NCBI GenBank assembly: GCA_023382435.1
Contig: JAHDVS010000008.1
Location: 12,272-76,271, forward strand
Direction of reading: 5' to 3'
Origin: Thermoleophilia bacterium
GTDB taxonomy: Bacteria; Actinomycetota; Thermoleophilia; Gaiellales; Gaiellaceae
DNA length: 64,000 bases
Shown: positions 1 to 64,000 of the stretch, piece by piece
How positions within the stretch are numbered: position 1 is the first letter of the stretch
Layout: every line of letters starts with the position of its first letter
Position numbers and translations under genes: made by a program
The notes under the pieces: generated by a model
What the model saw: the letters and a program-made list of their open reading frames with translations, nothing else
Database searches by the model: none
What the model was told of the DNA's origin: nothing

Positions 1-906
1 GGCCGCGCTCACGCCGTAGGGGATGGTCGGGTTGGTCGAGGAGCAGATCACGTTCGGCTCGCCGCAGAGACGCAGCAGGTCGGGCGCGTGGCCGCCGCCG
101 CAGCCCTCGATGTGGTAGGCATGCACGGTGCGGCCCGCGAACGCCTCGAGCGTCCCCTCGACCGAAAGCGACTCGTTCAGCCCGTCCGTGTGGATCGCGA
201 GCTGCACGTCGTGGACGTCGCACAGGCGCAGCGCCTGCTCGATCGCGGTGCGGGTGGCGCCGACGTCCTCGTGGATCTTCAGCCCGGCCGCGCCCGCGAG
301 CAGCGACTCCTCGATCGTCTCCGGGCGGCTCGCGGAGCCCCGGCAGAGCAGAGCCACGTTGAGCGGCCAGGCGTCGAGCGCGGCGAGCTGGCGCTCGAGC
401 GCCCAGGGCGGGTTGGCGCCGAGGTTCCAGATCGGGCCGTAGTCCTGGCCGACGACCGTCGTCACCCCCGACGCGAGCGCGGCCTCCGCCAGCGCCGGCG
501 AGAGCAGGTGGACGTGCGAGTCGACCGCGCCGGGAGTCGCGATCAGGCCCTCGGCCGAGACGATCGCGGTGCCGGTGCCGAGCGGGACGTCGATGCCGTC
601 CTGGAGGTCCGGGTTGCCGGCGCGACCGACCGCGACGACGCGGCCGTCGCGGATCCCGATCGACGCCTTGACGACGCCGAGAACGGGGTCGAGCAGGAGG
701 CAGTTCGTGATCGCGAGGTCGCAGGAGCCCTCGGCGGCGGCGCGGGCAGCCAACCCGTCGCGGATCGTGCCCGCCCAGCCGGCGATCGCCTCCTCGCCGT
801 ACTCCGTGCGGTCGTCCGTGACCTCGACCCAGAGGTCGGTGTCACCGAGACGCACGCGGTCGCCGAGCGCGGGACCGTAGACGGCGGCGTAGGCGTCGCG
901 CTCCAT
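1..906 (-). CDS. ureC: urease subunit alpha, N-terminal 302 codons (gene continues beyond left edge)
   Basis: Minus frame open from ATG 906..904 to base 1; begins MERDAYAAVYGPALGDRVRLGDT; contains HTDGLNE and HAYHIEGCGGGHAPD urease active-site motifs; ATGA overlap with ureB stop. Confidence 0.9.
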   Translation of the reverse strand, partial: MERDAYAAVYGPALGDRVRLGDTDLWVEVTDDRTEYGEEAIAGWAGTIRDGLAARAAAEGSCDLAITNCLLLDPVLGVVKASIGIRDGRVVAVGRAGNPDLQDGIDVPLGTGTAIVSAEGLIATPGAVDSHVHLLSPALAEAALASGVTTVVGQDYGPIWNLGANPPWALERQLAALDAWPLNVALLCRGSASRPETIEESLLAGAAGLKIHEDVGATRTAIEQALRLCDVHDVQLAIHTDGLNESLSVEGTLEAFAGRTVHAYHIEGCGGGHAPDLLRLCGEPNVICSSTNPTIPYGVSAA

Positions 907-1214
907 CAGCGCTCGAGCGGCCCGTCGACGAGGCCGTTCATGCCGACGACGATGCGGCGCCCGCGGTAGGGGACGAGCGCAACGGTCACGTCCTCCCCCG
1001 GCGGGAACCAGGTCACCGCGCCCGCCGGCACGGCCAGGCGCCGCCCGTAGGCGGCGGCGCGGTCGAAGCACAGGGCCGGGTTGACCTCGAAGAAGTGGAA
1101 GTGGGAAGTGACGCCGACGGCGACAGCGCCCTCGTTGTGCACGGTCACGCTGACGGCGTCCGCGAGGTCTGGCCCGCGCGGCGGGCCGTCGGTGACGACC
1201 TCGCCGGGAATCAC
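906..1214 (-). CDS. ureB: urease subunit beta
   Basis: C-terminal 102 aa of track ORF 906..2138 (VIPGEVV...HFHFFEVNPAL...); GTG start at 1214 overlaps ureA stop (GTGA); the rest of the track ORF is a shadow extension. Confidence 0.9.
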   Translation of the reverse strand: MIPGEVVTDGPPRGPDLADAVSVTVHNEGAVAVGVTSHFHFFEVNPALCFDRAAAYGRRLAVPAGAVTWFPPGEDVTVALVPYRGRRIVVGMNGLVDGPLER

Positions 1215-1531
1215 GCGGGCGGCTCCACCCGGGCGATCGGGTCGCGCAGCACGACCAGCCTCGTCCCGTCGGCGAACAGCGGCTCGACCTCGACGTACGA
1301 GGCGAGCGCGGCCACCCCGTCGAGAACGTCCGCGGGCCCGAGCACCGAGTAGCCGTGCGCGACCACCTCCTCGTAGGAGGCTCCGTCGCGGGCCTTCTCG
1401 AACACCTCGTCCGCGATCAGCGCCAGCGCCTCCGGGTGGTTGAGCCGCAGCCCCCGTGAGCGCCTGCGCCGGGCAAGCTCGGCCGCGAGGAAGACGGTCA
1501 GGCGGGCGCGCTCCTTCGGCGTCAGGCGCAC
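1211..1531 (-). CDS. ureA: urease subunit gamma
   Basis: 106 aa MRLTPKERARLTVFLAAELARRR...; classic UreA N-terminus; heads the ureABC operon. Confidence 0.92.
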   Translation of the reverse strand: MRLTPKERARLTVFLAAELARRRRSRGLRLNHPEALALIADEVFEKARDGASYEEVVAHGYSVLGPADVLDGVAALASYVEVEPLFADGTRLVVLRDPIARVEPPA

Positions 1532-1588
1532 GGGCGCATGATAGGGCTAGGCTTGCGCCTCGATGGCGAGCGGGGCGTGGGAGCGCGC

Positions 1589-2743
1589 ATGGGTCTGAGC
1601 GGCCAGGTAGCGATCGTCGGGGCGTACGAGTCACCGCGGCGCAAGGCGCCCGGCATGCACCCGTTCGAGCTCCAGGCAGAGTGCGTGCGCGGCGCGCTCG
1701 AGGATGCCGGGCTCTCGCTCGCCGACGTGGACGGCTTCTGCACGGCGGCCGGCTTCCCCGGTGAGGGGGGCGCCTGGATGGACACCTGCGAGGTGGCGGA
1801 GTGGCTGGGGATCCACCCGGCCTTCCTCGACGGCACGGACACGGGCGGGGCGGCGCCGCTCTCCCAGGCGGGCCACGCCGCCGCCGCGATCGCGACCGGC
1901 CTCGCTGACGTCGTGGTTGTGAGCTATGCGGCCTGCTCCTACTCGGGCGCCGCCGACTTCGACACGCCGCCGCCGGGCTGGGGCCCGTACGGCTACGAGG
2001 CGCCCTACGGACTGACGACGGTCGCGGCGTACGCGCTGGCCGCGCAGCGTCACATGCACGAGCTCGGCACGACCCCGGAGCAGCTCGCGCTGGTCGCGGT
2101 GCAGTGCCGGGCGAACGCGGCAGCGAACCCGGACGCACGCTACCGCGACCCCCTGACGGTCGAGGACGTGCTCGCCTCGCCCGTGATCGCCTCGCCGCTG
2201 CACCGCCTCGACTGCTGCGTTGTCACGGACTCGGGCGGTGCGATCGTGCTGACGGGCCCCAGCAGGGCGGCGTCGTGCCGGAAGCGCCCCGTCTGGCTGC
2301 TCGGGTTCGGCGAGGCGGCCGGCCAGGTACAGATGAGCCAGATGTGGCCGTATACCGAGACGGTCGCGCGGGTCTCGGGGCCGCGCGCGCTCGCGATGGC
2401 GGGGGTCACGCTCGACGACCTCGACTGCGCGCAGATCTACGACAGCTTCACGATCACGGTCCTGCTCACGCTCGAGAGCCTCGGCTTCTGCGAGCGGGGC
2501 GAGGGCGGCGCGTTCGTCGAGAGCGGTGCGCTCGCGCCCGCCGGCTCGCTCCCGATCAACACGGACGGCGGCGGCCTGTCGTCGAACCACCCGGGCCGGC
2601 GCGGGATCTTCACGCTGATCGAGGGCGTGCGGCAGCTCCGCGGCGAGAGCCCGGGCGTCCAGCTCGCCGACCCGAAGCTCGTCCTCTGCCACGGCACCGG
2701 CGGCTCGCTGTCGGCGACCGCAACGGTGATCCTGGGAATCTGA
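1589..2743 (+). CDS. thiolase-like (SCP-x / lipid-transfer type) protein
   Basis: Track ORF 1538..2743 trimmed to ATG 1589 (MGLSGQVAIVGAYESP...); thiolase-fold-like sequence; followed 1 nt later by its usual DUF35 partner. Confidence 0.8.
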   Translation: MGLSGQVAIVGAYESPRRKAPGMHPFELQAECVRGALEDAGLSLADVDGFCTAAGFPGEGGAWMDTCEVAEWLGIHPAFLDGTDTGGAAPLSQAGHAAAAIATGLADVVVVSYAACSYSGAADFDTPPPGWGPYGYEAPYGLTTVAAYALAAQRHMHELGTTPEQLALVAVQCRANAAANPDARYRDPLTVEDVLASPVIASPLHRLDCCVVTDSGGAIVLTGPSRAASCRKRPVWLLGFGEAAGQVQMSQMWPYTETVARVSGPRALAMAGVTLDDLDCAQIYDSFTITVLLTLESLGFCERGEGGAFVESGALAPAGSLPINTDGGGLSSNHPGRRGIFTLIEGVRQLRGESPGVQLADPKLVLCHGTGGSLSATATVILGI

Positions 2744-2744
2744 C

Positions 2745-3164
2745 GTGAGCGGCCGCCCGAAGCCCCTGCCCGTGCTCGGCGACGAGCTCTCCCGCACGTA
2801 CTGGGAGGCCGCCGCGGAAGGCAGGCTGCTGCTCCAGCGCTGCCGCGCCTGCGGCGCCTACCAGCACTACCCGCGCGGCCACTGCGTCCGCTGCTTCGCC
2901 CCCGACCCGGAGTGGGTCGAGGCGGCGGGCAGCGGGCGCCTGCACACGTTCTCGATCGTGCAGCGCACCTCGGATCCCTCGTTCGAGGACGACGTCCCCT
3001 ACGCGTTCGGGATCGTCGAGCTCGACGAGGGGCCCCGCCTCGCCGTCAACGTCGTCGACACGCCGCTCGAGGAGCTCGCCTGCGACCTGCCGGTGTCGAT
3101 CGTGTTCACGCCGGCGGCCGGCGGCATCGCTCTCCCCAACGCGACCCGGAAGGAGGCAGGATGA
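2745..3164 (+). CDS. DUF35-type OB-fold / zinc-ribbon protein (thiolase partner)
   Basis: 139 aa with CRACG...HCVRC (C-x2-C ... C-x2-C) ribbon followed by an OB-like segment; adjacent to the thiolase-like gene. Confidence 0.8.
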   Translation: MSGRPKPLPVLGDELSRTYWEAAAEGRLLLQRCRACGAYQHYPRGHCVRCFAPDPEWVEAAGSGRLHTFSIVQRTSDPSFEDDVPYAFGIVELDEGPRLAVNVVDTPLEELACDLPVSIVFTPAAGGIALPNATRKEAG

Positions 3165-3265
3165 TCCACCTCGAGGATCTGGAGCCGGGCCGGGAGCTCG
3201 TCACGGCCCCCGTCTACCCCGGCGACACGATCGTCACGCGCACAGCCGAGGCGGAAGCGACATGA
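3161..3265 (+). CDS. 34-codon ORF resembling a collapsed MaoC/hot-dog dehydratase (possible remnant)
   Basis: AAGGAGG 5 nt upstream of ATG 3161; ATGA overlaps with both neighbours; 30/34 codons end in G/C; MIHLEDLEPGRELV + APVYPGDTIV look like the N- and C-terminal ends of a hot-dog hydratase. Confidence 0.4.
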   Translation: MIHLEDLEPGRELVTAPVYPGDTIVTRTAEAEAT

Positions 3266-4005
3266 CGCGGCTCGCCGGACACGTCGCGCTCGTCACCGGC
3301 GCCGCCGGCGCGCTCGGCTCGACCACCGCCGAGCGGCTCGCCGCCGACGGCGCCGCGGTCGTCTGCACCGATATCGACGGGCCGGGGGCGGAGGCCGTCG
3401 CCGAGTCGATCCGGGCCGGCGGGCGCGAGGCGCTCGCGCTCGAGCACGACGTCGCGAGCCGCCCGGCCTGGGCGATGGCAGTCGAGGCCGCGGTCGACGC
3501 GTTCGGGCACCTCGACGTGCTCGTCAACAACGCCGGCATCACCCGCGACCGGACGCTGCTCAAGATGGTCGACGAGGAGTGGGACGCCGTGATCGATGTG
3601 CATCTGCGCGGCACGTACCTGGGCTGCCAGCACGGGCTGGCCGCGATGCGCGAGCGCGGCTGGGGTCGGATCGTCAACCTCTCCTCGATCTCCGCCTGGG
3701 GCACGGTCGGGCAGACGAACTACGCGGCCGCGAAGGCCGGGATCGTCGGGATCACCCGTACCGTCGCGCTGGAGGGCGCCCGCTACGGCGTGCTTGCGAA
3801 CGCGATCGCCCCCGGCGGGATCGACACACCGATGCTGCGGGCAATCCCGACCGACCTGTTCGAGCGGGGCCGCGGGCTCGTCCCGCTCGGCCGCTACGGT
3901 GAGCCCGGGGAGATCGCGGCGGTCGCGGCGTTCCTCGCCTCGGATGACGCTAGCTACCTGACCGGCCAGGTGATCCACGTCAACGGCGGCGCGCTCCTGC
4001 CCTGA
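3262..4005 (+). CDS. short-chain dehydrogenase/reductase (FabG-like 3-oxoacyl reductase)
   Basis: TGAAGALG Rossmann motif, NNAG, S...YAAAK catalytic motif. Confidence 0.85.
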   Translation: MTRLAGHVALVTGAAGALGSTTAERLAADGAAVVCTDIDGPGAEAVAESIRAGGREALALEHDVASRPAWAMAVEAAVDAFGHLDVLVNNAGITRDRTLLKMVDEEWDAVIDVHLRGTYLGCQHGLAAMRERGWGRIVNLSSISAWGTVGQTNYAAAKAGIVGITRTVALEGARYGVLANAIAPGGIDTPMLRAIPTDLFERGRGLVPLGRYGEPGEIAAVAAFLASDDASYLTGQVIHVNGGALLP

Positions 4006-4023
4006 GCCCACCGGAGGGGCCCG

Positions 4024-5169
4024 ATGGACACGACGCTCTCGAAGCTCGACCGCAAGCTCGTCGCCCACGCCCGCGCATTCGCGGAGCGAGAGCTACGTCC
4101 GGTCGCGGCCCACTACGACGAGACCGAGCAGTTCCCGTGGGAGGTCCACTGGAAGGCGGCCGAGGCGGGTCTGGCCTCGTACGACCTGCCCGAGGAGTAC
4201 GGCGGTGGGGGCGTCACGAGCCTGCTCACGAGCTGCCACATTGCCGAGGAGCTCGCGTGGGGAGACGGGCCGATCGCCGGGGCGTTCGGCGGCGGCAGCT
4301 TCTTCGCCGGGCCGATCGTTGCCCTCGGCACCGGCGAGCAGAAGGCGCGCTGGCTCCCGCCGCTCTGCGGCCCCCGGCCACCCGTCGCGGCGCTCGCGAT
4401 CACGGAGCCGCACTGCGGCTCGGACGCGGCGGCACTGAAGACCCACGCGCGCCGGGTCGAGGGCGGCTACGTCCTCGACGGGCAGAAGACGTGGATCTCG
4501 AACGCCCCGATCGCCGACCTCTACCTCGTCTACGCGACCGTCGCACCGGGGACGCGGTCGAAGGGGATCACGTCCTTCGTCGTCGAGAAGGGCGACCCCG
4601 GCTTCACCCCCGGCCGGGAGCTGCCGAAGCTGGGGGCGCGCTGCTACCCGGCCGGCGAGCTCTTCTTCAAGGACTGCTTCGTCGCCGACGACCGGCGCAT
4701 CGGCGACGAGGGCCAGGGCTTCTACGGGGTGATGCGCTGGTTCGACCGATCGCGGGTGACGCTCGCGGCGAACTCGCTCGGGATGGGTCGGGCCGCGCTC
4801 GAGGTCGCGATCGAGTACGCGAAGGAGCGGGAGGCGTTCGGCAAGCAGATCCACGAGTACCAGGCGGTCAGCTTCCGGCTCGTCGACGCGAAGCTCGGCC
4901 TCGATCAGGCGCGTCTTCTGACCCACCACGCGGCGCGGCTCGCGGACGCGGGAGAGCCGTTCACGGTCGAGGCGTCGATGGCGAAGCTCGCTGCCTCCGA
5001 GGCGGCCTGGTACACAACCTGGGCGGCCGTGCAGACGCTCGGCTCGAACGGCTATTCGCGCGAGTACCCGGTCGAGCGCTGGCTGCGCAACGTCAAGCTC
5101 GAGGAGATCTACGAGGGCACGAGCGACATCCAACGGCTCGTGATCGCCCGCAGCATGTTCGGGTCTTGA
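4024..5169 (+). CDS. acyl-CoA dehydrogenase
   Basis: 381 aa; typical ACAD length and C-terminal IYEGTSDIQRLVIAR motif. Confidence 0.9.
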   Translation: MDTTLSKLDRKLVAHARAFAERELRPVAAHYDETEQFPWEVHWKAAEAGLASYDLPEEYGGGGVTSLLTSCHIAEELAWGDGPIAGAFGGGSFFAGPIVALGTGEQKARWLPPLCGPRPPVAALAITEPHCGSDAAALKTHARRVEGGYVLDGQKTWISNAPIADLYLVYATVAPGTRSKGITSFVVEKGDPGFTPGRELPKLGARCYPAGELFFKDCFVADDRRIGDEGQGFYGVMRWFDRSRVTLAANSLGMGRAALEVAIEYAKEREAFGKQIHEYQAVSFRLVDAKLGLDQARLLTHHAARLADAGEPFTVEASMAKLAASEAAWYTTWAAVQTLGSNGYSREYPVERWLRNVKLEEIYEGTSDIQRLVIARSMFGS

Positions 5170-5175
5170 CGCGGG

Positions 5176-6285
5176 CTACCGGGGGGCGCGGGCTGCCGCC
5201 AGCTCCGCGGCGACCCGTTCCATCACGTCGAGCGGGCCGACCGTGATCCTCGCCGTCCCGGGCAGGCCGAACTCGCTGCCCGGGCGGATCAGGAGGCCGC
5301 GGCGGGCGAGGCTCCCGGCGGCCTCGACGTCGTCCATGCCGAGGCGCACGAGCAGGAAGTTCGCCTGCGACGGCGTCGACTCGAGCCCGGCCTCCCCGAG
5401 CCTCGCAGCCAGGAGCGCCCGCGCCGCGGCGGCCCGGGTGCGGCGCTCCTCGACGAGCTCGCACCGGCGCAGGCTCGCGCAGCCGGCGGCTAGCGCGGCC
5501 CGGTTGACGTTGAACGGCTCCTGCACGACGTCCAGGAAGGACGCGAGCTGCTCGCCCGCGATCGCGTAGCCGAGCCGCAGCCCGGCGAGCCCGAAGATCT
5601 TGGAGAACGTTCGCAGGAGCAGCACGGGCCGGCCAGCGGCGACATCCGCCTCACGGTCGACCCGAAGCCCGGGATCGACGTACTCGCGGTAGGCCTCGTC
5701 GACGACAGCGACCGATCCCTGCGGGAGCGCGTCGAGGAACGCCCGCCACTCGGCCGCGGTCACGATCCTGCCGGTCGGGTTGTTGGGGTCGACGACCCAG
5801 ACGAGCCGGGCCGACGTGCGCTCGGTCGCAGCGAGCATCGCCTCGAGGTCGAGCCCGAGGTCGCTCCGGACGGGCACGCGCGCGACCTCGGCGCCGTGGG
5901 CGGCGCAGACCTGCGCGTACAGCCCGTAGGTGGGGCTCGGGATCACGACCGTGTCGCCGGGGCGCAGGAACGCGGTGGCGACGATGGTCACGAGCGCCTG
6001 GATCCCGTGCGCAGGCACGATCCTGGCCGGCACGGTCCCCGTCCACGCGGCGACATCGGCGCGGAAGTCCGCGTACGCCTGCTCGGGGTACATCCAGGAG
6101 TTCGGGAGCTCCCGCTCGACCTCCTCGAGCACGCCCTCGAGCGGCCCGGCGAGCTCCTCGTTCCAGTTCAGCTTCCAGACCTCGTCGAGCCCGTGGCGGG
6201 CCTTGAGCTCGGCCATGCTCTCGCCGGGGTCGTAGGGGTCGACCCCGACGAGCGACGGCCTGACGAGACGGCTCCAGTCGGTCAT
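5176..6285 (-). CDS. class I/II PLP aminotransferase (histidinol-phosphate aminotransferase-like)
   Basis: 369 aa; NPNNPTG and RTFSKIFGLAGLRLGY (PLP-lysine) motifs. Confidence 0.8.
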   Translation of the reverse strand: MTDWSRLVRPSLVGVDPYDPGESMAELKARHGLDEVWKLNWNEELAGPLEGVLEEVERELPNSWMYPEQAYADFRADVAAWTGTVPARIVPAHGIQALVTIVATAFLRPGDTVVIPSPTYGLYAQVCAAHGAEVARVPVRSDLGLDLEAMLAATERTSARLVWVVDPNNPTGRIVTAAEWRAFLDALPQGSVAVVDEAYREYVDPGLRVDREADVAAGRPVLLLRTFSKIFGLAGLRLGYAIAGEQLASFLDVVQEPFNVNRAALAAGCASLRRCELVEERRTRAAAARALLAARLGEAGLESTPSQANFLLVRLGMDDVEAAGSLARRGLLIRPGSEFGLPGTARITVGPLDVMERVAAELAAARAPR

Positions 6286-6365
6286 GCACGAAGGATCGCA
6301 CGGGCGGGCGGGCGCCGGCGCCCGGAGCGGCGTAGGATCTCGCGACCGCTACGGGAGGTGCGTGC

Positions 6366-7100
6366 ATGAGGCTCGAGGGCAGGGTGGCGATCGTGACTGG
6401 CGGCGCGCGGGGTCTCGGCCGGGCGATCGCGCGCGGGCTCGCCGCGGAGGGCGGAACCGTCGTCGTCGCCGATGTCGACGGTCCGGGCGCCGAGCGGGTC
6501 GCGGCGGAGCTCCCCGGGGGGCTCGCCGTCCGCGCCGACGTCTCGCGCGAGGAGGACGCGCACGCCATGGTCGAGGCGGCGCTCGAGCGGTTCGGGCGGC
6601 TCGACGTCCTCGTCAATAATGCCGCCCTGGTCCCGTGGGCGCCGATCGACGAGATCGACCTCACCGAGTGGCGGCGGATCACGGCAGTCAACCTCGACGG
6701 GGTGTTCCTGGCCTGCAAGGCGGTACTGGCGCCGATGCGGGGCGCCGGCTACGGGCGGATCGTCAACATCACCTCGACCGTGATCCTGACCGGCGTCCCG
6801 AACGTCGCCCACTACAGCGCCGCGAAGGGCGGCGTCCTGGCGCTGACCCGGGAGCTCGCGACGGAGTTGGGCGCGGACGGCATCACCGTCAACGCGGTCG
6901 CCCCAGGCCTGACGCGCACGGAGGGCACCCTCGAGACGCGCCACGCCGACTTCTACGACCTGGTCGTCGGCTTGCAGGCGATCCCGCGCCTGGGCCAGCC
7001 CGAGGACATCGCCCCCGCGGTCGTCTTCCTCGCCTCCGAGGAGTCGCGCTGGGTGACGGGACAGATGATCGTCGCCGACGGCGGCCTCGCCCGCCACTGA
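6366..7100 (+). CDS. short-chain dehydrogenase/reductase
   Basis: TGGARGLG, NNAA, YSAAK motifs; TAGGAT -10-like hexamer in the upstream gap. Confidence 0.85.
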   Translation: MRLEGRVAIVTGGARGLGRAIARGLAAEGGTVVVADVDGPGAERVAAELPGGLAVRADVSREEDAHAMVEAALERFGRLDVLVNNAALVPWAPIDEIDLTEWRRITAVNLDGVFLACKAVLAPMRGAGYGRIVNITSTVILTGVPNVAHYSAAKGGVLALTRELATELGADGITVNAVAPGLTRTEGTLETRHADFYDLVVGLQAIPRLGQPEDIAPAVVFLASEESRWVTGQMIVADGGLARH

Positions 7101-7111
7101 CGGCCGAACGC

Positions 7112-7144
7112 GCCATGTCCGGGGGCCTGGCCCCGGGACATGGC
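7112..7144. terminator. GC-rich hairpin between convergent genes (candidate bidirectional terminator)
   Basis: GCCATGTCCGGGGGCC-T-GGCCCCGGGACATGGC: 16-nt arms with one mismatch; lies between the SDR stop (7100) and the TPP-enzyme stop (7153); no U tract. Confidence 0.45.
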
Positions 7145-7152
7145 TGACCCGG

Positions 7153-8766
7153 TCAGGGCGTCGCCTGCACCCAGCGCAGGCGCTCGCGCAGGACGAGCAC
7201 GGCCGGGCCGGCGGAGGCGAGCGCCCACTCGAGGTCGGCTGCGAGCGCATCCGGCGACGTCTCGCGCACCGGCACGCCGAAGGCCCCGGCGAGGCGCACG
7301 AAGTCGGGCTGGGCCAGGTCGACGGCCGTCGTCTCGCCGTACGCGCCGAGCTCGTACTCGCGCAGGATCCCGTAGCCGCCGTCGTCGACGAGGAGCAGCG
7401 CGGCCGCGATGCCGTGCTGGCGCGCGCTCGCGAGCTCGGCGAGGCCGTACTGGAAGCCGCCGTCCCCGTGGACGGCGAGGGCGGGCGTTCCGGGCAGGGC
7501 GAGCTTCGCCCCGAGCGCGGCCGGCCAGGCGTAACCGAGCGTGCCCGACCCGAGCGGGTAGAGCCAGCGACGCGGTGCCAGAACGGGGAAGTAGGAGGAG
7601 GCGCAGTAGGCGAGGATCGTCATGTCCCAGGCGCTGATCGCGTCGGCCGGGAGCGCCTGGCGGATCGAGCGGAGCAGCCCTGTCTCGAGCTCCGCGCCCT
7701 GCGCGGCGAGGCCGCGCTCGATCGTCTCGCGCAGCGCGGCAACCCGCTGCTCCGCGTGCCCGTCCGGCCCGCGGGCGGGCACGCGCGCTGCGAGCCCGGC
7801 GAGCGTGTCGCGGGCGTCGCCGACGATCCCGACCGCGGCCGGGTAGGTCGCGCCGATCCGGGCCTGGTCGGCGTCGGCGTGGACGAGCGTGGGCGGTCGC
7901 AGACGCCAGTCGCGAGTCGTCTCGGCTCCGAGCTCGGTGCCGACCGCGAGCAGCACGTCCGCGTCCTCGAGGAACGCCGCCAGCGCGCCGTCGTAGCAGG
8001 CCGAGCCGGCGGCGAGCGGGTGGTCCTCGGGCAGCGCGCCCTTGCCCATGAACGTGGTTGCGACCGGAGCGCGCAGCCGCTCTGCGAGCGCGCGTAACTC
8101 CTCCCAGGCGCCGGCCGCGAGCACGCCGCCGCCGGCCCAGATCGCCGGACGCTCCGCCCCGGCGAGGAGGCGCGCCGCCTCGTCGAGCGCGGCCGGGTCC
8201 GGCGGTGCGATCGGCCTCGGGGACCAGTCGAGGGATCCCACCGGCGCGCCCGTCTCGCCCTTCAGGACGTCCCACGGCACCTCGAGGTAGACGGGCCCTG
8301 CGGGCGGGGCGAGCGCCCGGCGCCAGGCTTCCGCGAGCAGCTCCGGGATCGCCTCCGCGCTTTCGGCCCGCGCGGCCGACTTGACGATTGGCGCGAACGA
8401 CGCGAGCTGGTCTGGCAGCTCGTGCAGGTAGCCGCGCCCCTTGCCGATCAGCTCGCCCGGGATCTGGGAGGAGATCGCGACCACCGGCACGTGGGAGCTC
8501 GCCGCCTCCATCAGCGCGGCGAGCGAGATCAGCGCCCCCGGGCCCGTCGAGAGGAGAAGCGGCGCGGGCCGGCGGCTGACGCGCGCGTAGCCGTCGGCGG
8601 CAAAGCCGGCGTTCAGCTCGGAGCGCAGCGCGACGCCGCGGACGCTGCTCGTTCGCAGCGCCTCCCACATCGGCAAGGCATGGATCCCGGGCAGCCCGAA
8701 CGCGAACTCCGCCCCGAGCGCCTCGAGCGACTCGACGACGACGTGCCCACCCGTCCTGCCGGCCAT
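7153..8766 (-). CDS. thiamine-pyrophosphate enzyme (acetolactate synthase large-subunit-like)
   Basis: 537 aa; N-terminal HVVVESLEALG..GLPG and GDGGFQY TPP-binding motif. Confidence 0.85.
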   Translation of the reverse strand: MAGRTGGHVVVESLEALGAEFAFGLPGIHALPMWEALRTSSVRGVALRSELNAGFAADGYARVSRRPAPLLLSTGPGALISLAALMEAASSHVPVVAISSQIPGELIGKGRGYLHELPDQLASFAPIVKSAARAESAEAIPELLAEAWRRALAPPAGPVYLEVPWDVLKGETGAPVGSLDWSPRPIAPPDPAALDEAARLLAGAERPAIWAGGGVLAAGAWEELRALAERLRAPVATTFMGKGALPEDHPLAAGSACYDGALAAFLEDADVLLAVGTELGAETTRDWRLRPPTLVHADADQARIGATYPAAVGIVGDARDTLAGLAARVPARGPDGHAEQRVAALRETIERGLAAQGAELETGLLRSIRQALPADAISAWDMTILAYCASSYFPVLAPRRWLYPLGSGTLGYAWPAALGAKLALPGTPALAVHGDGGFQYGLAELASARQHGIAAALLLVDDGGYGILREYELGAYGETTAVDLAQPDFVRLAGAFGVPVRETSPDALAADLEWALASAGPAVLVLRERLRWVQATP

Positions 8767-9012
8767 TGCGGGAGCCTACCCTGGCTGAAACGCCGCCATC
8801 AGCGCCCGCGGTAGTCGCGCGGACCCCTCGGCGGCCGCCCGCACGCCGGCGAACGCCACCCGGTCTGGCGGCGTGTGCGCGTCACGCTCCTCGCCGGGGC
8901 CGAAGCCGACCGTGGGACGAGCGGGAGCCCGTCGGGCTCGGACCCCTGGCGTCGCCGCCCTGGCGGCGGGCGACCTCGCGGAGCCGCACCGAGGAGGCCT
9001 CCTTCGTGGCAT

Positions 9013-9660
9013 TCAGTAGAGGTTGCGTGCGTAGTCGTCGTCGACGTACTCCTGCACGGCCTCGGTGGTGAAGTCGGGCATCGCGATGTGGTCGCGCCAG
9101 ATCTGGGCCGGCCGGGCGAGCCCCTCGAGACTCGGCCAGCGCTCCTCCTGCCAGAGCCCGGAACGCTTGAACGCCTTGGCGCAGTGGAGGTACGCCTCCT
9201 CGACCTCGACCCCGATCGCGATGGCCGGTGTCCAGCTTCCGACGGCGTGGCGCGCGAGCAGCTCCGGGTCGCGCGTCAGGCACGCCCGGCCGTTCACGCG
9301 CAGGGTCTCCTCCATGCCCGGGATCAGGAACAGGAGGCCGGCGCGGCCTGTCTGGGCGACGTTTCGCAGCGTGTCGACCAGGCGGTTGCCTTTCGCATCG
9401 GGGATCGCCAGGCGGCGCTCGTCGAGAATCTCGACGAAGCCGGCCGGCCCGCCCTTCGGCGAGACATCGCAGCGACCCTCGGGGTCGGCGGTGCCGACGA
9501 GCACGAACGGGGAGAGGGCAATGAAATCGCGGCAGTGGACGTCCAGGTGGTCGATCACCTTGCGCTGAACCGGCTCGTCGGGCGGGCCGTAGACAGCGTT
9601 CGCCTCATCCAGGGATTCGACAACAGCGTCGAAGCCGGGTGCGCGCTCGGTCGTGCTCAC
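9013..9660 (-). CDS. pyridoxamine 5'-phosphate oxidase-family FMN flavoprotein
   Basis: 215 aa; DVSPKGG...RLAIPD..GNR...N pattern typical of the PPOX-class family. Confidence 0.7.
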   Translation of the reverse strand: MSTTERAPGFDAVVESLDEANAVYGPPDEPVQRKVIDHLDVHCRDFIALSPFVLVGTADPEGRCDVSPKGGPAGFVEILDERRLAIPDAKGNRLVDTLRNVAQTGRAGLLFLIPGMEETLRVNGRACLTRDPELLARHAVGSWTPAIAIGVEVEEAYLHCAKAFKRSGLWQEERWPSLEGLARPAQIWRDHIAMPDFTTEAVQEYVDDDYARNLY

Positions 9661-9690
9661 GTTGGGTCTCCTTCCATCGGGTCGGGCGCA

Positions 9691-10827
9691 TTATCGCGCG
9701 GGCCGGCGCGACGCCGCCAGGGCAGGACGACGTGTCGAGAATCGCTCCGCCGGGATCGCCGGGTCGTCGCCGGCCGCGAGCGCGGCCAGGATCTCGCCCA
9801 GCAGCGGGCCGAAACTGAACCCGTGCCCGCTGCACGCGGAGGCAACGACGACGGGGCCGACACGCTCGAGCACGAAGTCCTCGTCGGGCGTCATCGTGTA
9901 CACGCAGGTCTCCGACTCGACCGGCGCGGGCTCGAAGGCGGGCAGGCGCCGCGCGATCCAGGCCGCATCGAGCGCCTCGCGCTCGGGATCGACGTCGAAC
10001 GGCGCGAGCGAGGGGTGAACGGCGCGGCCCGGGGTGCCGAGCCCGGCCTTGAGCCGGGCACCGGCGACCCCGGGGACCCAGTAGCCGCCCGCCGCGACCC
10101 CGGGGCCGAGCTCGGCCTCGACGAGGCAGGGCGGCATCGGCGTGCCCGGAGCCCGCGGGTCGAAGTACGTGACCTGCGCGAACGCGGGGCGGAGGGCCAG
10201 GTCGATCCCGAGCTCGAACAGGAGGTCGCCGGCCCAGGGGCCTGCCGCGATCACCGCCACCGGCGCGTGCACAGTCTCCTCGCCGCTCGTGACGGCGATC
10301 CCGCGGTCGTCGATGGCGAAGCGCGTCACCTCCGCGGCCTCCCGCACCTCGACGCCTGCGGCGCGCGCAAGTCGCACCTGCGCGGCCACCGCCCGGTCGG
10401 CGAGGCAGACGCCGCCGTCGGCCTGGAAGAGCACGCGCTCGAGCCCGTCGAGCGCGACTCCCGGGAAGCGCTCCTCCGCCTCGGCGGCGGGCAGCCACTC
10501 GCGAGAGACCCCGCACGTGGCCAGCGCCGCTCCGCACACCTCGGCCCAGCCGCCCGTGTAGAGGCCGCCGGTCGTGACGAGCAGCTCCTCCCCGGCCGCG
10601 CTCTCGAGCCCCCGCCAGCTCTCGAGCGCGCGCCGCGCGAGCCGGACATGGTCCGGCTCCGGGTAGGCGAGCCGGAACATCCGCGTCGCCCCGTGCGAGG
10701 AGCCGCGCCGGTGGCCGACGACGTACTGCTCGAACAGCACGGTCTCGGCTCCCCGCTCGCCGAGGGCGCGGGCGGTCGCCGAGCCCGTGACCCCTGCCCC
10801 GACGACGATCGCGTCGAGCCGTCTCAA
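9691..10827 (-). CDS. monomeric sarcosine oxidase / N-methyl amino acid oxidase-like FAD enzyme
   Basis: VVGAGVTGSATA dinucleotide fold; ASACSGHGFSFGP near the C-terminus (covalent-FAD Cys context of the MSOX/MTOX family); TTG start overlapping the upstream small ORF stop (TTGA). Confidence 0.8.
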   Translation of the reverse strand: MRRLDAIVVGAGVTGSATARALGERGAETVLFEQYVVGHRRGSSHGATRMFRLAYPEPDHVRLARRALESWRGLESAAGEELLVTTGGLYTGGWAEVCGAALATCGVSREWLPAAEAEERFPGVALDGLERVLFQADGGVCLADRAVAAQVRLARAAGVEVREAAEVTRFAIDDRGIAVTSGEETVHAPVAVIAAGPWAGDLLFELGIDLALRPAFAQVTYFDPRAPGTPMPPCLVEAELGPGVAAGGYWVPGVAGARLKAGLGTPGRAVHPSLAPFDVDPEREALDAAWIARRLPAFEPAPVESETCVYTMTPDEDFVLERVGPVVVASACSGHGFSFGPLLGEILAALAAGDDPAIPAERFSTRRPALAASRRPAR

Positions 10828-11003
10828 CGAGGGGCGAGGCTCCCCGCAGGCACCGGAACGGCGAGCCCGGCGGCGACGCGAATGATCTCGGCAACCTCGT
10901 AGAGCCGGATGAAGCCGCCCATCCGCCGGATGAAGCCGCCCATCCCGGCGGGAGCCTCGACGTACACGTCGAGCGGGACGAGGAAGGAGCGGGTCTCGTT
11001 CAT
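10824..11003 (-). CDS. 59-aa hypothetical protein, first gene of the oxidase operon
   Basis: Below the track cutoff; GGAGG 7 nt upstream of ATG 11003; 52/59 codons end in G/C with protein-like second positions; TTGA coupling to the oxidase gene; MNETRSFLVPLDVYVEAPAGMGGFIRRMGGFIRLYEVAEIIRVAAGLAVPVPAGSLAPR. Confidence 0.55.
   Translation of the reverse strand: MNETRSFLVPLDVYVEAPAGMGGFIRRMGGFIRLYEVAEIIRVAAGLAVPVPAGSLAPR
10904..10945. repeat. perfect 21-bp tandem duplication (2 copies)
   Basis: GCCGGATGAAGCCGCCCATCC at 10904..10924 and again at 10925..10945; in frame, duplicates MGGFIRR/MGGFIRL in the small ORF. Confidence 0.95.
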
Positions 11004-11090
11004 GGCGGGCCTCCGGATGTCGACGCGCTAAGCGTAATCGCCGCCGGACGTCCGCCGCGCCGCGTTAGGCTCCCCTCCGGGAGGCGGCCG

Positions 11091-12587
11091 ATGAAGCTCG
11101 TCCAAAGGGTCGTTGGTACGCGTGCGGCCGCCGCCGCCTGCCTCGCCGCCCTCGCTGCCGGCTGTGACGCTGCCCCGCCGCTTCGCCCGGCCGAGCCCTC
11201 CGGAGCGACCACGATCCGCCTCCTTTTCGCCGGCGACGTGATGCTCGGGCGCGGCGTCGCGGCGGCGGGCGACCCACACGGTCCCCTGGCGGGCGTCAGG
11301 CTGCAGGTGGCCGCGGCGGACGTCGCGGTCGCCAACCTCGAGTCTCCGCTCACCTCCCGGCCGCACGACCCCGCCGCGGGGCCGAACGCGCTCGAGGCCG
11401 AGCCCGCCTCGGCCCGCCTGCTCGCCGCGGCCGGCTTCGACGCGCTGGGAATCGCCAACAACCACGCGGGCGACGCCGGCACCGCGACCGCCGGCGACAC
11501 GCTGGCGGCGCTCGCGGCTGCCGGGCTCGGCTCGATCGGGGGCGGCCCGTCCCGGGCCGCGGCGTTCGAGCCGCGGATCGTCGAGACGGGCGGGCTGCGC
11601 GTGGCGCTGCTCGCATTCGACGCGACGGGGCAGGGGCCCCGGGCCGGCCCAGAGACGCCCGGGGTCGCCTGGTGGAACGAGGAGCTGGTGCGGGAGGCCG
11701 TCGCGCGGGCCCGGGCAGCCGCCGACATCGTCGCGGTCGGAATCCACGGCGGCGCCGAGTACGTCAGCACGACCGACCCCTACCTGCTGCGGCTCGCGAC
11801 GCTGCTCGCCGGCCTCGGCGTCGACGTCGTCTGGGGCCACGGCGCTCACGTCGTCCAGCCGCTACGGACGATTGACCCGGACGGCGACGGGCGCCCCACG
11901 GTCGTGGCGACGAGCCTCGGTAACCTCCTCTTCGACCAGCACCTCCCGGGCACCCGCGAGGGAGCGCTGCTCGAGGTGCTCGCCGGTGCCGACGGGGTAC
12001 GAGCGTTCAGGGTCGGGTCTACCGTGCAGGAGACAGCCTCGGTCCGTTTCCGGGAGTGGCTGGCGCCCGAGGGCGACGCGGTCGCGCTCGGCGGGGCCTG
12101 GTGGTCGCTCGCCGCCGCCGCCGACCCGGCCCCACGCGTGGCCCCGTCCGACCTCGACAACTTCGCCGGCGACGTCCTCGACGCGGCGCTCGGCGACCCG
12201 GACGGCGACGGCAGCCCCGACCTCATCATCGCGTTCCGGCGCCCGTACGAGCCGACCGCGGTCGGCGAGCTCGTCCCCCGCGAGCAGCTCGTCGACGCGA
12301 GCGGGCGTAGCGCTCACGTCGGCCTCTACCGGCCCGGCGACCTGCGCCCGCGCTGGGTCGCCGGGACGCTGCTGCGACCGGTCGCGACGCTCGCCCCCTG
12401 CGACGGCACGCTCGCGGTCGCGTATTCGACCCTCGACGATCCCGCGGTCGCCGGTGCGGGCGCCTGGCGCTGGGCCGGCTTCGGCTTCCTGCCGCTCCCC
12501 GATCTCCCCGGCTCCGGCCGTCCCGCTTGCGCGGACGTGGACGGAGATGACAAGCTCGACCCACTCGTTCTCGAAAGGAGCCCGTGA
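11091..12587 (+). CDS. CapA/PGA_cap-family metallophosphatase-like lipoprotein with FG-GAP-like C-terminal repeats
   Basis: Signal peptide + lipobox LAAGC; GIANNHAGD and VWGHGAH motifs; C-terminal GDPDGDGSPDL and ADVDGDDKLD repeats. Confidence 0.75.
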   Translation: MKLVQRVVGTRAAAAACLAALAAGCDAAPPLRPAEPSGATTIRLLFAGDVMLGRGVAAAGDPHGPLAGVRLQVAAADVAVANLESPLTSRPHDPAAGPNALEAEPASARLLAAAGFDALGIANNHAGDAGTATAGDTLAALAAAGLGSIGGGPSRAAAFEPRIVETGGLRVALLAFDATGQGPRAGPETPGVAWWNEELVREAVARARAAADIVAVGIHGGAEYVSTTDPYLLRLATLLAGLGVDVVWGHGAHVVQPLRTIDPDGDGRPTVVATSLGNLLFDQHLPGTREGALLEVLAGADGVRAFRVGSTVQETASVRFREWLAPEGDAVALGGAWWSLAAAADPAPRVAPSDLDNFAGDVLDAALGDPDGDGSPDLIIAFRRPYEPTAVGELVPREQLVDASGRSAHVGLYRPGDLRPRWVAGTLLRPVATLAPCDGTLAVAYSTLDDPAVAGAGAWRWAGFGFLPLPDLPGSGRPACADVDGDDKLDPLVLERSP

Positions 12588-14737
12588 TGCTCAGGCGCGC
12601 GCTCGCTCTCGCCCTCCTGCTAGCGGCCACCACCGCGGCTGGCTGCACGTCCGACGGGGAGGAGGCGCAACCGACGGAGACGGCGCCGCCGACCACCGCG
12701 CCCGCGACGCCCGAGACGGCGCCCGAGACGGTCACGACCGGGCCCGAGCCCGAGCCGGCCGCGCTGGCGCTCCCCGTGTCGACCCTTCGCTTCGGGGCCT
12801 ACACCGCGGTGCCCGCGCTCGACCCAGACACACCGACGTACGCCGGGCCGGCGACACCCGGCTCGCTCGAGGGCGTGCGCGTCTCCGCCGAGCTCGAGCC
12901 GGCTCTCGCGGAGCCGGGCGTGGCGGAAGCACTCGCCGAACGCGGGTTCGTGGTCGTCCCCTCCGACCTGCGGCTCTTCCACTTCGCCTACCAGGGCAAC
13001 GTCTACCAGGGGTGGCCGGTATTCGTGACGACGGACGCCGCCTACCATGCGTGGCACCTCGTCTTCGACAAGCTGCTGCGCGACCTCGAGCAGCAGGTGC
13101 TGCTGCCGCGGCTCGAGCAGCTCGTGACCGGTCTGCTCGAGGCTGCGCGCGCTCAGACGGCCGACCTCGCTGGCACGGGCGCCCAGGACGCGGCCGAACG
13201 GGTCGAGCAGCTTCTCCAGCTGGCGGCGGCGGAGCTGGGCCTGCCCGGCGAGCTCGGGCCGCTCGCGTTGGCCGAGCGGGCGCTCGTCGAGGCGCACGCC
13301 GGCACCGAGACCTCCCCACTCGTCGGCAAGGAGATCGACTACTCGCTGTTCGCGCCGCGCGGTCACTACACGCGCACGGGCGACCTGACGCGCTTCTTCG
13401 TCGCGATGTCCGTGCTCGGCCAGCTCGACTTCTGCCTGCCGGGCACGATCGGCTGTCCCGACCTCGGGCCCGCCCGGATGGCAATCCTCGCCTCGCGCCT
13501 CGTCGCGGGCGACCCCGAGCTCGCCGCGCTCTGGCAGGAGATCTACGAGCCGACCGCGTTCCTGGTCGGGCTCGCCGACGACTACACGCCGCTCGAGGTC
13601 GCTGCGGCCGCGGCAGAGGCGGCGCCGGACACCCTCGCCGACCCGGCCGGGCTCGCCGACGACGACGCCGTCGAGGCGGTGCTGGCGGCGCTCGTCGAGT
13701 CGCGCCCGGTGGCGATCAACCCGGACCGCGCCTCGATCCGCCTGATGGGGACGCGGTTCGTCGTCGACTCCTACATCCTCGACCAGCTCCTCTACCCGAA
13801 CGTCGGCACCGAGGACGAGCCGCGCCTGCTCCCCTCGGCTCTCGACGTCGCGGCGGCGCTCGGCTCCGATTTCGCCTACACGGCGCTCGCGGAGACGGGC
13901 GGGACCGACTTCGAGGGCTACGACGAGCAACTCGCCGCGCTCGAGGCCGCGGTTGCCGCACGACCGGCCGACGCCTGGGGCGGGACGGTCTACGACGCCT
14001 GGCTGTACGCGCTCGCCCCGTCATTCGCGGCTCGTGGCGAGGCCTACCCGGACTTCATGCGCGGCGAGGCCTGGGCCGCGAAGGCCCTGCAGGCGGGCCT
14101 CGGCTCGTACGCGGAGCTGAAGCACGACACGATCCTCTACGCGAAGCAGGCGGTCGCGGAGGGTGGCGACGAGGTCAGCGGACCACGGCGCAACTGGGTC
14201 GAGCCCGAGCCCGTCGTGTTCGCCCGCCTCGCGGCCGCGGCCGAGCTGACCCGCGGGGGGCTCGAGAGCCGCGGCCTGCTCGGCGAGGAGCAGGCCGGGT
14301 TGCTCGACCGCGCCGGGGAGCTGTTCGCCTTCCTCGAGCGAGTCGCCCGCGACGAGCTGGCCGGCGCGCCTATCTCTCCGGAGGACAACGACCGGTTGAC
14401 CTACATCGGCGGCGAGCTCGAGGCCGTCTACTGGAACACGATGGACCGGCTCGCGTCGGGCGACATCACCGCCGACGAGGACGCGGCGATCGTCGCGGAC
14501 ATCGCGAGCGGCCCGCAGGGGGTCCTCGAGCTCGGCACCGGGCGGATCGACCGGATCTACGTCCTCGTCCCCGACGACGAGGGCGGGTTCCAGGTCGCAG
14601 TCGGCGGCGTCTACTCGTTTTACGAGCTGGTCGGCGAGCCGGGGGAGCGGCTCACGGACGAGGCGTGGCGCGCCCGCCTCGACGCCGGCGACGCGCCGGC
14701 GCGCCCGGCCTGGGAGGCGGCCTTCCTCCCCGGCTGA
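12584..14737 (+). CDS. 717-aa secreted lipoprotein of unknown function (DUF3160-like, tentative)
   Basis: Start GTGATG overlaps the CapA-like stop; lipobox TAAGC followed by a Pro/Thr/Glu-rich linker; size and the FVTTDAAYHAWHLVFDKLLRDLE region recall DUF3160 (from memory). Confidence 0.6.
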   Translation: MMLRRALALALLLAATTAAGCTSDGEEAQPTETAPPTTAPATPETAPETVTTGPEPEPAALALPVSTLRFGAYTAVPALDPDTPTYAGPATPGSLEGVRVSAELEPALAEPGVAEALAERGFVVVPSDLRLFHFAYQGNVYQGWPVFVTTDAAYHAWHLVFDKLLRDLEQQVLLPRLEQLVTGLLEAARAQTADLAGTGAQDAAERVEQLLQLAAAELGLPGELGPLALAERALVEAHAGTETSPLVGKEIDYSLFAPRGHYTRTGDLTRFFVAMSVLGQLDFCLPGTIGCPDLGPARMAILASRLVAGDPELAALWQEIYEPTAFLVGLADDYTPLEVAAAAAEAAPDTLADPAGLADDDAVEAVLAALVESRPVAINPDRASIRLMGTRFVVDSYILDQLLYPNVGTEDEPRLLPSALDVAAALGSDFAYTALAETGGTDFEGYDEQLAALEAAVAARPADAWGGTVYDAWLYALAPSFAARGEAYPDFMRGEAWAAKALQAGLGSYAELKHDTILYAKQAVAEGGDEVSGPRRNWVEPEPVVFARLAAAAELTRGGLESRGLLGEEQAGLLDRAGELFAFLERVARDELAGAPISPEDNDRLTYIGGELEAVYWNTMDRLASGDITADEDAAIVADIASGPQGVLELGTGRIDRIYVLVPDDEGGFQVAVGGVYSFYELVGEPGERLTDEAWRARLDAGDAPARPAWEAAFLPG

Positions 14738-14749
14738 GCGATCGGCCTC

Positions 14750-16639
14750 TCAGCCGGAGCGCAGATCGAGCCAGGCGGCGCGGGCCTCGTCGACCGAGCC
14801 CTCGTCCTCGATCGTGGCGACGTCGCCCGGGTCCTGGCCGAGCACGACCGCCTTCAGCACGCGGCGCATGATCTTGCCGCTGCGGGTCTTCGGGAGCACC
14901 CCGACGAAGCGGATCTCCCCGATCACCGCGACCGGGCCAAGCTCGTGGCGGACGGTCTGCAGGAGCTCCTCGCGCAGGCGCTCGGACGGCTCGTGCCCGA
15001 CCTTGAGGACGACGAACGCGGAGATCACCTCGCCGCGCAGCTCGTCCGGGCGGCCGGTCACGCCCGCCTCCGCGACGGCCGCGTGCTGCAGGAACGCGGT
15101 CTCGACCTCGATCGTCCCGATCCGGTGCGCGGCAATATTGATCACCTCGTCGGCCCGGCCCGCCACCCACACGTAGCCGTCCTCGTCGATCTGGGCCGAG
15201 TCGCCGGTGAAGTAGACGTTCTCGCCCGGGATCCGCTCCCAGTAGTCCGGCCCGTAACGCTCCGGCTCACCCCAGAGCTCCGCGGTGAGGCTCGGGAAGG
15301 GGCGGCGGATGACGAGGATCCCCTTCTCCCCCGGGGCGCACTCGCGGCCATCCTGGGTCATCACCGCCACCTCCGTCCCGGGCAGGGCGATGCCCGCGGA
15401 GCCCGGCTTGATCGGCAGCATCGCGATCCCGTACGGGTTCCCGAGCACGGGCCCGCCGGTCTCGGTCTGCCACCAGTGGTCGATCACCGGGATCCGGTCC
15501 TCTAGCACCGTCTTCTGCAGCCACTCCCACGCGGGCGGGTTCAGCACCTCGCCCGCGCAGAACACCCGCTCGAGCGACGAGAGGTCGCGCCCGCGCGCGG
15601 GCTTTTCTCCGTGGCGCATCAGCGAGCGCACCGCGGTCGGCGAGGTGAAGATCCCGGTCACGCCGAGCTCCTCGACGAGCCGCCAGAGCACGTCGGGGCC
15701 GGGGTGGTCGATCGCGCCCTCGTAGGCGACCGTGGTGCAGCCGACGAGCAGCGGCGCGTAGAGGATGTAGCTGTGGCCGACCACCCAGCCGATGTCGGAG
15801 GTCGACCACCAGACGTCGTCGGGACGCAGCCCGAAGCAGGCGCGCGCCATCGCGTGGATGCCGACCGCGTAGCCGCCGTGGCGCTGCACGGTCAGCTTCG
15901 GCCTTGCGGTCGTGCCGGAGGTGGCGAGGATCCAGGCGGGCTCGTTCGCCTCGAGCGCGACGTAGGAGCCGTCGCCGCCCTCGCCGCCCGCGAGGAAGTC
16001 CGCCCACGGAAGCCCGCGGCCGCCGGCCGCGCCACCCCGGGGCAGGACGACGACGTGCTCGACACCGCCGCCGCCGAGCGCCAGAGCCTCCTCGACGATC
16101 CCTCCGAGCGGCACGTCGGCGCCCTTGCGGTACGTGACATCCGCGTAGACGACGAGCTTCGAGCCGGACGCCTCGATCCGGTCGGCGAGCGCGCCCGCGC
16201 CGAAGCCCGCGAAGACCACGGAGTGGATCGCGCCGATCCGCACGGTGGCGAGCATCAGCACGAGCGCCTCGGGGCAGACCGGCATCGAAAGCGTGACGCG
16301 GTCGCCGCGACCGATCCCGAGCGCCCGCAGCGCCGCCGCCGCCCGGCGGACCTCGTGGTGGAGCTGCCCGTACGTGAGCACGCGGCGCTCGCCCCGCTCG
16401 TTCGCGTAGATGACCGCGGCGTGGCCGCCGCGGCCCGCCTCGACGTGGCGATCGACGCACTGCCACGCCAGGTTCGTCTCGGCGCCCGCGAACCAGCGGA
16501 AGCTCGGCGGGCCGGGCTCGAAGACCGAGTCCCACGGGCGCAGCCACGGCAGCTCGGCCGCGCGCCGCGCCCAGAAGGCCTCGTGATCCTCCCGCCCCTC
16601 GCGGAGGGCGGCGCCGACGATCGGGTTGACGAGCTCCAT
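14750..16639 (-). CDS. AMP-forming acyl-CoA synthetase (acetyl-/propionyl-CoA synthetase family)
   Basis: Track ORF trimmed to ATG 16639 (MELVNPIVGA...); TSGTTARPK AMP-binding motif, ~630 aa. Confidence 0.85.
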   Translation of the reverse strand: MELVNPIVGAALREGREDHEAFWARRAAELPWLRPWDSVFEPGPPSFRWFAGAETNLAWQCVDRHVEAGRGGHAAVIYANERGERRVLTYGQLHHEVRRAAAALRALGIGRGDRVTLSMPVCPEALVLMLATVRIGAIHSVVFAGFGAGALADRIEASGSKLVVYADVTYRKGADVPLGGIVEEALALGGGGVEHVVVLPRGGAAGGRGLPWADFLAGGEGGDGSYVALEANEPAWILATSGTTARPKLTVQRHGGYAVGIHAMARACFGLRPDDVWWSTSDIGWVVGHSYILYAPLLVGCTTVAYEGAIDHPGPDVLWRLVEELGVTGIFTSPTAVRSLMRHGEKPARGRDLSSLERVFCAGEVLNPPAWEWLQKTVLEDRIPVIDHWWQTETGGPVLGNPYGIAMLPIKPGSAGIALPGTEVAVMTQDGRECAPGEKGILVIRRPFPSLTAELWGEPERYGPDYWERIPGENVYFTGDSAQIDEDGYVWVAGRADEVINIAAHRIGTIEVETAFLQHAAVAEAGVTGRPDELRGEVISAFVVLKVGHEPSERLREELLQTVRHELGPVAVIGEIRFVGVLPKTRSGKIMRRVLKAVVLGQDPGDVATIEDEGSVDEARAAWLDLRSG

Positions 16640-16673
16640 CGCCGCGTATTCTGCCCCGGGTGACGCCGCCGTG

Positions 16674-16679
16674 TACGCT
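16674..16679 (+). promoter_or_regulatory. -10-like hexamer TACGCT, 7 nt upstream of the ATG (leaderless-transcript candidate)
   Basis: TAnnnT hexamer followed by a 7-nt spacer and ATG 16687; no Shine-Dalgarno in between. Confidence 0.3.
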
Positions 16680-16686
16680 GCCTGGC

Positions 16687-17964
16687 ATGACACGCTTCTG
16701 GCACCCCGTTGCGAACATGCACGCCGTCGAGCGCGACGGCGAGCTCGTCCTCGACCGCGCGGACGGTATCGAGGTGTGGGACGAGCAGGGTCGGCGCTAC
16801 CTCGACGCGACCGCGAGCCTGTGGTACTGCAACGTCGGCTACGGCCGGCAGGAGATCGTGGACGCGGTCGCCGCGCAGATGCGCAAGCTGCCCGCCTATT
16901 CGGCCTACGACGACCTCGCCACCCGCCCGACGATCGAGCTCGCGGAGCGGATCGCGCGGATCGCGCCGATGCCCGACGTCCGCGTCTTCTTCGCGAGTGG
17001 CGGCGCCGAGTCGATCGAGACGGCCGCGAAGCTCGCGCGCCGCTACTGGAGCCACGTCGGCCAGCCCGAGCGCAGGATCGTGATCTCGCGCGAGCGCGCC
17101 TACCACGGCATGGCGGCCTACGGGACGAGCCTCGCGGGCGCGGAGGTGTTCAAGGCCGGCCTCGGCACGCTCGTCGCCGACGCCGCCCAGGTGCCCTGGG
17201 ACTCGGCCGGCGCCCTGCGCGAGACGATCGGCCAGCTCGGCCCGGAGCGGGTCGCCGCCTTCGTGTGCGAGCCCGTGATCGGTGCCGGGGGCGCGCTCGC
17301 GCCACCGCCCGGGTACCTAGACGAGGTTCGCCAGATCTGCCGCGACGCCGATGTCTTCTTCATCGCGGACGAGGTGATCTGCGGCTACGGGCGCGTCGGC
17401 GACTGGTTCGCGTCGAGCCGCTTCGGCCTCGAGCCGGACATGGTCACGTTCGCGAAGGGGATCACGTCCGGCTACCTGCCGCTCGGCGGCCTGATCGTCG
17501 GGGCGAGGATCGCCGAGCCGTTCTGGAACGGCGAGGCCGGGTTGTTCCGCCACGGCTACACCTACTCGGGCCACGCGAGCGCGACCGCAGCCGCCCACCC
17601 GAACCTCGACATCGTCGAGCGGGAGGGCCTGCCGGCCCGCGCGCTCGAGCTCGAGCTCGAGCTGACCGAGGCGCTCGCGCCCCTGGCCGGCCACCCGCTC
17701 GTGACGGAGGTGCGCTCCGGCGTCGGCGTGATCGCGGCAGTCCAGCCCGACCCGGCGCTCGTCGCGGCCGACCCGACCCTGCCCGACCGGCTGCGGCTCG
17801 CGTGTCGCGCGAGCGGCGTGCTGACCCGGACGCTCGTCGGCGGCGGCCTCCAGGTCTCGCCGGCGCTCACGGTCACGCGGCCGCAGCTCGACGAGATCGC
17901 GGCGGGAATCGCCGCCGGACTCGACGCCGTCGCCGCGACCGTCCCCGCGGCCGCCGCCTCCTAG
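16687..17964 (+). CDS. class III PLP aminotransferase (omega-transaminase-like)
   Basis: Track ORF trimmed to MTRFWHPVANMH; FIADEV..GYGR and TFAKGITSGYLP (PLP lysine) motifs. Confidence 0.85.
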   Translation: MTRFWHPVANMHAVERDGELVLDRADGIEVWDEQGRRYLDATASLWYCNVGYGRQEIVDAVAAQMRKLPAYSAYDDLATRPTIELAERIARIAPMPDVRVFFASGGAESIETAAKLARRYWSHVGQPERRIVISRERAYHGMAAYGTSLAGAEVFKAGLGTLVADAAQVPWDSAGALRETIGQLGPERVAAFVCEPVIGAGGALAPPPGYLDEVRQICRDADVFFIADEVICGYGRVGDWFASSRFGLEPDMVTFAKGITSGYLPLGGLIVGARIAEPFWNGEAGLFRHGYTYSGHASATAAAHPNLDIVEREGLPARALELELELTEALAPLAGHPLVTEVRSGVGVIAAVQPDPALVAADPTLPDRLRLACRASGVLTRTLVGGGLQVSPALTVTRPQLDEIAAGIAAGLDAVAATVPAAAAS

Positions 17965-18072
17965 CGCGGCCTCTCATCACGCTCAACCGGGAACCGCTGG
18001 CCGGGATCGGTCGTGACGGCGGAGGGGCCGGAGCCGAGCTCCCCGGCGAAACGCGCCATGTCCCGTAGGGAC

Positions 18073-18101
18073 GTATACATCGTCCCACTCGCGATGTATA
18101 C
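18073..18101. promoter_or_regulatory. 10-bp perfect inverted repeat (candidate VapB operator) overlapping a TATACT -10-like box
   Basis: GTATACATCG (18073..18082) - 9 bp - CGATGTATAC (18092..18101); AT-rich patch in GC-rich DNA; TATACT at 18097..18102, 9 nt upstream of the vapB ATG. Confidence 0.5.
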
Positions 18102-18111
18102 TGCGAAGTCG

Positions 18112-18360
18112 ATGAGGCGGACGCAGATCTACATCGACGACGATCTCGACATTCGGCTCCGTGCCACGGCCGCGGCCGAGGGGCGATCTGCGGCGGCCCT
18201 GATTCGCGACGCGGTCCGCCTGTACCTGGCCGGGCAGCGTGGCGGTCAGGCAACGAGCGATCCCTTCCTCGAGCTTGCCGGGGCGTTCGAAGGAGGCCCG
18301 CGCGACGCCTCCACAGACCACGACCGGTACCTCTACGGGAGCGACCAGCCCGGGGCTTGA
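18112..18360 (+). CDS. vapB: ribbon-helix-helix (CopG/VapB-type) antitoxin
   Basis: Track ORF trimmed to MRRTQIYIDDDLDIRLRATAAAEGRSAAALIRDAVRLYL (RHH signature); TTGA overlap with the PIN gene. Confidence 0.75.
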   Translation: MRRTQIYIDDDLDIRLRATAAAEGRSAAALIRDAVRLYLAGQRGGQATSDPFLELAGAFEGGPRDASTDHDRYLYGSDQPGA

Positions 18361-18776
18361 CTCCCCTCCTCGTGGACACGGGCGGCTGGATCGCCTTGCT
18401 GAAGCGCGACGACGAAATGCACGCGCGCGCGGGCAGGTACTACGAAGCCCAGGTGGCCGGGGGCAGGCGGCTGCTGACCACGAACTACGTGATCGCCGAG
18501 ACGGCCACGGGATTACGCTACGACGCGGGACTGGAAGCGGCCGTTGCGTTCCGCCAAGCGGTCGAGCGGGCAGTCGCCGGACGCCGGCTGCGGGTCGTCT
18601 GGATCAATGCTCGCCTCGAGCGCGAGGGCTGGGACCTGCTCGAGCACTACTCCGGCCTCGCGCTCAGCCTGACGGACGCGACGAGCGCGGCTGTGGCGCG
18701 CCGAGCAGGGGTGAACGAGGTCTTCGGGTTCGATCGGCACTTCCGGGCTCTCGGCTTCGATCTCCAGCCGGCGTAG
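18357..18776 (+). CDS. vapC: PIN-domain ribonuclease toxin
   Basis: 139 aa; conserved acidic residues in LVDTGGW, IAETAT, SLTDATS, GFDRHF. Confidence 0.85.
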   Translation: MTPLLVDTGGWIALLKRDDEMHARAGRYYEAQVAGGRRLLTTNYVIAETATGLRYDAGLEAAVAFRQAVERAVAGRRLRVVWINARLEREGWDLLEHYSGLALSLTDATSAAVARRAGVNEVFGFDRHFRALGFDLQPA

Positions 18777-18782
18777 CCCGCC

Positions 18783-20966
18783 TCAACGCGATCCCTCGAT
18801 CCCCGCGCGCGGAAGCCAGCGAAGCCAATGGGGCAGGTACCAGTTCCAGCGGCCGAGCAGCCTCATCGAAGCGGGCACGAGCACCGAGCGGATCACCGTC
18901 GCGTCGAGGAAGAGCGCGACGGCGAGGCCGAAGCCCATCTGCTGGAAGATCACGAGCTCGCCGAGCGCGAAGCCGGAGAAGACGGCGACCATGATCAGCG
19001 CCGCACCGGTGATCAGGCGGGCCGTCGAGCCGATCCCGAACGCGACCGCCCCCGCGTTGTCGCCCGTCTCGTCGTAGCGCTCGCGGATCCGCGAGAGCAG
19101 GAACACGTGGTAGTCCATCGAGAGCCCGAACAGGACGGAGAAGAGAAACAGCGGCAGCCACGCCTCGACCGACTCGACCTGCTGGAAGCCGAGCAGGTCG
19201 GTGAGGTAGCCTTTCTGGAACACGAGTACGAGCAGCCCGTAGGCGGCGCCGACGGACAGCAGGTTGAGGGCGATCGCCTTCGCCGGGACGACGATCGAGC
19301 GGAACGCGACCGTGAGCAGCAGGAAGCTGAACGCGAGCACGAACGCGAACACGATCGGCCGGTAGCGGTCGGTGACGTCGAAGAAGTCGCTGTTCTTCGC
19401 GGTCACGCCGCCGACGAGGACCTCCGCGTCGACGCCCTCGAACGCTGCGGGGATCGCCTCGTCGCGAAGGGCCCGCACGACCTCGGCGGCCGCGTCGGCG
19501 TTCGGGTCGCCCGCAAGCGGGATCGAGACGAGCGTGAGGTCGCCCCCGTCGTTGGCCTCGACCACGGCCTCGCCGAAGGAAGGCTCACCGGCCAGCGCCG
19601 TCTCGAGCCGCTCGATCGCGGCCTCGACCTCGGCGGAGCCGGCGTCGCCGTCGACGACGACCTCGACGGGGGCGATCCGACCCGCCTGGAACTCGTGGTC
19701 GAGCACATCGAATGCCTGCCTGGAGGGCAGGTCGGGCGGAAGCGTGCTGACGCCGGCCGTGCCGGTCTGAAGCTGAAAGGCCGGCACCGTCGCCGCGAGC
19801 AGCACGCCGGCCGAGAGAAGCAGGCTGAGCACCGGTCGGCGCATTACCGCCCTGGCAATCGCCGCCCAGAAGCGCCCCTCGGCGCCGCCGGTGAGCCGCC
19901 GCTGCACGAACGGGAGCCGCAGCGCGTTGACGCGGTCGCCGAGCAGCGCCAGCACCGCCGGGAGCAGCGTCAGGACGACGACCACGGAGGCGATCCCGAC
20001 GAGGATCGCCCCGGCGGCGAGGCTGCGCATCACGGTCGTCGGCACGAGCAGCATTCCCAGTAGGGCGAGCACGAACGTCCCGCCCGAGAACAGGACCGCG
20101 CGGCTGGCGGTGGCGCCGACGACGCGGATCGCCGCCAGCTTCTCGTCGCCGCGCGCCCGCTCCTCGCGGAAGCGCGAGACGATGAAGAGCGAGTAGTCGA
20201 TCCCGAGCGCGAGCCCCATGCCGACGGACATGTTGACCACGAAGAAGGAGAGGGGCGTGGCCTGGCCGATCAGCGCAACGGCGCCCAACGCGACCGCGAT
20301 CGCGACGAGCGCGAGCAGTACGGGCACGAGCGCCGCGACGAGAGCGCCGAAGACGAGCACGAGGATCACGAGCGCGGCGACGAGGCCGTACACCTCGCCC
20401 GTCTTCAGGTCGTTCTGCGACACCCGCTCGAAGTCCTTACCGACGCTCGCGAGCCCGTTCTGGAGCACGTCGAAGCGCGGGTCGGCGCCGGCGGCGCGCG
20501 TGACGTCGAGGACGGCCCCGACGGCGGCGGCGGCCTCCTCGTAGTCGCCGGTCATGACGAGCGGGACAAGCGTCGTGTGCCGGTCTGCCGAGACGAGCGA
20601 CTCGTCCCCCGTGACGTAGTAGCTCGTGCCGCCACTGAGCACCTCCGGGCCGAGCGCGCGCAGGTCCTCGCCGAGCCGGGCGACGAACGCCGCGAACTCG
20701 GGGTTGTCCACGGTCAGCGTGTCCGACCGGACGATCACGACCTCGCGGATCGGGGTCTCGCCGCGCAGCCGCTCCTCGAGCAGCCGCTCGGCGCGGATCG
20801 ACTCCGGGTTGCCGGTGAGGTCGGCGTCGGTGGTGAGCGAGTCACCGAGGAAGCCTCCGACGAGCGCGAGCGCGCCGAGCAGCACGACCGCCCAGGCGGC
20901 GACGACCCGCCACGGGTGCCGGCTGCAGGAGCCTGCGAGCGCGGCGGGCGAGAGGACGAAGCGCAC
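18783..20966 (-). CDS. MMPL-family (RND superfamily) membrane transporter
   Basis: 727 aa; two-fold repeated TM bundle plus soluble-loop architecture; typical MMPL sequence (GIDYSLF.., MDYHVFLLSRIRE). Confidence 0.85.
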   Translation of the reverse strand: MRFVLSPAALAGSCSRHPWRVVAAWAVVLLGALALVGGFLGDSLTTDADLTGNPESIRAERLLEERLRGETPIREVVIVRSDTLTVDNPEFAAFVARLGEDLRALGPEVLSGGTSYYVTGDESLVSADRHTTLVPLVMTGDYEEAAAAVGAVLDVTRAAGADPRFDVLQNGLASVGKDFERVSQNDLKTGEVYGLVAALVILVLVFGALVAALVPVLLALVAIAVALGAVALIGQATPLSFFVVNMSVGMGLALGIDYSLFIVSRFREERARGDEKLAAIRVVGATASRAVLFSGGTFVLALLGMLLVPTTVMRSLAAGAILVGIASVVVVLTLLPAVLALLGDRVNALRLPFVQRRLTGGAEGRFWAAIARAVMRRPVLSLLLSAGVLLAATVPAFQLQTGTAGVSTLPPDLPSRQAFDVLDHEFQAGRIAPVEVVVDGDAGSAEVEAAIERLETALAGEPSFGEAVVEANDGGDLTLVSIPLAGDPNADAAAEVVRALRDEAIPAAFEGVDAEVLVGGVTAKNSDFFDVTDRYRPIVFAFVLAFSFLLLTVAFRSIVVPAKAIALNLLSVGAAYGLLVLVFQKGYLTDLLGFQQVESVEAWLPLFLFSVLFGLSMDYHVFLLSRIRERYDETGDNAGAVAFGIGSTARLITGAALIMVAVFSGFALGELVIFQQMGFGLAVALFLDATVIRSVLVPASMRLLGRWNWYLPHWLRWLPRAGIEGSR

Positions 20967-21024
20967 GGCCTGAGCCTACCCGGGCGGACGGAGCAGACGG
21001 CCGCCTCGACTGGAACGGCCTCTC

Positions 21025-23190
21025 ATGACGTTCGACCGGAAACTGCTGGCCTGGATCGGCTGCGACGTTGACGTAGGGGCGGGTCATGACCCGCCCCTAC
21101 TAGACTCCGCCATCTCGCGCGATCCCCGCCACGACGTCCTGTTCGAGCCGGTCCGGATCGGGCCGAAGACGCTGCGCAATCGCTTCTACCAGGTGCCGCA
21201 TTGCACCGGGTTCGGGACGACGAAGCCCCGCTCGCAGGCCGCGCACCGCGCGGTCAAGGCGGAGGGTGGCTGGGCAGCCGTCTGCACCGAGTACGCGCCT
21301 GTGTCGGCCGACTCTGACGAGTCGCCGTACGTGTCGGCGCAGCTTCTCGACGACGACGACCTGGCGAACCTGACGCTCCTGACCCGGGCGGCGCACGAGC
21401 ACGGGGCGCTCGCCGGGATCGAGCTGACGCACGTCGGCGGACACGCCGGTGTGCGTGAGTCGCGCTGGCCTCCGATCGCCCCCTCCCAGCTCGCGAGCGA
21501 CTACCACTCCTTCACGGTGCCGAAGGCGATGGAGAGGACAGACATCCGCCGCGTCCAGGCGGACTGGGCGACCGCCGCGAGGCGCTCGCGGGAGGCCGGC
21601 TTCGACATCGTCTACGTCTACGGTGCCCACTCCTACCTACCGCTCCAGTTCCTCTCACCGTTCTACAACCAGCGCACGGACGAGTACGGCGGCTCGTTCG
21701 AGAACCGCGCCCGGTTCTGGCTCGAGACGATCGAGCTCGTGCGCGACGCCGTCGGCGCCGACTGCGCGATCGCCGTCCGCCATCAGCTCGACGGGCTCGG
21801 CCCGGCAGGCGTCGAGCTGCGAGAGGCGCTCGCGTTCGTCGAGCTCGCCGACCCGCTCGTCGACCTCTGGGACGTCAACGTCGGCTCGATCGCGGAGTGG
21901 GGCGGCGACTCGGGGCCGTCGCGCTTCTTCGCGGAGGGCTACCAGCTCGAGTGGACCCGCCACGTGCGCGACCGCACCGGCAAGCCGATCGTCGGTGTCG
22001 GGCGTTTCACGAGCCCGGATGCAATGGTCGAGGCGATCCGCTCGGGCGCGCTCGACCTGATCGGCGCGGCCCGCCCCTCGATCGCCGACCCGTTCCTGCC
22101 CCGCAAGCTCGAGCAGGGCCGCTACGGCGAGATCCGCGAGTGCATCGGCTGCAACGTCTGCATCTCGAAGTCGGAGTCGGGCAACCACATCGGCTGCACG
22201 CAGAACGCGACCGCAGGCGAGGAGCACCGCCGCGGCTGGCACCCCGAGCGTTTCGTGCCCGCCACGAACGCCGACCGGGACGTGCTCGTGGTGGGGGCGG
22301 GGCCCGCCGGGCTCGAGTGTGCGATCGTGCTTGCCAAGCGGGGCCTGCGCCGCGTGCATCTCGTCGAGGCGGAGGAGGAACCGGGCGGCGCGATGCGCTG
22401 GATCCCCCGGCTGCCCGGGCTCGGCGAGTGGGCGCGGGTGGTGAACTGGCGCCGCATCCAGCTCGACGGTCTGCGGAATATCGAGGTCCTGACCGGCCTT
22501 CGCCTCGATGCCCGGGCCGTGCGTGAGTACGGCGCCGAGCTCGTCGTGTGCGCGACGGGCGCGCGCTGGGCCGCTGACGGGCTGAGCGCGTTCGCGCACG
22601 AGCCGGTCCCGGGAGCCGACTCGTCCCTGCCGCACGTGCTCACGCCGGAGCAGGTGATGCTCGAGGGCAAGCGACCGCCCGGCGAGCACGTCGTCGTCTA
22701 CGACGCGGAGGGCTACTTCGTCGCGGCAGGGCTCGCCGAGCTGCTGGCGCTCGAGGGCTTCGCCGTCGAGCTCGTGACGCCGCTCGAGCAGGTGGCGCCG
22801 ATCTGCGACGAGACACTCGAGGGCTCACGCCTGCGCCGGCGACTGCACGAGGCCGGGGTCGGGATGCAGCGCGGCGTCACGATCGGCGCGATCGAGCCGG
22901 GCCTGGTCGCCTGCGCGACCGAGTTCGACCAGCCGCTCGAGCTCGCTGCCGACGGCGTCGTGCTCGTGACCCAGCGCCTCTCGAACGAGCAGCTCTACCT
23001 CGAGCTCGCGGCCGACCCGGCCGCGCTGCGGGCCGAGGGGGTCGAGGCCGCCTACCGGGCCGGCGACTGCGTCGCGCCGCGCATGATCGCGGACGCGGTC
23101 TTCGACGGCCACCGCCTCGCGCGCGAGATCGACTCCGAGAACCCGGCCGTGCCCCGCCCGTACCGGCGCGAGCGGCTGGTCGTCGGTTAG
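21025..23190 (+). CDS. trimethylamine/dimethylamine/histamine dehydrogenase-family FMN + [4Fe-4S] amine dehydrogenase
   Basis: RDPRHDVLFEPVRIGPKTLRNRFYQVPHCTG (6-S-cysteinyl-FMN Cys context), DIVYVYGAHSYLPLQFLSPFYNQRTDEYGGS, CIGCNVCIS..GC cluster motif, VVGAGPAGLECA ADP fold. Confidence 0.9.
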   Translation: MTFDRKLLAWIGCDVDVGAGHDPPLLDSAISRDPRHDVLFEPVRIGPKTLRNRFYQVPHCTGFGTTKPRSQAAHRAVKAEGGWAAVCTEYAPVSADSDESPYVSAQLLDDDDLANLTLLTRAAHEHGALAGIELTHVGGHAGVRESRWPPIAPSQLASDYHSFTVPKAMERTDIRRVQADWATAARRSREAGFDIVYVYGAHSYLPLQFLSPFYNQRTDEYGGSFENRARFWLETIELVRDAVGADCAIAVRHQLDGLGPAGVELREALAFVELADPLVDLWDVNVGSIAEWGGDSGPSRFFAEGYQLEWTRHVRDRTGKPIVGVGRFTSPDAMVEAIRSGALDLIGAARPSIADPFLPRKLEQGRYGEIRECIGCNVCISKSESGNHIGCTQNATAGEEHRRGWHPERFVPATNADRDVLVVGAGPAGLECAIVLAKRGLRRVHLVEAEEEPGGAMRWIPRLPGLGEWARVVNWRRIQLDGLRNIEVLTGLRLDARAVREYGAELVVCATGARWAADGLSAFAHEPVPGADSSLPHVLTPEQVMLEGKRPPGEHVVVYDAEGYFVAAGLAELLALEGFAVELVTPLEQVAPICDETLEGSRLRRRLHEAGVGMQRGVTIGAIEPGLVACATEFDQPLELAADGVVLVTQRLSNEQLYLELAADPAALRAEGVEAAYRAGDCVAPRMIADAVFDGHRLAREIDSENPAVPRPYRRERLVVG
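21073..21100. repeat. perfect 28-bp palindrome inside the 5' end of the amine dehydrogenase ORF
   Basis: GTAGGGGCGGGTCATGACCCGCCCCTAC equals its own reverse complement; encodes VGAGHDPPL, upstream of the first conserved residues. Confidence 0.9.
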
Positions 23191-23240
23191 CCGGAAGCCC
23201 CCGCGCGGATCTTCCGTGGACGTAGAATCGACGCACTCCG

Positions 23241-23999
23241 ATGACGCTGCGAGTCGACCTCAACGGGGACATGGGCGAGTCGTACGGTCGCTGGACGCTC
23301 GGAGACGACGAGGCCCTGATGCCGCAGCTGACGTCCGCGAACATCGCGTGCGGCTTCCACGGCGGCGACCCTCACGTGATGCGCCGGACGGTTGCGCTCG
23401 CGCTCGCGCACGGTGTCGCCGTCGGGGCGCACGTCGGCCTTCCCGACCTGATCGGCTTCGGGCGGCGGCGCCTGGCCGTCTCCCCCGCCGAGCTTCGCGA
23501 CTACGTCCTCTACCAGGCCGGAGCCGTCAAGGCCTTCGCCGAGGCAGCCGGCGCAAGGCTCGAGCACGTCAAGCCGCACGGCGTCCTCTACGCAATGGCC
23601 CAGGAAGACGGCGAGCTGGCACGGGCGATCGCCGCTGCCGTGGCCGAGCTCGGTGGCGACGTCGCTCTTTTGCTCGCCGGCCGTACCGTCGCCGCTGCAG
23701 CGACTGAGGCCGGGGTGAGGTTCGTCCCCGAGAGCTACGTCGACCTCGACTACACGGGCGAAGGGAAGCTCGTGATCGAGCGCGTGAAGCAGCTGCGCGA
23801 CCCGAAGGAAACGGCCGCGCGGGCCGTTCGCCTGGTCACCGAGGGAAAGGTGCGGACGCTGGACGGGACCGATCTCGATCGCGAGGCGAGCTCGATCTGC
23901 GTGCATGGCGACGCCCCGAACGCACCCGCGATCGCCGCCGCGATCCGCCGCGCTCTCCAGGCGGCGGGGGTCGAGCTCGTCCCGCTCGCCGCCCTGTAG
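23241..23999 (+). CDS. LamB/YcsF-family protein (5-oxoprolinase subunit A homologue)
   Basis: VDLNGDMGESYG...ANIACGFHGGDP...VKPHGVLY motifs; TAGAAT -10-like box at 23223..23228. Confidence 0.85.
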   Translation: MTLRVDLNGDMGESYGRWTLGDDEALMPQLTSANIACGFHGGDPHVMRRTVALALAHGVAVGAHVGLPDLIGFGRRRLAVSPAELRDYVLYQAGAVKAFAEAAGARLEHVKPHGVLYAMAQEDGELARAIAAAVAELGGDVALLLAGRTVAAAATEAGVRFVPESYVDLDYTGEGKLVIERVKQLRDPKETAARAVRLVTEGKVRTLDGTDLDREASSICVHGDAPNAPAIAAAIRRALQAAGVELVPLAAL

Positions 24000-24024
24000 G
24001 CACCACCTGTCGGGCACGGATCGG

Positions 24025-25362
24025 TCAGTGGCCGAGCTTACTCTCGAGGAAGTCGACGTGGTAGTCGCCGGCGCGAAACAGCCCGTCGGAGAGCAGCCCG
24101 AGATGGAGCGGCACGGTCGTCTTCACGCCCTCGATCCGCAATTCCGAGAGCGCGCGCTCGCCGCGGGCCATCGCCTCTTCGCGCGTTCGGTCCCAGACGA
24201 TCAGCTTCGCGATCAGCGAATCGTAGAACGGCGGTATCCGGTAGCCCGCGAAGACGGCTGTGTCGACGCGCACTCCCGGTCCGCCCGGGAGCTCGAGTGC
24301 CGTGATCTCACCCGGCGAGGGCAGGAACCGGCGCTCGGGATCCTCGGCGTTGATCCGGAACTCGATCGCGGCGCCCCGCACCGCCACCTCGTCCTGCACG
24401 ACACCGAGCCGCTCGCCCGCCGCGACCCGGAGCTGCTCCTTGACGATGTCGACGCCGACGACCATCTCGGTGACCGGGTGCTCGACCTGGATGCGCGTGT
24501 TCATCTCGATGAAATGGAAGCTCCCGGCTCGGTCGAGGAGGAACTCGAGCGTCCCCGCTCCCGTGTATCCGACCGCCCGCGCCAGGCGCAGGGCGTCCGC
24601 CGCGATCGCCTCGCGAGCGGCCGAGTCGAGCACCGGCGAGGGGGCCTCCTCGAGGACCTTCTGCCGCCGACGCTGAAGCGAGCACTCGCGCTCGTAGAGA
24701 TGAATCATGTTGCCGTGCTCGTCTCCGAGCACCTGAACCTCGACGTGGCGGGCGTCGGGAAGGAGCCTCTCCAGGTAGAAGGAGCCGTCACCGAACGCGG
24801 CCTCGGCCTCTCTGGCCGCGTCGACGACGACCGAGCGCAGCTCGTCGGGCTCCGAGGCGGTCCTGATGCCGCGTCCGCCACCACCGGCGACGGCCTTGAC
24901 CATGACCGGATAGCCGATCGCGGCCGCGCTCTCGAGCGCCTCGTCGACCGATGCCAGCTCGTCCGTGCCGGGCACGGTCGGAACGCCCGCGTCCCGCGCG
25001 CGGCGACGGGCCTTCGCCTTGTCGCCCATCTCCTCGATCAGCTCCGGCGCCGGCCCGACGAAGACGAGGCCGGCCGCGCGGCAAGCCGCTGCGAAGCGCG
25101 CGTTCTCGGCCAGGAAGCCGTAGCCCGGATGGACGGCGTCGGCGCCCGCTTCCCTGGCCGCGCGGAGCACGGCGCCGCCGTCGAGGTAGCTCTCCCGGGC
25201 GTGGGGCGGGCCGATGCAGACCGCCTCGTCGGCTACGCGCACGTGCAGCGCTTGCTCGTCGGCCGTCGAGTACACGGCCACGGAGCCCAGGCCGAGCTCC
25301 CGGCAGGCCCGGATCACTCGCAGAGCGATCTCGCCCCGGTTGGCGACGAGAACCTTGCGCAC
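24025..25362 (-). CDS. biotin carboxylase subunit
   Basis: C-terminal 445 aa of track ORF 24025..26100 (VRKVLVANRGEIALRVIRAC...); GGGGRGI loop and EMNTRIQVEHPVTE; GTG 25362 preceded by GAGGA. Confidence 0.9.
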   Translation of the reverse strand: MRKVLVANRGEIALRVIRACRELGLGSVAVYSTADEQALHVRVADEAVCIGPPHARESYLDGGAVLRAAREAGADAVHPGYGFLAENARFAAACRAAGLVFVGPAPELIEEMGDKAKARRRARDAGVPTVPGTDELASVDEALESAAAIGYPVMVKAVAGGGGRGIRTASEPDELRSVVVDAAREAEAAFGDGSFYLERLLPDARHVEVQVLGDEHGNMIHLYERECSLQRRRQKVLEEAPSPVLDSAAREAIAADALRLARAVGYTGAGTLEFLLDRAGSFHFIEMNTRIQVEHPVTEMVVGVDIVKEQLRVAAGERLGVVQDEVAVRGAAIEFRINAEDPERRFLPSPGEITALELPGGPGVRVDTAVFAGYRIPPFYDSLIAKLIVWDRTREEAMARGERALSELRIEGVKTTVPLHLGLLSDGLFRAGDYHVDFLESKLGH

Positions 25363-25379
25363 CGACCGGTCCTCGCCCT

Positions 25380-25634
25380 TCAGTCGGAGAGCACGATGAG
25401 GTTCTGACCGGCCTCGATCAGGTCCTCGTTCTCGACGAGGAAGCGCTCCACGGTTCCGGCCTCCTCGCTCGTGATCTCGTGGAAGTTCTTCATGATCTCC
25501 ACCAGGCCAACGACGTCTCCGGGCTCGACGCGATCGCCTTCGCTGACGAAGGGGTCGGCCTGGGGGTTGGCGCGCCGGTAGAACGTTCCCGGCAACGGCG
25601 ACTTGACCGCCCTGTTTGCCATCTCGCGCCTCAT
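25380..25634 (-). CDS. biotinyl-domain carrier protein (BCCP-like)
   Basis: 80-84 aa with GDVVGLVEIMKNFHEI (biotinyl-lysine MK motif); start at 25634 or 25622. Confidence 0.8.
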   Translation of the reverse strand: MRREMANRAVKSPLPGTFYRRANPQADPFVSEGDRVEPGDVVGLVEIMKNFHEITSEEAGTVERFLVENEDLIEAGQNLIVLSD

Positions 25635-25655
25635 CTCCTCCGTCGGGTTGCCGTC

Positions 25656-26651
25656 TCAGACCTGTTCGAGGCTCGTCCCGGTCAGGCGCGCGTCGAGCTC
25701 CCGATCGAGCTCCACGGCCTCCTCGATCGTGACCTCGCGAAAACGCACCGTGTCGCCGACCGGGCGAAGCTGGCCGAGCTTCCAGAACGCCGCGTGTACC
25801 ACCGTGGCGGCGCAGAGGAAGCCGCCCGCGGTCGGCCCGTCCGGGCCGAGGATCACCGGCAGGTCGCCGTTCACGTTGACGGCACCGACCGGGTAGCTGT
25901 TGTCGAGGATGTTCGAGGGGTGACCGCCGGCAATGCCCCCGCTCGAGCGCGCCCACTGGAACAGCTGCGGCTCGAGCCGGACACCGGTGCGGTTGGAGTT
26001 GCGATCCACCCTCCAGGTCCGGCCGAAGAACGTCGCCATGTCCTGCTCCGTGAGGAAGTCGGGTGACGCCTGCGGTCCCCGCAGCGCCTCGATCTCCCAC
26101 TCGCGCGCGTACGGCGGCCGCGCGCTCTCCCGGAAGCGCCAGCCGCCGCCGGAGGCCGCGTCGCCGCTCTCCGTCCCCAGGGGAAACCGGTCGCCCGTCC
26201 GGAGAGCGCGACCATCGAGGCCGCCGAGAGCCCCCATCGTGTAGGTCGAGCGGGAGCCGAGGACGGACGGCACGTCAATCCCGCCCGCGACGGCGACGTA
26301 CATGCGAAAGCCGGGCCCCTCGGAGATGCCGATCCGAAGCTCGGAGCCGGCCTCGAGTCGCCGGCCTTCCCACAGGGGGAGCGCCTCGCCGTCCACGGAG
26401 ACCGCGACCGGCGCGCCGCATACGGCGACGGTGGCGCCGGTTTCGAAGCGAAGGGCGACGTTGCCGAGCGTCACCTCCAGCGTCGCCGCTGACGGCTGGT
26501 TTCCGACCACGAGGTTGGCGGCCCGGTGGGCGAAGTGGTCCATCGCGCCGGCGGGAAAGAACCCCTGGGCGCGCATCCCAGGCCGCCCGGGGTAGTCCTG
26601 AACGGTCGTCTGGATTCCACCCTCGAGCACCTCGACGTTTCCGGCGACCAT
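25656..26651 (-). CDS. carboxyltransferase A/B-domain protein (AHS2 / KipA / PxpC homologue)
   Basis: Track ORF trimmed to MVAGNVEVLEGGIQTTVQDYPGR...; NRTGVRL and GDLPVILGPDGPTAGG motifs. Confidence 0.85.
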   Translation of the reverse strand: MVAGNVEVLEGGIQTTVQDYPGRPGMRAQGFFPAGAMDHFAHRAANLVVGNQPSAATLEVTLGNVALRFETGATVAVCGAPVAVSVDGEALPLWEGRRLEAGSELRIGISEGPGFRMYVAVAGGIDVPSVLGSRSTYTMGALGGLDGRALRTGDRFPLGTESGDAASGGGWRFRESARPPYAREWEIEALRGPQASPDFLTEQDMATFFGRTWRVDRNSNRTGVRLEPQLFQWARSSGGIAGGHPSNILDNSYPVGAVNVNGDLPVILGPDGPTAGGFLCAATVVHAAFWKLGQLRPVGDTVRFREVTIEEAVELDRELDARLTGTSLEQV

Positions 26652-26661
26652 CGAGCTCACC

Positions 26662-27636
26662 TCAGGGCACGGGAGCCGCGGTCGCCGCCTGCTCGCGGAG
26701 TCGCCGCCGCTTCCCCGCCTCGTCTGCCACCTGCGGCAGCCATTCCAGATAGGCACCGACGTCCAGCGTTCCCTCTTCCACGCTGTAGGGGTAGCGATCC
26801 GCATGCACGTCATCCCAGAGCTCGAGGAGCTCCTGCTCCTCGACCCGGTGGAATCTGATGCGATCACCTGCCCGCAGGAGCAGCGGGCTCTCGCGAAACG
26901 CGGCGTTGCGAGCAGCGAGGTCGTAGATCGGCAGCGTGCGCCCGATCAGCTGGTAGCCGCCGGCCGACTCGACGGGGTAGATCGCCCAGCACGGGCCGCC
27001 GAGCCCGAGCGCTCCCTCCGGAGTCCAGGTGCGCGTCGGGTTGTATTTCGGCACGACAACCGCGTCGCGCGGGTCGAGCGGAAACATGAAGGGCAATCCG
27101 GGGAAGAACCCGATGAAGGCTGTCCACTGCTCGGTACCGAGCACGGCCTCGTAAAGCTCTTCGCGGTCGGCGAGCCCGTTGTAGCGGGCGATGTAGTCGA
27201 CGTTCGTGCCGCCCTCGCAGTTCGGCGCGTCCTTGCGGATCGAGTGGATGTAGCGCTCGACCGCCTGGCGTGTCTGCGAGTCGTCGAACGCCACCGGCAG
27301 GCGGACGAGACGACTCGGAAGAGTGATCTCTCGCTCCGCCTCGAGGCTCTCGTGCACCGCGTGCAGGTGATCGAGAAGCTCGTCAACGGAGAGCTGCAGG
27401 GGGTCATAGCTGACCAGGATCGACCGAAAGCCCGGGGCCGTCTCCACAAGCCCCTCGAGCGGCCACGTGCCGAGGGCGTCGTTGACGGCCAGGACGAAGA
27501 AGTTCAGCGTCAGGTCGAACTCCATCTCGCCGTACTCGACGAGAACGGCCCGGTCGCCCGCGTAGCGGTACGCAATGCCCGGCTTACCCTCTCGTGCCGG
27601 CTGCCGCTCGATCACAGCCGATGCCGTCGCGCCCAT
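26662..27636 (-). CDS. carboxyltransferase C/D-domain protein (AHS1 / KipI / PxpB homologue), long form
   Basis: 324 aa from ATG 27636 preceded by GGAAGGAGGG; YRYAGDRAVLVEYGE.., ETAPGFRSILVSYDP, GFFPGLPFM motifs. Confidence 0.8.
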   Translation of the reverse strand: MGATASAVIERQPAREGKPGIAYRYAGDRAVLVEYGEMEFDLTLNFFVLAVNDALGTWPLEGLVETAPGFRSILVSYDPLQLSVDELLDHLHAVHESLEAEREITLPSRLVRLPVAFDDSQTRQAVERYIHSIRKDAPNCEGGTNVDYIARYNGLADREELYEAVLGTEQWTAFIGFFPGLPFMFPLDPRDAVVVPKYNPTRTWTPEGALGLGGPCWAIYPVESAGGYQLIGRTLPIYDLAARNAAFRESPLLLRAGDRIRFHRVEEQELLELWDDVHADRYPYSVEEGTLDVGAYLEWLPQVADEAGKRRRLREQAATAAPVP

Positions 27637-27823
27637 CGCGGTCCACCCTCCTTCCGGGATGCCCGACAATACCGGTGCCCGGTGGCCTGCGTGCGGGGCG
27701 CGATTCCGACACGACGTCCAGACTCGGTGCCCGCTTGCCGGGGAGCAGCGGGACGCGGGACAGCAAGACGCCGCGGGATCGGCGACGATTGACCCGTCAA
27801 CGGGCACCGGTGAGGAGGCCGCC

Positions 27824-29386
27824 ATGGCTGAGAGCGAGACGCTGACGTTGCGGAGGATCCCCCGCCTCGAGTTGAACGAGCTGGCCCGGGAGTGGGGCTT
27901 CGCGATCGCGGCCGAGGAGGAGAGCGCGTACCTGCGGCTCGTCGACGGCGTCCTCTCCGTCCTCGACGAGCTGGACCGGCACCCGGTCCCCGTCGAGAAC
28001 GTCGAGGCGGTGCGGGACCCGGGGCGCCCGCCCGGGCCGGGGGAGGACCCCTGCAACGCCGTCGTGCGCTGGTGCCGGGTCGAGTCGACGCACGAGGGCG
28101 TCCTGGGCGGGATGCGGATCGCGGTCAAGGACTCGGTGGCCGTCGCCGGTGTCCCGATGACGTGCGGGTCACGAATCCTCACGGGGTTCGTCCCCGAGCG
28201 GGATGCCGTCGTCACGGAGCGGATCCTCGAGGCAGGCGGCGTGATCGCCGCGATCACGAACATGGACGACCTCGCCTTTTCCGGCGGCGGGGACACGAGC
28301 TGCTACGGCCCGACCCTCTGCCCGTTCGACCTGGCGCGCACCGCCGGCGGCTCGTCGGGCGGATCCGCCGCCGCCCTCTGGTACGAGGGCCTCGACGCCG
28401 CGATCGGCAGCGACCAGGGCGGGTCGATCCGGGTGCCCGCGGCGTGGTGCGGGGTGATCGGCCTCAAGCCCACCCACGGCCTCGTCCCGTACACCGGGAT
28501 CGCGGGGATCGACCGGACCTTCGATCATGCCGGGCCCCTGGGCCGGACCGCCGAGAGCGTCGCGCGCCTGCTCCAGGCCGTTACGAGCGGGGGCAGCGCC
28601 GCCCCGCAGCGGGGAGACACTGCGGTCGCCGACTACCTCAGCGCGGTCGCCGGGGCACCCGACGACCTCCGTGGTATCCGGCTCGGGCTCGTCGCGGAGA
28701 GCCTCGGCGAGGGTGTCGGCGCCACCGCCGAGGTGGCCGAGGCGACGCTGGAGACGCTCGAGCGCCTGCGCGAGCTCGGCGCCGACATCCGGGAGGTATC
28801 GCTTCCGGAGCATCTCCAGGCGGGCGGGATCGCCTTCGCGGGCTTCGTCGAGGGGATGACCGCGCTCATGGCCGGAGGCGGCAACGGCTACCACTGGTTC
28901 GGCCGCTATGCCCCCGATCTGGCGCTCGCGCTGAGACGGGGGCTGACCGCTCGCGCCGGCGAGCTGCCCGCCTCGGTCAAGACTGCCCTGCTGGTCGGCA
29001 CTCACCTGCGCCGCTCGTACCTCGGCGCGGTCTACGCGCAGGCCCAGAACCTGCGACCGTGGCTTCGGAGCGCGTACGACCGGGCCCTCGAGGGTCTCGA
29101 CGCCCTGCTTCTCCCGGCGACGCCCGGCCTTCCCCACCGAGACGACCCAGCGCTCTCGCTCTCCGACCGTGTCCTGCGCGGATGGGGCGTCCTCGCCAAC
29201 ACGTACCCGACCGACATGACGGGTCATCCCGCCCTCACCATCCCCGTGGCGGAGACCGGCGGCCTGCCCGTGGGCCTGATGCTCGTGGGGCGGCCGCTCG
29301 CGGAGGCCCGGCTGCTTCAGGTCGCGCGCACGGTCGAGGGCTCCCTCGGCTGGCGGCCCGACCCCTCGCTCGCCGCTGCCGCCTAG
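27824..29386 (+). CDS. amidase-signature family amidase
   Basis: Track ORF trimmed to ATG 27824 (GAGGAGG upstream); IAVKDS catalytic Lys context and GGSSGGSAAA signature. Confidence 0.85.
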   Translation: MAESETLTLRRIPRLELNELAREWGFAIAAEEESAYLRLVDGVLSVLDELDRHPVPVENVEAVRDPGRPPGPGEDPCNAVVRWCRVESTHEGVLGGMRIAVKDSVAVAGVPMTCGSRILTGFVPERDAVVTERILEAGGVIAAITNMDDLAFSGGGDTSCYGPTLCPFDLARTAGGSSGGSAAALWYEGLDAAIGSDQGGSIRVPAAWCGVIGLKPTHGLVPYTGIAGIDRTFDHAGPLGRTAESVARLLQAVTSGGSAAPQRGDTAVADYLSAVAGAPDDLRGIRLGLVAESLGEGVGATAEVAEATLETLERLRELGADIREVSLPEHLQAGGIAFAGFVEGMTALMAGGGNGYHWFGRYAPDLALALRRGLTARAGELPASVKTALLVGTHLRRSYLGAVYAQAQNLRPWLRSAYDRALEGLDALLLPATPGLPHRDDPALSLSDRVLRGWGVLANTYPTDMTGHPALTIPVAETGGLPVGLMLVGRPLAEARLLQVARTVEGSLGWRPDPSLAAAA

Positions 29387-29393
29387 CGACTGA

Positions 29394-29528
29394 TCAGAGC
29401 GACGCCGGAGACGACGAGGACGGTTCCGCCGTCTTCCTCGCGGAGCCGACCAGCGCGACGACCGGGAAGGCGGAGCCTGCCGGGACGATCTTGCTCGCGT
29501 CGCCCTTGGTCAGAGCGGAGGCCTTTCC
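29394..29528 (-). other. 44 sense codons in frame immediately after the TGA of the zinc-ribbon ORF
   Basis: Translates GKASALTKGDASKIVPAGSAFPVVALVGSARKTAEPSSSSPASL then TGA; 39/44 codons end in G/C; ends 7 nt from the amidase stop. Confidence 0.35.
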
Positions 29529-29735
29529 TCAGGTCCTCGGCTCGCCCTTCAGCTTCGGCAATACGTAGTCCCGGTAGAGCTCCACGCAGGCGGGACTGCA
29601 AAACCGGTGTTCCTCGCCCTCGACCTCGGCAACCCAGAGACGCTTGGGGACGACCTGGCCGCAGCAGTCGCACGGTGTCACGGCGGTCTCCCAGACCTGC
29701 GTCGTGATCGGCAGCCACCGGCCACTCACGGGCAC
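29529..29735 (-). CDS. 68-aa zinc-ribbon (TRASH/FCS-like) protein coupled to hyuB
   Basis: C-x-C-C-G ... RFCSPAC (Cys pairs about 21 residues apart); GTG start 29735 overlaps the hyuB 3' end by 10 nt. Confidence 0.55.
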   Translation of the reverse strand: MPVSGRWLPITTQVWETAVTPCDCCGQVVPKRLWVAEVEGEEHRFCSPACVELYRDYVLPKLKGEPRT

Positions 29736-31447
29736 TCCCAGCCGTACAGGTCGCGCGCCCGCTCCGGACTGACAAAGCCCTCGTAGACGTCGCGCGCGAC
29801 ACGCTCCCGGTCGCGCGCACGCGGGTCGCCATAGCCGCCGCCGCCGGGCGAGTCGATCAGCACCTCGTCGCCCTCCTCGAGCAGGATGTTCGTGAACTTC
29901 GACGGCGACACGGTCCCGAACGCCTCCGAGAAGGTGCGAAACTCCGCATCTCCCTTTCGCCTGACCATGATCGCCGCGCGACCACCCGTGCCGCCGCCCG
30001 CGAGGCCCCAGGCCCCGAAGCCCGGCTTGGTCCGGTCGAAGAGCGCGTTGACCGTCACCTCGGTGCTCGGCTCGACCCGGAGGATCCGGCGCGTGCCGAG
30101 ACCGCCGCGCATCCGCCCCGGCCCGCCCGAGTCCGGGATCAGCGAGTACTCGATCGTCCGCAGCGGGTAGCGCGTCTCGAAGATCTCGACCGGCGTGTTC
30201 CGGCAGTTGCCGTTCTTGACGATGATCGCGTCGTTGCCGTCGTCGTAGTCCTTAGCACCCCAGCCGCCGCCCTCGAGGTGGTAGTTCGCGTAGTAGTCGC
30301 CCGTCCTCGGATGGAAGCCGCCGAAGAGGAAGTTGCACGCCGTCCCCCCCTCGGCCGCCGCGACCCGGCCGGGAAGCGCCTGCGCGAGCGCGGCAATGAC
30401 CATGTCGGCGAGCTTGGGATGCGTCTCGGTGTTGCCGCCGACGGACGGACCCGGGTAGACGACGTTCACGGCGGAGCCGGGCGGCGCGATGATCGAGATC
30501 GGCCGGTAGACACCGGAGTTCTTCGGGATGCTCTGGTCGGTCAGATGGAAGATCGCGTTGTACGTCGCGCCGGCGGTCACGCCGTAGGTGGCGTTGATCG
30601 GGCCCCGCACCTGGGGGTCGGTCCCGGTCCAGTCGACGATCAGCCGATCGCCGTCGACTGTTACCTCGACGTGGAAGGTGACCGGGCGCTCGACGACGCC
30701 GTCGTCCTCCATTCGGGCGGTGAACGCATACCGTCCGTCGGGGATCGCCCTGATCTCGGTGCGCATCCAGCGCTCCGAGTAGTCCATCAGCTCCTCCGCC
30801 GCCTCCTCGACGAGATCGCGGCCGTACCGTTCGAGGAGCAGCTGGACGCTCCGCTCGGCGACCCGCAACGAGCCGATCTGGGCGTTGAGGTCACCCCAGG
30901 TATTCCGGGGGGTCCGGTGGTTGGCCATGATCAGCCGCCAGAGGTCCATGTTGGGCCGGTCGCGGCTGACGATCTTGACCGGCGGGATCCGAAGCCCCTC
31001 CTGGAAGACCTCGGTTGCGTCAGCGGCGAAGCTCCCGACGGCCTTGCCCCCGATCTCGGCCAGGTGACCGACGTTGGCGACGAAACCGAAGAGCTCGCCG
31101 TCGAAGAAGACGGGACGGATCACCGAGTGCTCCGGGATGTGAGCGCCACCTCGATAGGGGTCGTTGTGGAGGACGACGTCGCCCTCCTCGAACGAGTCGA
31201 CGCCAAGCTCCTCGACCGTCCAGCGAACGATGAAGAGGCTGGCCGCGATCTGGGCGGGGCAGAACTCCGCCTGGCCGATCATGTTGCCGTGCCGGTCGAA
31301 GAGGACACACGAGAAGTCGAGACCCTCGTTGAAGATCGGCGAGAAGGCTGTCCTCATCATGGTGATGCCCATCTCGCGACAGATGTTTACGAAGGCGTTG
31401 TTCACGATGGCGAGCGTTACTGGATCGATGCCGCCGCCCACCCTCAC
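29726..31447 (-). CDS. hyuB: hydantoinase B / oxoprolinase-family subunit
   Basis: 573 aa; typical HyuB sequence (DPVTLAIVNNAF..., NDPYRGGAHIPE); GTGA overlap with hyuA. Confidence 0.9.
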   Translation of the reverse strand: MRVGGGIDPVTLAIVNNAFVNICREMGITMMRTAFSPIFNEGLDFSCVLFDRHGNMIGQAEFCPAQIAASLFIVRWTVEELGVDSFEEGDVVLHNDPYRGGAHIPEHSVIRPVFFDGELFGFVANVGHLAEIGGKAVGSFAADATEVFQEGLRIPPVKIVSRDRPNMDLWRLIMANHRTPRNTWGDLNAQIGSLRVAERSVQLLLERYGRDLVEEAAEELMDYSERWMRTEIRAIPDGRYAFTARMEDDGVVERPVTFHVEVTVDGDRLIVDWTGTDPQVRGPINATYGVTAGATYNAIFHLTDQSIPKNSGVYRPISIIAPPGSAVNVVYPGPSVGGNTETHPKLADMVIAALAQALPGRVAAAEGGTACNFLFGGFHPRTGDYYANYHLEGGGWGAKDYDDGNDAIIVKNGNCRNTPVEIFETRYPLRTIEYSLIPDSGGPGRMRGGLGTRRILRVEPSTEVTVNALFDRTKPGFGAWGLAGGGTGGRAAIMVRRKGDAEFRTFSEAFGTVSPSKFTNILLEEGDEVLIDSPGGGGYGDPRARDRERVARDVYEGFVSPERARDLYGWECP

Positions 31448-33483
31448 CCCTCCTCACGGACGAGCTCGAGCACGCCGCGGCGGCCGCTCTCGAGCCGCCA
31501 GGCGGGGGGGACGACGATCGTCGAGTCCATCTCCTCGACGATCGCCGGGCCGCCGCGCACGCTGCCAAGCTCGAGCGAATCGCGCCGCACCACGGGCGTG
31601 GCGACGAAGCCGTGCTCCGGAAACCAGACCTCGCGCGACTCGTCGCGGGCGGCGGGCCCGCCCCCCTGAACGAGCTCCGGCAGACGCCTGTCCTCGCCGA
31701 CGACCACGACCTGGAGACGAACGAGCTCGATCGGGATTCCGTCCAGCCGGTAGCCGTAGAAACTCTCGTAGAGGCGCGCGAACTGCTCGTAGACACCCGG
31801 CAGGTCGTCGTCAGCGAGCTCACCCCCCGGCACCGTCACCTCCGTCTCGTAGTTCTGACCCTGGTAGCGCATGGCGATCGATCGGCGCACCTCGTGGGAG
31901 GCGACTCCGCCTGCCTGAGCCTCGAAGTCGGCAACGGATCGGGACTCGAGCTCCGTGAAGAGCCGGCTCACCTCGGCCGCAGTCGCCCGCACGTCGGTGA
32001 GGTAGACGCTCTTGACGGCATCGACCCGCACCTGGGCCGCGAGCGCGCCGAAGGCCGAGGCGAGACCGGGATTGGCCGGCACGATCACTCGACCGATCCC
32101 GATCGCAGCGGCGATCTCGGCCGCATGCGTCGGCCCGGCGCCGCCCATGGCGACGATGGCGAACTCGCGCGGATCGATGCCCTGCTCGACCGTCACGATC
32201 CGGATCGCGTTGGCCATGTTCTCGTTTGCCACCCGTACCATCGAGGCGGCGACGTCGACCGCGTCGCGGCCGAGCTTCGCGGCGAGCCGCCCCAGCGCCG
32301 CGCGGCTGAGCGAAGCGTCGAGGGCGAGCCGTCCGCCGAGGAAGAAGTCGGGGTTCAGCCGGCCGAGGGCGAGGTTCGCGTCGGTCAGCGTCGTCTCCTC
32401 GCCGCCGCGGCCGTAGCACGCGGGGCCGGGGTCGGCCCCCGCGCTGCCCGGCCCGACCTGGAGGAAGCCGCCGGAGTCGACCCAGCCGATCGAACCACCG
32501 CCGGCGCCGATCGTCTTCGTCGACACCGACGGAACCGAGACGGGAAAGCCGTACTCGATTTCGAAGTCCGAGGAGTAGAGCGGCTCGCCGCCGACGATCA
32601 GACAGACATCGCAGCTCGTCCCGCCCATATCGACGACGATCCCCTTTTCCGTTCCCGCAAGCCGCGCGAAATGCGCGCCGCCGATGGCGCCCCCGGCGAT
32701 TCCGGACAGCAGGAGGTGCGCCGGCCGCTCCCGCGCCTCGGCGGCGAGGGCGTGCCCGCCGTTCGACTTCAGAAGCGACGGACGGCTCGAGATCCCCTGC
32801 GAGACGAGCGCGTCGCCGAGCCCGGACACGTACTCGTCGAGGAGAGGCTTCAGGTAGGCGTCGACGATGGCCGTCGTGCCCCGCTCGTACTCACGCCAGA
32901 TCGGCGCCACTTCGTGGGAGAGGGACACCGGCAGGCCGGTCCGCTCCTCCAGGAACGTGCGCGTGGCCAGCTCGTGCTCGGGGTCGAGGTACGAGAAGAG
33001 GAAGCAGACGGCGATCGCGAGGCGATCGCCGTCTGCCCGGGACTCGACGCTCTCGAGAACGCGTTCGAGCTCCCGGGTAGCGAGCGGCACGAGCTCCCGC
33101 CCCTCCTCGTCCAAGCGCTCGTCGACCCCGATGCAGTCTGGCCGGTGGACGAGCGGCGTCGGCTTGCGCCAGCGAAAGTCGTAGTGGTACTTCCGGGAGA
33201 TCCGCTGGATGAATGGGACGTCCTCGAAGCCCTTCGTCGTCAAATAGAGAACACGGGCGCCCGTCCGCGTGAGGACGGCGTTGATTCCGATCGTCGTACC
33301 GACGACGACGATCGAGATGCGCTCGGGATCGAGACCCGCCGCCTCGAGGGCCGCAGCCACAGCGGAGACCGGGTCCTTCGGGTTCGACGGGACCTTGGCG
33401 ACGTGCCAGCGGCCCGCCTCCTCGTCGACGGCTACGAGGTCGGTGAACGTCCCGCCCGTATCGATCCCGACCCGAATGCCCAT
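31444..33483 (-). CDS. hyuA: hydantoinase A / oxoprolinase-family ATPase subunit
   Basis: Track ORF trimmed to MGIRVGIDTGGTFTDLVAV; ASKHA-type DMGGTSCDV motif. Confidence 0.9.
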   Translation of the reverse strand: MGIRVGIDTGGTFTDLVAVDEEAGRWHVAKVPSNPKDPVSAVAAALEAAGLDPERISIVVVGTTIGINAVLTRTGARVLYLTTKGFEDVPFIQRISRKYHYDFRWRKPTPLVHRPDCIGVDERLDEEGRELVPLATRELERVLESVESRADGDRLAIAVCFLFSYLDPEHELATRTFLEERTGLPVSLSHEVAPIWREYERGTTAIVDAYLKPLLDEYVSGLGDALVSQGISSRPSLLKSNGGHALAAEARERPAHLLLSGIAGGAIGGAHFARLAGTEKGIVVDMGGTSCDVCLIVGGEPLYSSDFEIEYGFPVSVPSVSTKTIGAGGGSIGWVDSGGFLQVGPGSAGADPGPACYGRGGEETTLTDANLALGRLNPDFFLGGRLALDASLSRAALGRLAAKLGRDAVDVAASMVRVANENMANAIRIVTVEQGIDPREFAIVAMGGAGPTHAAEIAAAIGIGRVIVPANPGLASAFGALAAQVRVDAVKSVYLTDVRATAAEVSRLFTELESRSVADFEAQAGGVASHEVRRSIAMRYQGQNYETEVTVPGGELADDDLPGVYEQFARLYESFYGYRLDGIPIELVRLQVVVVGEDRRLPELVQGGGPAARDESREVWFPEHGFVATPVVRRDSLELGSVRGGPAIVEEMDSTIVVPPAWRLESGRRGVLELVREEG

Positions 33484-33571
33484 CGAGGTCCCGCGCTCGA
33501 CTCTATCCGGCGCGACGGGGAGGCGTAGGATCGAGCACCGCTGCCCACGCCCGACCCTGATGAGGTGAGCG

Positions 33572-34054
33572 ATGACGAACGACCTGGCCGCACGGATCGC
33601 AAAGCTCGAGGCAATCGAGGAGATCCGTCGCCTCAAGGCACGCTACGCGGATGTCTGCGACACGGGCTACGACCCCGATCGCATGGGGCCGTTCTTCACG
33701 CGCGACGCCGTGTGGGACGGCGGCGAGCGCTTTGGCCGGCACGAGGGTATCGAGGCGATCCGGGCCTTCTTCGCGGGCGTCTCGAGCCAGATCACCTGGG
33801 CGCTCCACTACATGGTCGCGCCGACCGTCGATGTCGCGGACAGCATCGAGACCGCGACGGGTAGCTGGTACCTCTGGCAGCCCTGCACCGTCGTCGGCGA
33901 CGCCGGCGCACAGGCCGTCTGGCTGACCGGCCGCTACACCGACCGCTACCGCCGCGAGGATGGCGTCTGGAAGTTCGCCGAAGTCCGGCTCGACTGCCAG
34001 ACGATCAGCCCCGTCGAGGAGGGCTGGGTCCGCCGACCGTTCTGGAACGAGTAG
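33572..34054 (+). CDS. SnoaL-like / NTF2-family protein
   Basis: 160 aa; LEAIEEIRRLKARYADVCD... start typical of the SnoaL_4 subgroup; TAGGAT box and GAGGTGAG upstream. Confidence 0.7.
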   Translation: MTNDLAARIAKLEAIEEIRRLKARYADVCDTGYDPDRMGPFFTRDAVWDGGERFGRHEGIEAIRAFFAGVSSQITWALHYMVAPTVDVADSIETATGSWYLWQPCTVVGDAGAQAVWLTGRYTDRYRREDGVWKFAEVRLDCQTISPVEEGWVRRPFWNE

Positions 34055-34125
34055 GGAACGGCCCAGGCCCGGCTCCCCGGCCCCGGCGGCGCTCGCGGAG
34101 CGAGATCCCCGAGCTGCCTGTCTGA

Positions 34126-34415
34126 TCGCAGCGGCCGCAGCCGAAGATCGACTCGCTCCTCCGCCCGCTCGAGGAGACCCCTGCCCTGTACGACACGCTC
34201 CTCGCGTACTTCCACGAGGACTTCGACGTGGGCCGCACCGCCAAGCGGCTGCACCTCCACCCCGGCTCGCTCGGATCGAGCGACGCCTCAGCCGTTCCCT
34301 CCGCTCGCCGGCCACGATTGCCGACCTCTATCTGGCGATCCTCGCCACGGAAGCCCCGGGCCGGAAGGCGAGTTCACCTCCGGATTCGGGCGCCGGGCAC
34401 CCGCGCGGGAGGTAA
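34126..34415 (+). pseudogene. relic of a PucR-type regulator (C-terminal HTH only, frameshifted)
   Basis: Frame A reads ..LYDTLLAYFHEDFDVGRTAKRLHLHPGSL; frame A-1 continues ARIERRLSRSLRSPATIADLYLAILATEA; together they match the PucR C-terminal HTH pattern; no N-terminal domains, in-frame stop at 34123. Confidence 0.5.
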
Positions 34416-34442
34416 GCCGGGCGCGACCGCAGCGGCTCCTGA

Positions 34443-35906
34443 TCAGCACCGCTCGCGCCGCGCCGCGAGAGCCTGGTTCGCCTTCACGGCAAGCCACAAC
34501 TCCATGCGCTGCTCGGGGTCGTCCGGGTGGCGGCCCGTCTGCTCGCGCAGCCGGTCCATCCGGTAGCGGAGCGTGTGGCGGTGAACGCCCAGCCGATCGG
34601 CAGCATCGCTCCAGCGACAGCCCGACGCGAGCAGCGCGCTCAGGGACTCGACGAGCCACACGTTGGCGGCAACCGGGCCGAGCACGCGGTCGACGAACGC
34701 CTCGAGCGCCGCGTCGGGCAGGCTGAGGAGGAGCTCCAGGGAGCCGAGCTCGTGGTAGGAGGCGACGGCCGTTGATGTCGCGTCGAGCGCAGCACGCGCC
34801 TCGAGCAGGCTGCGCCCCAGAGATCGCCCGTGGGCCGGCCGGCCGACGCCGACGCGGGCGTCCGGCTCGACGCTCACGACCCCCCGGGCGAGGCCGAGGA
34901 TCGCCTCCTCGCTGTCCGCCTCGACGAGGAACGCGGCCCGATCGCGCCGGGCGGTCGAGAGGTAGCGCAGGGCGCGGCGGTCGAGCTCGCGCGCAACCGT
35001 CGAGCGCAGGCGCTCGCCGGTCAGGCCGTTGCGCGGCACGGCCAGCAGCGCGGCGTAGTCGCGCGCAGGCTCGAGCCCGAACGCGGCCATCCGCCGGGCG
35101 GTCTCCCGGTCGTCCAGGCGCTCCCGCTCGAGATCCTCGAGCAGATCGCCGGCGAGGCGCAGCTCGGCCGCCGAGACCGCGTGGCGGCGCGAAAGCTCGA
35201 ACGCGAGCGCGGTCTGGCCGTGGTGGAGAACGAGCCGGTCGTACTCCGAGAACTCGCCCCGCTCGCGCTTCGCCCTCAGCGTCGCGATTTCCTCGTCCGC
35301 GACCACCGGCAGCTCGAGCGCGCCGGCGAACGGAAGCCTCTTCCCCGCATGCCTCTCGGCGAGCACCCGCCCACCGTCGTCGACGAGCGCGAGACTGCAA
35401 CCGAGATGATTGCAGAGCACCGCGAGCAGGGCCCGCAGCCCGCGTCCGTGGATCACGGCCTGGGCGAGGCGCTCGTGCACCTCGAGCGCCTGGGTGACTT
35501 GCTCGAGCTGCTCGTTCGCGAGGTGCGCGAAGACCGCCTTCGAGATCGCGATGAACGGCACGTCGTACGGGACTGCCAGAACGGGGAACCCGAGCCGGTC
35601 ACCCGCCCGCACGACCGCCGCCGGCACCTCGTCGTAGCCGAAGCCGGTGCCGAACCCGAGCCCGGCGAGGCCGTGGACGGCGAGGCGCCGCACGTACGTG
35701 CGCTGCCCGGCCGCGGTCCGTGGGATTCCGAGCCCCGTGGTCAGCAGGAGCTCACCGCCGGCGAGCCACGGCGTCGGGTCCGCCAGCTCAGAGGCGTGAA
35801 GCCAGCGGATCTCGTTCCCGAGACCCGGCTCGCCCGCCACGACGCGCAGCTCGAGAGCCGGCATCGCCACGATGTCCTGAACCCGGAGCATCTCGCGCCG
35901 GCGCAT
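34443..35906 (-). CDS. PucR-family transcriptional regulator
   Basis: 487 aa; N-terminal PucR-like domain (LRVQDIVAMPALELRVVAGE) and C-terminal HTH (AADRLGVHRHTLRYRMDRLREQTG); alternative start at 35891. Confidence 0.85.
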   Translation of the reverse strand: MRRREMLRVQDIVAMPALELRVVAGEPGLGNEIRWLHASELADPTPWLAGGELLLTTGLGIPRTAAGQRTYVRRLAVHGLAGLGFGTGFGYDEVPAAVVRAGDRLGFPVLAVPYDVPFIAISKAVFAHLANEQLEQVTQALEVHERLAQAVIHGRGLRALLAVLCNHLGCSLALVDDGGRVLAERHAGKRLPFAGALELPVVADEEIATLRAKRERGEFSEYDRLVLHHGQTALAFELSRRHAVSAAELRLAGDLLEDLERERLDDRETARRMAAFGLEPARDYAALLAVPRNGLTGERLRSTVARELDRRALRYLSTARRDRAAFLVEADSEEAILGLARGVVSVEPDARVGVGRPAHGRSLGRSLLEARAALDATSTAVASYHELGSLELLLSLPDAALEAFVDRVLGPVAANVWLVESLSALLASGCRWSDAADRLGVHRHTLRYRMDRLREQTGRHPDDPEQRMELWLAVKANQALAARRERC

Positions 35907-35940
35907 TGTACGTCGTGTCGAAGCCGGCAGCGCCTGCGGC

Positions 35941-35946
35941 TAGGAT
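35941..35946 (+). promoter_or_regulatory. -10-like hexamer TAGGAT, 7 nt upstream of the purM GTG (leaderless candidate)
   Basis: CTAGGATTG at 35940..35948; the same 9-mer occurs 6 nt upstream of the DUF4389 ATG at 55413..55421. Confidence 0.35.
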
Positions 35947-35953
35947 TGACGCG

Positions 35954-36910
35954 GTGGCGGAGCCGAGCTACGAGGACGCCGGCGTCTCGCTCGGCAAGGC
36001 CGAGGCCGTGGTCGAGCGGCTGCGCGCCGCGGTCGAGTCGACGCGCACAGCGGGCGTCGTCGGCGCATTCGGCGCGTTCGCGGGGCTCTTCGACCCGGGT
36101 GGCGGCCAACTGCTCGCCGCCTCCACCGACGGGCTCGGCACGAAGCTCGTGCTCGCGCGCAGGGCCGGGCGTCTGCGCGAAGCGGGCGCGTGCCTCGCCG
36201 CCCACTGCGTCAACGACGTGCTCACCAGCGGGGCGCGACCGCTCTTCTTCCTCGACTACGTGGCCGCGGCGGAGCTCGACCTCGAGCAGGTGGCGGAGCT
36301 CGTCGAGGGGGCGGCGGAGACGTGCCGCGCCGCGGGCTGCGCGATCCTGGGCGGGGAGACCGCCGAGATGCCCGGCGTCTACCGCGACGGGGAGCTCGAC
36401 GTCGCGGGCACCTGTGTGGGCGCCGTCGAGCGCGACCGGGTGATCGACGGCGCGCGGGTCGAGCCGGGCGACGTCGTGCTCGGCCTGCCGTCCTCCGGCT
36501 TCCACTGCAACGGCTACACGCTCGTGCGCCGCCTGCTCGGGAACGACCCGTTCGACGCCGACCTGGTGCTGGCGCCGACGCGGCTGTACGTGGAGGACGT
36601 CGCTCGCCTGCGCGAGCGCTGCGACGTCCGCGCGCTCGCCAACGTCACCGGCGGCGGCATCCCCGGCAACCTGGCTCGGGTCCTCCCCGCGGGACTGCGA
36701 GCGGCGATCGACCCCGCAAGCTGGGAGCGGCCGGAGGTGTTCCGCTGGCTCGACGAGCGGGGAGTGCCGGAGGAGGAACAACGACGCGTCTTCAACCTCG
36801 GCATCGGCTACTGCGCGGTCGTGCCCGCGGCCGACGCGGCCGGCAGCGGCCTCACCGCAATCGGGCGGATCGAGCGCGGCTCCGGCGGCGTCGTCTTCTC
36901 GGACTCGTGA
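35954..36910 (+). CDS. purM: phosphoribosylformylglycinamidine cyclo-ligase (AIR synthetase)
   Basis: Track ORF trimmed to GTG 35954 (VAEPSYEDAGVSLGKAEAVVERLR); STDGLGTKL motif. Confidence 0.9.
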   Translation: MAEPSYEDAGVSLGKAEAVVERLRAAVESTRTAGVVGAFGAFAGLFDPGGGQLLAASTDGLGTKLVLARRAGRLREAGACLAAHCVNDVLTSGARPLFFLDYVAAAELDLEQVAELVEGAAETCRAAGCAILGGETAEMPGVYRDGELDVAGTCVGAVERDRVIDGARVEPGDVVLGLPSSGFHCNGYTLVRRLLGNDPFDADLVLAPTRLYVEDVARLRERCDVRALANVTGGGIPGNLARVLPAGLRAAIDPASWERPEVFRWLDERGVPEEEQRRVFNLGIGYCAVVPAADAAGSGLTAIGRIERGSGGVVFSDS

Positions 36911-37467
36911 TCGGCGTCCTCGTCTCCGGCTCGGGCACGAACCTCCAGGCGCTGATCGACGCCGGCCTGCCGATCGCGGGCGTCGCGAGCAACGTGCCCG
37001 GCGCGTACGCGCTCGAGCGGGCGAGACGGGCGGGAGTCCCCGTGGCCGTATTCGAGCTGCCCGACTTCGAGACGCGCGAGGCACGAGACCTCGCGATGGC
37101 GAGCTGGCTCGTCGAGCAGGGCGCCGCACTCATCATCTGCGCCGGTTACATGCACATCCTCACGCCCGCGTTCCTCGAGTGCTTCCCCGGCTCCGTCCTC
37201 AACGTCCACCCCTCCCTGCTCCCGGCCTTCCCCGGCACGCATGCCGTCCACGACGCGCTCGCCGCGGGCGTGGCCGAGACCGGGGTCACCGTTCACCTCG
37301 TCGACGAGGGCGTGGACACGGGCCTGGTGCTGGCGCAGGAGCGGGTCCCCGTTCTGCCGGACGACACCGAGGAGACGCTGCTCGAGCGCCTGCACGTTGT
37401 CGAGCACCGGCTCCTGCCGGTCGCGACTCGAAACCTGCTCGCGAAGCGTTTACAGTCGCACGCGTGA
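36907..37467 (+). CDS. purN: phosphoribosylglycinamide formyltransferase
   Basis: VIGVLVSGSGTNLQALID... and NVHPSLLPAFPG motifs; GTGA overlap with purM. Confidence 0.9.
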   Translation: MIGVLVSGSGTNLQALIDAGLPIAGVASNVPGAYALERARRAGVPVAVFELPDFETREARDLAMASWLVEQGAALIICAGYMHILTPAFLECFPGSVLNVHPSLLPAFPGTHAVHDALAAGVAETGVTVHLVDEGVDTGLVLAQERVPVLPDDTEETLLERLHVVEHRLLPVATRNLLAKRLQSHA

Positions 37468-39005
37468 TCACGCGCGCAATCCTGTCGGTCTGGGACAAGA
37501 CCGGTCTCGACGAGCTCGCCCTCGGTCTCGCCGACCTCGGGGTGGAGCTGATCGCGAGCGGCGGCACGTCCGCCCGGCTCGCCGAGCTCGGGCTCGCGCA
37601 CACGCGCGTGGACGACGTGACCGGGTTCCCGGAGCTCCTTGGCGGACGGGTCAAGACGCTGCATCCGCGAATCCACGCGGGCATCCTCGCCCGGCGTGAC
37701 CTGGACGACGACCGCGACGCGCTCACCGAGCACGGGATCGAGCCGATCGACCTCGTCTGCGTCAACCTGTACCCGTTCGACGAGGTCGCCTGGCGCAAGG
37801 ACACACGCGAGGAGGAGGCCGTCGAGATGATCGACGTCGGCGGCCCCACCCTCCTTCGCGCCGCGGCCAAGAACTTCACGCACGTCGCGCCGGTCTGCTC
37901 CCCGACCCAGTACGGGCCCGTGCTCGCGGAACTGCGGAAGCAAGGGACGCTCTCGGCCTCGACGAGGCGCAAGCTCGCGGCCGCGACGTTCGCGTACACC
38001 GCCGCCTACGAGGCGTCGATCGCGGCCTGGTTCGCCGACCGCGAGGCGTTCCCGGCCCGCTTCGTCGTCGCGCTCGAGAAGCGGCTCGATCTCCCCTACG
38101 GCGAGAACCCCCACCAGCGCGCTGCCTACTACAGCGAGGCGGAAGCCGCCCGCCACCTGCTCTCGCGCGTAGAGCAGCGGTCCGGACGCGAGCTCTCGTT
38201 CAACAACCTGAACGACCTCTGGGCGGCGCGCTCGTTGCTCGAGGAGCTCTCGCTGCCGGCCTGCGTGATCGTCAAGCACGCGAACCCGTGCGGGTGCGCG
38301 CTCGCCGGCTCGATCGAGGACGCGTACGCGAAGGCGCTCGCATGCGACCCGGTGTCGGCCTACGGAGGCGTCGTCGCGCTCAACCGGACGGTCGAGGCGG
38401 AGCTCGCCCGCCAGCTCGCCGGCCAGTTCGTCGAGGTCCTGATCGCGCCGGACTACACGGAGGAGGCACTCGCCATCCTCGGCGCGAAGCCGTCGTCCCG
38501 GATCCTCGCGAGCGGCGAGCACAGGCTCGCGCCGGCCGGGGAGCGGGACTACCGGCGCGTGCTCGGCGGTTTCCTCGTCCAGGACGCGGACCTCGAGATG
38601 GACGAGCGGGACGGCATGGAGGTCGTGACCGGAGCGCACCCCTGCGAAGACTCGTGGGGCGACCTGCTGCTCGCCTGGCGCGTGGCCAGGCACGTCGCCT
38701 CGAATGCGATCGTGATCGCCAAGGGCCTCGCGACGATCGGGATCGGAGGGGGCCAGACGAGCCGCGTCGACGCCGTGCGGATCGCGCTCGACAAGGCGCG
38801 CGCGCACGGCCACGACCCGACGGGGGCCGCGCTCGCCTCGGATGCGTTCTTCCCCTTCGCCGACGGTGTCGAGCTCGCCCTCGACGCGGGCGTGACGGCG
38901 ATCGTCCAGCCCGGCGGCTCCAAGCGTGACGACGAAGTGGCCCGGGCGGTGGCGGAGGCGGGCGCCGCGATGGTGTTCACGGGCCGCCGTCACTTCAAAC
39001 ATTGA
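37464..39005 (+). CDS. purH: bifunctional AICAR transformylase / IMP cyclohydrolase
   Basis: VITRAILSVWDKTGL.., GGRVKTLHPRIHAGIL, ..FTGRRHFKH end; GTGA overlap with purN. Confidence 0.92.
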   Translation: MITRAILSVWDKTGLDELALGLADLGVELIASGGTSARLAELGLAHTRVDDVTGFPELLGGRVKTLHPRIHAGILARRDLDDDRDALTEHGIEPIDLVCVNLYPFDEVAWRKDTREEEAVEMIDVGGPTLLRAAAKNFTHVAPVCSPTQYGPVLAELRKQGTLSASTRRKLAAATFAYTAAYEASIAAWFADREAFPARFVVALEKRLDLPYGENPHQRAAYYSEAEAARHLLSRVEQRSGRELSFNNLNDLWAARSLLEELSLPACVIVKHANPCGCALAGSIEDAYAKALACDPVSAYGGVVALNRTVEAELARQLAGQFVEVLIAPDYTEEALAILGAKPSSRILASGEHRLAPAGERDYRRVLGGFLVQDADLEMDERDGMEVVTGAHPCEDSWGDLLLAWRVARHVASNAIVIAKGLATIGIGGGQTSRVDAVRIALDKARAHGHDPTGAALASDAFFPFADGVELALDAGVTAIVQPGGSKRDDEVARAVAEAGAAMVFTGRRHFKH

Positions 39006-39021
39006 AGTAGAGTTTCGGAAG

Positions 39022-40419
39022 ATGCCCCGCGAATACCCCACGGTGCTCGAGCTCGTCGGGGGAACGCCGATCGTCCGGCTCGCGCGGCTCGGCCGCGACG
39101 ACGGGCCGCAGTTGCTCCTGAAGCTCGAGTACATGAACCCGGGCGGCAGCGTCAAGGACCGGATCGGACTCGCGATGATCGAACGGGCCGAGCGGGAGGG
39201 GAAGCTCCGGCCGGGCGGAACGATCGTCGAGCCGACGAGCGGCAATACCGGTGTCGCGCTCGCGATGGCCGCGGCCGTGCGCGGCTACCGCTGCATCTTC
39301 GTGATGCCGGACAAGATGAGCCAGGAGAAGATCTCGCTCCTGCGCGCCTACGGCGCCGAGGTCGTGATCTGCCCGACCGCCGTCCCGCCCGAGTCGCCCG
39401 AGAGCTACTACTCGGTCTCCGACCGGCTGGCCGAGGAGATCCCGGGCGCGTACAAGCCGGACCAGTACTCGAACCCTGCCAACCCGGAGGCCCACTACAG
39501 GACAACCGGTCCGGAGATCTGGGAGCAGACCGGCGGCGAGCTCGACGCGATCGTCTTCGGCGTCGGCACCGGCGGCACCGTCAGCGGCAGCGCCCGCTAC
39601 CTGAAGGAGCGCAAGCCCGACCTGCTCGTCGTCGGCGCCGACCCCGAGGGTTCGATCTTCTCGTCCCCGACCGTCCACCCCTACCTGGTCGAGGGGATCG
39701 GCGAGGACTTCTGGCCCGAGACGTTCGACCGCTCCGTCGTCGACGAGTTCGTGACCGTCTCCGACCGGGGCTGCTTCGTGACCGCGCGGCGACTCGCGCG
39801 CGAGGAGGGCCTGCTCGTTGGTGGCTCGGGCGGCGCCGCCGCCGCAGCGCTGCTGGCCGTGGCCGAGCGCTTCGGGTCCGGCGCTTCGCTGCTCGCGCTC
39901 GTCCCGGACGGAGGCCGCGCCTACCTGTCGCGCTTCTACGACGACAACTGGATGCTCGAGCACGGCTTTGCCGAGCGGCGAGCCCCGGCGCCGACGATCG
40001 GGGAGGTGCTGGCGTTCAAGCGCGGAGAGGAACACGCGCCTGAGCTGATCGTGGTCGAGTCGCACCAGCCGGTCAGCCACGCAATCGAGCTGATGGAGCG
40101 CTACGGGATCTCCCAGCTCCCGGTCGTGCGGCACGAGCCCGCGCAGTCGCTCGCGGACGTGATCGGCTCGGTCCGCGAGCGCGGCCTGCTCGAGCGGCTC
40201 TACCGCAACCCCGGCGCGCTCGGCGACGACGTCGCCGGGCTGATGGAGGCGCCGCTGCCCGCGGTCGAGAGCGAGTCCTCGGTCGACGCCGTCTTCGCTG
40301 ACCTGTCGGGCGAGAGCCGCGCGGTCGTGGTCGCCCAGGCTGGGCGCCCCGCCGGCGTGCTGACCCGCGCCGACCTGCTCGAGTACCTGGCGCATCAGGG
40401 CGCGACCATCGTCACCTGA
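39022..40419 (+). CDS. cystathionine beta-synthase (PLP domain + CBS pair)
   Basis: NPGGSVKDRIG PLP-lysine motif, GVGTGGT loop, C-terminal tandem CBS-domain region. Confidence 0.88.
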   Translation: MPREYPTVLELVGGTPIVRLARLGRDDGPQLLLKLEYMNPGGSVKDRIGLAMIERAEREGKLRPGGTIVEPTSGNTGVALAMAAAVRGYRCIFVMPDKMSQEKISLLRAYGAEVVICPTAVPPESPESYYSVSDRLAEEIPGAYKPDQYSNPANPEAHYRTTGPEIWEQTGGELDAIVFGVGTGGTVSGSARYLKERKPDLLVVGADPEGSIFSSPTVHPYLVEGIGEDFWPETFDRSVVDEFVTVSDRGCFVTARRLAREEGLLVGGSGGAAAAALLAVAERFGSGASLLALVPDGGRAYLSRFYDDNWMLEHGFAERRAPAPTIGEVLAFKRGEEHAPELIVVESHQPVSHAIELMERYGISQLPVVRHEPAQSLADVIGSVRERGLLERLYRNPGALGDDVAGLMEAPLPAVESESSVDAVFADLSGESRAVVVAQAGRPAGVLTRADLLEYLAHQGATIVT

Positions 40420-40440
40420 CCTGCCTGTACGATCGCACCG

Positions 40441-41595
40441 GTGGAGTTCGAGACCCGCGCGATCCACACCGGTCAGGCGCCGGACCCGGAGACGGGCGCC
40501 GTGATCGTCCCGATCTACCAGACCTCGACGTTCGCGCAGGAGGCAGTGGGCCGCTTCCGGTACGACTACTCACGCACGGCGAACCCGACGCGCGAGGCGC
40601 TCGAGACGTGCCTTGCGTCGCTCGAGAGCGCGGAGCACGGGCTCGCGTTCGCGTCCGGGATGGCGGCGGCCACGACCGTGATGCACCTCGTCTCGCCGGG
40701 GGAGCGGGTGGCGTCGGTCAACGACGTCTACGGCGGCACCTACCGGCTGTTCGAGCGGGTCTATGCGCCGAAGGGGTACTCGTTCGACTACCTGACCGCC
40801 GAGGAACTGGGTGCCGGCCTGGCGGCGCGACTCGACGAGCGCACCCGTCTCGTCTGGGTCGAGACTCCGACCAACCCGTTCCTGCGGGTCGTCGACCTCG
40901 CGGCGGCGGCCGAGGCGGCCCACGCTGTCGGCGCGCTGCTCGTCGTCGACAACACGTTCGCGACGCCGTACCTCCAGCGCCCGCTCGAGCTCGGCGCCGA
41001 CCTCGTCCTCCACTCGACGACGAAGTACCTCGGCGGGCACTCGGACGTCGTCGGCGGCTTCGTCGCGACGGGCGACGGCGCGCTCGCTGAGCGCCTGGGC
41101 TTCCTTCAGAACTCGCTCGGGGCGGTGCCTGGCCCATTCGACTCCTGGCTCGTCCTCCGCGGGCTCAAGACCCTGTCCCTGCGGATGCGCGAGCACTGCG
41201 CGAACGCCCGGCAGGTCGCCGCCTTCCTCGACGGACACCCCACGGTCGCCCGGGTGCACTACCCGGGCCTGGCCGGCCACCCCGGCCACGAGATCGCCGC
41301 GAGCCAGATGCACGACTTCGGCGGGATGGTCTCGTTCGAGGTCGATGGCTCCCGCGAGGACGCGCTGCGCGTCGTCGAGCGCACGCGCCTGTTCACGCTC
41401 GCCGAGAGCCTCGGCGGCGTCGAGAGCCTGATCGAGCACCCGGGGCTGATGACGCATGCGAGCCTCGCCGGCTCGCCGTTCGAGCTTCCCGACACGTTGA
41501 TCCGCCTCTCGGTCGGAATCGAGGCCGCCGCGGATCTCCTCGCCGACCTGGAGCAGGCCCTCGCCGGCACGGCCCCGCACGCGGGCGGGTCCTGA
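40441..41595 (+). CDS. cystathionine gamma-lyase/synthase family PLP enzyme
   Basis: YSRTANPTREALE and HSTTKYLGGHSD (PLP lysine) motifs. Confidence 0.88.
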   Translation: MEFETRAIHTGQAPDPETGAVIVPIYQTSTFAQEAVGRFRYDYSRTANPTREALETCLASLESAEHGLAFASGMAAATTVMHLVSPGERVASVNDVYGGTYRLFERVYAPKGYSFDYLTAEELGAGLAARLDERTRLVWVETPTNPFLRVVDLAAAAEAAHAVGALLVVDNTFATPYLQRPLELGADLVLHSTTKYLGGHSDVVGGFVATGDGALAERLGFLQNSLGAVPGPFDSWLVLRGLKTLSLRMREHCANARQVAAFLDGHPTVARVHYPGLAGHPGHEIAASQMHDFGGMVSFEVDGSREDALRVVERTRLFTLAESLGGVESLIEHPGLMTHASLAGSPFELPDTLIRLSVGIEAAADLLADLEQALAGTAPHAGGS

Positions 41596-41603
41596 CGCGG
41601 CCG

Positions 41604-42638
41604 TCAGACGGCGCCGGCCGAGCAGGCGAGCTCGTAGGCGGCGACGTAGTCGCGCACCATCCGGGCCGGTGCGAACCGCTCCTCGGCTGCGCGCCGGCAC
41701 TCGCGAGGGTCGATCCGCCGGACTTCGAGGATCGCGCCGGCCAGCCCGGCTTCGTCGTCGACGATCAGGCCGCTGCGCCCGTGCTCGATCACCTCCGGCA
41801 CCGCGCCACGCCGGGTGGCGACGACGGGGGTGCCACACGCCATCGACTCCACCATCACGAGGCCGAACGGCTCCTCCCACGAGATCGGGAAGATCGTGGC
41901 TCGCGCGCCCTGGAGCAGCGCCACCTTCTCCGCGTGGGTGACCTCGCCGAGGTATTCGATCCCCCGGCCCAGGTTCGGGCGCACGTGCGCCTCGAAGTAC
42001 TCCCGCTCCAGGGGCTCGCGCATCTTGCCCGCGAGCTTGAGCGGCAGGCCCACCCGCCGCGCCGCCTCGATCGCGCGGTGCGCGCCCTTCTCGAATGACA
42101 GGCGGCCCAGGAACAGCAGATAGTCGCCGCGGCCGGGATCGAACGGATAGTGCTCGAGGTCGATCGCGTTCGGGCAGTTCGCGAGCCACGGCAGGTCCGG
42201 GCGCGGCCGTCGCTGATTGAGCGAGAGCGAGATCAGACCGAGCCGCGGGGCAACACCGGCCACCTGCCCGTAGACGACCCCGGCCTCCCCGTCGAGCGGC
42301 CCGTGCACCGTGTGCACCACAGGCGTCGCGACCGTCCCGGCGAGCGCGGCCGCGGGCAGGCCCGAGTGGTCGTTGACGACATCGAACTCCCCGGCTCGCA
42401 CGAAGCACGTGAGCGCGTGACGCAGCTCGGTGAGCGAGGTGCCGATCCGTTCGGACGGCGCGCGCTCGTACACCGAGACGAGCCGCGCGGCCGTCCGCGA
42501 GTCGCCGGAGGCAAACAGGGTCACGTCGTGGCCCGCTGCGACGAGACCGTCGGCCAGGACGGCGACGACCCACTCGATCCCGCCGTACCCGGTCGGGGGC
42601 ACCGGGAACCAGACCGGGGCCAGGAGAGCAACCCTCAC
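41604..42638 (-). CDS. GT4-family glycosyltransferase
   Basis: C-terminal 344 aa of track ORF (VRVALLAPVWFPVPPTGYGGIE...); EEPFGLVMVESMACGTPVVA E-x7-E motif; GTGA overlap with the upstream gene. Confidence 0.85.
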   Translation of the reverse strand: MRVALLAPVWFPVPPTGYGGIEWVVAVLADGLVAAGHDVTLFASGDSRTAARLVSVYERAPSERIGTSLTELRHALTCFVRAGEFDVVNDHSGLPAAALAGTVATPVVHTVHGPLDGEAGVVYGQVAGVAPRLGLISLSLNQRRPRPDLPWLANCPNAIDLEHYPFDPGRGDYLLFLGRLSFEKGAHRAIEAARRVGLPLKLAGKMREPLEREYFEAHVRPNLGRGIEYLGEVTHAEKVALLQGARATIFPISWEEPFGLVMVESMACGTPVVATRRGAVPEVIEHGRSGLIVDDEAGLAGAILEVRRIDPRECRRAAEERFAPARMVRDYVAAYELACSAGAV

Positions 42639-44698
42639 GTTGCGTCCACCGTCACCCTGCTCTCCTCGAGCCGCACGTCCCAGGCCAGATCGAACGCCCG
42701 CAGGCCCGAGAGACGCAGAGACCCGGCCCACGTGGGCAGCTCTTCCGGAGCGCGCGAGACCAGCACGTGACGGCTGGGGTCGGGCTCGAGTCCGAGCAGC
42801 ACCCGCAGGAGCAGCACCGGCGTTCCGGCCGCCCACGCCTGCGGCCGCGTCGCGGTCGGGTAGGCGATCGGGAAGGGCGTCTCCACCCGGGCGAAGCCGG
42901 CGAACACCTCCGGCAGCTCGTGGTCGAACCACGTGCTCGCGTCGATGATCCGACGAACGATGCGCTGCGCCTCCTGCCAGCGCCCGTACCGCGCGAGCCC
43001 CCAGGCGATCAGCGAGTTGTCGTGGGGCCAGACGGTGCCGTTGTGGTAGGCAAGCGGGTTGTAGCCAGCGTCGGCGGTCGACATCGTTCGGACGCCCCAG
43101 CCCGACCACAGCTCGTCCCCCATCAGCCGGTCGACGATCGCGTCTGCGCGCTCCGGCGGGACGATCCCGCTCCAGAGGAGATGACCGATATTCGAGCAGA
43201 GCGAGTCGACCGGCCGCTTGGCCCGGTCGAGCGCGAGCGCGTAGTAGCCGCCGCGCCGATCGACCCAGAACGCCTCGTCGAACCGCCGCGCCAGCTCGGC
43301 CGCCTCCCGCTCGAGCCGCTCGGAGAGCTCGCGCTCCCGCCAGACCTCGCGCGCCAGCTCGGCGACGCGCAGCTTCGCGTCGTACACGTAGCCCTGGGCC
43401 TCCGCTGGCGCGATCGGCGCCTCCGCCAGGCGCCCGCCGGCGAACCGCTGCGAGTTGCCGGAGTCCTTCCACGACTGGTTCTCGAGCCCCCTCGACGAGC
43501 GCCGTCGGTACTCGACGAACCCGTCCCCGTCGAGGTCGGCGAAGTTCTCGATCCAGCCGAGCGCCCGCAGCGCCGGCTCGCGGAGGCTGCGGACGAGATC
43601 CACATCGTCCGTCCAGCGCCAGACCTCCGAGAGCAGGATCAGGTACAGCGGCGTCGCGTCGATCGTGCCGTAGTAGCGGGGAAACCAAGCCTCCGCCCCA
43701 CGACCGTGCCTGACCTCGTGGACGATCTTCCCCGGCTCCGCGTCGATCTCCGGGTCGTCTTCGAGCGCCTGCAGGCCAGCAAGCGTGTGCAGGGCGGCAA
43801 CCGCAAGCTCGGGACCGAACAGGAGCGTCTGCAGGCACGTGATCAGGGTGTCGCGCCCGAAGACGGCCATGAACCACGGCATCCCGGCGGCAGGAAGCTG
43901 GCCGGCGCCGTCCCCGCCCCGCATCCGCAGCGCGGCGAGGTCCGACACCGAGCGGTCGAACGCGTGCCCGAGATCGTCCCAGCTCCCGCGCAGCTGAGGC
44001 ACGCGCAGGTGCCAGACGGCGAGCGACTCCTGGATCCGATCGAGCTCCTCGCCGAACCGGCGCTCGGCCGTGCGGGCCGGCACCCGCACCCCGTCGGTGG
44101 AGGCGATCACGTCGATCCGCAAGCTCCAGCGGCCGCGCGGCTCGAGCGCCACGCGGTAGCGAACGGTGCCGCCCTCGACCTCGCCCCGGTGCGAGAGCAG
44201 CACCTGCGTCTCACCGCGAAAGCCGTCCCCGGTGGCGAAGACGAGGCGGTTCTCGGACGGGTCGAAACGTGGAGGAACGGGGGTGGCGGGCAGTGCTCGC
44301 CCGGGATCGCCGAGCGCGGCGTCGAACGCCTTGACGGCGAAGATGTCCGCGAAGTCGGCACCGAACTCGAGCCCCACCTCGAGCTCGACCGGGTGGCCGG
44401 CGTGGTTCGTCAGGATCACGTGCTCCTGCATGTCGCGGCCGACGAAGCGCCTCCGCTCGATCGAGACCTCGTCGCTCGCGAGCCCGCCCACCGGGGGGTT
44501 GCGTAGAAACCAGGCCGCCGAGTAGTACTCGACGCGGCCGTGGGAAAGCCGGAGCGGGCTGGCTCCGTTGACCGTGAGGACGAGCCGGGAGAGGAAGCGG
44601 GTGTCGGCCTCGAAGAAGCCGTCGGTCGGCTCCGCGATGTCCCCGCGCTCGTCGGAGATGCAGAACGTCGCGCCTTCGAGGATCGTGATCCGGGCCAC
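42635..44698 (-). CDS. amylo-alpha-1,6-glucosidase / glycogen-debranching-type protein
   Basis: 687 aa from GTG 44698 (VARITILEGATFCISDERGD...); GMPWFMAVFGRDTL and YHNGTVWPHDN motifs. Confidence 0.8.
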   Translation of the reverse strand: MARITILEGATFCISDERGDIAEPTDGFFEADTRFLSRLVLTVNGASPLRLSHGRVEYYSAAWFLRNPPVGGLASDEVSIERRRFVGRDMQEHVILTNHAGHPVELEVGLEFGADFADIFAVKAFDAALGDPGRALPATPVPPRFDPSENRLVFATGDGFRGETQVLLSHRGEVEGGTVRYRVALEPRGRWSLRIDVIASTDGVRVPARTAERRFGEELDRIQESLAVWHLRVPQLRGSWDDLGHAFDRSVSDLAALRMRGGDGAGQLPAAGMPWFMAVFGRDTLITCLQTLLFGPELAVAALHTLAGLQALEDDPEIDAEPGKIVHEVRHGRGAEAWFPRYYGTIDATPLYLILLSEVWRWTDDVDLVRSLREPALRALGWIENFADLDGDGFVEYRRRSSRGLENQSWKDSGNSQRFAGGRLAEAPIAPAEAQGYVYDAKLRVAELAREVWRERELSERLEREAAELARRFDEAFWVDRRGGYYALALDRAKRPVDSLCSNIGHLLWSGIVPPERADAIVDRLMGDELWSGWGVRTMSTADAGYNPLAYHNGTVWPHDNSLIAWGLARYGRWQEAQRIVRRIIDASTWFDHELPEVFAGFARVETPFPIAYPTATRPQAWAAGTPVLLLRVLLGLEPDPSRHVLVSRAPEELPTWAGSLRLSGLRAFDLAWDVRLEESRVTVDAT

Positions 44699-44712
44699 CC
44701 GCGCGAGCTTAC

Positions 44713-45693
44713 TTAGCTCGCGAGGTCCGCGAGCACCCGCCGGGCCTCCTCGACGAGCCCGCGAACCACCGCCGCGGCGGGGACGACGTCCCGGACGAGC
44801 GCGACGCCCTGGCCCGCATACGTCGCCATCGCCTCGATCTCCCCGGCCATCCCGGCCAGCGGGTCGTCGGCGGCGTAGCGCACCACCTCGTAGCCCTCGG
44901 CGGCACGCGCGACGACCTCGCCCTCGCCGGGGCGGCTGCCGTCCGGCGGGCAGCCCGCCTCCCGCCAGCGGCGGACGGTCGAGTTGACGAGCGCCCTCGA
45001 AGGCGCGCCCCGCCAACCGACGTCGAACAGGGTCGAGAGCAGCGTGTCGGTCTCGACGGCCCCGACGAGACGACGCTTGTAGTCCTCGTGCACGGGTGCC
45101 TCGACGGTCGCGACGAAGCGAGTGCCGACCCAGCCCGCCTGCGCGCCCAGAGCGAGCGCGGCCGCGAGGGTTCGCCCGTCCGCGATTCCGCCCGCGGCGA
45201 TCACCGGCACCGGCGAGACCCCGTCGACGACCGCCGGCACGAGCGCCAGCGTCGAGACCTCGCCCCGGACATGGCCACCCGCCTCCCAGCCCTGCGCGAC
45301 GACGGCGTCGACGCCGGCGGCGACGGCCTGGCGAGCCTCCTCGGCACTGGCCACCGTCGAGAGCACGAGGCCGCCCGCAGCGTGCACGGCCGGGACGTAG
45401 GGGGCCGGGTCGCCCCAGTGGAACGAAACGAGACGTACGCCCTCCTCGAGCAGAACGGCGAGCCGCTCGTGCTGTGGCCACTCGAGCACGAGGTTGACAG
45501 CAAACGGACGAGCGGTCAGAGCGCGTGCCTCGCGGATCGTCTCCCTGAGACCGTCCGGCGAGAGCCAGCTTCCCTGGAACTGCCCGAGCCCGCCCGCGTT
45601 CGAGACCGCGGCGGCCAGAGCTGCGCCGCGGGAGATCGGCGCGAGCACCACGGGGGCGTCGATCCCGAGCGTGTCGCAGAGCGGCGTGCGCAC
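44713..45693 (-). CDS. nitronate monooxygenase-family FMN oxidoreductase
   Basis: LGIDAPVVLAPI.., VIAAGGIADGR motifs; start GTG 45693 or TTG 45699. Confidence 0.8.
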   Translation of the reverse strand: MRTPLCDTLGIDAPVVLAPISRGAALAAAVSNAGGLGQFQGSWLSPDGLRETIREARALTARPFAVNLVLEWPQHERLAVLLEEGVRLVSFHWGDPAPYVPAVHAAGGLVLSTVASAEEARQAVAAGVDAVVAQGWEAGGHVRGEVSTLALVPAVVDGVSPVPVIAAGGIADGRTLAAALALGAQAGWVGTRFVATVEAPVHEDYKRRLVGAVETDTLLSTLFDVGWRGAPSRALVNSTVRRWREAGCPPDGSRPGEGEVVARAAEGYEVVRYAADDPLAGMAGEIEAMATYAGQGVALVRDVVPAAAVVRGLVEEARRVLADLAS

Positions 45694-45695
45694 GC

Positions 45696-45941
45696 TCAAG
45701 CGCCGGGGCCGGCCGCGACGTCGGCGAGCGCGCCGAGGTTGCGCGACGGGTGACGGCCGTGCGCGAGGCCCACCAGGTACGTCGCCAGCGGCGCGTTCTG
45801 GCGCTCGCCGCTGCCGTGAGCGGCCGCCCGGGCCAGCTCGAGCAGGATGTCGATGTCGGCCTGCGCGAGCGTGTACCCGGCCGGGTCGTCGCCGACGGCC
45901 GCAGCGAGATCGGCATGCGCGCGCTCGAGCCACTCGTGCAT
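45696..45941 (-). CDS. small DUF6457-like protein
   Basis: 81 aa, MHEWLERAHADLAAAVG...ILLELARAAAH...PLATYLVGLAHGR pattern (family from memory). Confidence 0.5.
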   Translation of the reverse strand: MHEWLERAHADLAAAVGDDPAGYTLAQADIDILLELARAAAHGSGERQNAPLATYLVGLAHGRHPSRNLGALADVAAGPGA

Positions 45942-46043
45942 GACCTCTAGCCTACCGGCGGGCCCCCGACACCGCGCCAGTCATCTGATTAGTTTTGCCC
46001 AGGGGCGCGGGCGCTGCTGGCCGTAATGTCCGTGGTAGGCGAT

Positions 46044-46059
46044 TACGCGCGCGCGCGTA
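46044..46059. repeat. 16-bp perfect palindrome with (CG)6 core in the corrinoid-operon upstream region
   Basis: TACGCGCGCGCGCGTA; followed by two ATATCC copies at 46065..46070 and 46077..46082. Confidence 0.9.
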
Positions 46060-46104
46060 GTCCTATATCCCGCACAATATCCGGCACCGAGACGGAGGCA
46101 GCGT

Positions 46105-46740
46105 ATGAGAGAGGCATTGACGGCGGCGATCGCCGACATCCGCGAGGAGGACGCGCTGGAGCTCACCCAGCAGATGCTCGATGCGGGGGAGGATCCCCGC
46201 GAGATCCTCGAGGCCTGCCGCGAGGGCATGGCGCTCGTCGGCGCACGCTACGAGGAGAAGGACTACTTCCTGCCCGAGCTGATCGTCGCGGGTGACGTGC
46301 TGAAGGCGATCGCCGAGATCGTGAAGCCGCTGCTCCAGGGCGACGGAGAGGGCGCGGACACGCTCGCCACGATCGTGATCGGCACCGTCGAGGGCGACAT
46401 CCACGACGTGGGGAAGGACATCGTCGCGTTCATGCTGGACTCGAACAACTTCGAGGTGATCGACCTCGGTGTCGACGTCCCGGCCTCGAAGTTCATCGAG
46501 GAGATCGAGACGCGCCAGCCTGAAATCGTTGCCATGAGCGGGTTCCTGACGCTCGCGTTCGACCAGATGAAGAACACGGTCGCCGCCATCGACGAGGCCG
46601 GGCTGCGCGACCGCGTCAAGATCATGATCGGCGGCGCCCCGATGGACGACACCGTCACGAAGTACATCGGCGCCGACGCCTACGGCACCGACGCCTCGGC
46701 GGCCGTGACACTCGCGAAGAGCTGGGTAGGAGGGAGCTAG
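46105..46740 (+). CDS. cobalamin-binding corrinoid protein (methyltransferase cognate)
   Basis: GTVEGDIHDVGKDIV (DxHxxG), SGFLT, MIGGAP motifs; N-terminal B12-binding_2-like helical cap; GGAGG 6 nt upstream. Confidence 0.88.
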   Translation: MREALTAAIADIREEDALELTQQMLDAGEDPREILEACREGMALVGARYEEKDYFLPELIVAGDVLKAIAEIVKPLLQGDGEGADTLATIVIGTVEGDIHDVGKDIVAFMLDSNNFEVIDLGVDVPASKFIEEIETRQPEIVAMSGFLTLAFDQMKNTVAAIDEAGLRDRVKIMIGGAPMDDTVTKYIGADAYGTDASAAVTLAKSWVGGS

Positions 46741-46742
46741 CC

Positions 46743-48005
46743 ATGACGGAGATGGCAGACGTCGCAACGAAGACGACGGAGGACCTCTATCAGGAGCGAG
46801 TTCAGCGCATCCTGGACTGCGTCGCCCTCAAGGAGCCGGACCAGGTCCCGATCATGGGCCCGTACGAGCTGTTCCCGTATCAGTACGCCGGGGTGACGTT
46901 CAAGGACGCCATGAACGACTACGCAGTCGCCCGGGAAGCCTGCCACACGTTCCTGGACGACTTCCGGCCGGACGCGGACTTCGGGCCGATTCTCGCCTAC
47001 CCCGCGAAGGCGATGGCGATGCTCGACGTCAAGTGGTTTCGCTGGCCCGGAAACGGCCTCGGCGACAACACGATGTACCAGTTCGTCGAGGGCGAATACA
47101 TGACCGCCGACGAGTACGACGAGTTCGTCTACGACCCGTCGCACTTCATGCTCTCGAAGTGGCTGCCCCGTTCCTTCGGCTCGCTGGAGGGGCTCGCCGG
47201 CTGGCCGCCCGCACGCCTGATGATGTGGTTCGGGTGGACGGGCCTGCTCGCCGGAATGGCCGATCCCGGGGTGCAGAAGGCGCTGCGAAACGCGCTCGAC
47301 GCCGGCGAGGAGCTGGGCCGCTGGTTCGGCTCGATCGGCCAGTACGCGCAGGAGATCAAGGCCAAGGGCTTCCCACAGGCGTTCGGGGCCTTCTCGTGGG
47401 CACCCTTCGACATCGTCGGCGACACGCTGCGCGGGACGCGCGGGATCCTGTCCGACATCGTCCGGCGCCCGGATCAGCTGCTCGCGGCCACGAACAAGGC
47501 GACGCAACTCTGCGTCGAGTACGCGGCCGGGGCGGCCGGAGCCGACCTGCCGCTGTGCTGGATCTGGCTGCACAAGGGCTCGGAAGGCTTCATCTCCGAC
47601 GCGCAGTTCAAGAAGTTCTACTGGCCGTCGCTGCTCGAGGCGATCGAGGGGATGGTCGAGAAGGGCGTGATCCCGGTTGTCTACTGCGAGGGCGACGACA
47701 CCTCGCGGCTCGAGTACTTCACGCAGGTGCCCGAGAAGAGCGTGATCTTCCACATGGCCGTGATGGACATGAAGAAGGCGAAGGAGATGCTCGGCGACAT
47801 CGCGGCGATCTCCGGCAACGTCCCCAATCGCCTGCTCCTGACCGCCACGCCCGACGACGTGCGCGACTACTGCAAGGGGCTGATCGACACGTGCGGGGAG
47901 GGTGGCGGCTACATCATGGACACCTCGGCCCTGCTCGACGAGGCGAAGGTCGAGAACGTGCGCGCCATGTTCGACGTGACCCGCGAGTACGGCGTGTACC
48001 GTTGA
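46743..48005 (+). CDS. URO-D / MtaA-superfamily methyltransferase (corrinoid-dependent, substrate unknown)
   Basis: 420 aa, starts 2 nt after the corrinoid protein; ERVQRILDCVALKEPDQVPIMGPY N-terminus typical of URO-D-like methyltransferases. Confidence 0.65.
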   Translation: MTEMADVATKTTEDLYQERVQRILDCVALKEPDQVPIMGPYELFPYQYAGVTFKDAMNDYAVAREACHTFLDDFRPDADFGPILAYPAKAMAMLDVKWFRWPGNGLGDNTMYQFVEGEYMTADEYDEFVYDPSHFMLSKWLPRSFGSLEGLAGWPPARLMMWFGWTGLLAGMADPGVQKALRNALDAGEELGRWFGSIGQYAQEIKAKGFPQAFGAFSWAPFDIVGDTLRGTRGILSDIVRRPDQLLAATNKATQLCVEYAAGAAGADLPLCWIWLHKGSEGFISDAQFKKFYWPSLLEAIEGMVEKGVIPVVYCEGDDTSRLEYFTQVPEKSVIFHMAVMDMKKAKEMLGDIAAISGNVPNRLLLTATPDDVRDYCKGLIDTCGEGGGYIMDTSALLDEAKVENVRAMFDVTREYGVYR

Positions 48006-48012
48006 AAGCGGT

Positions 48013-48046
48013 TGGCCCGGGCGGCCCGGCCGGGCCGCCCGGGCCA
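48013..48046. promoter_or_regulatory. perfect 34-bp GC palindrome between the methyltransferase and activase genes (hairpin: attenuator/terminator/processing site candidate)
   Basis: TGGCCCGGGCGGCCCGGCCGGGCCGCCCGGGCCA equals its reverse complement; sits in the 46-nt gap 48006..48051. Confidence 0.6.
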
Positions 48047-48051
48047 CTGGC

Positions 48052-49890
48052 GTGATGACGACGTTCCAGGTCGACTTCCAGCCGATCGGCCGGCGCGGTC
48101 CCTGCCGGCCCGACGAGTCGTTCCTCGAGTTCGCCCGGGAGCTCGGCATCGACCTGATCAGTCTCTGCGGAGGCCACGGGCTGTGCGCGCGCTGCCGCGT
48201 GCAGATCGTGGAGGGACATGTCAGCGACCCGACCGGCGCGGACGAGGAGCACCTCACCGAGCGCGAGCTGGCCGAGGGCTACCGCCTGGCGTGCGGCTGC
48301 TTCCCACGGGGTGACTGCACCGTCGGCGTGCCACCGGAGTCCCTCAGCACCGCGATGCGCTCGCAGATCGAGAGCCGTGAGACAGAGGTCGCGCTCGCGC
48401 CGCTCGTCGCGGCGGTCGAGCTGGCTCTGCCCCGACCCTCGCTCGAGCACCCCGCAGCCGACGCGGACAGCCTGCTGGCCGCCCTGCGCGGGCGTCCGGG
48501 ACCCCGGGTGGACGCCGTGGACGTCGACGTCCTGCGCCGGCTCTCGCCCGACCTGAGAACGTGGGACTGGAGCTGCGCGGCGATCGTCCGCGGGCGCGAA
48601 GTGATCTCGGTCGCGCCCCCCGGCTCGCGGCCCGTGGGCCTGGCCGTGGATCTCGGGACGACAGGAGTCGCCGGCTACCTGCTCGACCTGGCAAGCGGCG
48701 AGGTCGTCGCCAGCAAGGGCACCATGAACCCGCAGATCGCCTACGGCGAGGACATCGTCAGCAGGATCACCTATGCGAGGAACTCGCCGGAGCAGAGAGA
48801 GCGGCTGCGGGAGGTAGCGATCGCCGGGCTGAACCAGCTCGCCGCCGAGCTGTGCGCCGAGGCGGGCCTGTCGGCGACCGACGTGGCGGAGGCGGTGGTC
48901 GTCGGCAACACGGCGATGCACCACCTCCTGATTGGCCTGCCCACCGAGCAGCTCGCGCTCTCACCGTTCGTGCCGGCCGTCAGCGACGCACTGGCGATCA
49001 AGGCCCGGGACGCCGGCCTCCGGCTCGCACCGGGCGCCTACCTCTGCCTGCTTCCGAACATCGCCGGGTTCATCGGCGGCGACCACGTCGCGATGCTGCT
49101 GGCGACCGCCGGCGACTGGCGCGGACGGCACGCGATCGCCCTCGACATCGGGACGAACACCGAGATCTCGCTGATCACGCCGGACGGCGCGGTTCGCTCG
49201 CTCTCCTGCGCGTCGGGCCCGGCGTTCGAGGGCTACCACATCAAGGACGGAACGCGCGCGACGGCCGGAGCGATCGAACGTGTTCAGGTCACGGACGAGT
49301 CGGTTCGCTTCCAGACGATCGGCGCCGCCGAGCCCTCCGGGATCTGCGGGTCCGGGATCCTGGACGCGATCGGCCAGTTGCACCTCGCCGGCGTGCTGAG
49401 CTCGAACGGGCGGATCCAGCTCGGCTCGCATCCGCGCGTCCGGGAGGCCGACGGAACGCGCGAGTTCGTGCTCGTCACGGAGGAGGAGCGCGGCGGCCGG
49501 AAGGCGATCTCGGTCACGCAGGAGGACGTCCGGGAGATCCTGCTCGCCAAGGCGGCGATCCAGACCGGCATCGGAGTCCTGCTCGCCGAGAGCGCCCTTG
49601 CCGCCGAGGAGCTCGACGTGATCGTGATCGCCGGGGCGTTCGGAAGCTACATCGACGTCGAGAACGCGATCGCGATCGGCCTCTTCCCGCCGCTCCCGCT
49701 CGACCGCTTTCGCCAGGTCGGCAATGCGGCCGGGCTGGGCGCCAAGCTCGCGCTAGCCTCCTCGGTAGTGCGCGACGAGGCCCGGGAGCTTCTCGACCGG
49801 GTCGACTACCTCGAGCTGGCGCGCTACCCGGGCTTCTCGCGCCTCTACGGGGAGAACTGCCGCCTCGCGGCGGTGGAGCCGGCGCGATGA
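48052..49890 (+). CDS. RACE-type reductive activator of corrinoid enzymes ([2Fe-2S] ferredoxin + ASKHA ATPase)
   Basis: CGGHGLCARC..C ferredoxin motif; DLGTTGVAGY, GNTAMHHLLIG, IGGDHVA, DIGTNTEI ASKHA motifs. Confidence 0.85.
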   Translation: MMTTFQVDFQPIGRRGPCRPDESFLEFARELGIDLISLCGGHGLCARCRVQIVEGHVSDPTGADEEHLTERELAEGYRLACGCFPRGDCTVGVPPESLSTAMRSQIESRETEVALAPLVAAVELALPRPSLEHPAADADSLLAALRGRPGPRVDAVDVDVLRRLSPDLRTWDWSCAAIVRGREVISVAPPGSRPVGLAVDLGTTGVAGYLLDLASGEVVASKGTMNPQIAYGEDIVSRITYARNSPEQRERLREVAIAGLNQLAAELCAEAGLSATDVAEAVVVGNTAMHHLLIGLPTEQLALSPFVPAVSDALAIKARDAGLRLAPGAYLCLLPNIAGFIGGDHVAMLLATAGDWRGRHAIALDIGTNTEISLITPDGAVRSLSCASGPAFEGYHIKDGTRATAGAIERVQVTDESVRFQTIGAAEPSGICGSGILDAIGQLHLAGVLSSNGRIQLGSHPRVREADGTREFVLVTEEERGGRKAISVTQEDVREILLAKAAIQTGIGVLLAESALAAEELDVIVIAGAFGSYIDVENAIAIGLFPPLPLDRFRQVGNAAGLGAKLALASSVVRDEARELLDRVDYLELARYPGFSRLYGENCRLAAVEPAR

Positions 49891-50582
49891 CCGTCAGGCG
49901 GGACTTCGAGCTCGTTTTCGACGACTCCTACTTCGTCCGGCTCCACGGCGACGGCTTCGCCCGGCTGCTCGAGCAGCCGGCGCGTCGGGCCCGGCTCGCC
50001 TCCGTACTCGAGGAGGCGCGCGAGGTGATGGAGCCGGCCGCGTGCTACGACGCCTTCCCGATCGAGAAGGTCATGCACGGCCAGTTCCGGCTTGCCGGAG
50101 GCACCCGGATCGGCGGTGGCCCGGTGGTCGAGGTGCTCGGCGGTGCCGAGGTCCTGTACGCGGCGATCTGCACGATCGGGTGCGCCCTCGACGAGCGCGT
50201 GCGCGCCCATCGCGAGGCGGGGCGGCGCTTCGAGATGCTGATGCTCGACGAGCTCGGCTCGTGGGCGGTCGACCAGGTGCGTCAGCAGCTCTACGAGGGG
50301 CTCAGCTGCGAGCTCGCCGGGCGCGACTGGCGCACGAGCAGCCCCCTTTCCCCGGGCGAGGGTGTCTGGTCGATCCGCGAGCAGCGGACGATCTTCAAGC
50401 TGCTCGATGCCGACGAGATCGGGGTCAGGCTGCTGCCCTCCTACGTGATCGAGCCGATGAAGTCCCTGACCGTCGTGTTCGGGGCCGGTGCCAGCCCGAT
50501 GGGCGTAGAGGGGCTGACGAACTGCGACTTCTGCTCGATCCAGGACCGCTGCCGCTACGCGGGAGCACGCATCGCGCACTAG
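49887..50582 (+). CDS. homologue of the MetH AdoMet-binding reactivation domain, with C-terminal C-x2-C-x5-C
   Basis: 231 aa; ATGA overlap with the activase; SPGEGVWSIREQRTIFKLLDADEIGVRLLPSYVIEPMKSLTVVFG resembles the MetH activation-domain core. Confidence 0.65.
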   Translation: MTVRRDFELVFDDSYFVRLHGDGFARLLEQPARRARLASVLEEAREVMEPAACYDAFPIEKVMHGQFRLAGGTRIGGGPVVEVLGGAEVLYAAICTIGCALDERVRAHREAGRRFEMLMLDELGSWAVDQVRQQLYEGLSCELAGRDWRTSSPLSPGEGVWSIREQRTIFKLLDADEIGVRLLPSYVIEPMKSLTVVFGAGASPMGVEGLTNCDFCSIQDRCRYAGARIAH

Positions 50583-51709
50583 CCGGCGCGCGCGAGCAGC
50601 ACGTGCGCTGCCACGGCGAGCAGGTAGAAACCGGCGAAAGTCGCCCCCAGCGCCGGATAGCCGCCGAGATGGAGCGCGAGGCCGCCGAGGCTGCTGCCGA
50701 CGAGATAGCCGAGCTGCGTGGCGGAGGCGCGGATTCCCATCGCCGTTACGGCCCGGCCCGGCGCGACCTCGAGACCGACGACGCTCCCGACAATCGTCCG
50801 ACCCGAGTTCAGGAACACGAAGACGGACAGCAGCGCCACCGTCAGCCAGAGGCCCGGGCGAACCGACCCGATCAGCGCGGCGGCGACCGCCGCCCCGAGC
50901 GCGAGCATGACGAGCAGCCGTCTGGGCGAACGGTCGAGGCCGCGTCGTGCGAGCCAGCTTCCGGGTAGGTAGGCGAGGAAGACGACACCCAGCAGGAGCC
51001 CCGTCGTGCGCAGCGAGGCGCCATAGCTCTCGATCAGAAGCGCGCCGGAGTAGACGAGCCAGCCGGTCCAGGCCGAGAAGCAGAGCACCTCCCCGGCCGC
51101 CCAGCCGGCGATCGCCCGGTCACGAACGAGCAGGCCCAGGTCGGCGCGCAGGCTCGTCCGTTGCACCGGGACGGCAGGCAGCGTCGCGACGAGGACGAAC
51201 GCGACCAGCGCCGCGGCGATGGGAAGCGCCACCCAGGTAAGTCGCCAGCTAACCGAGCCGACGAACCCGACCACGGGCATGCCGACGAGCCAGGCGAGCG
51301 CCTGGCCCGAGAACGTGACCGAGAGCGCGTCCGCCCGTCGCTCGGGCGCGATCCAGGCGATCGCACCTGCGACGGCGCCGGCGAGCAGAATGGCGAGCGC
51401 GCCCCCCAGCAGCGCCTGCGCGGCCGCAAGCACCGCGAACGTCGGCGCGGCCGCGCTGAGCCCGCAGGCCGCAGCGAGCAAACCAAGCCCGGCGAGCAGC
51501 ATCCTGCGCAAGCCGAGCCTGCCGGCGAGCGGGCCCGCCGCGAGCGCCGTCATGCCCGCCACGGCCCCCGAGACCGAGCGCAGCTGGCCGGCAGCCGCGG
51601 TCGAGACGTCGAAGTCCCGCGCGATCTCGACGAGGATCGGCGCGAGCACGAGCGTGGCCGACTGGTTCGCGAACAGGGTCAGAGAGAGCGTCGCCGCCGG
51701 CCGGAGCAC
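50579..51709 (-). CDS. MFS transporter
   Basis: About 12 hydrophobic segments; start set to GVG 51709 (read as GTG) (alternative ATG 51769 would lie 3 nt from the divergent SDR start). Confidence 0.8.
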   Translation of the reverse strand: MLRPAATLSLTLFANQSATLVLAPILVEIARDFDVSTAAAGQLRSVSGAVAGMTALAAGPLAGRLGLRRMLLAGLGLLAAACGLSAAAPTFAVLAAAQALLGGALAILLAGAVAGAIAWIAPERRADALSVTFSGQALAWLVGMPVVGFVGSVSWRLTWVALPIAAALVAFVLVATLPAVPVQRTSLRADLGLLVRDRAIAGWAAGEVLCFSAWTGWLVYSGALLIESYGASLRTTGLLLGVVFLAYLPGSWLARRGLDRSPRRLLVMLALGAAVAAALIGSVRPGLWLTVALLSVFVFLNSGRTIVGSVVGLEVAPGRAVTAMGIRASATQLGYLVGSSLGGLALHLGGYPALGATFAGFYLLAVAAHVLLARAG

Positions 51710-51772
51710 CCGCGCACTGTACGGCCGGGGGCCGGGCACCGATCGATCCGCCGGCCGCCGGCCCGGCATCGT

Positions 51773-52564
51773 ATGCTCCCGGTCGTGCCCGATCCCCTCG
51801 ATCGCTTCCGCCTCGATGGCCGCGTCGCGCTCGTCTGCGGCGGTACCGGAGGCATCGGCCTGCCAGTCGCGCGGGCGCTGGCCGCGGCCGGTGCGAGCGT
51901 GGCCGTGGGCGGACGCGACGAGGCGCGCACGCGGGCGGCCGCCGCCGAGGTGGGGCCCCAGGCGCTCGCGGTTGCCGCCGACGTGGTCGTACGGGAGGAA
52001 GCCGACCGCGCGATCGCCGAGACGGTCGAGCGCTTCGGGCGCCTCGACGTGCTCGTGAACGGGGTCGGCGGCGGCGGCACCGGGATTCTCGCGGCCGCCG
52101 AGGACTACCCCGAGGAGAAGTGGAAGCGGATCATGGACCTCAACCTGACGTCGGCGCTGTGGACGTCGGCTGCTGCCGCCCGTCAGATGATCGCCCGGGG
52201 CGGCGGGGGCTCCATCCTCAACGTCTCCTCGGTGCGAGGCCAGCTCGCCCTGCGCGCCGGCTACTCGTCGTACGTGGCCGCCAAGGGGGCGCTCAACATG
52301 CTGACGAAACAGCACGCGACCGAGTGGGCCCCGCACGGGATCCGGGTCAACGCGATCTCGCCCACGTTCGTGCGCACCGCGCAGGTCGCGGACATGCTCG
52401 CGAACCGCGACTTCTACGACGGGATCGTCGCGCGCATCCCGCTCGGGCGGATCGCCGAGCCGGACGACATGGTCGGCGCCGCGCTCTATTTCTGCTCCGA
52501 CGCCTCGGCGTTCGTGACGGGCCAGATCCTCACCCTCGACGGCGGCCTGACCGCGTGCCAGTAA
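51773..52564 (+). CDS. short-chain dehydrogenase/reductase
   Basis: CGGTGGIGL, NGVG, YVAAK motifs. Confidence 0.85.
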   Translation: MLPVVPDPLDRFRLDGRVALVCGGTGGIGLPVARALAAAGASVAVGGRDEARTRAAAAEVGPQALAVAADVVVREEADRAIAETVERFGRLDVLVNGVGGGGTGILAAAEDYPEEKWKRIMDLNLTSALWTSAAAARQMIARGGGGSILNVSSVRGQLALRAGYSSYVAAKGALNMLTKQHATEWAPHGIRVNAISPTFVRTAQVADMLANRDFYDGIVARIPLGRIAEPDDMVGAALYFCSDASAFVTGQILTLDGGLTACQ

Positions 52565-52607
52565 CCGGCGCGGGCCACCCACCGCTCCGAATATCCTTTC
52601 GCACGGC

Positions 52608-53720
52608 ATGAAGGTCGGGATTCCGAAGGAGACGGCTGCCGGCGAGCGCCGCGTGGCCCTCACCCCGGATGCCCCGGCAAGGCTCTCGGCGGCGGGGATC
52701 GAGGTCCTGGTCGAGTCCGGGGCCGGTGCGGCGGCGGGCTTTCTCGATTCCTCGTTCGCGGAGGCCGGGGCGCGGATCGTGCCCGACGTGGCGGCGCTGT
52801 ACGCCGAGTCCGACCTCGTCGCCAAGGTGCAGCGGCCCTCCGACGCCGAGGTCGCGCTCCTGCGCGACGGCCAGGCGCTCGTCTGCCCGCTCCAGCCGCT
52901 CGTCAACACCGACCTCGTCGCCGCGATCGCCGCCCGCGGCGCGACGGCGTTCTCGATCGACACGATCCCCAGGATCTCGCGCGCGCAGTCGATGGACGTG
53001 CTCTCCTCGCAGGCGACGGTCGCCGGGTACAAGGCGGTGCTCCTCGCAGCGACGTCGCTCGGCAAGTTCTTCCCGATGCTCACGACGGCCGCCGGCACGA
53101 TCCCACCCGCCAGGGTGCTCGTCCTCGGGGCCGGAGTCGCGGGCCTCCAGGCGATCGCAACCGCCCGGCGGCTCGGCGCCGTCGTGTCCGCGTTCGACAC
53201 CCGGGCCGTCGTGAAGGAACAGGTCGAGAGCCTCGGTGCCACGTTCCTCGAGCTCGAGATCGAGGGCGGGGAGACGGCTGGCGGCTACGCGACGGAGCTG
53301 TCGGAGGAGCAGCATCGCCGGGAGCAGGAGCTGATTGCGAGCGCCGTTGCGGACTCCGATGCCGTCGTCACCACCGCCGCGATCCCGGGCAGGCGCGCGC
53401 CCGTCCTGATCACCGCGGAGGCTGTGCGCTCCATGCGACCCGGATCGGTGATCGTCGACCTGGCCGCCGAGACCGGTGGCAACTGCGAGCTCACGTCCCC
53501 GGGCGAGACGGTCGAGCGCGAGGGCGTCACGATCGTCGGCCTCACCGGGCTGCCGAGCACGATGCCCCAGGACGCCAGCCGCATGTACTCGCGCAACGTC
53601 CAGAGCCTGCTCCTCCACCTCGTCAAGGACGGGGAGCTCGAGCTCGACTTCGACGACGAGATCACCCGCGGCACCTGCATCGCCCACGCCGGCCGCCCCC
53701 TCGAGAGGGTGACCGCGTGA
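52608..53720 (+). CDS. pntAA: NAD(P) transhydrogenase subunit alpha part 1
   Basis: MKVGIPKETAAGERRVALTP..., VLGAGVAGLQAIATARRLGA Rossmann motif. Confidence 0.9.
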   Translation: MKVGIPKETAAGERRVALTPDAPARLSAAGIEVLVESGAGAAAGFLDSSFAEAGARIVPDVAALYAESDLVAKVQRPSDAEVALLRDGQALVCPLQPLVNTDLVAAIAARGATAFSIDTIPRISRAQSMDVLSSQATVAGYKAVLLAATSLGKFFPMLTTAAGTIPPARVLVLGAGVAGLQAIATARRLGAVVSAFDTRAVVKEQVESLGATFLELEIEGGETAGGYATELSEEQHRREQELIASAVADSDAVVTTAAIPGRRAPVLITAEAVRSMRPGSVIVDLAAETGGNCELTSPGETVEREGVTIVGLTGLPSTMPQDASRMYSRNVQSLLLHLVKDGELELDFDDEITRGTCIAHAGRPLERVTA

Positions 53721-54013
53721 CCCCCGCCCTGATCGCCAGCCTGACCATCTTCGCGCTCTCCGCGTTCCTCGGCTTCACCCTCATCTCGCGCGTGCCGACG
53801 CTCCTGCACACGCCCCTGATGTCGGGCACCAACGCGATCTCGGGCATCGTCCTCGTCGGGGCCCTGCTCGTGGCCGCGCACGCCGACGGCGCGCTCGAGA
53901 ACGCGCTCGCGTTCATCGCGATCGTGCTCTCGACCGTCAACGTGGTCGGCGGCTACCTGGTCACCGACCGGATGCTCGAGATGTTCAAGCGTAAGCCGGA
54001 GTCGCGCGAGTGA
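53717..54013 (+). CDS. pntAB: NAD(P) transhydrogenase subunit alpha part 2 (membrane)
   Basis: 98-aa hydrophobic protein; GTGA overlaps on both sides. Confidence 0.85.
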   Translation: MTPALIASLTIFALSAFLGFTLISRVPTLLHTPLMSGTNAISGIVLVGALLVAAHADGALENALAFIAIVLSTVNVVGGYLVTDRMLEMFKRKPESRE

Positions 54014-55416
54014 CGCCGCCGCTTGCCGTCTCCCAGAACGTCGTCGACCTCGCGTACGTCGCCGCCGCCGTCGCGTTCATCATCGGCATGCAACGACTCA
54101 GCTCGCCGAAAACCGCGCGGTCCGGCGTGTGGGTGGCCGCGATCGGGATGGCGATCGCGATCGTCTTCACGCTGCTCCTGCCCGAGGTCGACAATTACGG
54201 GCTGATCGCAGCGGCGCTGGCGGTCGGGGCCGTGATCGGCGCGATCTCTGCCCGCAAGGTGAAGATGACCGCGATGCCGCAGATGGTGGCCGTGTTCAAC
54301 GGCCTCGGCGGCGGCGCGGCCGTGCTCGTCGCGTACCGCGAGTTCGACCGGCTGGCGCCCCTGCCCGGCGCGCTGTCCGGCGATGTGCTTGCCGCCGCGC
54401 TCTTCTCCGCGCTGGTCGGGGCGCTCACGTTCACGGGCAGCATGCTCGCCTTCGTCAAGCTCCAGGAGCTGATGCCGGGCCGACCGATCACGTTCGGCGG
54501 CCAGCAGCTCGTCAACGCGGCCCTCATCGTCGCGGCGCTCGGATTCGCGGTAGCCGGCGGCGTCACCGAGGACACGGCCTGGCTGATCGGCCTGATCGCT
54601 GTCTCGCTCGGCTTCGGCGTCCTGTTCGTGCTGCCGATCGGCGGCGCCGACATGCCGGTCGTGATCGCCTTCCTGAACGCGTTCTCCGGCCTCTCCGCCG
54701 TCGCCGCCGGGTTCGTGCTCGGCAACAACGCCCTGATCATCGGCGGCACGCTCGTCGGGGCATCCGGAACGCTCCTGACGCTCCTGATGGCCCGGGCGAT
54801 GAACCGCTCGGTCACGAACGTGCTCTTCGGGGCCTTCGGGGCAGCCCCCTCGGGCGCGGCCGCGGCCGTCTCCGCCGACGGACGCACCGTGCGCGAGGTC
54901 TCGCCCGACGACCTCTCCGTGATGCTCGCCTATGCGAAGCAGGTGATGATCGTTCCCGGCTACGGGCTCGCGGTCGCGCAGGCCCAGCACGCAGTGCGCG
55001 AGCTGGCGGACATCCTCGAGGGGCGCGGCGTCGCCGTCCGTTACGCCATCCACCCGGTGGCGGGACGGATGCCGGGCCACATGAACGTCCTGCTCGCGGA
55101 GGCGGACGTGCCGTACCCGCAACTGCTCGACATGGAGCAGGCCAACCCGCAATTCCCGCGCACCGATGTCGCGCTCGTGATCGGGGCGAACGACGTGACG
55201 AACCCGGCCGCGCGCTCGAACCCCGAGAGCCCGCTCTACGGGATGCCGATCCTGGACGTCGACCGGGCCCAGAACGTCGTCGTGATGAAGCGGTCGATGG
55301 CGAGCGGCTTCGCCGGCGTCGACAACGAGCTCTACTTCGACCCGCGCACGGCGATGCTGTTCGGGGACGCCAAGGCCTCGCTCGAGAAGTTGATCCTCGT
55401 CACGAAGTCCGCCTAG
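54010..55416 (+). CDS. pntB: NAD(P) transhydrogenase subunit beta
   Basis: 468 aa; PGYGLAVAQAQH and VIGANDVTNPAA motifs. Confidence 0.92.
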   Translation: MTPPLAVSQNVVDLAYVAAAVAFIIGMQRLSSPKTARSGVWVAAIGMAIAIVFTLLLPEVDNYGLIAAALAVGAVIGAISARKVKMTAMPQMVAVFNGLGGGAAVLVAYREFDRLAPLPGALSGDVLAAALFSALVGALTFTGSMLAFVKLQELMPGRPITFGGQQLVNAALIVAALGFAVAGGVTEDTAWLIGLIAVSLGFGVLFVLPIGGADMPVVIAFLNAFSGLSAVAAGFVLGNNALIIGGTLVGASGTLLTLLMARAMNRSVTNVLFGAFGAAPSGAAAAVSADGRTVREVSPDDLSVMLAYAKQVMIVPGYGLAVAQAQHAVRELADILEGRGVAVRYAIHPVAGRMPGHMNVLLAEADVPYPQLLDMEQANPQFPRTDVALVIGANDVTNPAARSNPESPLYGMPILDVDRAQNVVVMKRSMASGFAGVDNELYFDPRTAMLFGDAKASLEKLILVTKSA

Positions 55417-55419
55417 GAT
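55414..55419 (+). promoter_or_regulatory. -10-like hexamer TAGGAT, 6 nt upstream of the DUF4389 ATG (overlaps the pntB stop)
   Basis: CTAGGATTG 9-mer identical to the one upstream of purM. Confidence 0.3.
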
Positions 55420-55425
55420 TGCGGG

Positions 55426-56016
55426 ATGGCGGCGCCGTACCCCGTCACCTTCGACGCGGAACAGCCGGAGCGCTACGACCGACCGCAGGCAGCACTGCGG
55501 CTCGTGATCCTCATCCTGCTCTCGCTCGTCGGCTCGGTGCTCGGCTGGTTGTTCGGGGTCGTCTACCTCGTGGTCCCGGTGGCAGCGGCGATCCTCGTCC
55601 AGCAGGCGGGCGCGTCCGGCTACCTCGCGCGGGAGACAGACCGGGTCAGCGGCTGGCTGCGCTGGCTCGTCGCTGTCTACGCGTGGCTGTTGTTCCTCAC
55701 GGACCGGTTCCCGTCCGGCGCCGAGCCAGGCGTCAGCTTCGGGGTCACCCCCGGGGGCTCGCCCACGACCGGCTCGGCGCTGCTGCGGCTCGTCACGAGT
55801 ATCCCGAGCGGGGTACTGCTCGTGCTCCTCGGGCTCGTGTCCGGGCTCGCCTGGATCGTCGAGCTCGTGACCGTGCTCGTCTACGAGAGCGTGCCCCGCT
55901 CGCTGTACGGCTTCCAGCGCGGCGTCGTGCGCTGGCTCGCGCGCCTGCTCGGCTACCACGCCTCGCTCGTCGAGGAGTACCCGCCGTTCTCGCTCGACAC
56001 GGGCCGGGAAGCGTAG
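55426..56016 (+). CDS. DUF4389-like membrane protein
   Basis: 196 aa; two hydrophobic hairpins, LLFLTDRFP and ..EEYPPFSL end typical of DUF4389 (from memory). Confidence 0.6.
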   Translation: MAAPYPVTFDAEQPERYDRPQAALRLVILILLSLVGSVLGWLFGVVYLVVPVAAAILVQQAGASGYLARETDRVSGWLRWLVAVYAWLLFLTDRFPSGAEPGVSFGVTPGGSPTTGSALLRLVTSIPSGVLLVLLGLVSGLAWIVELVTVLVYESVPRSLYGFQRGVVRWLARLLGYHASLVEEYPPFSLDTGREA

Positions 56017-56066
56017 CTGGGGCTCGGCACGCCACGACGGCCAGCCCGACCTGCATACTGCGCATT

Positions 56067-57005
56067 GTGAAGGGCTTCGCACGGGTCCACCCCCTGGCCG
56101 CGATCGGCGTGCTCGCGCTCGTCCTCGCGGCGACGGCCTGCGGCGGCGACGAGATCGCCGGGGGCACCTCTCCCGGTACGACCGCCGAGCCCCCGGCGAC
56201 GACCGAGACCCCGCCCGAGACGGCCACGGAGCCGGCCGAGACCGGCGAGACGGAGACGGAGACGGAGGCGCCGGTCGAGACGATCAGCATCTCCGTCTAC
56301 CTCCTGCGCGGCGAGAAGGTCGGCGTCGCGCACCGCACCGTCGACAAGCAGGAGACGGTCGGGACGGCCGCGCTCGAGGAGCTCCTGCGGGGCCCGACCC
56401 CAGAGGAGGCCGCGGCGGGACTCGGCACGTCGATCCCGGAGGGCACGACCCTGAACGGGCTCACGATCGAGGACGGCATCGCCACGGTCGACCTCTCGGG
56501 CGAGTACGACGATGGTGGCGGCTCGCTCGCGATGTTCACCCGACTCGCCCAGGTGGTGCACACGCTGACCCAGTTCCCGACCGTGCAGGGCGTCCTGTTC
56601 CAGCTCGACGGGGAGCCGGTCGAGACGTTCTCGTCCGAGGGCATCATGCTCGACGGCCCGCAGACGCGGGAGGATTACGAGGACCAGGCACCCCCGACGC
56701 TCGTCGAGACGCCGGCAGTGGGCGACGCCTTGCCGAGCCCGCTTCGCCTCAGTGGGACGTCCAACGTGTTCGAGGCGACCTCGAACTACGAGCTGCTGGA
56801 CGCGACCGGCGCCGTGATCGCCGAGGGCTTCGTCACCGCCAGCTGCGGCACCGGCTGCCGCGGCACGTTCGACGTCGAGGTCCCGTTCGAGTGGTCGGGC
56901 GAGCCGAGGGGCACCCTGCTCGTGTTCGAGCTCTCCGCGCAGGACGGCTCCCGCGTGAACGTGGTCGAGATCCCGCTCGCGTTCGCCCCGGCGCCCTGCT
57001 GTTAG
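56067..57005 (+). CDS. lipoprotein with GerMN and Gmad2-like Ig domains
   Basis: Track ORF trimmed to GTG 56067; lipobox AATAC, Thr/Pro/Glu linker, GTAALEELLRGPT..GL.T.IP.GT (GerMN-like), C-terminal SGTSNVFEATSNYELLDA (Gmad2-like). Confidence 0.7.
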   Translation: MKGFARVHPLAAIGVLALVLAATACGGDEIAGGTSPGTTAEPPATTETPPETATEPAETGETETETEAPVETISISVYLLRGEKVGVAHRTVDKQETVGTAALEELLRGPTPEEAAAGLGTSIPEGTTLNGLTIEDGIATVDLSGEYDDGGGSLAMFTRLAQVVHTLTQFPTVQGVLFQLDGEPVETFSSEGIMLDGPQTREDYEDQAPPTLVETPAVGDALPSPLRLSGTSNVFEATSNYELLDATGAVIAEGFVTASCGTGCRGTFDVEVPFEWSGEPRGTLLVFELSAQDGSRVNVVEIPLAFAPAPCC

Positions 57006-57027
57006 GCGCCGTCGGAGCTCCCGTCGC

Positions 57028-58491
57028 TCAGTCTCGCAGGAACTGCTCGACCAGCTCGACCGCCCGCGTCTTGTCGGCGATCGTGTAGGCGAGCGCGGTC
57101 ATCCGGTAGGAGTCGGAGAGGTAGAAGCGCTCGTACAGCTCGCCGCGGCCGCCGAGATCGGAGCCGACGAAGTCCCACGCGAGCCGGAACAGCCGGATCC
57201 GCCGCTCGGCGTCCGCGCCCGCGGCCTGGAAGTAGACGGCGATCGCTTCGCCGATCGGCCCGTTCACATCGGCCTCGGAGGGGGTGCACATGAAGCCGCC
57301 GCCGCCGATCAGCTGGAGCAACTCGTTCACGCGCGGCATCCACTTCGGCATCTCGCCCCGTAGGGCGAGGAAGGGACGGTCGTCCGGGTACCAGACCCCG
57401 CCCTCGTCGAGGGCCGAGCCGGCCTCGGCGGCCACGATCGCCGAGCGGGTCAGCTCGACCATGTTCCAGATCTGGCCGAGCTTCTCCTGGATGTGGTCGA
57501 AGCGCACGACCCCGGTCGTGTTCCCGAGCAGGTGACCGATCCCGAACGCGAACAGGAGCTTCACGTAGGCGCGCGTGAACGCCTGGTGCATGATGTGGCC
57601 GCGCCAGCCGGTGTCGGTGATCACCTCCGAGTAGCCGACCGGGTCGCCGCAGAGGAAGACCCGCTCCCAGGGAACGACGACGTCGTCGAAGATCGCGACC
57701 GCGTCCATCTCGTCGAAGCGCGACGAGAGCGGGTAGTCAAAGGCGCTGCGGCCCTTCGCGAACGAGTCCCGGCAGACGAACTTCAGCCCCGGCGTCGCGA
57801 TCGGGATCGCGAACGCGAGCGCGTAATTGCCGTCCTGCGGGCGGATATCGGAGCCCGGGTAGACGCTCAGCTCGTCGGCGAACGGGGCCAGCGTGGCCAG
57901 CATCCGGGCGCCGCGCACGACGATGCCCTCGCTCGCCTCCCCGACCTTGTGCAGCGCGACCTCGCCGGCGGCCTGCTCCGCCTCTGGCTTCGAGCGGTCG
58001 ACCTGCGGATTGATGATCGAGTGCGTGGTCGAGAGGTCGCGGTCGCGCATCTCCTTCTGGTAGCTGACGATGTTGGCCGCCCCGCGCTCGTTGCCCCGCC
58101 GCGCCCACACGTCCGCGCGGCCGGCGAAGCAGGCGAACGTGACGTTCAGGTAGTCGGGCGTGCGGCCCATCATCCCGGCGGTCGCGCCCGCGATCAGCTC
58201 GAACGCGCGGCGGCGGCGCTCGAGGTCGTCCCGCGAGCGCGGGATCAGGTGGGTGACCCCCACGAGCGAGCCATCGTCGGGGGAGGGCATCAGCAGCTCG
58301 TCGGGGTGCTCATGCTGGAGGTCGAAGACGCGCGCGAGCGAGCGGGCACCCTGCTCGAGTTTCGGGTGCTCGAGCGGGTTGCCGATCCGCTCGCCCTCGA
58401 GCCAGATCTCGCGCTCGCCCCTCGCCAGCCCCTCGAGGAACTGCTGCCCGGTGCGGGCGCGCACTTTCGGGGTCGTCTCGGTCGTGGCCAT
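57028..58491 (-). CDS. hpaB: 4-hydroxyphenylacetate 3-monooxygenase oxygenase component family
   Basis: 487 aa; HSIINPQVDRSK and the overall HpaB-type pattern. Confidence 0.88.
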   Translation of the reverse strand: MATTETTPKVRARTGQQFLEGLARGEREIWLEGERIGNPLEHPKLEQGARSLARVFDLQHEHPDELLMPSPDDGSLVGVTHLIPRSRDDLERRRRAFELIAGATAGMMGRTPDYLNVTFACFAGRADVWARRGNERGAANIVSYQKEMRDRDLSTTHSIINPQVDRSKPEAEQAAGEVALHKVGEASEGIVVRGARMLATLAPFADELSVYPGSDIRPQDGNYALAFAIPIATPGLKFVCRDSFAKGRSAFDYPLSSRFDEMDAVAIFDDVVVPWERVFLCGDPVGYSEVITDTGWRGHIMHQAFTRAYVKLLFAFGIGHLLGNTTGVVRFDHIQEKLGQIWNMVELTRSAIVAAEAGSALDEGGVWYPDDRPFLALRGEMPKWMPRVNELLQLIGGGGFMCTPSEADVNGPIGEAIAVYFQAAGADAERRIRLFRLAWDFVGSDLGGRGELYERFYLSDSYRMTALAYTIADKTRAVELVEQFLRD

Positions 58492-58500
58492 GGGCTCTCC

Positions 58501-59424
58501 TCAGGCTGGGGGCAGGGGGATGCCGAGCGTCTCGAGGCTCTGGCGCTCGGATTCGACCGCGGCGGCGTCGAAGCGGAAGTAGGAGCGGGGCGGCAGCGGG
58601 CCCCAGGTGTTGGACGAGTAGCGGTCGTCCGGGTAGCTGCGCGGGACGTGGCCGTCCTGGAGCTGCTCCATGTCGCAGTAGAGCTCGACGAAGCATTCCT
58701 CCTCGACGATCCGCACGTAGCTCGCGATGTTGCCCGCGATTCCGTGGCGGGTCGGGCCCCAGCCGAGCCAGCGCCCGTGACGGGCGAGGTGGTCGAGCAG
58801 GTCGCGCTGCTTGCCGATGTCGACCGTCTCGAAGGCCAGGTGGTGGAAGTGCGCGTAGCCCTTGTCGACTAGCGCCATCACGTGGTGGTCCGAGTTGACG
58901 TGGAACCAGACGCCGCCGTCTCCCAGCCAGTCGGAGACCCGCATCCCGAGCACCTCGGTGTAGAAGCGGACTCCCCCCTCGATGTCGGCCGTCAGGCAGT
59001 TGACGTGGCCGAGCTTGCGCGGCCCGCCCACGTGTACCGTCCGTGACGGGCGGGCGTGCTGGGGCCAGCGTTCGACCTCCGAGGCGGCGGGGCGGTGGGG
59101 CATCAGCTCGACGCCGCGGCCGTCGGGATCGCGGACGTACAGGCCCCCGTCGCGCTCCTCCCAGCCGGCGCCGTGGCTCTCGAGGTGGGCGCGCGCGTGG
59201 TCGAGCGAGCAGCCGGGGGCAAGCTCGAAGCCGGTGTGATCGTGGCCGGGCGCCCCGCCCTCGACGAGCTCGAGGCAGTAGGGCTCGTCGTTGCAGGCAA
59301 GCAGGGCGCGGCCTCCCTCACGGGAACGCTCGGCGAGCCCGAGCTGGAGCGCCCAGCGCGGCGCCGCTTCGGCGAGGTCGGCGACGCGCAGGCAGACATG
59401 GTCGATCCGCGAGAGCCGGATCAC
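58501..59424 (-). CDS. type I extradiol ring-cleavage dioxygenase (two VOC modules)
   Basis: 307 aa from GTG 59424 (VIRLSRIDHVCLRV...); LGHVNCLT, HHLAFE metal-ligand contexts; GTGA overlap upstream. Confidence 0.85.
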   Translation of the reverse strand: MIRLSRIDHVCLRVADLAEAAPRWALQLGLAERSREGGRALLACNDEPYCLELVEGGAPGHDHTGFELAPGCSLDHARAHLESHGAGWEERDGGLYVRDPDGRGVELMPHRPAASEVERWPQHARPSRTVHVGGPRKLGHVNCLTADIEGGVRFYTEVLGMRVSDWLGDGGVWFHVNSDHHVMALVDKGYAHFHHLAFETVDIGKQRDLLDHLARHGRWLGWGPTRHGIAGNIASYVRIVEEECFVELYCDMEQLQDGHVPRSYPDDRYSSNTWGPLPPRSYFRFDAAAVESERQSLETLGIPLPPA

Positions 59425-60281
59425 GGCCCGATCCTCCCCTCCCGGACGCGACGCTCCGCCTCCTCCTCCGGGATCGCGAGCGCGACGTGCAGCGTGGCCG
59501 CGGAGACCTCCGGCTGCTCGCCCGGGCCGGAGAGGTCGGCGTCCCACTCGACCACCCGGCTCTCGAGCCGGCCGAGCCCGCTGACCTCGACCTCGACCAC
59601 GTCTCCGGGCCGCATCGGCCGCGAGTTGGCGGGCGTGCCGGTCAGGACGACGTCGCCCGGCTCGAGCGTGATCAGCCGGCAGAGGTCGGCGAGCTGGTAG
59701 GTGACCGGCCAGATCAGATCGCCGGCGGTCGCCTCCTGGACGACGGCGCCGTTCAGGTAGGTGCGCAGCGTGTAGGAGGACGGATCCCATTCCCCGGCCG
59801 GGACGAGCTCCGGGCCGAGCGGCAGGAAGCCGTCCTGGCCCTTGACGCGCAGCATCGAGCCCCGGTCGGCGTGGCGGAAATCGTGCAGGCCGACGTCGTT
59901 CGCGCACGCGAACCCGGCCAGGTGCTCGAGCACGCAATCCTCGGGGACGCCTTTCATCCGCCGGCCGACAACGGCCGCGACCTCACCCTCGTAGTTGAGG
60001 AAGCTCGTCCCGGCAGGCCGGCGGAGCTGGCCGCGGTGGCCGTTCAGGGTCGAGGGCGGCTTCAGGAAGTACGATGGCTCCGTCGGCGTGCGCGCCCCGT
60101 ACTCCTCGATCCGCGAGCGGTAGGCGAGGTGGACCGCGATCACTTTCGTCGGCTCGGCGGGGGCCAGGTAGGCGGCCCCGGCCTCCGAGATCCGCTCGCC
60201 ACCGTCGAGCACGAGTTCCGGGCCGTCCAGCCTGCCCCAGCGCGCCTCGCCGCCGAACCAGACGCGCACGCTTCCGCTCAC
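59421..60281 (-). CDS. fumarylacetoacetate hydrolase-family protein (HpaG-like isomerase/decarboxylase)
   Basis: 286 aa from GTG 60281; NYEGEVAAVVG and LEPGDVVLTGTP motifs. Confidence 0.85.
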   Translation of the reverse strand: MSGSVRVWFGGEARWGRLDGPELVLDGGERISEAGAAYLAPAEPTKVIAVHLAYRSRIEEYGARTPTEPSYFLKPPSTLNGHRGQLRRPAGTSFLNYEGEVAAVVGRRMKGVPEDCVLEHLAGFACANDVGLHDFRHADRGSMLRVKGQDGFLPLGPELVPAGEWDPSSYTLRTYLNGAVVQEATAGDLIWPVTYQLADLCRLITLEPGDVVLTGTPANSRPMRPGDVVEVEVSGLGRLESRVVEWDADLSGPGEQPEVSAATLHVALAIPEEEAERRVREGRIGP

Positions 60282-60868
60282 CAGCCGATTCCCTCGCCGA
60301 GGAACGCGTCGAAGCCGGCGGGCGCGGCGGCGTCGGCGGCAACGTGCCCGAAGCGGCCCGCGTGGAAGACGAGCGGCTCGCCCTCCCCGCCCGAGAAGGC
60401 CGTGACGGCGCCGAGCACGACATCGTGATCGCCCGCCGTCACGATCCCGTGCACCGAGCAGCGCAGCTCGGCAAGGGCGTGACGGACGACGAGCTGGCCG
60501 TCGCCAGCACGCTCGACGTGACCGGCCGGGAACGGCGCTCCTCGCTCGGCGAAATCGAGCGCGACCTGGCGCTGTCCCCGGCGCAACATGCTGACCGCAA
60601 AGCGCCCGGAGCGGCGGACGGCGTCGAGCGTCCGGGCCCCGTGGCCGAGCGACACGAGCACGAGCAGCGGCTCGAGCGAGACCGACGCGAAGCTGTTCAG
60701 CGTCATGCCGGCAGGCTGGCCCTCGTGCTCCGCCACGACCACGCCGACCCCGGTCGGGAACGCTCCGACACAGCGGCGGAACGCCTGCCTCGCGTCCGCA
60801 CGGCCAGCCGTCGCCTCCGCGGCCGGAAGAAGATCCGGCGCATCTCTCTCTGCGCTCCGCAAGGTCAA
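60278..60868 (-). CDS. flavin reductase (HpaC-like)
   Basis: FRRCVGAFPTGVGVV..., MTLNSFASVSLEPLLV motifs; TTG start. Confidence 0.85.
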   Translation of the reverse strand: MTLRSAERDAPDLLPAAEATAGRADARQAFRRCVGAFPTGVGVVVAEHEGQPAGMTLNSFASVSLEPLLVLVSLGHGARTLDAVRRSGRFAVSMLRRGQRQVALDFAERGAPFPAGHVERAGDGQLVVRHALAELRCSVHGIVTAGDHDVVLGAVTAFSGGEGEPLVFHAGRFGHVAADAAAPAGFDAFLGEGIGW

Positions 60869-60924
60869 TCCTGACTAGAACTCTAGCCAGAGGCAGCGCG
60901 CCCGGAGCGGACGCCGCTTCGAGC

Positions 60925-61770
60925 TCAGGCGTAAGCGGGCCCGGCCGCGCAGACGTTGCGCAGCGAGCCGACGCCCTCGATCTCCGACTCGACCACGTTG
61001 CCCGGCGCCAGGAACCGCCGTGGGTCGCGGCCGAACCCGACACCGGACGGGGTTCCGGTGAAGATCAGGTCGCCGGGCTCGAGCGTGCAGATCCGGGACG
61101 TCCACGCGAGCAGCGCCGCCACCGGGAAGATCAGGTCGCCGGTGCGGCTCGACTGCACGACCTCACCATCGACCCGGCAGGAGAGCCCGACGTCGTCGGG
61201 GTTCGCAAGCTCGTCGGGCGTCACGAGCACCGGCCCGAGCGGGGCGTACGTGTCGAACGACTTGGCCATCGTGAACTGCCTGAGCGCGCGGAACTGCTCC
61301 TCGCGGTCGGAGACGTCCTGGCCGCCGGTCAGGCCCGCGACGTACGACCAGGCGTCGGCCTCGGCGATCCGCCTGCCGCGGCGGCCGATCACGACGACGA
61401 GCTCGACCTCCCAGTCGACCTGGGTGCGCCCCCCGGGGATGACGATGTCGTCGGCGCAACCGACGAGCGCGCTCGGAAGCTTCGTGAACACGACCGGCTC
61501 CGTCGGGAGCTCGAGCCCCGACTCCTCCGCGTGAGCGCGGTAGTTGAGCCCGATCGCGAGGATCTTGGACGGGCGCGGCACGGGTGGCCCGAGCGCGGCA
61601 CCCGCGAGCGCCGGGGCGTCGTCGGGCACCGGAAGCTCGCCGATCTCCGCAAGCGCCGGGATCAACGCCATCGGATCGGCGGGCAGCCGCCCGCCACTCG
61701 CCCGCTCGACGTCGACGAGCCGACCGTCGACAACGAGGTGGGCCCTTCCGGAGAGGTTCGCGATTCGCAT
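60925..61770 (-). CDS. fumarylacetoacetate hydrolase-family protein
   Basis: GLNYRAHAEE, DWEVELVVVIG, LEPGDLIFTGTP motifs. Confidence 0.85.
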   Translation of the reverse strand: MRIANLSGRAHLVVDGRLVDVERASGGRLPADPMALIPALAEIGELPVPDDAPALAGAALGPPVPRPSKILAIGLNYRAHAEESGLELPTEPVVFTKLPSALVGCADDIVIPGGRTQVDWEVELVVVIGRRGRRIAEADAWSYVAGLTGGQDVSDREEQFRALRQFTMAKSFDTYAPLGPVLVTPDELANPDDVGLSCRVDGEVVQSSRTGDLIFPVAALLAWTSRICTLEPGDLIFTGTPSGVGFGRDPRRFLAPGNVVESEIEGVGSLRNVCAAGPAYA

Positions 61771-61816
61771 GCGCCAACCCTAACGCAGGTGGCGCGGGCC
61801 CGGCGTGACGAGCCGC

Positions 61817-63658
61817 CTACCCGGAAGCGCCGAGGTAGGCGACCTGGACGGCAGGATCGGCCTGGACCTCCGCCGGCGTCCCCTCCGCGATCACGCGGCC
61901 CTGGTCGAGCACGTAGATCCGATCGCAGATGGTCGTGATGAAGTGAAGGTCGTGGTCGATCACGAGCACGCCCGCGCCGATCGCCGCGGCCGTCGCGCGC
62001 ACGTGGTCGATCATCGCGGCTGACTCCGCCTCGCCGAGCCCGGACGTCGGCTCGTCGAGCAGCAGGAACGCGGGCGCGGCCGCCGCCGCGCGCGCCAACT
62101 CGAGCGCGCGGGCGGCACCGTAGTCGAGCTCACGCGCCCGCCGGTCGCGCTGCTCCCACAGTCCCGCTGCGACGAGCAGCTCATCCGGATCGGGGAGCAC
62201 GCGATCCGAGCGGTGCCGGGCCGCGACGAGCGCGGCCACCGAGACGTTCTCGCGCACGGACAGGGCGGGAAACAGGCGCAGGTTCTGGAACGTGCGAGCC
62301 AGCCCGGCCCGGGCGATCACGTGCGGCTGCTCGCCCGTGAGCACCCGCTCGCCGAGAGAGAACCGCCCTTCCGCGGGGATGACGATGCCCGTGACGACGT
62401 TCAATAGCGTCGTCTTGCCCGCTCCGTTCGGGCCGATCAGGCCGACGATCTCGTCGGCCCGGGCCTCGATCGAGCTCCCGTCGAGCGCGCGGAAGCCGCC
62501 GAACAGCACGGTCACCTCGCTCGCCGAGAGCCGCGACGGGTCGGGCCTGGCGGCGGCGGGCACGGGACTCGCCCGCTTCGCCCCCCCGGGCAGCGGGAGG
62601 CGCCGCAGGAGCCGTCGGAGCGGGAAGTCGATCTCCCAGTCGCCGAGCAGGCCCTCCGGGCGAAGGATCATGAACAGGAGCATGGCGCCGCCGAGGAAGA
62701 TGTCCGAGAGGCCCTCCTGGAGCAGCCAGTTCAGGCCGGGCACGGAGACATCGCCGCCCGCGAGGTACCGTGTGAACTCGTTGCCGGCCGTGATCACGAT
62801 GACGCCGAGCACCGCCCCGGTGACGCCGTTGCGCCCGCCCACGATCAGCATCACGAGCGTGAGCAGCGTGTAGCCGAAGAAGAAGAACTCGGGCGTCATC
62901 GAGCCGAGCACGTGCGTGCGCAGCGACGCTCCCACGGCGATCACGACGACGCTCAGGAGCAGAGCCGCGAGCTGCGGGTAGGTAGGGTTGACACCCATGG
63001 CCCGGGCTGCGAGATCGTCCTCGCGGGCAGCCTGCGCGAGACGGCCCGTCTCGGTCTCGCGGAAGAGACGCGCGCTCAGGATCGCGACGAAGAGGATCAC
63101 GTAGATCCAGGTGCGGTCGCTGAGGGAGTTCCCGGGCCCGAACGTCAGCCCGACGCGGCCGTTCGTGAGGTCGGGGTAGTTGCGCGCGACCTCGTAGACG
63201 ACGAAGAGCAGGGCGAGCGTGATCATGGTCGCCGCGATCGCCCCGGACTTCGCCCCCGAGCGGATCAGACCGAGCCCGACGATCAGCCCCAGGGCGAGAG
63301 TCACGGCGACCGCGATGACCATCGCCGGGGCGATCCCGAGCTGGACATCGGCAAGGCCGAACGGGGCGTCCGGGACTGAACGCTCCTTGAACCGCGGCGC
63401 GATCGCGAGCAGCGCGAACGTGTAGCCGGCCACGGCCGCGAAGCCCATGTGGCCGAAGGAGAGGATGCCGGTGTTGCCGATGAAGATCTGCAGCCCGATC
63501 ACCAGCACCGCGTTGACGAGCATCTGCGTCACCAGCGTGTCCCGCGCCGTGCCTCCGCCGGACGCGTACAGGAGGCCCCCACCGACGAGCAGGCCGAAGA
63601 CGGCGAGCGAGCCTGCACCCGGCAGGAGCAGCCGCCCGACGAGGTTCCCGCGCACCAT
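61817..63658 (-). CDS. branched-chain amino acid ABC transporter, fused permease (LivM-like) + ATPase (LivG-like)
   Basis: N-terminal ~340 aa polytopic permease; linker; then GPNGAGKTT Walker A, LLLDEP Walker B, ..VQVAYLG end. Confidence 0.85.
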   Translation of the reverse strand: MVRGNLVGRLLLPGAGSLAVFGLLVGGGLLYASGGGTARDTLVTQMLVNAVLVIGLQIFIGNTGILSFGHMGFAAVAGYTFALLAIAPRFKERSVPDAPFGLADVQLGIAPAMVIAVAVTLALGLIVGLGLIRSGAKSGAIAATMITLALLFVVYEVARNYPDLTNGRVGLTFGPGNSLSDRTWIYVILFVAILSARLFRETETGRLAQAAREDDLAARAMGVNPTYPQLAALLLSVVVIAVGASLRTHVLGSMTPEFFFFGYTLLTLVMLIVGGRNGVTGAVLGVIVITAGNEFTRYLAGGDVSVPGLNWLLQEGLSDIFLGGAMLLFMILRPEGLLGDWEIDFPLRRLLRRLPLPGGAKRASPVPAAARPDPSRLSASEVTVLFGGFRALDGSSIEARADEIVGLIGPNGAGKTTLLNVVTGIVIPAEGRFSLGERVLTGEQPHVIARAGLARTFQNLRLFPALSVRENVSVAALVAARHRSDRVLPDPDELLVAAGLWEQRDRRARELDYGAARALELARAAAAAPAFLLLDEPTSGLGEAESAAMIDHVRATAAAIGAGVLVIDHDLHFITTICDRIYVLDQGRVIAEGTPAEVQADPAVQVAYLGASG

Positions 63659-63676
63659 CGTCCGCGCCCGGCCCGC

Positions 63677-64000
63677 TTAGACGCGCTCTGCTCGGCGCAC
63701 GGTCACGAACCCCTGCGGGCGGACGATGAACAGCAGCGCGATCAGGAGGAACACGGCGCCCTCGGTCAGTCCGGCAAGATTGCCCGGCAGCCAGGCCCGG
63801 AGATACACCTCCGCGAGCCCGAGCGCGAAGCCGCCGAGCACGGCACCGGTCAGGCTCCCGAGCCCGCCGATGATCGCCGCGATCACGCCCTTCAACAACG
63901 GCACGAGACCCGCCCCCGGCTCGGCCTCGCCCGTCCGCATCAGCCAGAAGACCGCGGCGACCCCGGCGAGGAAGCCGGCCAGCGCGAACGCGCTGCGGAT
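63677..64000 (-). CDS. branched-chain amino acid ABC permease (LivH-like), C-terminal part; gene continues beyond right edge
   Basis: Frame open to base 64000; ..IIGGLGSLTGAVLGGFALGLAEV.. motif. Confidence 0.8.
   Translation of the reverse strand: MRSAFALAGFLAGVAAVFWLMRTGEAEPGAGLVPLLKGVIAAIIGGLGSLTGAVLGGFALGLAEVYLRAWLPGNLAGLTEGAVFLLIALLFIVRPQGFVTVRRAERV

Follow-up and report, generated by a model that had tools for sequence, protein, structure and literature searches.

The PxpABC 5-oxoprolinases (E. coli YbgJKL, B. subtilis KipI/KipA/YcsF and C. glutamicum PxpABC) bring together at one locus three protein families that also meet in the window, the 64,000-nucleotide stretch of DNA analysed here. 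They share with the P. putida butyrolactam paralogue PP_2920-2 the use of PxpA as hydrolase, and both open lactams at the expense of ATP, a function that we propose for the window set. The P. putida PxpABC paralogues are lactam hydrolases that differ in specificity, for 5-oxoproline and butyrolactam. Unlike the window set, canonical sets as described come without biotin carboxylase (BC) or biotin carrier (BCCP) genes of their own, and ATP hydrolysis by canonical PxpBC reportedly proceeds in the absence of biotin (PMC8453981); the family is therefore not strictly in need of carboxybiotin. For the bicarbonate-dependent caprolactamase, a carboxy-lactim intermediate has been proposed (PMC8453981). 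KipI/KipA regulate a kinase.

Urea carboxylase/urea amidolyase (K. lactis 3VA7 and 5I8I; EC 6.3.4.6) has the same four domains as the window set, and its logic, whereby an amide is activated by carboxylation and then hydrolysed, is the one proposed here. The general base of the K. lactis enzyme is K1605 (PMC5770610). In A. nidulans, lamA and lamB are described as lactam catabolism genes (PMC8016842; PMC3412718).

The five-gene content recurs, in other gene orders, in Thermomicrobium roseum and at PA0492-PA0496 of Pseudomonas aeruginosa, the latter likened by its described gene content. PA0493 is given as a 'biotin-requiring enzyme' and PA0494 as a biotin carboxylase 55% identical to AccC; one paper states their function as unknown. 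In M. smegmatis, MSMEG_0435-0436 is likewise a PxpC/PxpB-family pair, and with the AccA3 carrier domain (PDB 9YX5) the BCCP-bound biotin is positioned fit for carboxyl transfer. This pair differs in that it comes without a dedicated BC or BCCP, its proteins are short-type (matching those of the window with 46 and 97 bits) and it has been interpreted in print as regulatory: it binds the BCCP biotin and lowers the propionyl-CoA carboxylase activity of a mycobacterial acyl-CoA carboxylase (PMC13012033).

Layout of the locus

Profile searches and ORF reading confirmed the five genes where the initial annotation had placed them, namely a four-gene minus-strand operon converging on a PxpA/LamB gene. 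The features are as follows.

559–906, minus strand: ureC, N-terminal part, confirmed within the window
1211–1546, minus strand: ureA, confirmed within the window
23241–23999, plus strand: PxpA/LamB_YcsF hydrolase, 252 aa; Pfam LamB_YcsF 297.5 bits
24025–25362, minus strand: BC, 445 aa; GTG start; three BC domains
25380–25634, minus strand: BCCP, short biotin carrier, 84 aa; Biotin_lipoyl 58 bits; EIMK, Lys49
25656–26651, minus strand: CT_A_B (PxpC-like), 331 aa; Pfam CT_A_B 288 bits
26662–27636, minus strand: CT_C_D (PxpB-like), 324 aa; Pfam CT_C_D 149.9 bits
27637–27823, no strand: divergent intergenic region between pxpB and the amidase gene, 187 bp; presumed promoter region
27824–29386, plus strand: amidase-signature amidase, 520 aa; Pfam Amidase 296.7 bits; context gene, possible accessory
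29726–31447, minus strand: HyuB; Hydantoinase_B 598.8 bits
31444–33636, minus strand: HyuA; Hydantoinase_A 296.8 bits

The module consists of a BC, a carrier, a two-part urea-carboxylase-type transferase and a PxpA/LamB hydrolase. The earlier description of a urea-carboxylase domain set divided over four proteins and joined by PxpA was borne out by Pfam and NCBIfam, with CT_C_D, CT_A_B, LamB_YcsF, Biotin_lipoyl and the BC domains all matched. The operon is tightly packed (intergenic gaps of 10, 21 and 17 nt), and a 25-nt spacer separates it from PxpA, which here lies outside the operon, 50 nt behind a flavoprotein gene.

The carrier, anticipated at about 80 residues, has its predicted biotinyl site at Lys49 of the EIMK motif; it passes NF005457/PRK07051 (116.4 bits, cut-off 87) and falls below the cut-off of the AccB model TIGR00531 (76.5 bits, cut-off 115.2). 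The BC matches Biotin_carb_N, CPSase_L_D2 and Biotin_carb_C and passes NF006367 (670 bits, cut-off 597). The genome has five BC genes including this one; the remaining four sit in open frames of 558–1174 aa, which, judged from frame length alone, are consistent with multi-domain subunits.

The 187-bp divergent gap is exactly as first noted, and a sigma-70-like consensus was not found in it, the usual outcome for DNA of 72% GC. The amidase scores 471.6 bits with NF005565 (cut-off 545). As an allophanate hydrolase it was ruled out (TIGR02713, 122 bits; cut-off 511). HyuB and HyuA are also present as annotated, and their best NCBIfam models are caprolactamase beta (347 bits) and alpha (475 bits), both below the cut-offs of 1000; judged by sequence, they are a second, biotin-independent, ATP-dependent system of lactamase/hydantoinase type. 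The urease operon at the left edge, initially called complete, is incomplete inside the window because the ureC frame runs past the window edge.

The two carboxyltransferase halves

By sequence, both halves are far nearer to K. lactis urea carboxylase than to PxpB/PxpC. The PxpB-like protein scores 276 bits with the urea carboxylase model TIGR02712 (residues 6–314) and only 71.3 bits with the PxpB model TIGR00370 (cut-off 145.55), and it matches PDB 3va7/5i8i with 168 bits (residues 17–305). For the PxpC-like protein, TIGR02712 gives 362.7 bits as opposed to 168.8 for the PxpC equivalog NF045499, far below its cut-off of 500, and PDB 3va7 gives 225 bits as opposed to 148 for E. coli YbgK. The AF2 model of the PxpB-like protein (pLDDT 91.9) has a Foldseek TMq of 0.83 to K. 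lactis UC/UA versus 0.54 to E. coli YbgJ. Sequence and fold both assign the halves to the urea-carboxylase type, so that an active site using carboxybiotin is to be expected.

At 324 aa, the PxpB-like protein is indeed longer than canonical PxpB, which has about 220 aa without the C-terminal segment (218 aa for YbgJ in the PDB). The initial annotation, however, took the difference for an extra C-terminal tail. This segment is homologous to residues ~1650–1714 of K. lactis urea amidolyase and co-folds with the rest of the domain, and by the AF2 model it is the normal C-terminal part of a urea-carboxylase carboxyltransferase domain.

Motif alignment shows that Lys197 and Tyr220, the equivalents of KlUA K1605 and Y1628, are kept in the PxpB-like protein, and that the Asp of GLGD is deleted. 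The general-base Lys197 is invariant among the module proteins aligned. Fan et al. in 2012 reportedly gave Asp1584 a role in urea binding, which would make the GLGD Asp a urea-site residue. In trees built from quick searches, the module transferase branches outside the fused urea carboxylase clade (SH-aLRT 99).

Other carboxyl chemistry also makes use of the fold, as shown by one metagenome locus where a related GLGD-type pair, standing alone, is in linkage with an OAD_beta sodium-pump subunit.

Distribution and linkage to PxpA

The five-gene set travels together in Thermoleophilia, usually as a single PxpA-first operon. The linkage to PxpA is conserved: of 28 Thermoleophilia loci, about 21 have PxpA, PxpB and PxpC in one orientation, with BCCP next and then, if a full-length match was obtained, BC; across the related loci, PxpA as first operon gene mostly adjoins PxpB on the same strand. 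Other gene orders, at PxpB-like identities of 33–41%, occur in L037, L043, L035 (no BCCP match) and five genomes of the actinobacterial family f22. The set is also found in a Bacillota MAG and in T. roseum (TRD_RS12635-12650 plus accC), whose PxpB-like protein is 52% identical over its full length to that of the window. The module is widespread in bacteria across phyla (PA0492-0496 being an example), and since it is common, the window locus is not unique. Both this and the fungal lamA/lamB pair as closest analogue had been missed by the initial annotation.

Within the class, any CT_C_D gene occurs in only 14 of 151 genomes. PxpA, PxpB-like and PxpC-like genes each occur exactly once in the window genome, and in the f22 genomes the module protein is the sole PxpB-type match, G375 excepted. 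The single-copy PxpA passes the PxpA subfamily model NF003814 (307 bits, cut-off 226) and belongs with the PxpAs that accompany long PxpB modules; in a quick-search tree these group together, apart from those of canonical pxpABC loci (SH-aLRT 91), a split that is not decisive. PxpA and the module are firmly linked genetically, and their proximity is not accidental.

Biotin supply genes (bioB, bioA, bioF and BioY) recur adjoining the module in related loci, and 15 of the 31 module loci have a HyuAB pair. The neighbours had first been read as pointing to an amide, ureide or lactam. A lactam or cyclic amide is still the best guess. The amidase lies near the module in only 3 of 28 related loci (L011, L017 and L033). 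Across the related-locus neighbourhoods, we saw no conserved transporter or regulator, no conserved gene handling a carboxylated product and no pyroglutamyl-peptidase linkage. A full-text literature search found no biochemical characterisation of the split module, in line with the earlier statement that its substrate is not established.

Proposed activity and alternatives

On balance, we consider it probable that the five genes encode the subunits of a single enzyme, a split biotin-, ATP- and bicarbonate-dependent hydrolase of a small lactam or cyclic amide, with carboxybiotin serving to activate the ring for opening by PxpA. Thus, BC would use ATP and bicarbonate to carboxylate the biotin on Lys49 of the 84-aa carrier. 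The PxpC-like/PxpB-like heterodimer, with the base Lys kept and the urea-site Asp absent, would act as carboxyltransferase in such a complex, the target being the ring nitrogen or the lactim oxygen of the substrate. The activated ring would then be opened by PxpA, a LamB/YcsF hydrolase reported as probably metal-dependent, and the N-carboxy amino acid product would lose CO2 spontaneously. The net reaction would be lactam + ATP + H2O -> omega-amino acid + ADP + Pi, with CO2 catalytic, in parallel with urea amidolyase.

The mechanism would be the same, with the substrate and a housekeeping role fixed, if the module were the organism's 5-oxoprolinase, a biotin-dependent stand-in for canonical PxpABC that clears spontaneously formed 5-oxoproline. 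We regard this as possible but doubtful. With single PxpA, PxpB-like and PxpC-like genes, the genome has no canonical PxpBC; the near-exclusive PxpB-type matches in f22 and the PxpA subfamily score point the same way, and a variable neighbourhood without dedicated transporter or regulator fits metabolite repair. However, the scarcity of CT_C_D genes marks the module as accessory, not housekeeping, in this class, scores with the PxpB and PxpC equivalog models are far below the cut-offs, and the pyroglutamyl-peptidase linkage was not seen. Furthermore, the nearby HyuAB pairs could be 5-oxoprolinases, and lamA/lamB, the closest genetically studied analogue, serves 2-pyrrolidinone.

That the conserved partner is a hydrolase, that no conserved gene for a carboxylated product stands beside the module, and that PxpABC and LamAB systems yield ring-opened amino acids makes it unlikely that we are dealing with a net carboxylase giving a stable carboxylated product of an amide or other nucleophile, with PxpA acting before or after on a different bond (e.g., opening the ring first to expose the amide). 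The carboxylating-type transferase with its general base, as well as the OAD_beta-linked pair, would fit such an activity.

The five-gene set is not a urea carboxylase, in keeping with the initial annotation: it has lost the GLGD Asp, its transferase branches apart from the fused clade, and profile searches found neither allophanate hydrolase nor DUF1989/CgdAB in the 96%-complete genome. In addition, the gene order PxpB-PxpC-BCCP-BC is unlike the BC-AB-CD-BCCP of fused enzymes, and all 8 loci examined for fused urea carboxylases with the Asp carry an amidase downstream and lack PxpA. The urease, earlier adduced against redundancy for urea, is present, but that argument is weak; what counts is the deletion of the Asp and the lack of an allophanate hydrolase. 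A split urea or guanidine carboxylase, with the neighbouring amidase hydrolysing allophanate, is thus very improbable, despite the full domain complement, the best HMM and PDB matches being to urea carboxylase, the amidase gene divergent from pxpB and the JGI label of 'urea carboxylase' for homologues. Least probable of all is that the PxpB/PxpC-like pair is a non-enzyme regulator that sequesters biotinylated carrier domains, for which MSMEG_0435-0436 is the precedent and KipI/KipA a comparison, since a BC, carrier and hydrolase of its own, kept together across phyla, would be needless and the catalytic Lys is invariant.

The split lactam hydrolase that we favour has its nearest parallel in fungi. 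A. nidulans lamA, which we take, from UniProt P38095 and the contigs described next, to encode a urea-carboxylase homologue, and lamB serve 2-pyrrolidinone utilisation through what would be an Asp-less urea-carboxylase-type biotin enzyme paired with a LamB/YcsF hydrolase. Among fused Asp-less relatives, three of five are divergent from an adjoining LamB_YcsF gene, on eukaryotic, apparently fungal contigs; judged by sequence, these three pairs have the lamA/lamB layout. Such look-alikes share with the window protein an FF(V/P)G motif with conserved Lys and Tyr, but in the tree their clade lies inside the fused group and not with the window clade. LamA is also a single eukaryotic polypeptide of ~1230 aa (BC-CT-BCCP), whereas the window has four proteins in another order, and solved LamA biochemistry was not found in the literature search. 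By analogy, we propose that the module is most likely a bacterial equivalent, in split form, of the fungal LamA and LamB pair, for which 2-pyrrolidinone-like lactams or 5-oxoproline would be the candidate substrates.

Gene content and layout

The window is 72% GC, and genes were therefore picked by third-position GC and homology. The module comprises five genes.

26662-27636, minus strand: CT_C_D protein (PxpB-like), 324 aa, 150 bits
25656-26651, minus strand: CT_A_B protein (PxpC-like), 331 aa, 288 bits
25380-25634, minus strand: biotinyl carrier (BCCP), 84 aa, EIMK motif, Lys49
24025-25362, minus strand: biotin carboxylase (BC), 445 aa, GTG start
23241-23999, plus strand: PxpA/LamB_YcsF, 252 aa, 297.5 bits

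On the minus strand the order is CT_C_D, CT_A_B, BCCP and BC, with gaps of 10, 21 and 17 nt between the genes, and PxpA ends 25 nt from the biotin carboxylase stop. A divergent gap of 187 bp separates the CT_C_D gene from an amidase gene (27824-29386), which is followed by HyuB and HyuA (29726-33636, minus strand). The gene coordinates, gaps and homology bear out every structural statement of the initial annotation except a complete urease operon at the left edge. There, the parts confirmed were ureA (urease gamma, 1211-1546, minus strand) and the beginning of ureC (N-terminal region of urease alpha, 559-906, minus strand). The 723-aa frame of the alpha subunit would run past the end of the window, so that the operon is incomplete within it. 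PxpA and the PxpB-like gene are each single-copy in the genome, which holds five biotin carboxylases, the other four being in longer open frames.

PxpA starts 50 nt past the end of a flavoprotein gene (21025-23190, plus strand; 721 aa, Oxidored_FMN and Pyr_redox_2), with which it is probably co-transcribed; this flavoprotein was absent from all 28 related loci. Farther away, 5 kb from the module with an MMPL gene (18783-20966) in between, an aminotransferase gene (16630-17964, plus strand) encodes a PRK07480-like protein of the class-III omega type (384 bits, below the cut-off of 510). Despite this distance, it could use an omega-amino acid freed by lactam opening; its assignment as BioA was ruled out (268 bits, below 405). 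The divergent region contains an inverted repeat, TTGAC-CC-GTCAA (27789-27800), 24 nt 5' of the amidase start, which is perhaps due to chance given arms of only 5 bp. Promoter and terminator scans of the GC-rich window DNA gave nothing informative.

Nature and descent of the transferase halves

Domain searches confirmed that the full urea-carboxylase set (BC, CT A-D and BCCP) is present, on four polypeptides. Judged by NCBIfam profile scores, both transferase halves are far nearer to urea carboxylase than to PxpB/PxpC. Thus, the urea carboxylase model TIGR02712 scored 362.7 bits on the PxpC-like and 276.2 bits on the PxpB-like protein, whereas the equivalog models for PxpC (NF045499, 168.8 bits, cut-off 500) and PxpB (TIGR00370, 71.3 bits, cut-off 145.55) were both missed, which sets the module apart from PxpABC. 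In a PDB search, K. lactis urea carboxylase scored 225 bits with the PxpC-like and 168 bits with the PxpB-like half, and E. coli YbgK and YbgJ scored 148 and 61 bits. Residues 17-305 (of 324) of the PxpB-like protein align to residues 1427-1714 of K. lactis urea amidolyase (KlUA, PDB 3VA7/5I8I). In its AlphaFold2 model (pLDDT 91.9), residues 285-320 form a strand and a long helix, and Foldseek matched the model to 5I8I/3VA7 with a TMq of 0.83 over 321 columns and to YbgJ with 0.54. The C-terminal tail, originally taken as an extra element, is on this alignment the ordinary C-terminal segment of the urea-carboxylase CT domain; a novel appendage is ruled out by the PDB alignment together with the Foldseek match.

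A quick tree search was run on the CT_C_D region, with canonical PxpB of two genomes of the same family as the root. The window protein falls in a clade of stand-alone proteins of ~320 aa, adjoined by a second stand-alone clade. Neither belongs to the 72-row clade (SH-aLRT 99) in which all full-length fused proteins and K. lactis urea carboxylase are found. Urea carboxylase is a single chain of ~1200 aa ordered BC, CT_A_B, CT_C_D, BCCP, an order that the fused examples retain, whereas the window has four genes in another order. Gene order and tree position thus mark the module as an independent lineage rather than a broken-up urea carboxylase, and this lineage probably predates the fusion. The PxpAs of the modules likewise cluster together, separate from those of canonical loci (SH-aLRT 91).

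Could the module nonetheless be a plain urea or guanidine carboxylase? We aligned 91 diverse, near-full-query homologues from a 1.8-billion-protein library with the K. lactis sequence. The urea-site motif, GLGD(V/S)(Y/F), takes the form GLGD(V)(Y/F)LG in K. lactis and in almost every row of the clade around it. In the window protein the corresponding stretch is FIG-FFPG, one residue being deleted exactly at Asp1584, which in K. lactis urea carboxylase reportedly contacts urea (Fan et al. 2012). Among 23 homologues, the equivalent of Tyr1628 (Y220) is nearly invariant and that of Lys1605 (K197, in PKYNP) invariant. Lys1605 has been described as the likely general base (PMC5770610). The 96%-complete genome gave no match at or above cut-off for allophanate hydrolase and none for the carboxyguanidine deiminase family DUF1989/CgdAB (PF09347), and it does possess a urease. 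The neighbouring amidase was rejected as an allophanate hydrolase (122 bits vs a cut-off of 511). The Asp deletion, the absent partner enzymes and the position outside the fused clade led us to reject a plain urea or guanidine carboxylase.

Partner enzymes and spread of the module

In Actinomycetota, each of the eight fused, Asp-containing urea carboxylases looked at is followed by an amidase gene and lacks a PxpA within 8-10 kb. An Asp-less clade exists inside the fused group, and three of its five looked-up members are divergent beside a LamB_YcsF gene, on eukaryotic, fungal-looking contigs (neighbours Fungal_trans, GATA, Spo7, ATG14 and TFIID). Their motif, VG-FFVGTP, is similar to IG-FFPGLP of the window protein. 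This switch of partner, our main comparative result, yields a rule: proteins without the GLGD Asp are partnered by PxpA/LamB, and those with it by allophanate hydrolase. It is a simple, testable classifier.

The nearest parallel is with lamA and lamB of A. nidulans, the former (UniProt P38095) being a presumed urea-carboxylase homologue. Both are AmdR-controlled lactam catabolism genes, and the LamB/YcsF family is named after lamB (PMC8016842, PMC3412718). The likeness lies in the genetic linkage of an Asp-less, urea-carboxylase-type carboxylase to a LamB/YcsF gene, and the divergent arrangement of the fungal-looking pairs is that of the lam locus. Unlike the LamA-type carboxylase, which is one fused polypeptide, the carboxylase of the window is split into four proteins. 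With PxpABC the module shares a PxpA subunit (NF003814, 307 bits, cut-off 226; the PxpA equivalog models all fell below cut-off), but a BC and BCCP of its own suggest that it uses biotin, unlike the biotin-free hydrolysis of 5-oxoproline.

The biotin carboxylase passes the accC model TIGR00514 (639 against 626.5 bits); the carrier falls below the AccB model TIGR00531 (76.5 against 115.2) and passes PRK07051 (116 against 87). A fatty-acid role is unlikely since the two always travel with PxpB/C-like genes, and this linkage, together with the four other BC genes, makes them unlikely to be the cell's acetyl-CoA carboxylase. The A. baumannii 'MumC urea carboxylase' operon was discarded as a precedent, as no separate carrier or BC is described for it and it looks canonical Pxp-type.

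A different use of the fold was met in a metagenome contig (ERZ27247707 k141_1317988; locus L039, 4000-8093), where a stand-alone GLGD-type CT_C_D/CT_A_B pair (P0129) is accompanied by BioY, a biotinyl protein of 69 aa and an OAD_beta subunit of a sodium pump, adjoined by PucR and AllH genes. The locus lacks a biotin carboxylase. Its gene set resembles a biotin-dependent decarboxylase that pumps ions and has the urea-carboxylase transferase as its core; allophanate or a ureide may be the substrate.

The module is widespread, and the window locus is one instance of it. The 324-aa PxpB-like form is abundant in metagenomes (71-79% identity in the best 120 clusters). Of our 28 genome loci, 27 belong to Thermoleophilia or to unclassified Actinomycetota MAGs and the remaining one to a Bacillota MAG; the commonest layout is PxpA-PxpB-PxpC-BCCP-BC on a single strand. 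The window's convergent arrangement of PxpA is shared by L011 and L017, which contain its nearest PxpA relatives, and by L024 and L031. Diverged modules (33-41% PxpB-like identity) have the same gene content in other orders. Thus, PxpB-PxpC-PxpA-BCCP-BC is found in a metagenome contig and a Thermoleophilia genome, and in a Bacillota MAG with no BCCP hit; in the actinobacterial family f22, 20 of 33 sampled genomes have the module type, and of five loci fetched there, the four complete ones show PxpB-PxpC-PxpA-BCCP with a divergently oriented BC. The megaplasmid of Thermomicrobium roseum DSM 5159 carries BCCP-CT_CD-CT_AB-PxpA-BioY with accC 8 kb upstream, under the PGAP names 'carboxyltransferase domain-containing', 'biotin-dependent carboxyltransferase family' and '5-oxoprolinase subunit PxpA'. 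By description, P. aeruginosa PA0492-PA0496 have the same gene content, their function being stated as unknown in the literature. With Thermoleophilia, f22, Thermomicrobium and Pseudomonas among its hosts, the module is common. Its annotations are inconsistent (urea carboxylase, allophanate hydrolase, acetyl-CoA carboxylase or 5-oxoprolinase), and the literature searched gave no biochemical characterisation of it.

Short, canonical-looking PxpB/PxpC genes with an adjoining BC were also seen in five loci of Actinomycetota (L052, L053, L059, L063 and L068, from genomes G162, G190, G159, G334 and G366, respectively), of which L052 and L053 have a small carrier as well. Where a PxpB match was found, these share 27-30% identity with the window protein. 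The linkage of the Pxp family to biotin is thus wider than the long, urea-carboxylase-like type.

Proposed mechanism, substrate and significance

PxpA is regarded as probably a metal-dependent lactamase, with PxpBC as the ATP-consuming part (PMC8453981). P. putida has one PxpABC-type system for 5-oxoproline and one for butyrolactam, so that these ATP-dependent lactam hydrolases vary in specificity. Given a BC and carrier to supply the ATP-driven step and a transferase of the carboxybiotin-using type, we propose four steps: biotin would be carboxylated, the carboxyl would pass to the lactam nitrogen or lactim oxygen, PxpA would open the ring, and CO2 would be lost spontaneously. We infer that the proteins form a complex, that the steps occur in this sequence and that the substrate is a lactam. 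The logic would be that of urea amidolyase, and the bicarbonate-dependent caprolactamase has been suggested to form a carboxy-lactim (PMC8453981). In a recent structure, MSMEG_0435-0436 binds the biotin of an AccA3 carrier domain, 'positioned to participate in a carboxylation reaction' (PMC13012033). Short members of the family, too, thus engage carboxybiotin carriers. We tentatively suggest, at somewhat less than an even chance, that biotin here activates a lactam transiently for hydrolysis instead of yielding a carboxylated product, the enzyme being a biotin-dependent lactamase. We know of no biochemical description of such a class.

Which lactam this might be was approached through the neighbours. 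Apart from the five genes, recurrence was limited to HyuAB pairs (15 of 31 loci) and genes of biotin synthesis, with bioB in seven loci (L009, L014, L015, L017, L027, L031 and L034), with bioA and bioF in some, and BioY 3' of PxpA in T. roseum (L078, 11822-12427). The best models for HyuA and HyuB of the window are caprolactamase subunits, below cut-off. The module and these pairs are two distinct ATP-dependent ring-opening systems that often lie side by side. ORF clustering and a Pfam tally of 78 flank proteins disclosed nothing else shared, and no conserved transporter, regulator or pyroglutamyl peptidase was found among the flanks.

Hints of an exogenous lactam come from the nearby HyuAB pair as a second lactamase-type system, the nearby amidase and the flavoprotein adjoining PxpA; T. 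roseum adds an ABC transporter and a hydroxylase of the xanthine-dehydrogenase family. In that organism (L078, 997-8677 of NC_011961.1), three xanthine-dehydrogenase-family subunits, a TorT-like binding protein and the ABC transporter lie between accC and the rest of the module; these would suit uptake of an N-heterocycle and its hydroxylation to a lactam. 5-Oxoproline is the other candidate, as genomes with the module have no PxpB/C-type genes outside it (with one exception in f22, G375); a housekeeping role, however, sits poorly with any CT_C_D gene being present in only 14 of 151 genomes of the class, in which module and canonical pxpABC are both rare. The initial interpretation holds in part, and the lamA/lamB analogy and the partner rule make it more precise.

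This carboxyltransferase fold is common to three systems that have been studied in depth (the fungal lam genes, urea carboxylase and the 5-oxoprolinase PxpABC), and to our knowledge its role outside urea carboxylase has never been tied down. If the module is a carboxybiotin-driven lactam hydrolase, many annotations would be put right, and a new type of enzyme would become available for the biocatalysis of lactams and nylon monomers. Such a function would also explain in catalytic terms why MSMEG_0435-0436 binds a biotin carrier: short PxpB/PxpC proteins without a carrier of their own would borrow the carboxybiotin of acyl-CoA carboxylase for catalysis, beyond regulation. Urea carboxylase would then be a derived specialisation of an older, PxpA-coupled, lactam-opening carboxyltransferase, reached by gaining the GLGD Asp and swapping PxpA for allophanate hydrolase.

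Follow-up and report, generated by a model that had tools for sequence, protein, structure and literature searches.

Small zinc-binding partners have been described for two carboxylases whose other subunits belong to the HyuA/HyuB superfamily. The gamma subunit of acetone carboxylase, AcxC, is a Yippee-like protein of approximately 20 kDa that carries Cys74, Cys76, Cys124 and Cys127 (PMC5543143), and the gamma subunit of acetophenone carboxylase carries Cys22, Cys25, Cys75 and Cys78 (PMC5214803). In these subunits, the zinc is structural and situated far from the active site (PMC5543143; PMC5214803). Hydantoinases are without orthologs of the acetophenone carboxylase (Apc) gamma subunit (PMC5214803), and caprolactamase has been described as a two-subunit enzyme that has no zinc-finger partner (PMC8453981). 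A different type of small zinc-binding module is represented by the TRASH/zf-FCS family (PF06467, PF24273 and the archaeal eL24-like treble clefs). No papers that link TRASH or zf-FCS modules to hydantoinases or caprolactamase were found.

The DNA analyzed here is a stretch of 64,000 nucleotides from a Thermoleophilia bacterium, referred to in its full length as the window. It contains, on the minus strand, genes for a hydantoinase A/caprolactamase-alpha-like subunit (hyuA, 31444..33636; PF05378, PF01968 and PF19278) and a hydantoinase B/caprolactamase-beta-like subunit (hyuB, 29726..31447; PF02538, E = 1e-179). The best NCBIfam models for the two proteins are CapA (475 bits) and CapB (347 bits), the subunits of the Pseudomonas jessenii caprolactamase, though the equivalog cut-offs of 1000 are missed by a wide margin in both cases. 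The true start of hyuA is probably located downstream of the TTG at 33636; in the longest open reading frame (ORF), the first domain starts at residue 55. Beyond the 3' end of hyuB lies a small minus-strand gene, followed by a convergent amidase-signature amidase gene on the plus strand (27824..29386; PF01425, E = 7e-88; NCBIfam PRK07235 amidase). The longest ORF of the amidase extends from 27575, while homology begins near the ATG at 27824, which is the likely start codon. A further long ORF overlaps the amidase gene on the minus strand (26662-28296) and encodes a CT_C_D (PxpB-like) domain; since this domain starts only at residue 243, the true start of the ORF is probably situated near 27570.

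The small gene was initially delineated as a 68-codon minus-strand ORF (29735..29529) that begins at the first GTG, overlaps hyuB by 10 nt and carries the motifs C-x-C-C-G and RFCSPAC. Its translation reads VPVSGRWLPITTQVWETAVTPCDCCGQVVPKRLWVAEVEGEEHRFCSPACVELYRDYVLPKLKGEPRT* and ends at a TGA at 29531..29529, beyond which the frame remains open over 44 codons (GKASALTKGD...SSSSPASL; in full, GKASALTKGDASKIVPAGSAFPVVALVGSARKTAEPSSSSPASL*) until the next in-frame TGA at 29396..29394, which is only 7 nt away from the amidase stop codon at 29384..29386. The gap of 142 bp between the two genes (29387..29528) is therefore almost entirely occupied by an open frame, in which G or C occupies the third position of 39 of the 44 codons, and four codons are AAG. 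If the terminal stop is included, G or C is found at the first, second and third codon positions in 26/45, 30/45 and 39/45 cases, respectively. The sequence features reported in a preliminary description of the locus are all correct; that description considered the stretch to be coding-like and offered a recent nonsense mutation, a sequencing error or stop-codon read-through or recoding as explanations. The coding-like character is borne out by the present analysis and the codon periodicity is real, yet none of the three explanations is upheld.

With regard to the start of the small gene, homologs begin one to three residues before a G-R-W motif, and the gene call on the near-identical contig L001 starts at the second GTG. 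For these reasons, the protein is likely to consist of 66 amino acids starting from the second GTG at 29729 (29529..29729, minus strand; 66 codons plus TGA). With this start, the gene would share the 4 nt GTGA with the hyuB stop codon, as opposed to the 10-nt overlap that results from the upstream GTG at 29735. Thus, the ORF itself is retained from the preliminary description and only its likely start is revised.

The assignment of the product as a zinc-ribbon protein coupled to hyuB is well supported. The small ORF matches the Pfam zf-FCS model PF06467 with 28.8 bits (cut-off 22.4) and the TRASH models more weakly. In an alignment of 14 sequences, i.e., the window protein and 13 metagenome homologs of 60-70 amino acids drawn from a collection of 5.8 billion proteins, C22, C25, C46 and C50 are invariant. 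Their arrangement, C-x2-C-x20-C-x3-C, corresponds to the C-x2-C-x19-22-C-x3-C pattern that, together with a Pfam match above the cut-off, places the protein in the TRASH/zf-FCS family. An additional motif, G-x-W...V-W-x-T-x2-T-P, is also invariant and includes the conserved N-terminal part G-x-W...V-W-x-T. Weak matches to eL24 and to the TRASH domain of ZMYM5 were obtained as well. The AlphaFold model of the protein reached a pLDDT of 78.7, and the best TRASH-domain match found for it by Foldseek was 2das (E = 0.84, TM 0.45-0.49), with none at E <= 0.001. Unlike known TRASH/zf-FCS modules, the window protein and its homologs are stand-alone proteins of 60-70 amino acids encoded in HyuAB operons of Thermoleophilia, or are fused to HyuB. 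A scan of one genome per species revealed 46 further loci with this zinc finger, all of them in Thermoleophilia, Gaiellales, Solirubrobacterales and allied metagenome-assembled genomes. In the representative library, a protein of 5308 amino acids (P0020) exhibited 15 stretches that match the zinc-finger query and is presumably a multi-MYM/FCS-finger protein.

The small protein resembles the gamma subunits of acetone and acetophenone carboxylase in being a small four-cysteine protein encoded together with subunits of the HyuA/HyuB superfamily, and a kinship with the former had been suggested. However, the two cysteine pairs are separated by 20 residues in the window protein and by about 48-50 residues in AcxC and Apc-gamma, and the respective sizes are 66 and about 120-170 amino acids. 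Such a kinship was not detectable by any of the three approaches applied: the family model of the gamma subunits, PF08882, did not match the small protein at E <= 1, no AcxC or Apc chain was present among the PDB profile matches at E <= 10, and neither protein was found among the 50 Foldseek matches listed out of 191 with E <= 10. The window protein is consequently not assigned to the PF08882 family.

The 3' end of the small gene is equally well defined by comparison. All 59 homologs, comprising the 13 metagenome sequences and the 46 genome loci, stop 13-24 residues past the FCxxxC motif, and the window protein stops after 18. The alignment of these sequences contains neither a sense codon at the position of the TGA nor a homolog of about 110 amino acids. 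Similarly, when the TGA was read as tryptophan and the resulting 111-aa product was compared with 1.84 billion representatives by phmmer, 114 matches were returned, essentially all of which were confined to residues 1-79, and the tail was shared by none of them. An independent ENA metagenome contig (L001) differs from the window by 1 base in 461 and carries the same TGA followed by an identical spacer. The small zinc-finger gene is thus predicted with confidence to terminate at its normal TGA. That a real protein of 113 amino acids was recently cut short by a nonsense mutation, or only seems so because of a sequencing error, is suggested solely by the in-frame continuity past the TGA. Truncation of a longer protein is excluded by the shared end point of the homologs, whose C-termini differ in position by a few residues only, and a sequencing error is contradicted by the independent assembly L001, which has the same TGA and spacer. 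In addition, the tail is homologous to a gene for an EamA transporter (see below) and not to any zinc-finger relative. The probability of this explanation is therefore considered negligible.

An open frame downstream of a stop codon has to be viewed in light of the base composition of this genome, which has a GC content of 72%. Across 1708 genes called with confidence, the stop is followed by a median of 64 sense codons, and in 61% of them by at least 44. In 97% of the gaps of 90-250 bp, some frame is open over at least 90% of the gap, and 15% of the spacers of 60-170 bp equal or surpass the spacer studied here in their best-frame coding score; these gap statistics stem from a crude gene set and a null contaminated by uncalled small genes, and they serve only to establish what is normal for open frames. 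Hence, the open 44-codon frame alone is not beyond chance in this genome. The codon usage of the spacer is weak, at approximately the 10th percentile of real genes, and ambiguous with respect to the strand: the minus frame scored -3.5 and the plus frame, which has the same third positions, +4.0, both in the tails of the distribution of real genes. The notion that the periodicity arose by chance in a GC-rich spacer that never encoded anything is compatible with the gap statistics, given that 15% of short spacers score as coding-like or better and that nearly all gaps of this size contain a frame open over almost their whole length. Against this stands the homology of the spacer to eamA genes of no fewer than eight genomes, with E values down to 2.5e-9, in the form of two collinear blocks that end at a homologous stop codon. 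We therefore regard a purely fortuitous origin as extremely improbable.

The homology became apparent when the 44-aa tail was compared with 100 genomes of the same family. The best matches were obtained in G089 (per-genome E = 2.5e-9) and G068 (per-genome E = 2.8e-9) with 71-74% identity, and weaker ones in G012, G076, G118, G124, G025 and G062. The matched frames belong to a membrane protein of 135 amino acids that is covered end to end by the Pfam model EamA (PF00892; 49.2 bits, cut-off 28.2). The preliminary description had cautioned that the shadow frame on the plus strand reads plausibly as well. Homology resolves this ambiguity: the plus-strand frame reaches E = 5.6e-6 and is interrupted by stops in several matches, whereas the minus-strand frame reaches E = 2.5e-9 without any stops, which identifies the minus strand as the original coding strand of the stretch.

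DNA and protein alignments, including a MAFFT alignment with six intact orthologous operons (L067, L079, L083, L088, L089 and L091), allowed us to delineate what is left of the gene on the minus strand. Directly after the TGA of the small gene, the sequence GGAAAGG (29522..29528) aligns with the GAAAGGA that precedes the eamA ATG in these six species and appears to be the retained ribosome-binding spacer of the lost eamA gene. It is followed by the junction of a 251-nt deletion (29521..29522), which took with it the start codon of eamA and approximately 81 codons. The first remnant block (29439..29519; SALTKGDASKIVPAGSAFPVVALVGSA) represents codons 82-108 of the gene for the 135-aa protein, lies in the frame of the small ORF and is identical to nine intact homologs in 16-22 of 27 residues, with E = 2e-12 in tblastn. 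Next, only 11 nt (29428..29438) are left where the homologs have 39 nt, i.e., a 28-nt deletion has shifted the frame. The second block (29383..29427) corresponds to codons 122-135 plus the stop codon, GTVLVVSGVALISR*, in a frame that differs from that of the first block; 9-12 of 15 positions are identical to intact homologs, and its stop is aligned with theirs. At 29383-29386, the tetranucleotide CTAG provides a TAG stop on both strands, for the amidase on the plus strand and for the eamA remnant on the minus strand. The similarity to PF00892 is therefore significant and collinear, as expected for a homologous remnant, but instead of an intact ORF covering the approximately 135 positions of a functional single-domain EamA protein, only residues 82-108 and 122-135 are represented. 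In comparison with intact members of the family, the window keeps the last third only, without a start codon and with a 28-nt frameshifting deletion, and can be classified as a pseudogene fragment. No intact EamA copy was detected in the 96%-complete genome of the window, in which a full-length EamA query matched the remnant alone (E = 1e-4, residues 83-113).

These findings lead to the proposal, to which we assign a probability of roughly 0.93, that the stretch downstream of the TGA is the decayed tail of a lost EamA transporter gene, which is in frame with the small gene by chance, and not a read-through extension of the latter. In this model, the ancestral operon would have had the order hyuA-hyuB-zinc finger-eamA, with eamA as the last gene encoding a single-domain transporter of 135 amino acids. 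The 251-nt deletion eliminated the start codon of eamA and the first ~81 codons while sparing the ribosome-binding spacer, and the 28-nt deletion then shifted the frame near the 3' end of the gene, an order of events that we infer. The first remnant block came to lie in the frame of the small gene by a one-in-three chance, so that it looks like a continuation past the stop codon. The GC3 periodicity and the AAG codons would have been inherited from the former eamA gene; that is, the stretch would be periodic because it is ex-coding DNA. Due to the missing start codon and the frameshift, the remnant is most likely neither translated nor expressed.

Read-through or selenocysteine recoding at the TGA, which would give rise to a zinc-finger protein of ~111 amino acids with a C-terminal extension, has to be weighed against this model. 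Besides the 44-codon open frame with its high GC3 content, it can invoke the presence of the selenocysteine machinery, which makes UGA recoding mechanistically available: the genome contains a tRNA-Sec gene with the anticodon TCA (G000 C17:16789-16881) and, ~3 kb away, a selB gene (G000 C17:12618-13652; 315 bits, cut-off 242 bits), both outside of the window. Judging from its genome, the organism probably makes selenoproteins. The extension, however, is part of the remains of an unrelated transporter gene, which has its own frameshift and its own stop codon in another frame. Moreover, the TGA is situated in the unconserved C-terminal tail and not at a redox site, no homolog exhibits a cysteine, a selenocysteine or any sense codon at this position, and a longer tail that could be conserved downstream is found in none of them. 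An Rfam search at E <= 1 did not reveal a SECIS element, and the folding z-score was -0.1. Recoding is thus very improbable. In the same genome, ARAGORN reported a 97-nt "tRNA-???" with the four-base anticodon tcct (G000 C1:143793-143889, outside of the window). This may represent either an artefact or a tRNA that is unusual or contains an intron.

It is also conceivable that translation of the remnant persists and yields a mini-protein of ~41 amino acids initiated at the in-frame CTG at 29513..29511 with the aid of GGAAAGG. This Shine-Dalgarno-like spacer is indeed kept at its native distance from the near-cognate CTG, which lies 8 nt downstream. However, CTG is a rare start codon, and the product would consist of one transmembrane-like segment followed by out-of-frame sequence. 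The codon usage is, as described above, both weak and ambiguous between the strands, and the sole other carrier of the sequence is the identical contig L001. Translation of the remnant in this form is accordingly judged to be highly unlikely, and a decayed, silent eamA fragment is preferred.

Several additional candidates for the origin of the spacer were examined and rejected. A remnant of a cupin gene is not indicated, as a blastp comparison of all six frames with five cupins returned nothing below E = 0.01 beyond low-complexity noise. Neither is a repeat or mobile element, as a blastn search with the spacer against the whole genome found the spacer itself alone. Fold z-scores of -0.10 and -0.27 provide no indication of a structured RNA, and neither does the single Rfam match, to Bp1_684, point to a riboswitch, as it remained below its threshold (20 bits, cut-off 44 bits). 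No terminator-like or promoter-like site was found in the spacer. Finally, a longer C-terminus of the amidase in the plus-strand frame is contradicted by the amidase of L003, which is 57% identical, likewise convergent on the small gene, and ends at the same place.

Analysis of the genomic context revealed a variable organization downstream of the zinc-finger gene. In the six species used for the alignment, an intact eamA gene on the same strand begins 15-48 nt after the stop codon of the small gene. In five of the six, those with hyuB in the locus, the HyuB protein is 83-87% identical to that of the window. Four of the six (L079, L083, L089 and L091) contain an additional ADC-like gene of ~232 codons between hyuB and the small gene. 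This gene, which was located at L079:2300-3000, L089:2300-3000, L091:1680-2380 and L063:2290-3000 and is absent from the window, encodes a protein beginning with MTLHAPQLI..., and its stop codon overlaps the start of the zinc-finger gene (TGATG). A homolog in L034 is weakly similar to acetoacetate decarboxylase (PF06314, E = 7e-4). The comparison of these loci establishes the predicted ancestral operon structure as hyuA-hyuB-(ADC-like)-zinc finger-eamA. In many other relatives, the small gene is followed by a cupin gene, and in two (L003 and L068) a convergent amidase gene lies right after it at a distance of 2-36 nt. In the window, the eamA remnant is placed between the small gene and the convergent amidase, and this arrangement has the appearance of a stage of decay intermediate between the organization with eamA and that with the amidase. 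Block 1 is closest to the EamA proteins of G089 (22/27) and G068 (21/27), both encoded in other contexts, and shares 16-19 of 27 residues with the six syntenic copies, although 27 residues are too few to resolve the closest relative. The only genome of the same genus that was searched (G001) does not contain the small gene, an EamA gene or an orthologous amidase gene, i.e., the whole island is absent. Because no closely related genome, for example from the same genus, was found to carry an intact eamA beside the amidase, we infer the exact history of the deletions.

A second, paralogous island was observed in L041 (G012:C7), L043 (G118:C24) and L046 (G124:C19), where an orf33503-like gene, eamA, hyuA', hyuB' and a convergent amidase gene are found. 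The hyuA' and hyuB' products of these three genomes are 36-42% identical to those of the window, and the amidase is orthologous, with 64-72% identity. As eamA is located beside hyuA'B' too, EamA transporters accompany both HyuAB types in this family. In G089 (locus L040, G089:C2, 7411-12017), a purM/PucR pair is conserved with the window (71% identity for purM and 75% for PucR). In this genome, an intact eamA converges directly on the PucR gene, with a second PucR-like gene following eamA, and this layout may be related to a putative PucR relic at 34126-34415 of the window.

Upstream of the zinc-finger gene, the organization is constant. In every locus with a visible upstream context, the gene follows hyuB or the ADC-like gene inserted after hyuB. 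Natural fusions were identified as well, in which the C-terminus of HyuB is joined via a linker to the zinc finger (P0048, P0076 and P0114) or the zinc finger is joined to the N-terminus of HyuB (P0040). The constant operon position and these fusions support a partnership between the zinc finger and HyuB and agree with the working hypothesis of an accessory subunit of HyuAB. It can tentatively be proposed that the 60-70-aa TRASH/zf-FCS protein serves a caprolactamase-like clade of HyuAB enzymes in Thermoleophilia as a zinc-binding third subunit that has so far escaped description. Its acquisition would have been independent of that of the Yippee-like gamma subunit of acetone and acetophenone carboxylases. 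Based on sequence comparison, the chances of this proposal are rated somewhat below even.

For the interpretation of the locus itself, the analysis removes a false lead: the coding-like DNA downstream of the small gene would not point to recoding, read-through or a truncated protein but to a decayed neighboring gene. For GC-rich genomes in general, an open, GC3-rich frame after a stop codon should be considered the default, and a homology test should precede any claim of recoding. The comparison also adds further instances of a zinc finger fused to HyuB and reveals a small EamA transporter linked to this HyuAB clade, which may help to guess the substrate; import or export of a small lactam or cyclic amide is conceivable. 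If the small protein is indeed a third subunit, the window would show the corresponding operon in the act of losing its linked EamA transporter, and the remnant would represent a snapshot of operon decay.

Follow-up and report, generated by a model that had tools for sequence, protein, structure and literature searches.

Corrinoid-dependent methyl transfer has been described most closely to the present case in CdmBCA of Acetobacterium dehalogenans and in the aryl O-demethylases MtvABC, OdmABD, Vdm and MtoABCD. These systems place a zinc-free TIM-barrel methyltransferase of the UroD fold (MT-I) beside a His-on corrinoid protein (CP) of about 210 aa. CdmB has been shown experimentally to be a UroD-superfamily MT-I, and the O-demethylases MtvB, OdmB, VdmB and MtoB are its kin. 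The methyl group travels via CH3-Co(III) to a pterin-binding methyltransferase (MT-II), and an activating enzyme of the RACE/RACo type is needed (PMC13222342). Another arrangement is found in the split methionine synthase and in MtgBCD, the glycine-betaine system of Phaeobacter and Ruegeria. There, two accessory proteins are used, one of them RamA-like with Fer2 and DUF4445 domains (RACo-like) and the other, DUF1638, a protein of about 230-240 aa whose mechanism is unknown (PMC5764234, PMC12478193).

The DNA analysed here, a 64-kb stretch that we call the window, carries four plus-strand genes that resemble parts of these systems. They encode a His-on CP (46105..46740, 211 aa), a UroD-superfamily methyltransferase (MT; 46743..48005, 420 aa), a RACo/RACE-type ATP-dependent reductive activator of corrinoid proteins (RACo; 48052..49890, 612 aa) and a protein termed G4, with the fold of the methionine synthase (MetH) activation domain (49887..50582, 231 aa). 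A preliminary description of this DNA had placed and ordered the four genes correctly. The operon is as tight as it had claimed, with MT starting 2 nt past the CP stop (TAG-CC-ATG) and the G4 start overlapping the RACo stop in an ATGA. Its four family assignments also stand, and the module does contain an ATP-dependent activase as well as a homologue of the MetH activation domain. Its suggested profile searches support CP, MT and RACo in Pfam but return no Pfam or NCBIfam match for G4 at E<=10. The codon usage of all four genes is native (GC3 = 0.92-0.93). The surroundings had been called aerobic and unusual for such a module. The O2-using context is upheld by HpaB (57028..58491), while corrinoid systems in aerobes have precedents in CmuAB (named in PMC13222342) and MtgBCD (PMC12478193). 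On balance, we favor a reading in which the operon supplies two things: the substrate-side half of a corrinoid demethylase system with three components, and a pair of proteins that form a cofactor-repair unit.

The CP consists of an N-terminal helical cap (Pfam B12-binding_2, PF02607, 5e-14) followed by a Rossmann B12-binding domain (PF02310, 1e-22). Its translation contains DIHDVG, the previously reported instance of the DxHxxG motif that supplies the lower axial histidine. The best PDB matches are 4JGI (1.5e-46) and then 1Y80 (8e-45). The protein scores far under the cut-offs of all named NCBIfam equivalogs (MtbC, MtgC, MtaC and TIGR02370), the best being TIGR02370 with 165.7 bits against a cut-off of 215.3. 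It would thus be classed, by sequence, as a corrinoid protein of unnamed specificity. The CP gene lies directly upstream of MT in 29 of 32 orthologous loci.

MT contains a URO-D TIM-barrel domain (PF01208, 1.2e-19), as expected from its earlier annotation. Its family profile matches the chloromethane MT-I CdmB (9RUI) at 5.2e-47 and MtaA (4AY7) only at 3e-4. CdmB is the best PDB match and the closest solved relative, aligned over nearly the full length, and as a PDB entry it was the sole reference MT-I sequence compared. In a single-sequence search the similarity to CdmB is remote (107 bits). The zinc motif of MtaA (H-x-C...C) is absent from MT, where the H-I-C of MtaA aligns to Y314-C315-E316. 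Because the profile is far closer to CdmB than to MtaA and the H-x-C zinc motif is missing, MT is predicted to be an MT-I (substrate:cob(I)alamin) enzyme, not an MT-II. Homologues 60-75% identical to it occur across Thermoleophilia, Chloroflexota, Planctomycetota, Spirochaetota and Acidobacteriota, and this uncharacterised MT-I clade is new.

RACo comprises four Pfam domains, Fer2, RACo_linker, Raco_middle and RACo_C_ter, corresponding to a [2Fe-2S] ferredoxin, linker, middle and ASKHA region. It matches PDB 3ZYY over its full length (residues 3-590, 3.4e-107). The motifs on which the activase had been recognized, CGGHGLCARC for the [2Fe-2S] cluster and DLGTTG, GNTAMHHL and DIGTNTE for the ASKHA domain, are all in place. 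Against the NCBIfam equivalog AcsV (NF040756), the activator of the CoFeSP of the acetyl-CoA pathway, it scores 402 bits, under the cut-off of 800, and there are no acs genes near it.

G4 is harder to place by sequence profile. It falls under the gathering threshold of PF02965, and its homologues score 16-26 bits against this profile (cut-off 25), with only one of them (P0475, 26.2 bits) passing, while some bear a precomputed PF02965 match. A phmmer search with G4 alone finds TM0269 (PDB 1J6R) at 3.4e-4, and a 25-sequence G4 profile finds it at 1.4e-10. An AlphaFold2 model of G4 (pLDDT 90.5) returns 1J6R as the top Foldseek match (E 3.5e-11, TM 0.76), followed by the reactivation domains of MetH from Thermus, E. 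coli and human. All these matches (1J6R, 8SSD, 3IVA, 6BM5, 1MSK and 2O2K) have a probability of 1.0. The modeled structure thus has the C-shaped fold of the MetH activation domain, a class II AdoMet-methyltransferase fold.

The homology claimed for G4 is therefore confirmed, but its label as an AdoMet-binding domain cannot simply be kept. The AdoMet-binding motif of the MetH activation domain is RxxxGY (PMC9508554). At this site TM0269 has RISPGY and G4 has PLSPGE. Across 130 G4 representatives the arginine is mostly replaced by proline (70), with R in only 11, and the tyrosine position holds M (31), E (25), Q (16), S (13), D (11) or H (8); SPGY is kept in only 4 proteins of the family. Because this motif is lost, AdoMet binding by G4 in the canonical mode is doubtful. 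What the family does keep is a C-terminal C-x2-C-x5-C motif, NCDFCSIQDRC in the window protein, whose three cysteines are conserved in 126-128 of the 130 full-length representatives. This tail is modeled with low confidence (pLDDT 69, 56 and 28 in the last three ten-residue blocks). The family is large, with 229 representatives of 50%-identity clusters at E<1e-30 and 3420 at E<1e-10, and no study of it was found in the literature searched. An uncharacterised family of this size, with RxxxGY lost and a near-invariant cysteine motif at its C-terminus, is new.

The preliminary description had been struck by two reactivation proteins in one module and had proposed that the co-occurrence of the four genes be examined across genomes. 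Fourteen non-redundant loci contain both RACo and G4, and in each of them G4 is the next gene 3' of RACo (gap -4 to 122 nt). This order spans three phyla and two different MT-I paralogues. It is kept where the pair precedes the other genes (RACo-G4-CP-MT in L050) and where it accompanies a different MT-I partner (L091). RACo and G4 are thus a conserved gene pair, not a redundancy or a surprising duplication. The statement that characterised systems use at most one activator was mistaken, as the aerobic split methionine synthase and MtgBCD use both a RamA-like protein and DUF1638 (PMC5764234, PMC12478193). Separately, L094 has G4 and RACo side by side within a single called ORF, the only such fusion seen; RACo is split into three ORFs on that contig, and the fusion may be an assembly artefact.

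Linkage to MT was counted within 6 kb in an unbiased genome scan, which gave 32 loci with adequate flanks and an MT at least 50% identical. G4 is near MT in 20 of these loci, 9 with RACo and 11 without. RACo without G4 occurs in 2, and about a third have neither gene nearby. The commonest arrangement is CP-MT-G4 with neither RACo nor MT-II (11/32, for example L003 and L005). None of the 13 loci whose MT is less than 50% identical has G4. In relatives that lack RACo, G4 alone adjoins CP and MT-I, which makes G4 a more constant companion of the MT-I clade than RACo. No methionine synthase lies beside G4 in any locus examined; its neighbors are RACo or a catabolic CP/MT-I pair.

A tblastn search of the 64-kb window found no pterin-binding MT-II, in agreement with the preliminary description. 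Its remark that there is only one methyltransferase holds for the window but not as a feature of the system, where it reflects an operon boundary. A Pterin_bind gene adjoins CP and MT in several relatives: the order is Pterin_bind-CP-MT-DUF1638-RACo in L007 and L038 and CP-MT-RACo-G4-Pterin_bind in L053, and L071 has the MT-II in cis with CP and MT. In L091 a Pterin_bind gene, an MT-I paralogue (43% identical) and a CP gene are divergent from RACo-G4, with MTHFR nearby. A second methyltransferase just outside the cluster, which the preliminary description had named as evidence that would speak against it, is thus present in these relatives but not adjacent in the window, so that the description is contradicted only in part. 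The Thermoleophilia MAG GCA_020845695.1 carries a syntenic cluster (L001, 91% identical) and, in trans on another contig (L092), a stand-alone Pterin_bind MT-II beside MTHFR. This MT-II belongs to another corrinoid operon, which also encodes a CP, a RACo-like protein and an MtaA-like URO-D protein with HICG, and it may work for that operon alone rather than serving the module. Both puzzles, the single methyltransferase and the two reactivators, are largely resolved.

A methyl ether is the most probable substrate. In Chloroflexota relatives MT-I stands among genes of carbohydrate and cyclitol catabolism, and the recurrent neighbors in relatives are sugar ABC transporters, GH4, GFO/IDH/MocA proteins, xylose-isomerase-like TIM barrels and LacI/ROK/SorC regulators. 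The Chloroflexota neighborhoods suggest a methoxylated glycoside, or else a sugar or cyclitol that is O-methylated. The window differs from this context in having an MFS transporter, an SDR and PntAB as neighbors. The MFS transporter (50579..51709, minus strand; Pfam MFS_1) is convergent with G4, overlapping it by 4 nt, and is syntenic in L001, L010 and L011; the MFS protein at the same position in L091 has no detectable similarity to it. It is possibly the substrate importer, though its link to the module is weak.

A working cycle can be proposed from these assignments. MT-I would bind the methylated substrate, and the Co(I) form of CP would take the methyl group to give CH3-Co(III), a step suggested by homology with CdmB and with the MT-I enzymes of O-demethylases (step 1). 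An MT-II encoded elsewhere in the genome would pass the methyl group to tetrahydrofolate, with oxidation via MTHFR to follow (step 2); we infer the use of MT-II and MTHFR by the module from the genes seen in the 91%-identical relative. RACo would use ATP to restore Co(I) after its oxidation to the inactive Co(II) form, as the full-length homology of RACo to a structurally characterised RACo suggests (step 3). G4 and RACo would act as a unit on CP (step 4) and are probably a pair that repairs the B12 cofactor. The MetH activation domain docks on the upper face of cobalamin. Because G4 shares its fold, G4 may cap CP, bring it into a state that is protected or easy to reduce, and/or relay an electron, the last perhaps through a putative metal centre held by its three C-terminal cysteines.

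Such a repair unit has to be weighed against other readings of the pair. The preliminary description implied two independent, alternative routes, RACo with ATP or G4 by reductive methylation with AdoMet and flavodoxin or ferredoxin, used for example according to redox or energy state. We think this unlikely. Each protein does occur next to CP-MT alone (G4 in 11/32 loci and RACo in 2/32, plus L016-L020 and L054), DUF1638 replaces G4 in L007 and L038, and the MetH activation domain works without any RACo. However, where both are present the RACo-then-G4 order never varies, and the two genes are translationally coupled or nearly abut in three phyla and beside different MT-I partners, as is typical of cooperating subunits, and in Phaeobacter the RamA-like protein and DUF1638 are each required rather than redundant (PMC5764234). 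The lost AdoMet motif of G4 argues against this reading and also against one that we hold to be decidedly improbable, in which each turnover uses G4 as an AdoMet:cob(I)alamin methyltransferase and the UroD protein, as MT-II, passes the methyl group of CH3-Co(III) to a substrate. A biosynthetic methylase of this kind would hold both methyltransferases within the module and account for the lack of a nearby MT-II; it would suit the class II AdoMet-methyltransferase fold of G4 and the prevalence of CP-MT-G4 loci. Yet RxxxGY (PMC9508554) is not conserved, G4 occurs together with a pterin MT-II in L053 and L091, G4 tracks RACo and not MT, and MT lacks the thiol-activating zinc motif and resembles the MT-I CdmB much more than MtaA.

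The kinship with CdmB could instead suggest a system that dehalogenates chloromethane or dichloromethane in the manner of CdmBCA, and is no O-demethylase. A homologue 52% identical is present in the dichloromethane degrader 'Ca. Formimonas warabiya' (L059), one MT-I of which has been put in an uncharacterised 'Clade I' (PMC13222342). This reading is very unlikely: the similarity to CdmB is remote, the clades neighboring CdmB are aryl O-demethylases, relatedness does not predict specificity (PMC13222342), and the recurrent gene neighbors are of carbohydrate type, not halide-stress or chloride-export genes. A split methionine synthase, in which CP and the UroD protein would methylate homocysteine and G4 would be the reactivation subunit, as TM0269 is for TM0268, is scarcely credible. 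MT has no zinc motif for activating homocysteine or another thiol, neither a homocysteine-binding domain (Pfam S-methyl_trans) nor a pterin domain occurs, and the family's neighbors are catabolic. TM0269, the closest solved relative of G4, is indeed a separate reactivation subunit of Thermotoga MetH (reference cited in PMC7857596), and 5-7 kb upstream the window has genes whose translations read as cystathionine beta-synthase and gamma-lyase-like proteins, but these two genes are missing from the syntenic relative L001.

The preferred reading, a demethylase half with its own RACo-G4 repair unit, sets the module beside several known systems without equating it to any. It shares the MT-I and His-on CP pair with CdmBCA and the aryl O-demethylases (PMC13222342). 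In contrast to these, its MT belongs to a remote, separate and uncharacterised clade, and its operon lacks MT-II and has the additional G4. Its host is an O2-using, high-GC Thermoleophilia-like actinobacterium, whereas that of CdmBCA is an acetogen, and its relatives lie in a carbohydrate gene context, unlike the aromatic one of the O-demethylases. RACo has the same domain order as the Carboxydothermus hydrogenoformans RACo (PDB 3ZYY, 4C1N) and RACE/RamA, with full-length similarity, but it differs from the former in falling under the AcsV cut-off and in having a His-on, MtaC-type CP as its client, not CoFeSP. It is also translationally coupled to G4; no G4-type partner of characterised RACo enzymes is described in the literature searched. 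G4 itself is like the MetH activation domain and TM0269 in fold, in profile homology and in its genetic association with a cobalamin-binding protein. It departs from them in lacking RxxxGY (LSPGE), in scoring under the PF02965 threshold, and in being linked to RACo and a catabolic MT-I instead of MetH. Its cysteine tail is an addition outside the TM0269 alignment.

Among aerobes, we know of no G4-like partner of CmuA/CmuB. The module resembles this pair from aerobic methylotrophs in corrinoid-dependent methyl transfer to folate by the UroD/MtaA family, while CmuA, unlike the separate proteins here, joins MT-I and corrinoid protein in one fusion and branched off early within the superfamily (PMC13222342). 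DUF1638 has no detectable homology to G4 (hhalign probability 0.2%), but in L007 and L038 it occupies the G4 position beside orthologous CP-MT genes. The systems with RamA-like protein and DUF1638 in Phaeobacter inhibens, Ruegeria pomeroyi and Sinorhizobium have an MttB-like MT-I where the module has a UroD-type enzyme, yet they share its general design: in an aerobe, two accessory 'reactivation' proteins serve a corrinoid methyltransferase of modular build (PMC5764234, PMC12478193).

Genes 1 to 4 occupy 46105-50582 on the plus strand, and all four open reading frames were borne out exactly as first described. Gene 1 (46105-46740) encodes a 211-aa corrinoid protein (CP) with a B12-binding_2 cap and a B12-binding Rossmann domain in Pfam and a DIHDVG motif. 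Its nearest solved structures are small corrinoid proteins, 4JGI (1.5e-46) and 1Y80 (8e-45). Gene 2 (46743-48005) starts 2 nt past the gene 1 stop and encodes a 420-aa methyltransferase (MT) of the Pfam URO-D family. Gene 3 (48052-49890) encodes a 612-aa activase (RACo) with all four RACo domains in Pfam and a full-length alignment to Carboxydothermus RACo 3ZYY (3.4e-107). The RACo stop overlaps the start of gene 4 (49887-50582) as ATGA. The gene 4 product (G4) has 231 aa and the C-terminus NCDFCSIQDRC. G+C at the third codon position (GC3) is 0.92-0.93 in genes 1-4, the same as in the remainder of the window, which has a G+C content of about 72%. The G+C of CP and MT is 0.66 versus about 0.72. 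Recent horizontal transfer of these two genes was rejected, as their GC3 of 0.93 matches that of the genome at large. The deficit arises at codon positions 1 and 2 and is therefore attributed to amino-acid composition.

Gene 2 is, judged by its sequence, a predicted substrate:corrinoid methyltransferase (MT-I). Its nearest solved relative is CdmB, which the single sequence matches at 6.5e-30 and the profile of the family at 5.2e-47. This zinc-free chloromethane:corrinoid MT-I from Acetobacterium dehalogenans was described in 2026 and falls among MT-I enzymes of aryl O-demethylases, namely MtvB, OdmB, VdmB, and MtoB (PMC13222342). MtaA, a thiol-methylating enzyme of the second type (MT-II), is matched by the MT family at only 3e-4, and the MtaA zinc ligands H-x-C fall opposite Y314-C315-E316 of the family. 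With the zinc motif missing, the readings as an MtaA-like thiol methyltransferase and as a split MetH were both rejected. Mean column identity within the MT family is 74%. Homologs that are 60-75% identical occur in Thermoleophilia, Anaerolineae, Ardenticatenia, Caldilineales, Planctomycetota, Spirochaetota, and one Acidobacteriota MAG, all annotated as hypothetical or as ‘uroporphyrinogen decarboxylase family’.

The preliminary description saw a single methyltransferase. For the window this stands, since tblastn of the 64 kb with two pterin-binding MT-II proteins returned no MT-II. In relatives, however, an MT-II is found in cis or in trans. The gene order is Pterin_bind-CP-MT-DUF1638-RACo in two loci (L007 and L038), CP-MT-RACo-G4-Pterin_bind in a Spirochaetia locus (L053), and CP-MT-Pterin_bind in another (L071). 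A Gaiellaceae-like locus (L091:2909-8669) carries Pterin_bind, a 450-aa MT-I paralog sharing 43% identity with the MT of the window, and CP. An overlapping RACo-G4 pair diverges from these three genes, and MTHFR lies 5 kb away. Also in the L091 vicinity are a glyoxalase-fold protein and an RraA-like protein, which could belong to an aromatic ring-cleavage route.

Thermoleophilia MAG GCA_020845695.1 has the same cluster as the window (L001; 91% identity) with synteny kept, in the order NMO, DUF6457, CP, MT, RACo, G4, MFS, SDR, PntAB. On another contig of this genome (L092) is an MTHFR-Pterin_bind pair, the latter of 347 aa. The pair closes a second corrinoid operon (L092:2166-9044, contig JADLFG010000007.1), which begins with GntR, a 209-aa protein lacking assignment, an MtaA-like URO-D protein (339 aa, HICG zinc motif), and a CP (252 aa). 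It continues with a Cys-rich 85-aa protein, a RACo-like protein (546 aa), MTHFR+DUF5981, and the Pterin_bind protein. This operon has no G4 and may serve thiol- or C1-linked methyl transfer. On the simplest interpretation, a trans-encoded MT-II passes the methyl group to tetrahydrofolate (THF); one MT-II shared between systems has been noted for acetogens too (PMC13222342). The module is not a system short of one methyltransferase.

Two observations concern close relatives of the window. Between purH and a nitronate-monooxygenase-like gene, 38926-45933 holds four extra genes, read from their translations as cystathionine beta-synthase-like, cystathionine gamma-lyase-like, a glycosyltransferase, and amylo-alpha-1,6-glucosidase-like. 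They are absent at the same place in the syntenic L001, which marks an insertion or deletion difference. The closest genome match (L010, CAYJMF010000002.1), with MT 96% identical and the same synteny, is labeled ‘uncultured Planctomycetota bacterium’. Because the other close matches are Thermoleophilia or Actinomycetota and the window is so G+C-rich, this label probably reflects wrong taxonomy or faulty binning.

G4 has no match in Pfam or NCBIfam even at E<=10, so its homology had to rest on profile and structure. In phmmer, it matched TM0269 (PDB 1J6R) at 3.4e-4, and a 25-sequence G4 family profile matched the same protein at 1.4e-10. TM0269 serves the methionine synthase of Thermotoga as a stand-alone reactivation subunit. 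In a structure search, the AlphaFold2 model of G4 (pLDDT 90.5) matched 1J6R with E 3.5e-11 and TM 0.76. The next matches were the MetH reactivation domains of Thermus, E. coli, and human, with probability 1.0 throughout. An exhaustive profile search at E<=1e-3 returned 6514 G4 relatives; tightening the cutoff to E<=1e-10 left 3420 of them, and E<=1e-30 left 229. Residue counts were made on 130 full-length representatives taken from the best matches.

The initial assignment of G4 as an AdoMet-type reactivation domain holds for homology, by profile and by fold, but not for the motif. RxxxGY defines AdoMet binding in the activation-domain methyltransferase class (PMC9508554), and the site reads RISPGY in TM0269 versus PLSPGE in the window G4. 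The R is proline in 70 of the 130 representatives and arginine in just 11, and the Y position is variable, with M in 31, E in 25, Q in 16, S in 13, D in 11, and H in 8. Conservation of the three C-terminal cysteines is nearly complete, at 128/130, 128/130, and 126/130 representatives. This tail lies outside the TM0269-aligned region, in a low-confidence part of the model. Invariant in all 130 are G98, G157, P190, and K192. Profile and predicted fold place G4 in the MetH activation-domain fold superfamily as an atypical homolog; at the sequence level, it falls outside the canonical AdoMet-presenting activation domains. Residue 158 (window 50358-50360), at the Tyr position of the MetH motif, is an invariant Glu in the close family. 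Different subfamilies have M, E, Q, S, D, or H there, every one a potential metal ligand. The residue might vary with the corrinoid protein that G4 partners, or it might serve as an upper axial ligand.

Two different reactivation proteins in one module had been presented as an oddity, a view that the genomic linkage does not bear out. Linkage was counted in an unbiased genome scan of loci with adequate flanks, split at 50% MT identity. Among the 32 loci with MT at least 50% identical, CP is directly upstream of MT in 29. G4 lies within 6 kb in 20 of the 32, 11 without RACo and 9 with it, while RACo without G4 occurs in 2 and neither in 10. None of the 13 loci with MT below 50% identity has G4. 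Where both are present, in 14 non-redundant loci, G4 directly follows RACo at a distance of -4 to 122 nt. The order is kept whether the pair stands after CP-MT or before it (L050: RACo-G4-CP-MT), and also beside the different MT-I of L091. RACo and G4 are thus a conserved pair, and G4 is not a redundant activator. An AT-rich contig (L094, 6001-8489) has the order G4 then RACo, with one 478-aa open reading frame (P0458) that joins a G4-like domain to the N-terminal part of RACo and adjoins CP and URO-D genes. On this contig RACo is split over three ORFs, surrounded by many tiny ones. P0458 was therefore downgraded from a Rosetta-stone fusion to adjacency evidence, and the fusion may be an artifact such as a frameshift error.

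The window's own neighborhood (an MFS transporter, SDR, and PntAB, with HpaB 6.5 kb away) is uninformative on substrate. The MFS protein at the same place in L091 has no detectable similarity to the one convergent with G4, so MFS as a conserved part of the module stays a weak link. In Chloroflexota CP-MT(-G4) loci, the neighbors include sugar-type ABC transporters, GH4 glycosidases, several xylose-isomerase-like TIM barrels, GFO/IDH/MocA and Zn-dependent dehydrogenases, UPF0261 and PEP-hydrolase-like proteins, PfkB and FGGY kinases, and LacI, ROK, SorC, and AraC regulators. As a lead rather than a result, these carbohydrate-type neighbors suggest that the substrate is either a methylated carbohydrate or cyclitol or else a glycoside's methoxylated aglycone.

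One Chloroflexota locus recurs (L090:276-16717; also L048, L049, L051, L057, and L058). It contains an FAD oxidase with a CCG Fe-S protein, several copies of AP_endonuc_2, UPF0261, creatininase, GH4, G4-CP-MT, GFO/IDH/MocA, and LarA-like genes, and looks like an uncharacterized carbohydrate/cyclitol pathway with a cobalamin-dependent demethylation step. Three other loci (L016, L018, and L054) share a conserved block downstream of CP-MT-RACo. The block comprises a nitroreductase, a shikimate-dehydrogenase-like protein, a PEMT/ICMT-like membrane methyltransferase, a B12-binding radical SAM protein, a SorC-type sugar-binding regulator, a DRL-type oxidoreductase, and a Zn-ADH.

Gene content, folds, motif status, the RACo-G4 pairing, and the relatives' MT-II and MTHFR are direct observations, and the proposed mechanism builds on these. 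MT-I would move the methyl group from the substrate to Co(I)-CP, and MT-II would hand it on to THF. Co(II) would be re-reduced by RACo at the expense of ATP, with assistance from G4. The MetH activation domain docks over the cobalamin upper face in the reactivation conformation. G4 probably caps His-on CP, either moving it toward a more easily reduced state or shielding and trapping Co(I). Its three cysteines would hold a metal, which could be zinc or an Fe-S cluster through which electrons enter. The residues that stand where the Tyr used to be (E, M, Q, S, D, H) can each ligate cobalt, which is suggestive only. In loci that lack RACo, G4 would require a different reductant. We judge the overall architecture of this model rather probable, and hold any particular G4 chemistry far more loosely.

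In the searchable literature, we found no account of this MT-I clade or of a RACo-associated activation-domain protein. Two parts stand out as new ground, namely the G4 family together with its RACo link, and the substrate of the highly conserved MT-I clade. The former ties a protein of the MetH activation-domain fold genetically to RACo, in a family numbering thousands. The latter, 60-75% identical, spans at least five phyla and in Chloroflexota sits within carbohydrate/cyclitol loci. A bolder joint reading, which we put forward tentatively and think unlikely to hold as a whole, is that G4 represents a new class of corrinoid-protein reactivation factor and the MT-I clade the first cobalamin-dependent aliphatic-ether demethylase. 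G4 would then be a MetH-activation-domain fold in which AdoMet binding has been lost and a metal center of three cysteines acquired. As obligate RACo partner or alone, it would make His-on CPs reducible in oxygen-exposed organisms. The substrates would be sugar or cyclitol methyl ethers, such as 4-O-methylglucuronate, O-methyl-inositols, or 6-O-methylgalactose, in contrast to aryl methyl ethers or C1 compounds. If the clade does demethylate O-methyl sugars, a gap in plant and algal polysaccharide breakdown would be filled, and cobalamin methyl-transfer chemistry would reach unactivated alkyl methyl ethers.

Corrinoid methyltransferase systems are textbook biochemistry of anaerobes. Study of how aerobes keep up oxygen-sensitive Co(I) is just starting, with RamA and DUF1638 in marine Alphaproteobacteria. 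The locus points to a second solution beside that one, and makes it testable whether ATP-driven reduction by RACo and MetH-style capping or trapping work in one machine. In Phaeobacter, a split methionine synthase needs both a RamA-like Fer2+DUF4445 protein and DUF1638, and in Ruegeria both proteins are induced with MtgBCD (PMC5764234, PMC12478193). With these precedents in aerobes, the earlier statements that characterized systems use at most one activator and that aerobic surroundings are unusual were too strong (PMC5764234, PMC12478193). DUF1638 takes the same operon position as G4 in L007 (9295-10020) and L038, between MT and RACo. The two nevertheless have no detectable homology, and remote common descent was rejected at an hhalign probability of 0.2%. 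DUF1638 and G4 may be analogous partners of RACo.
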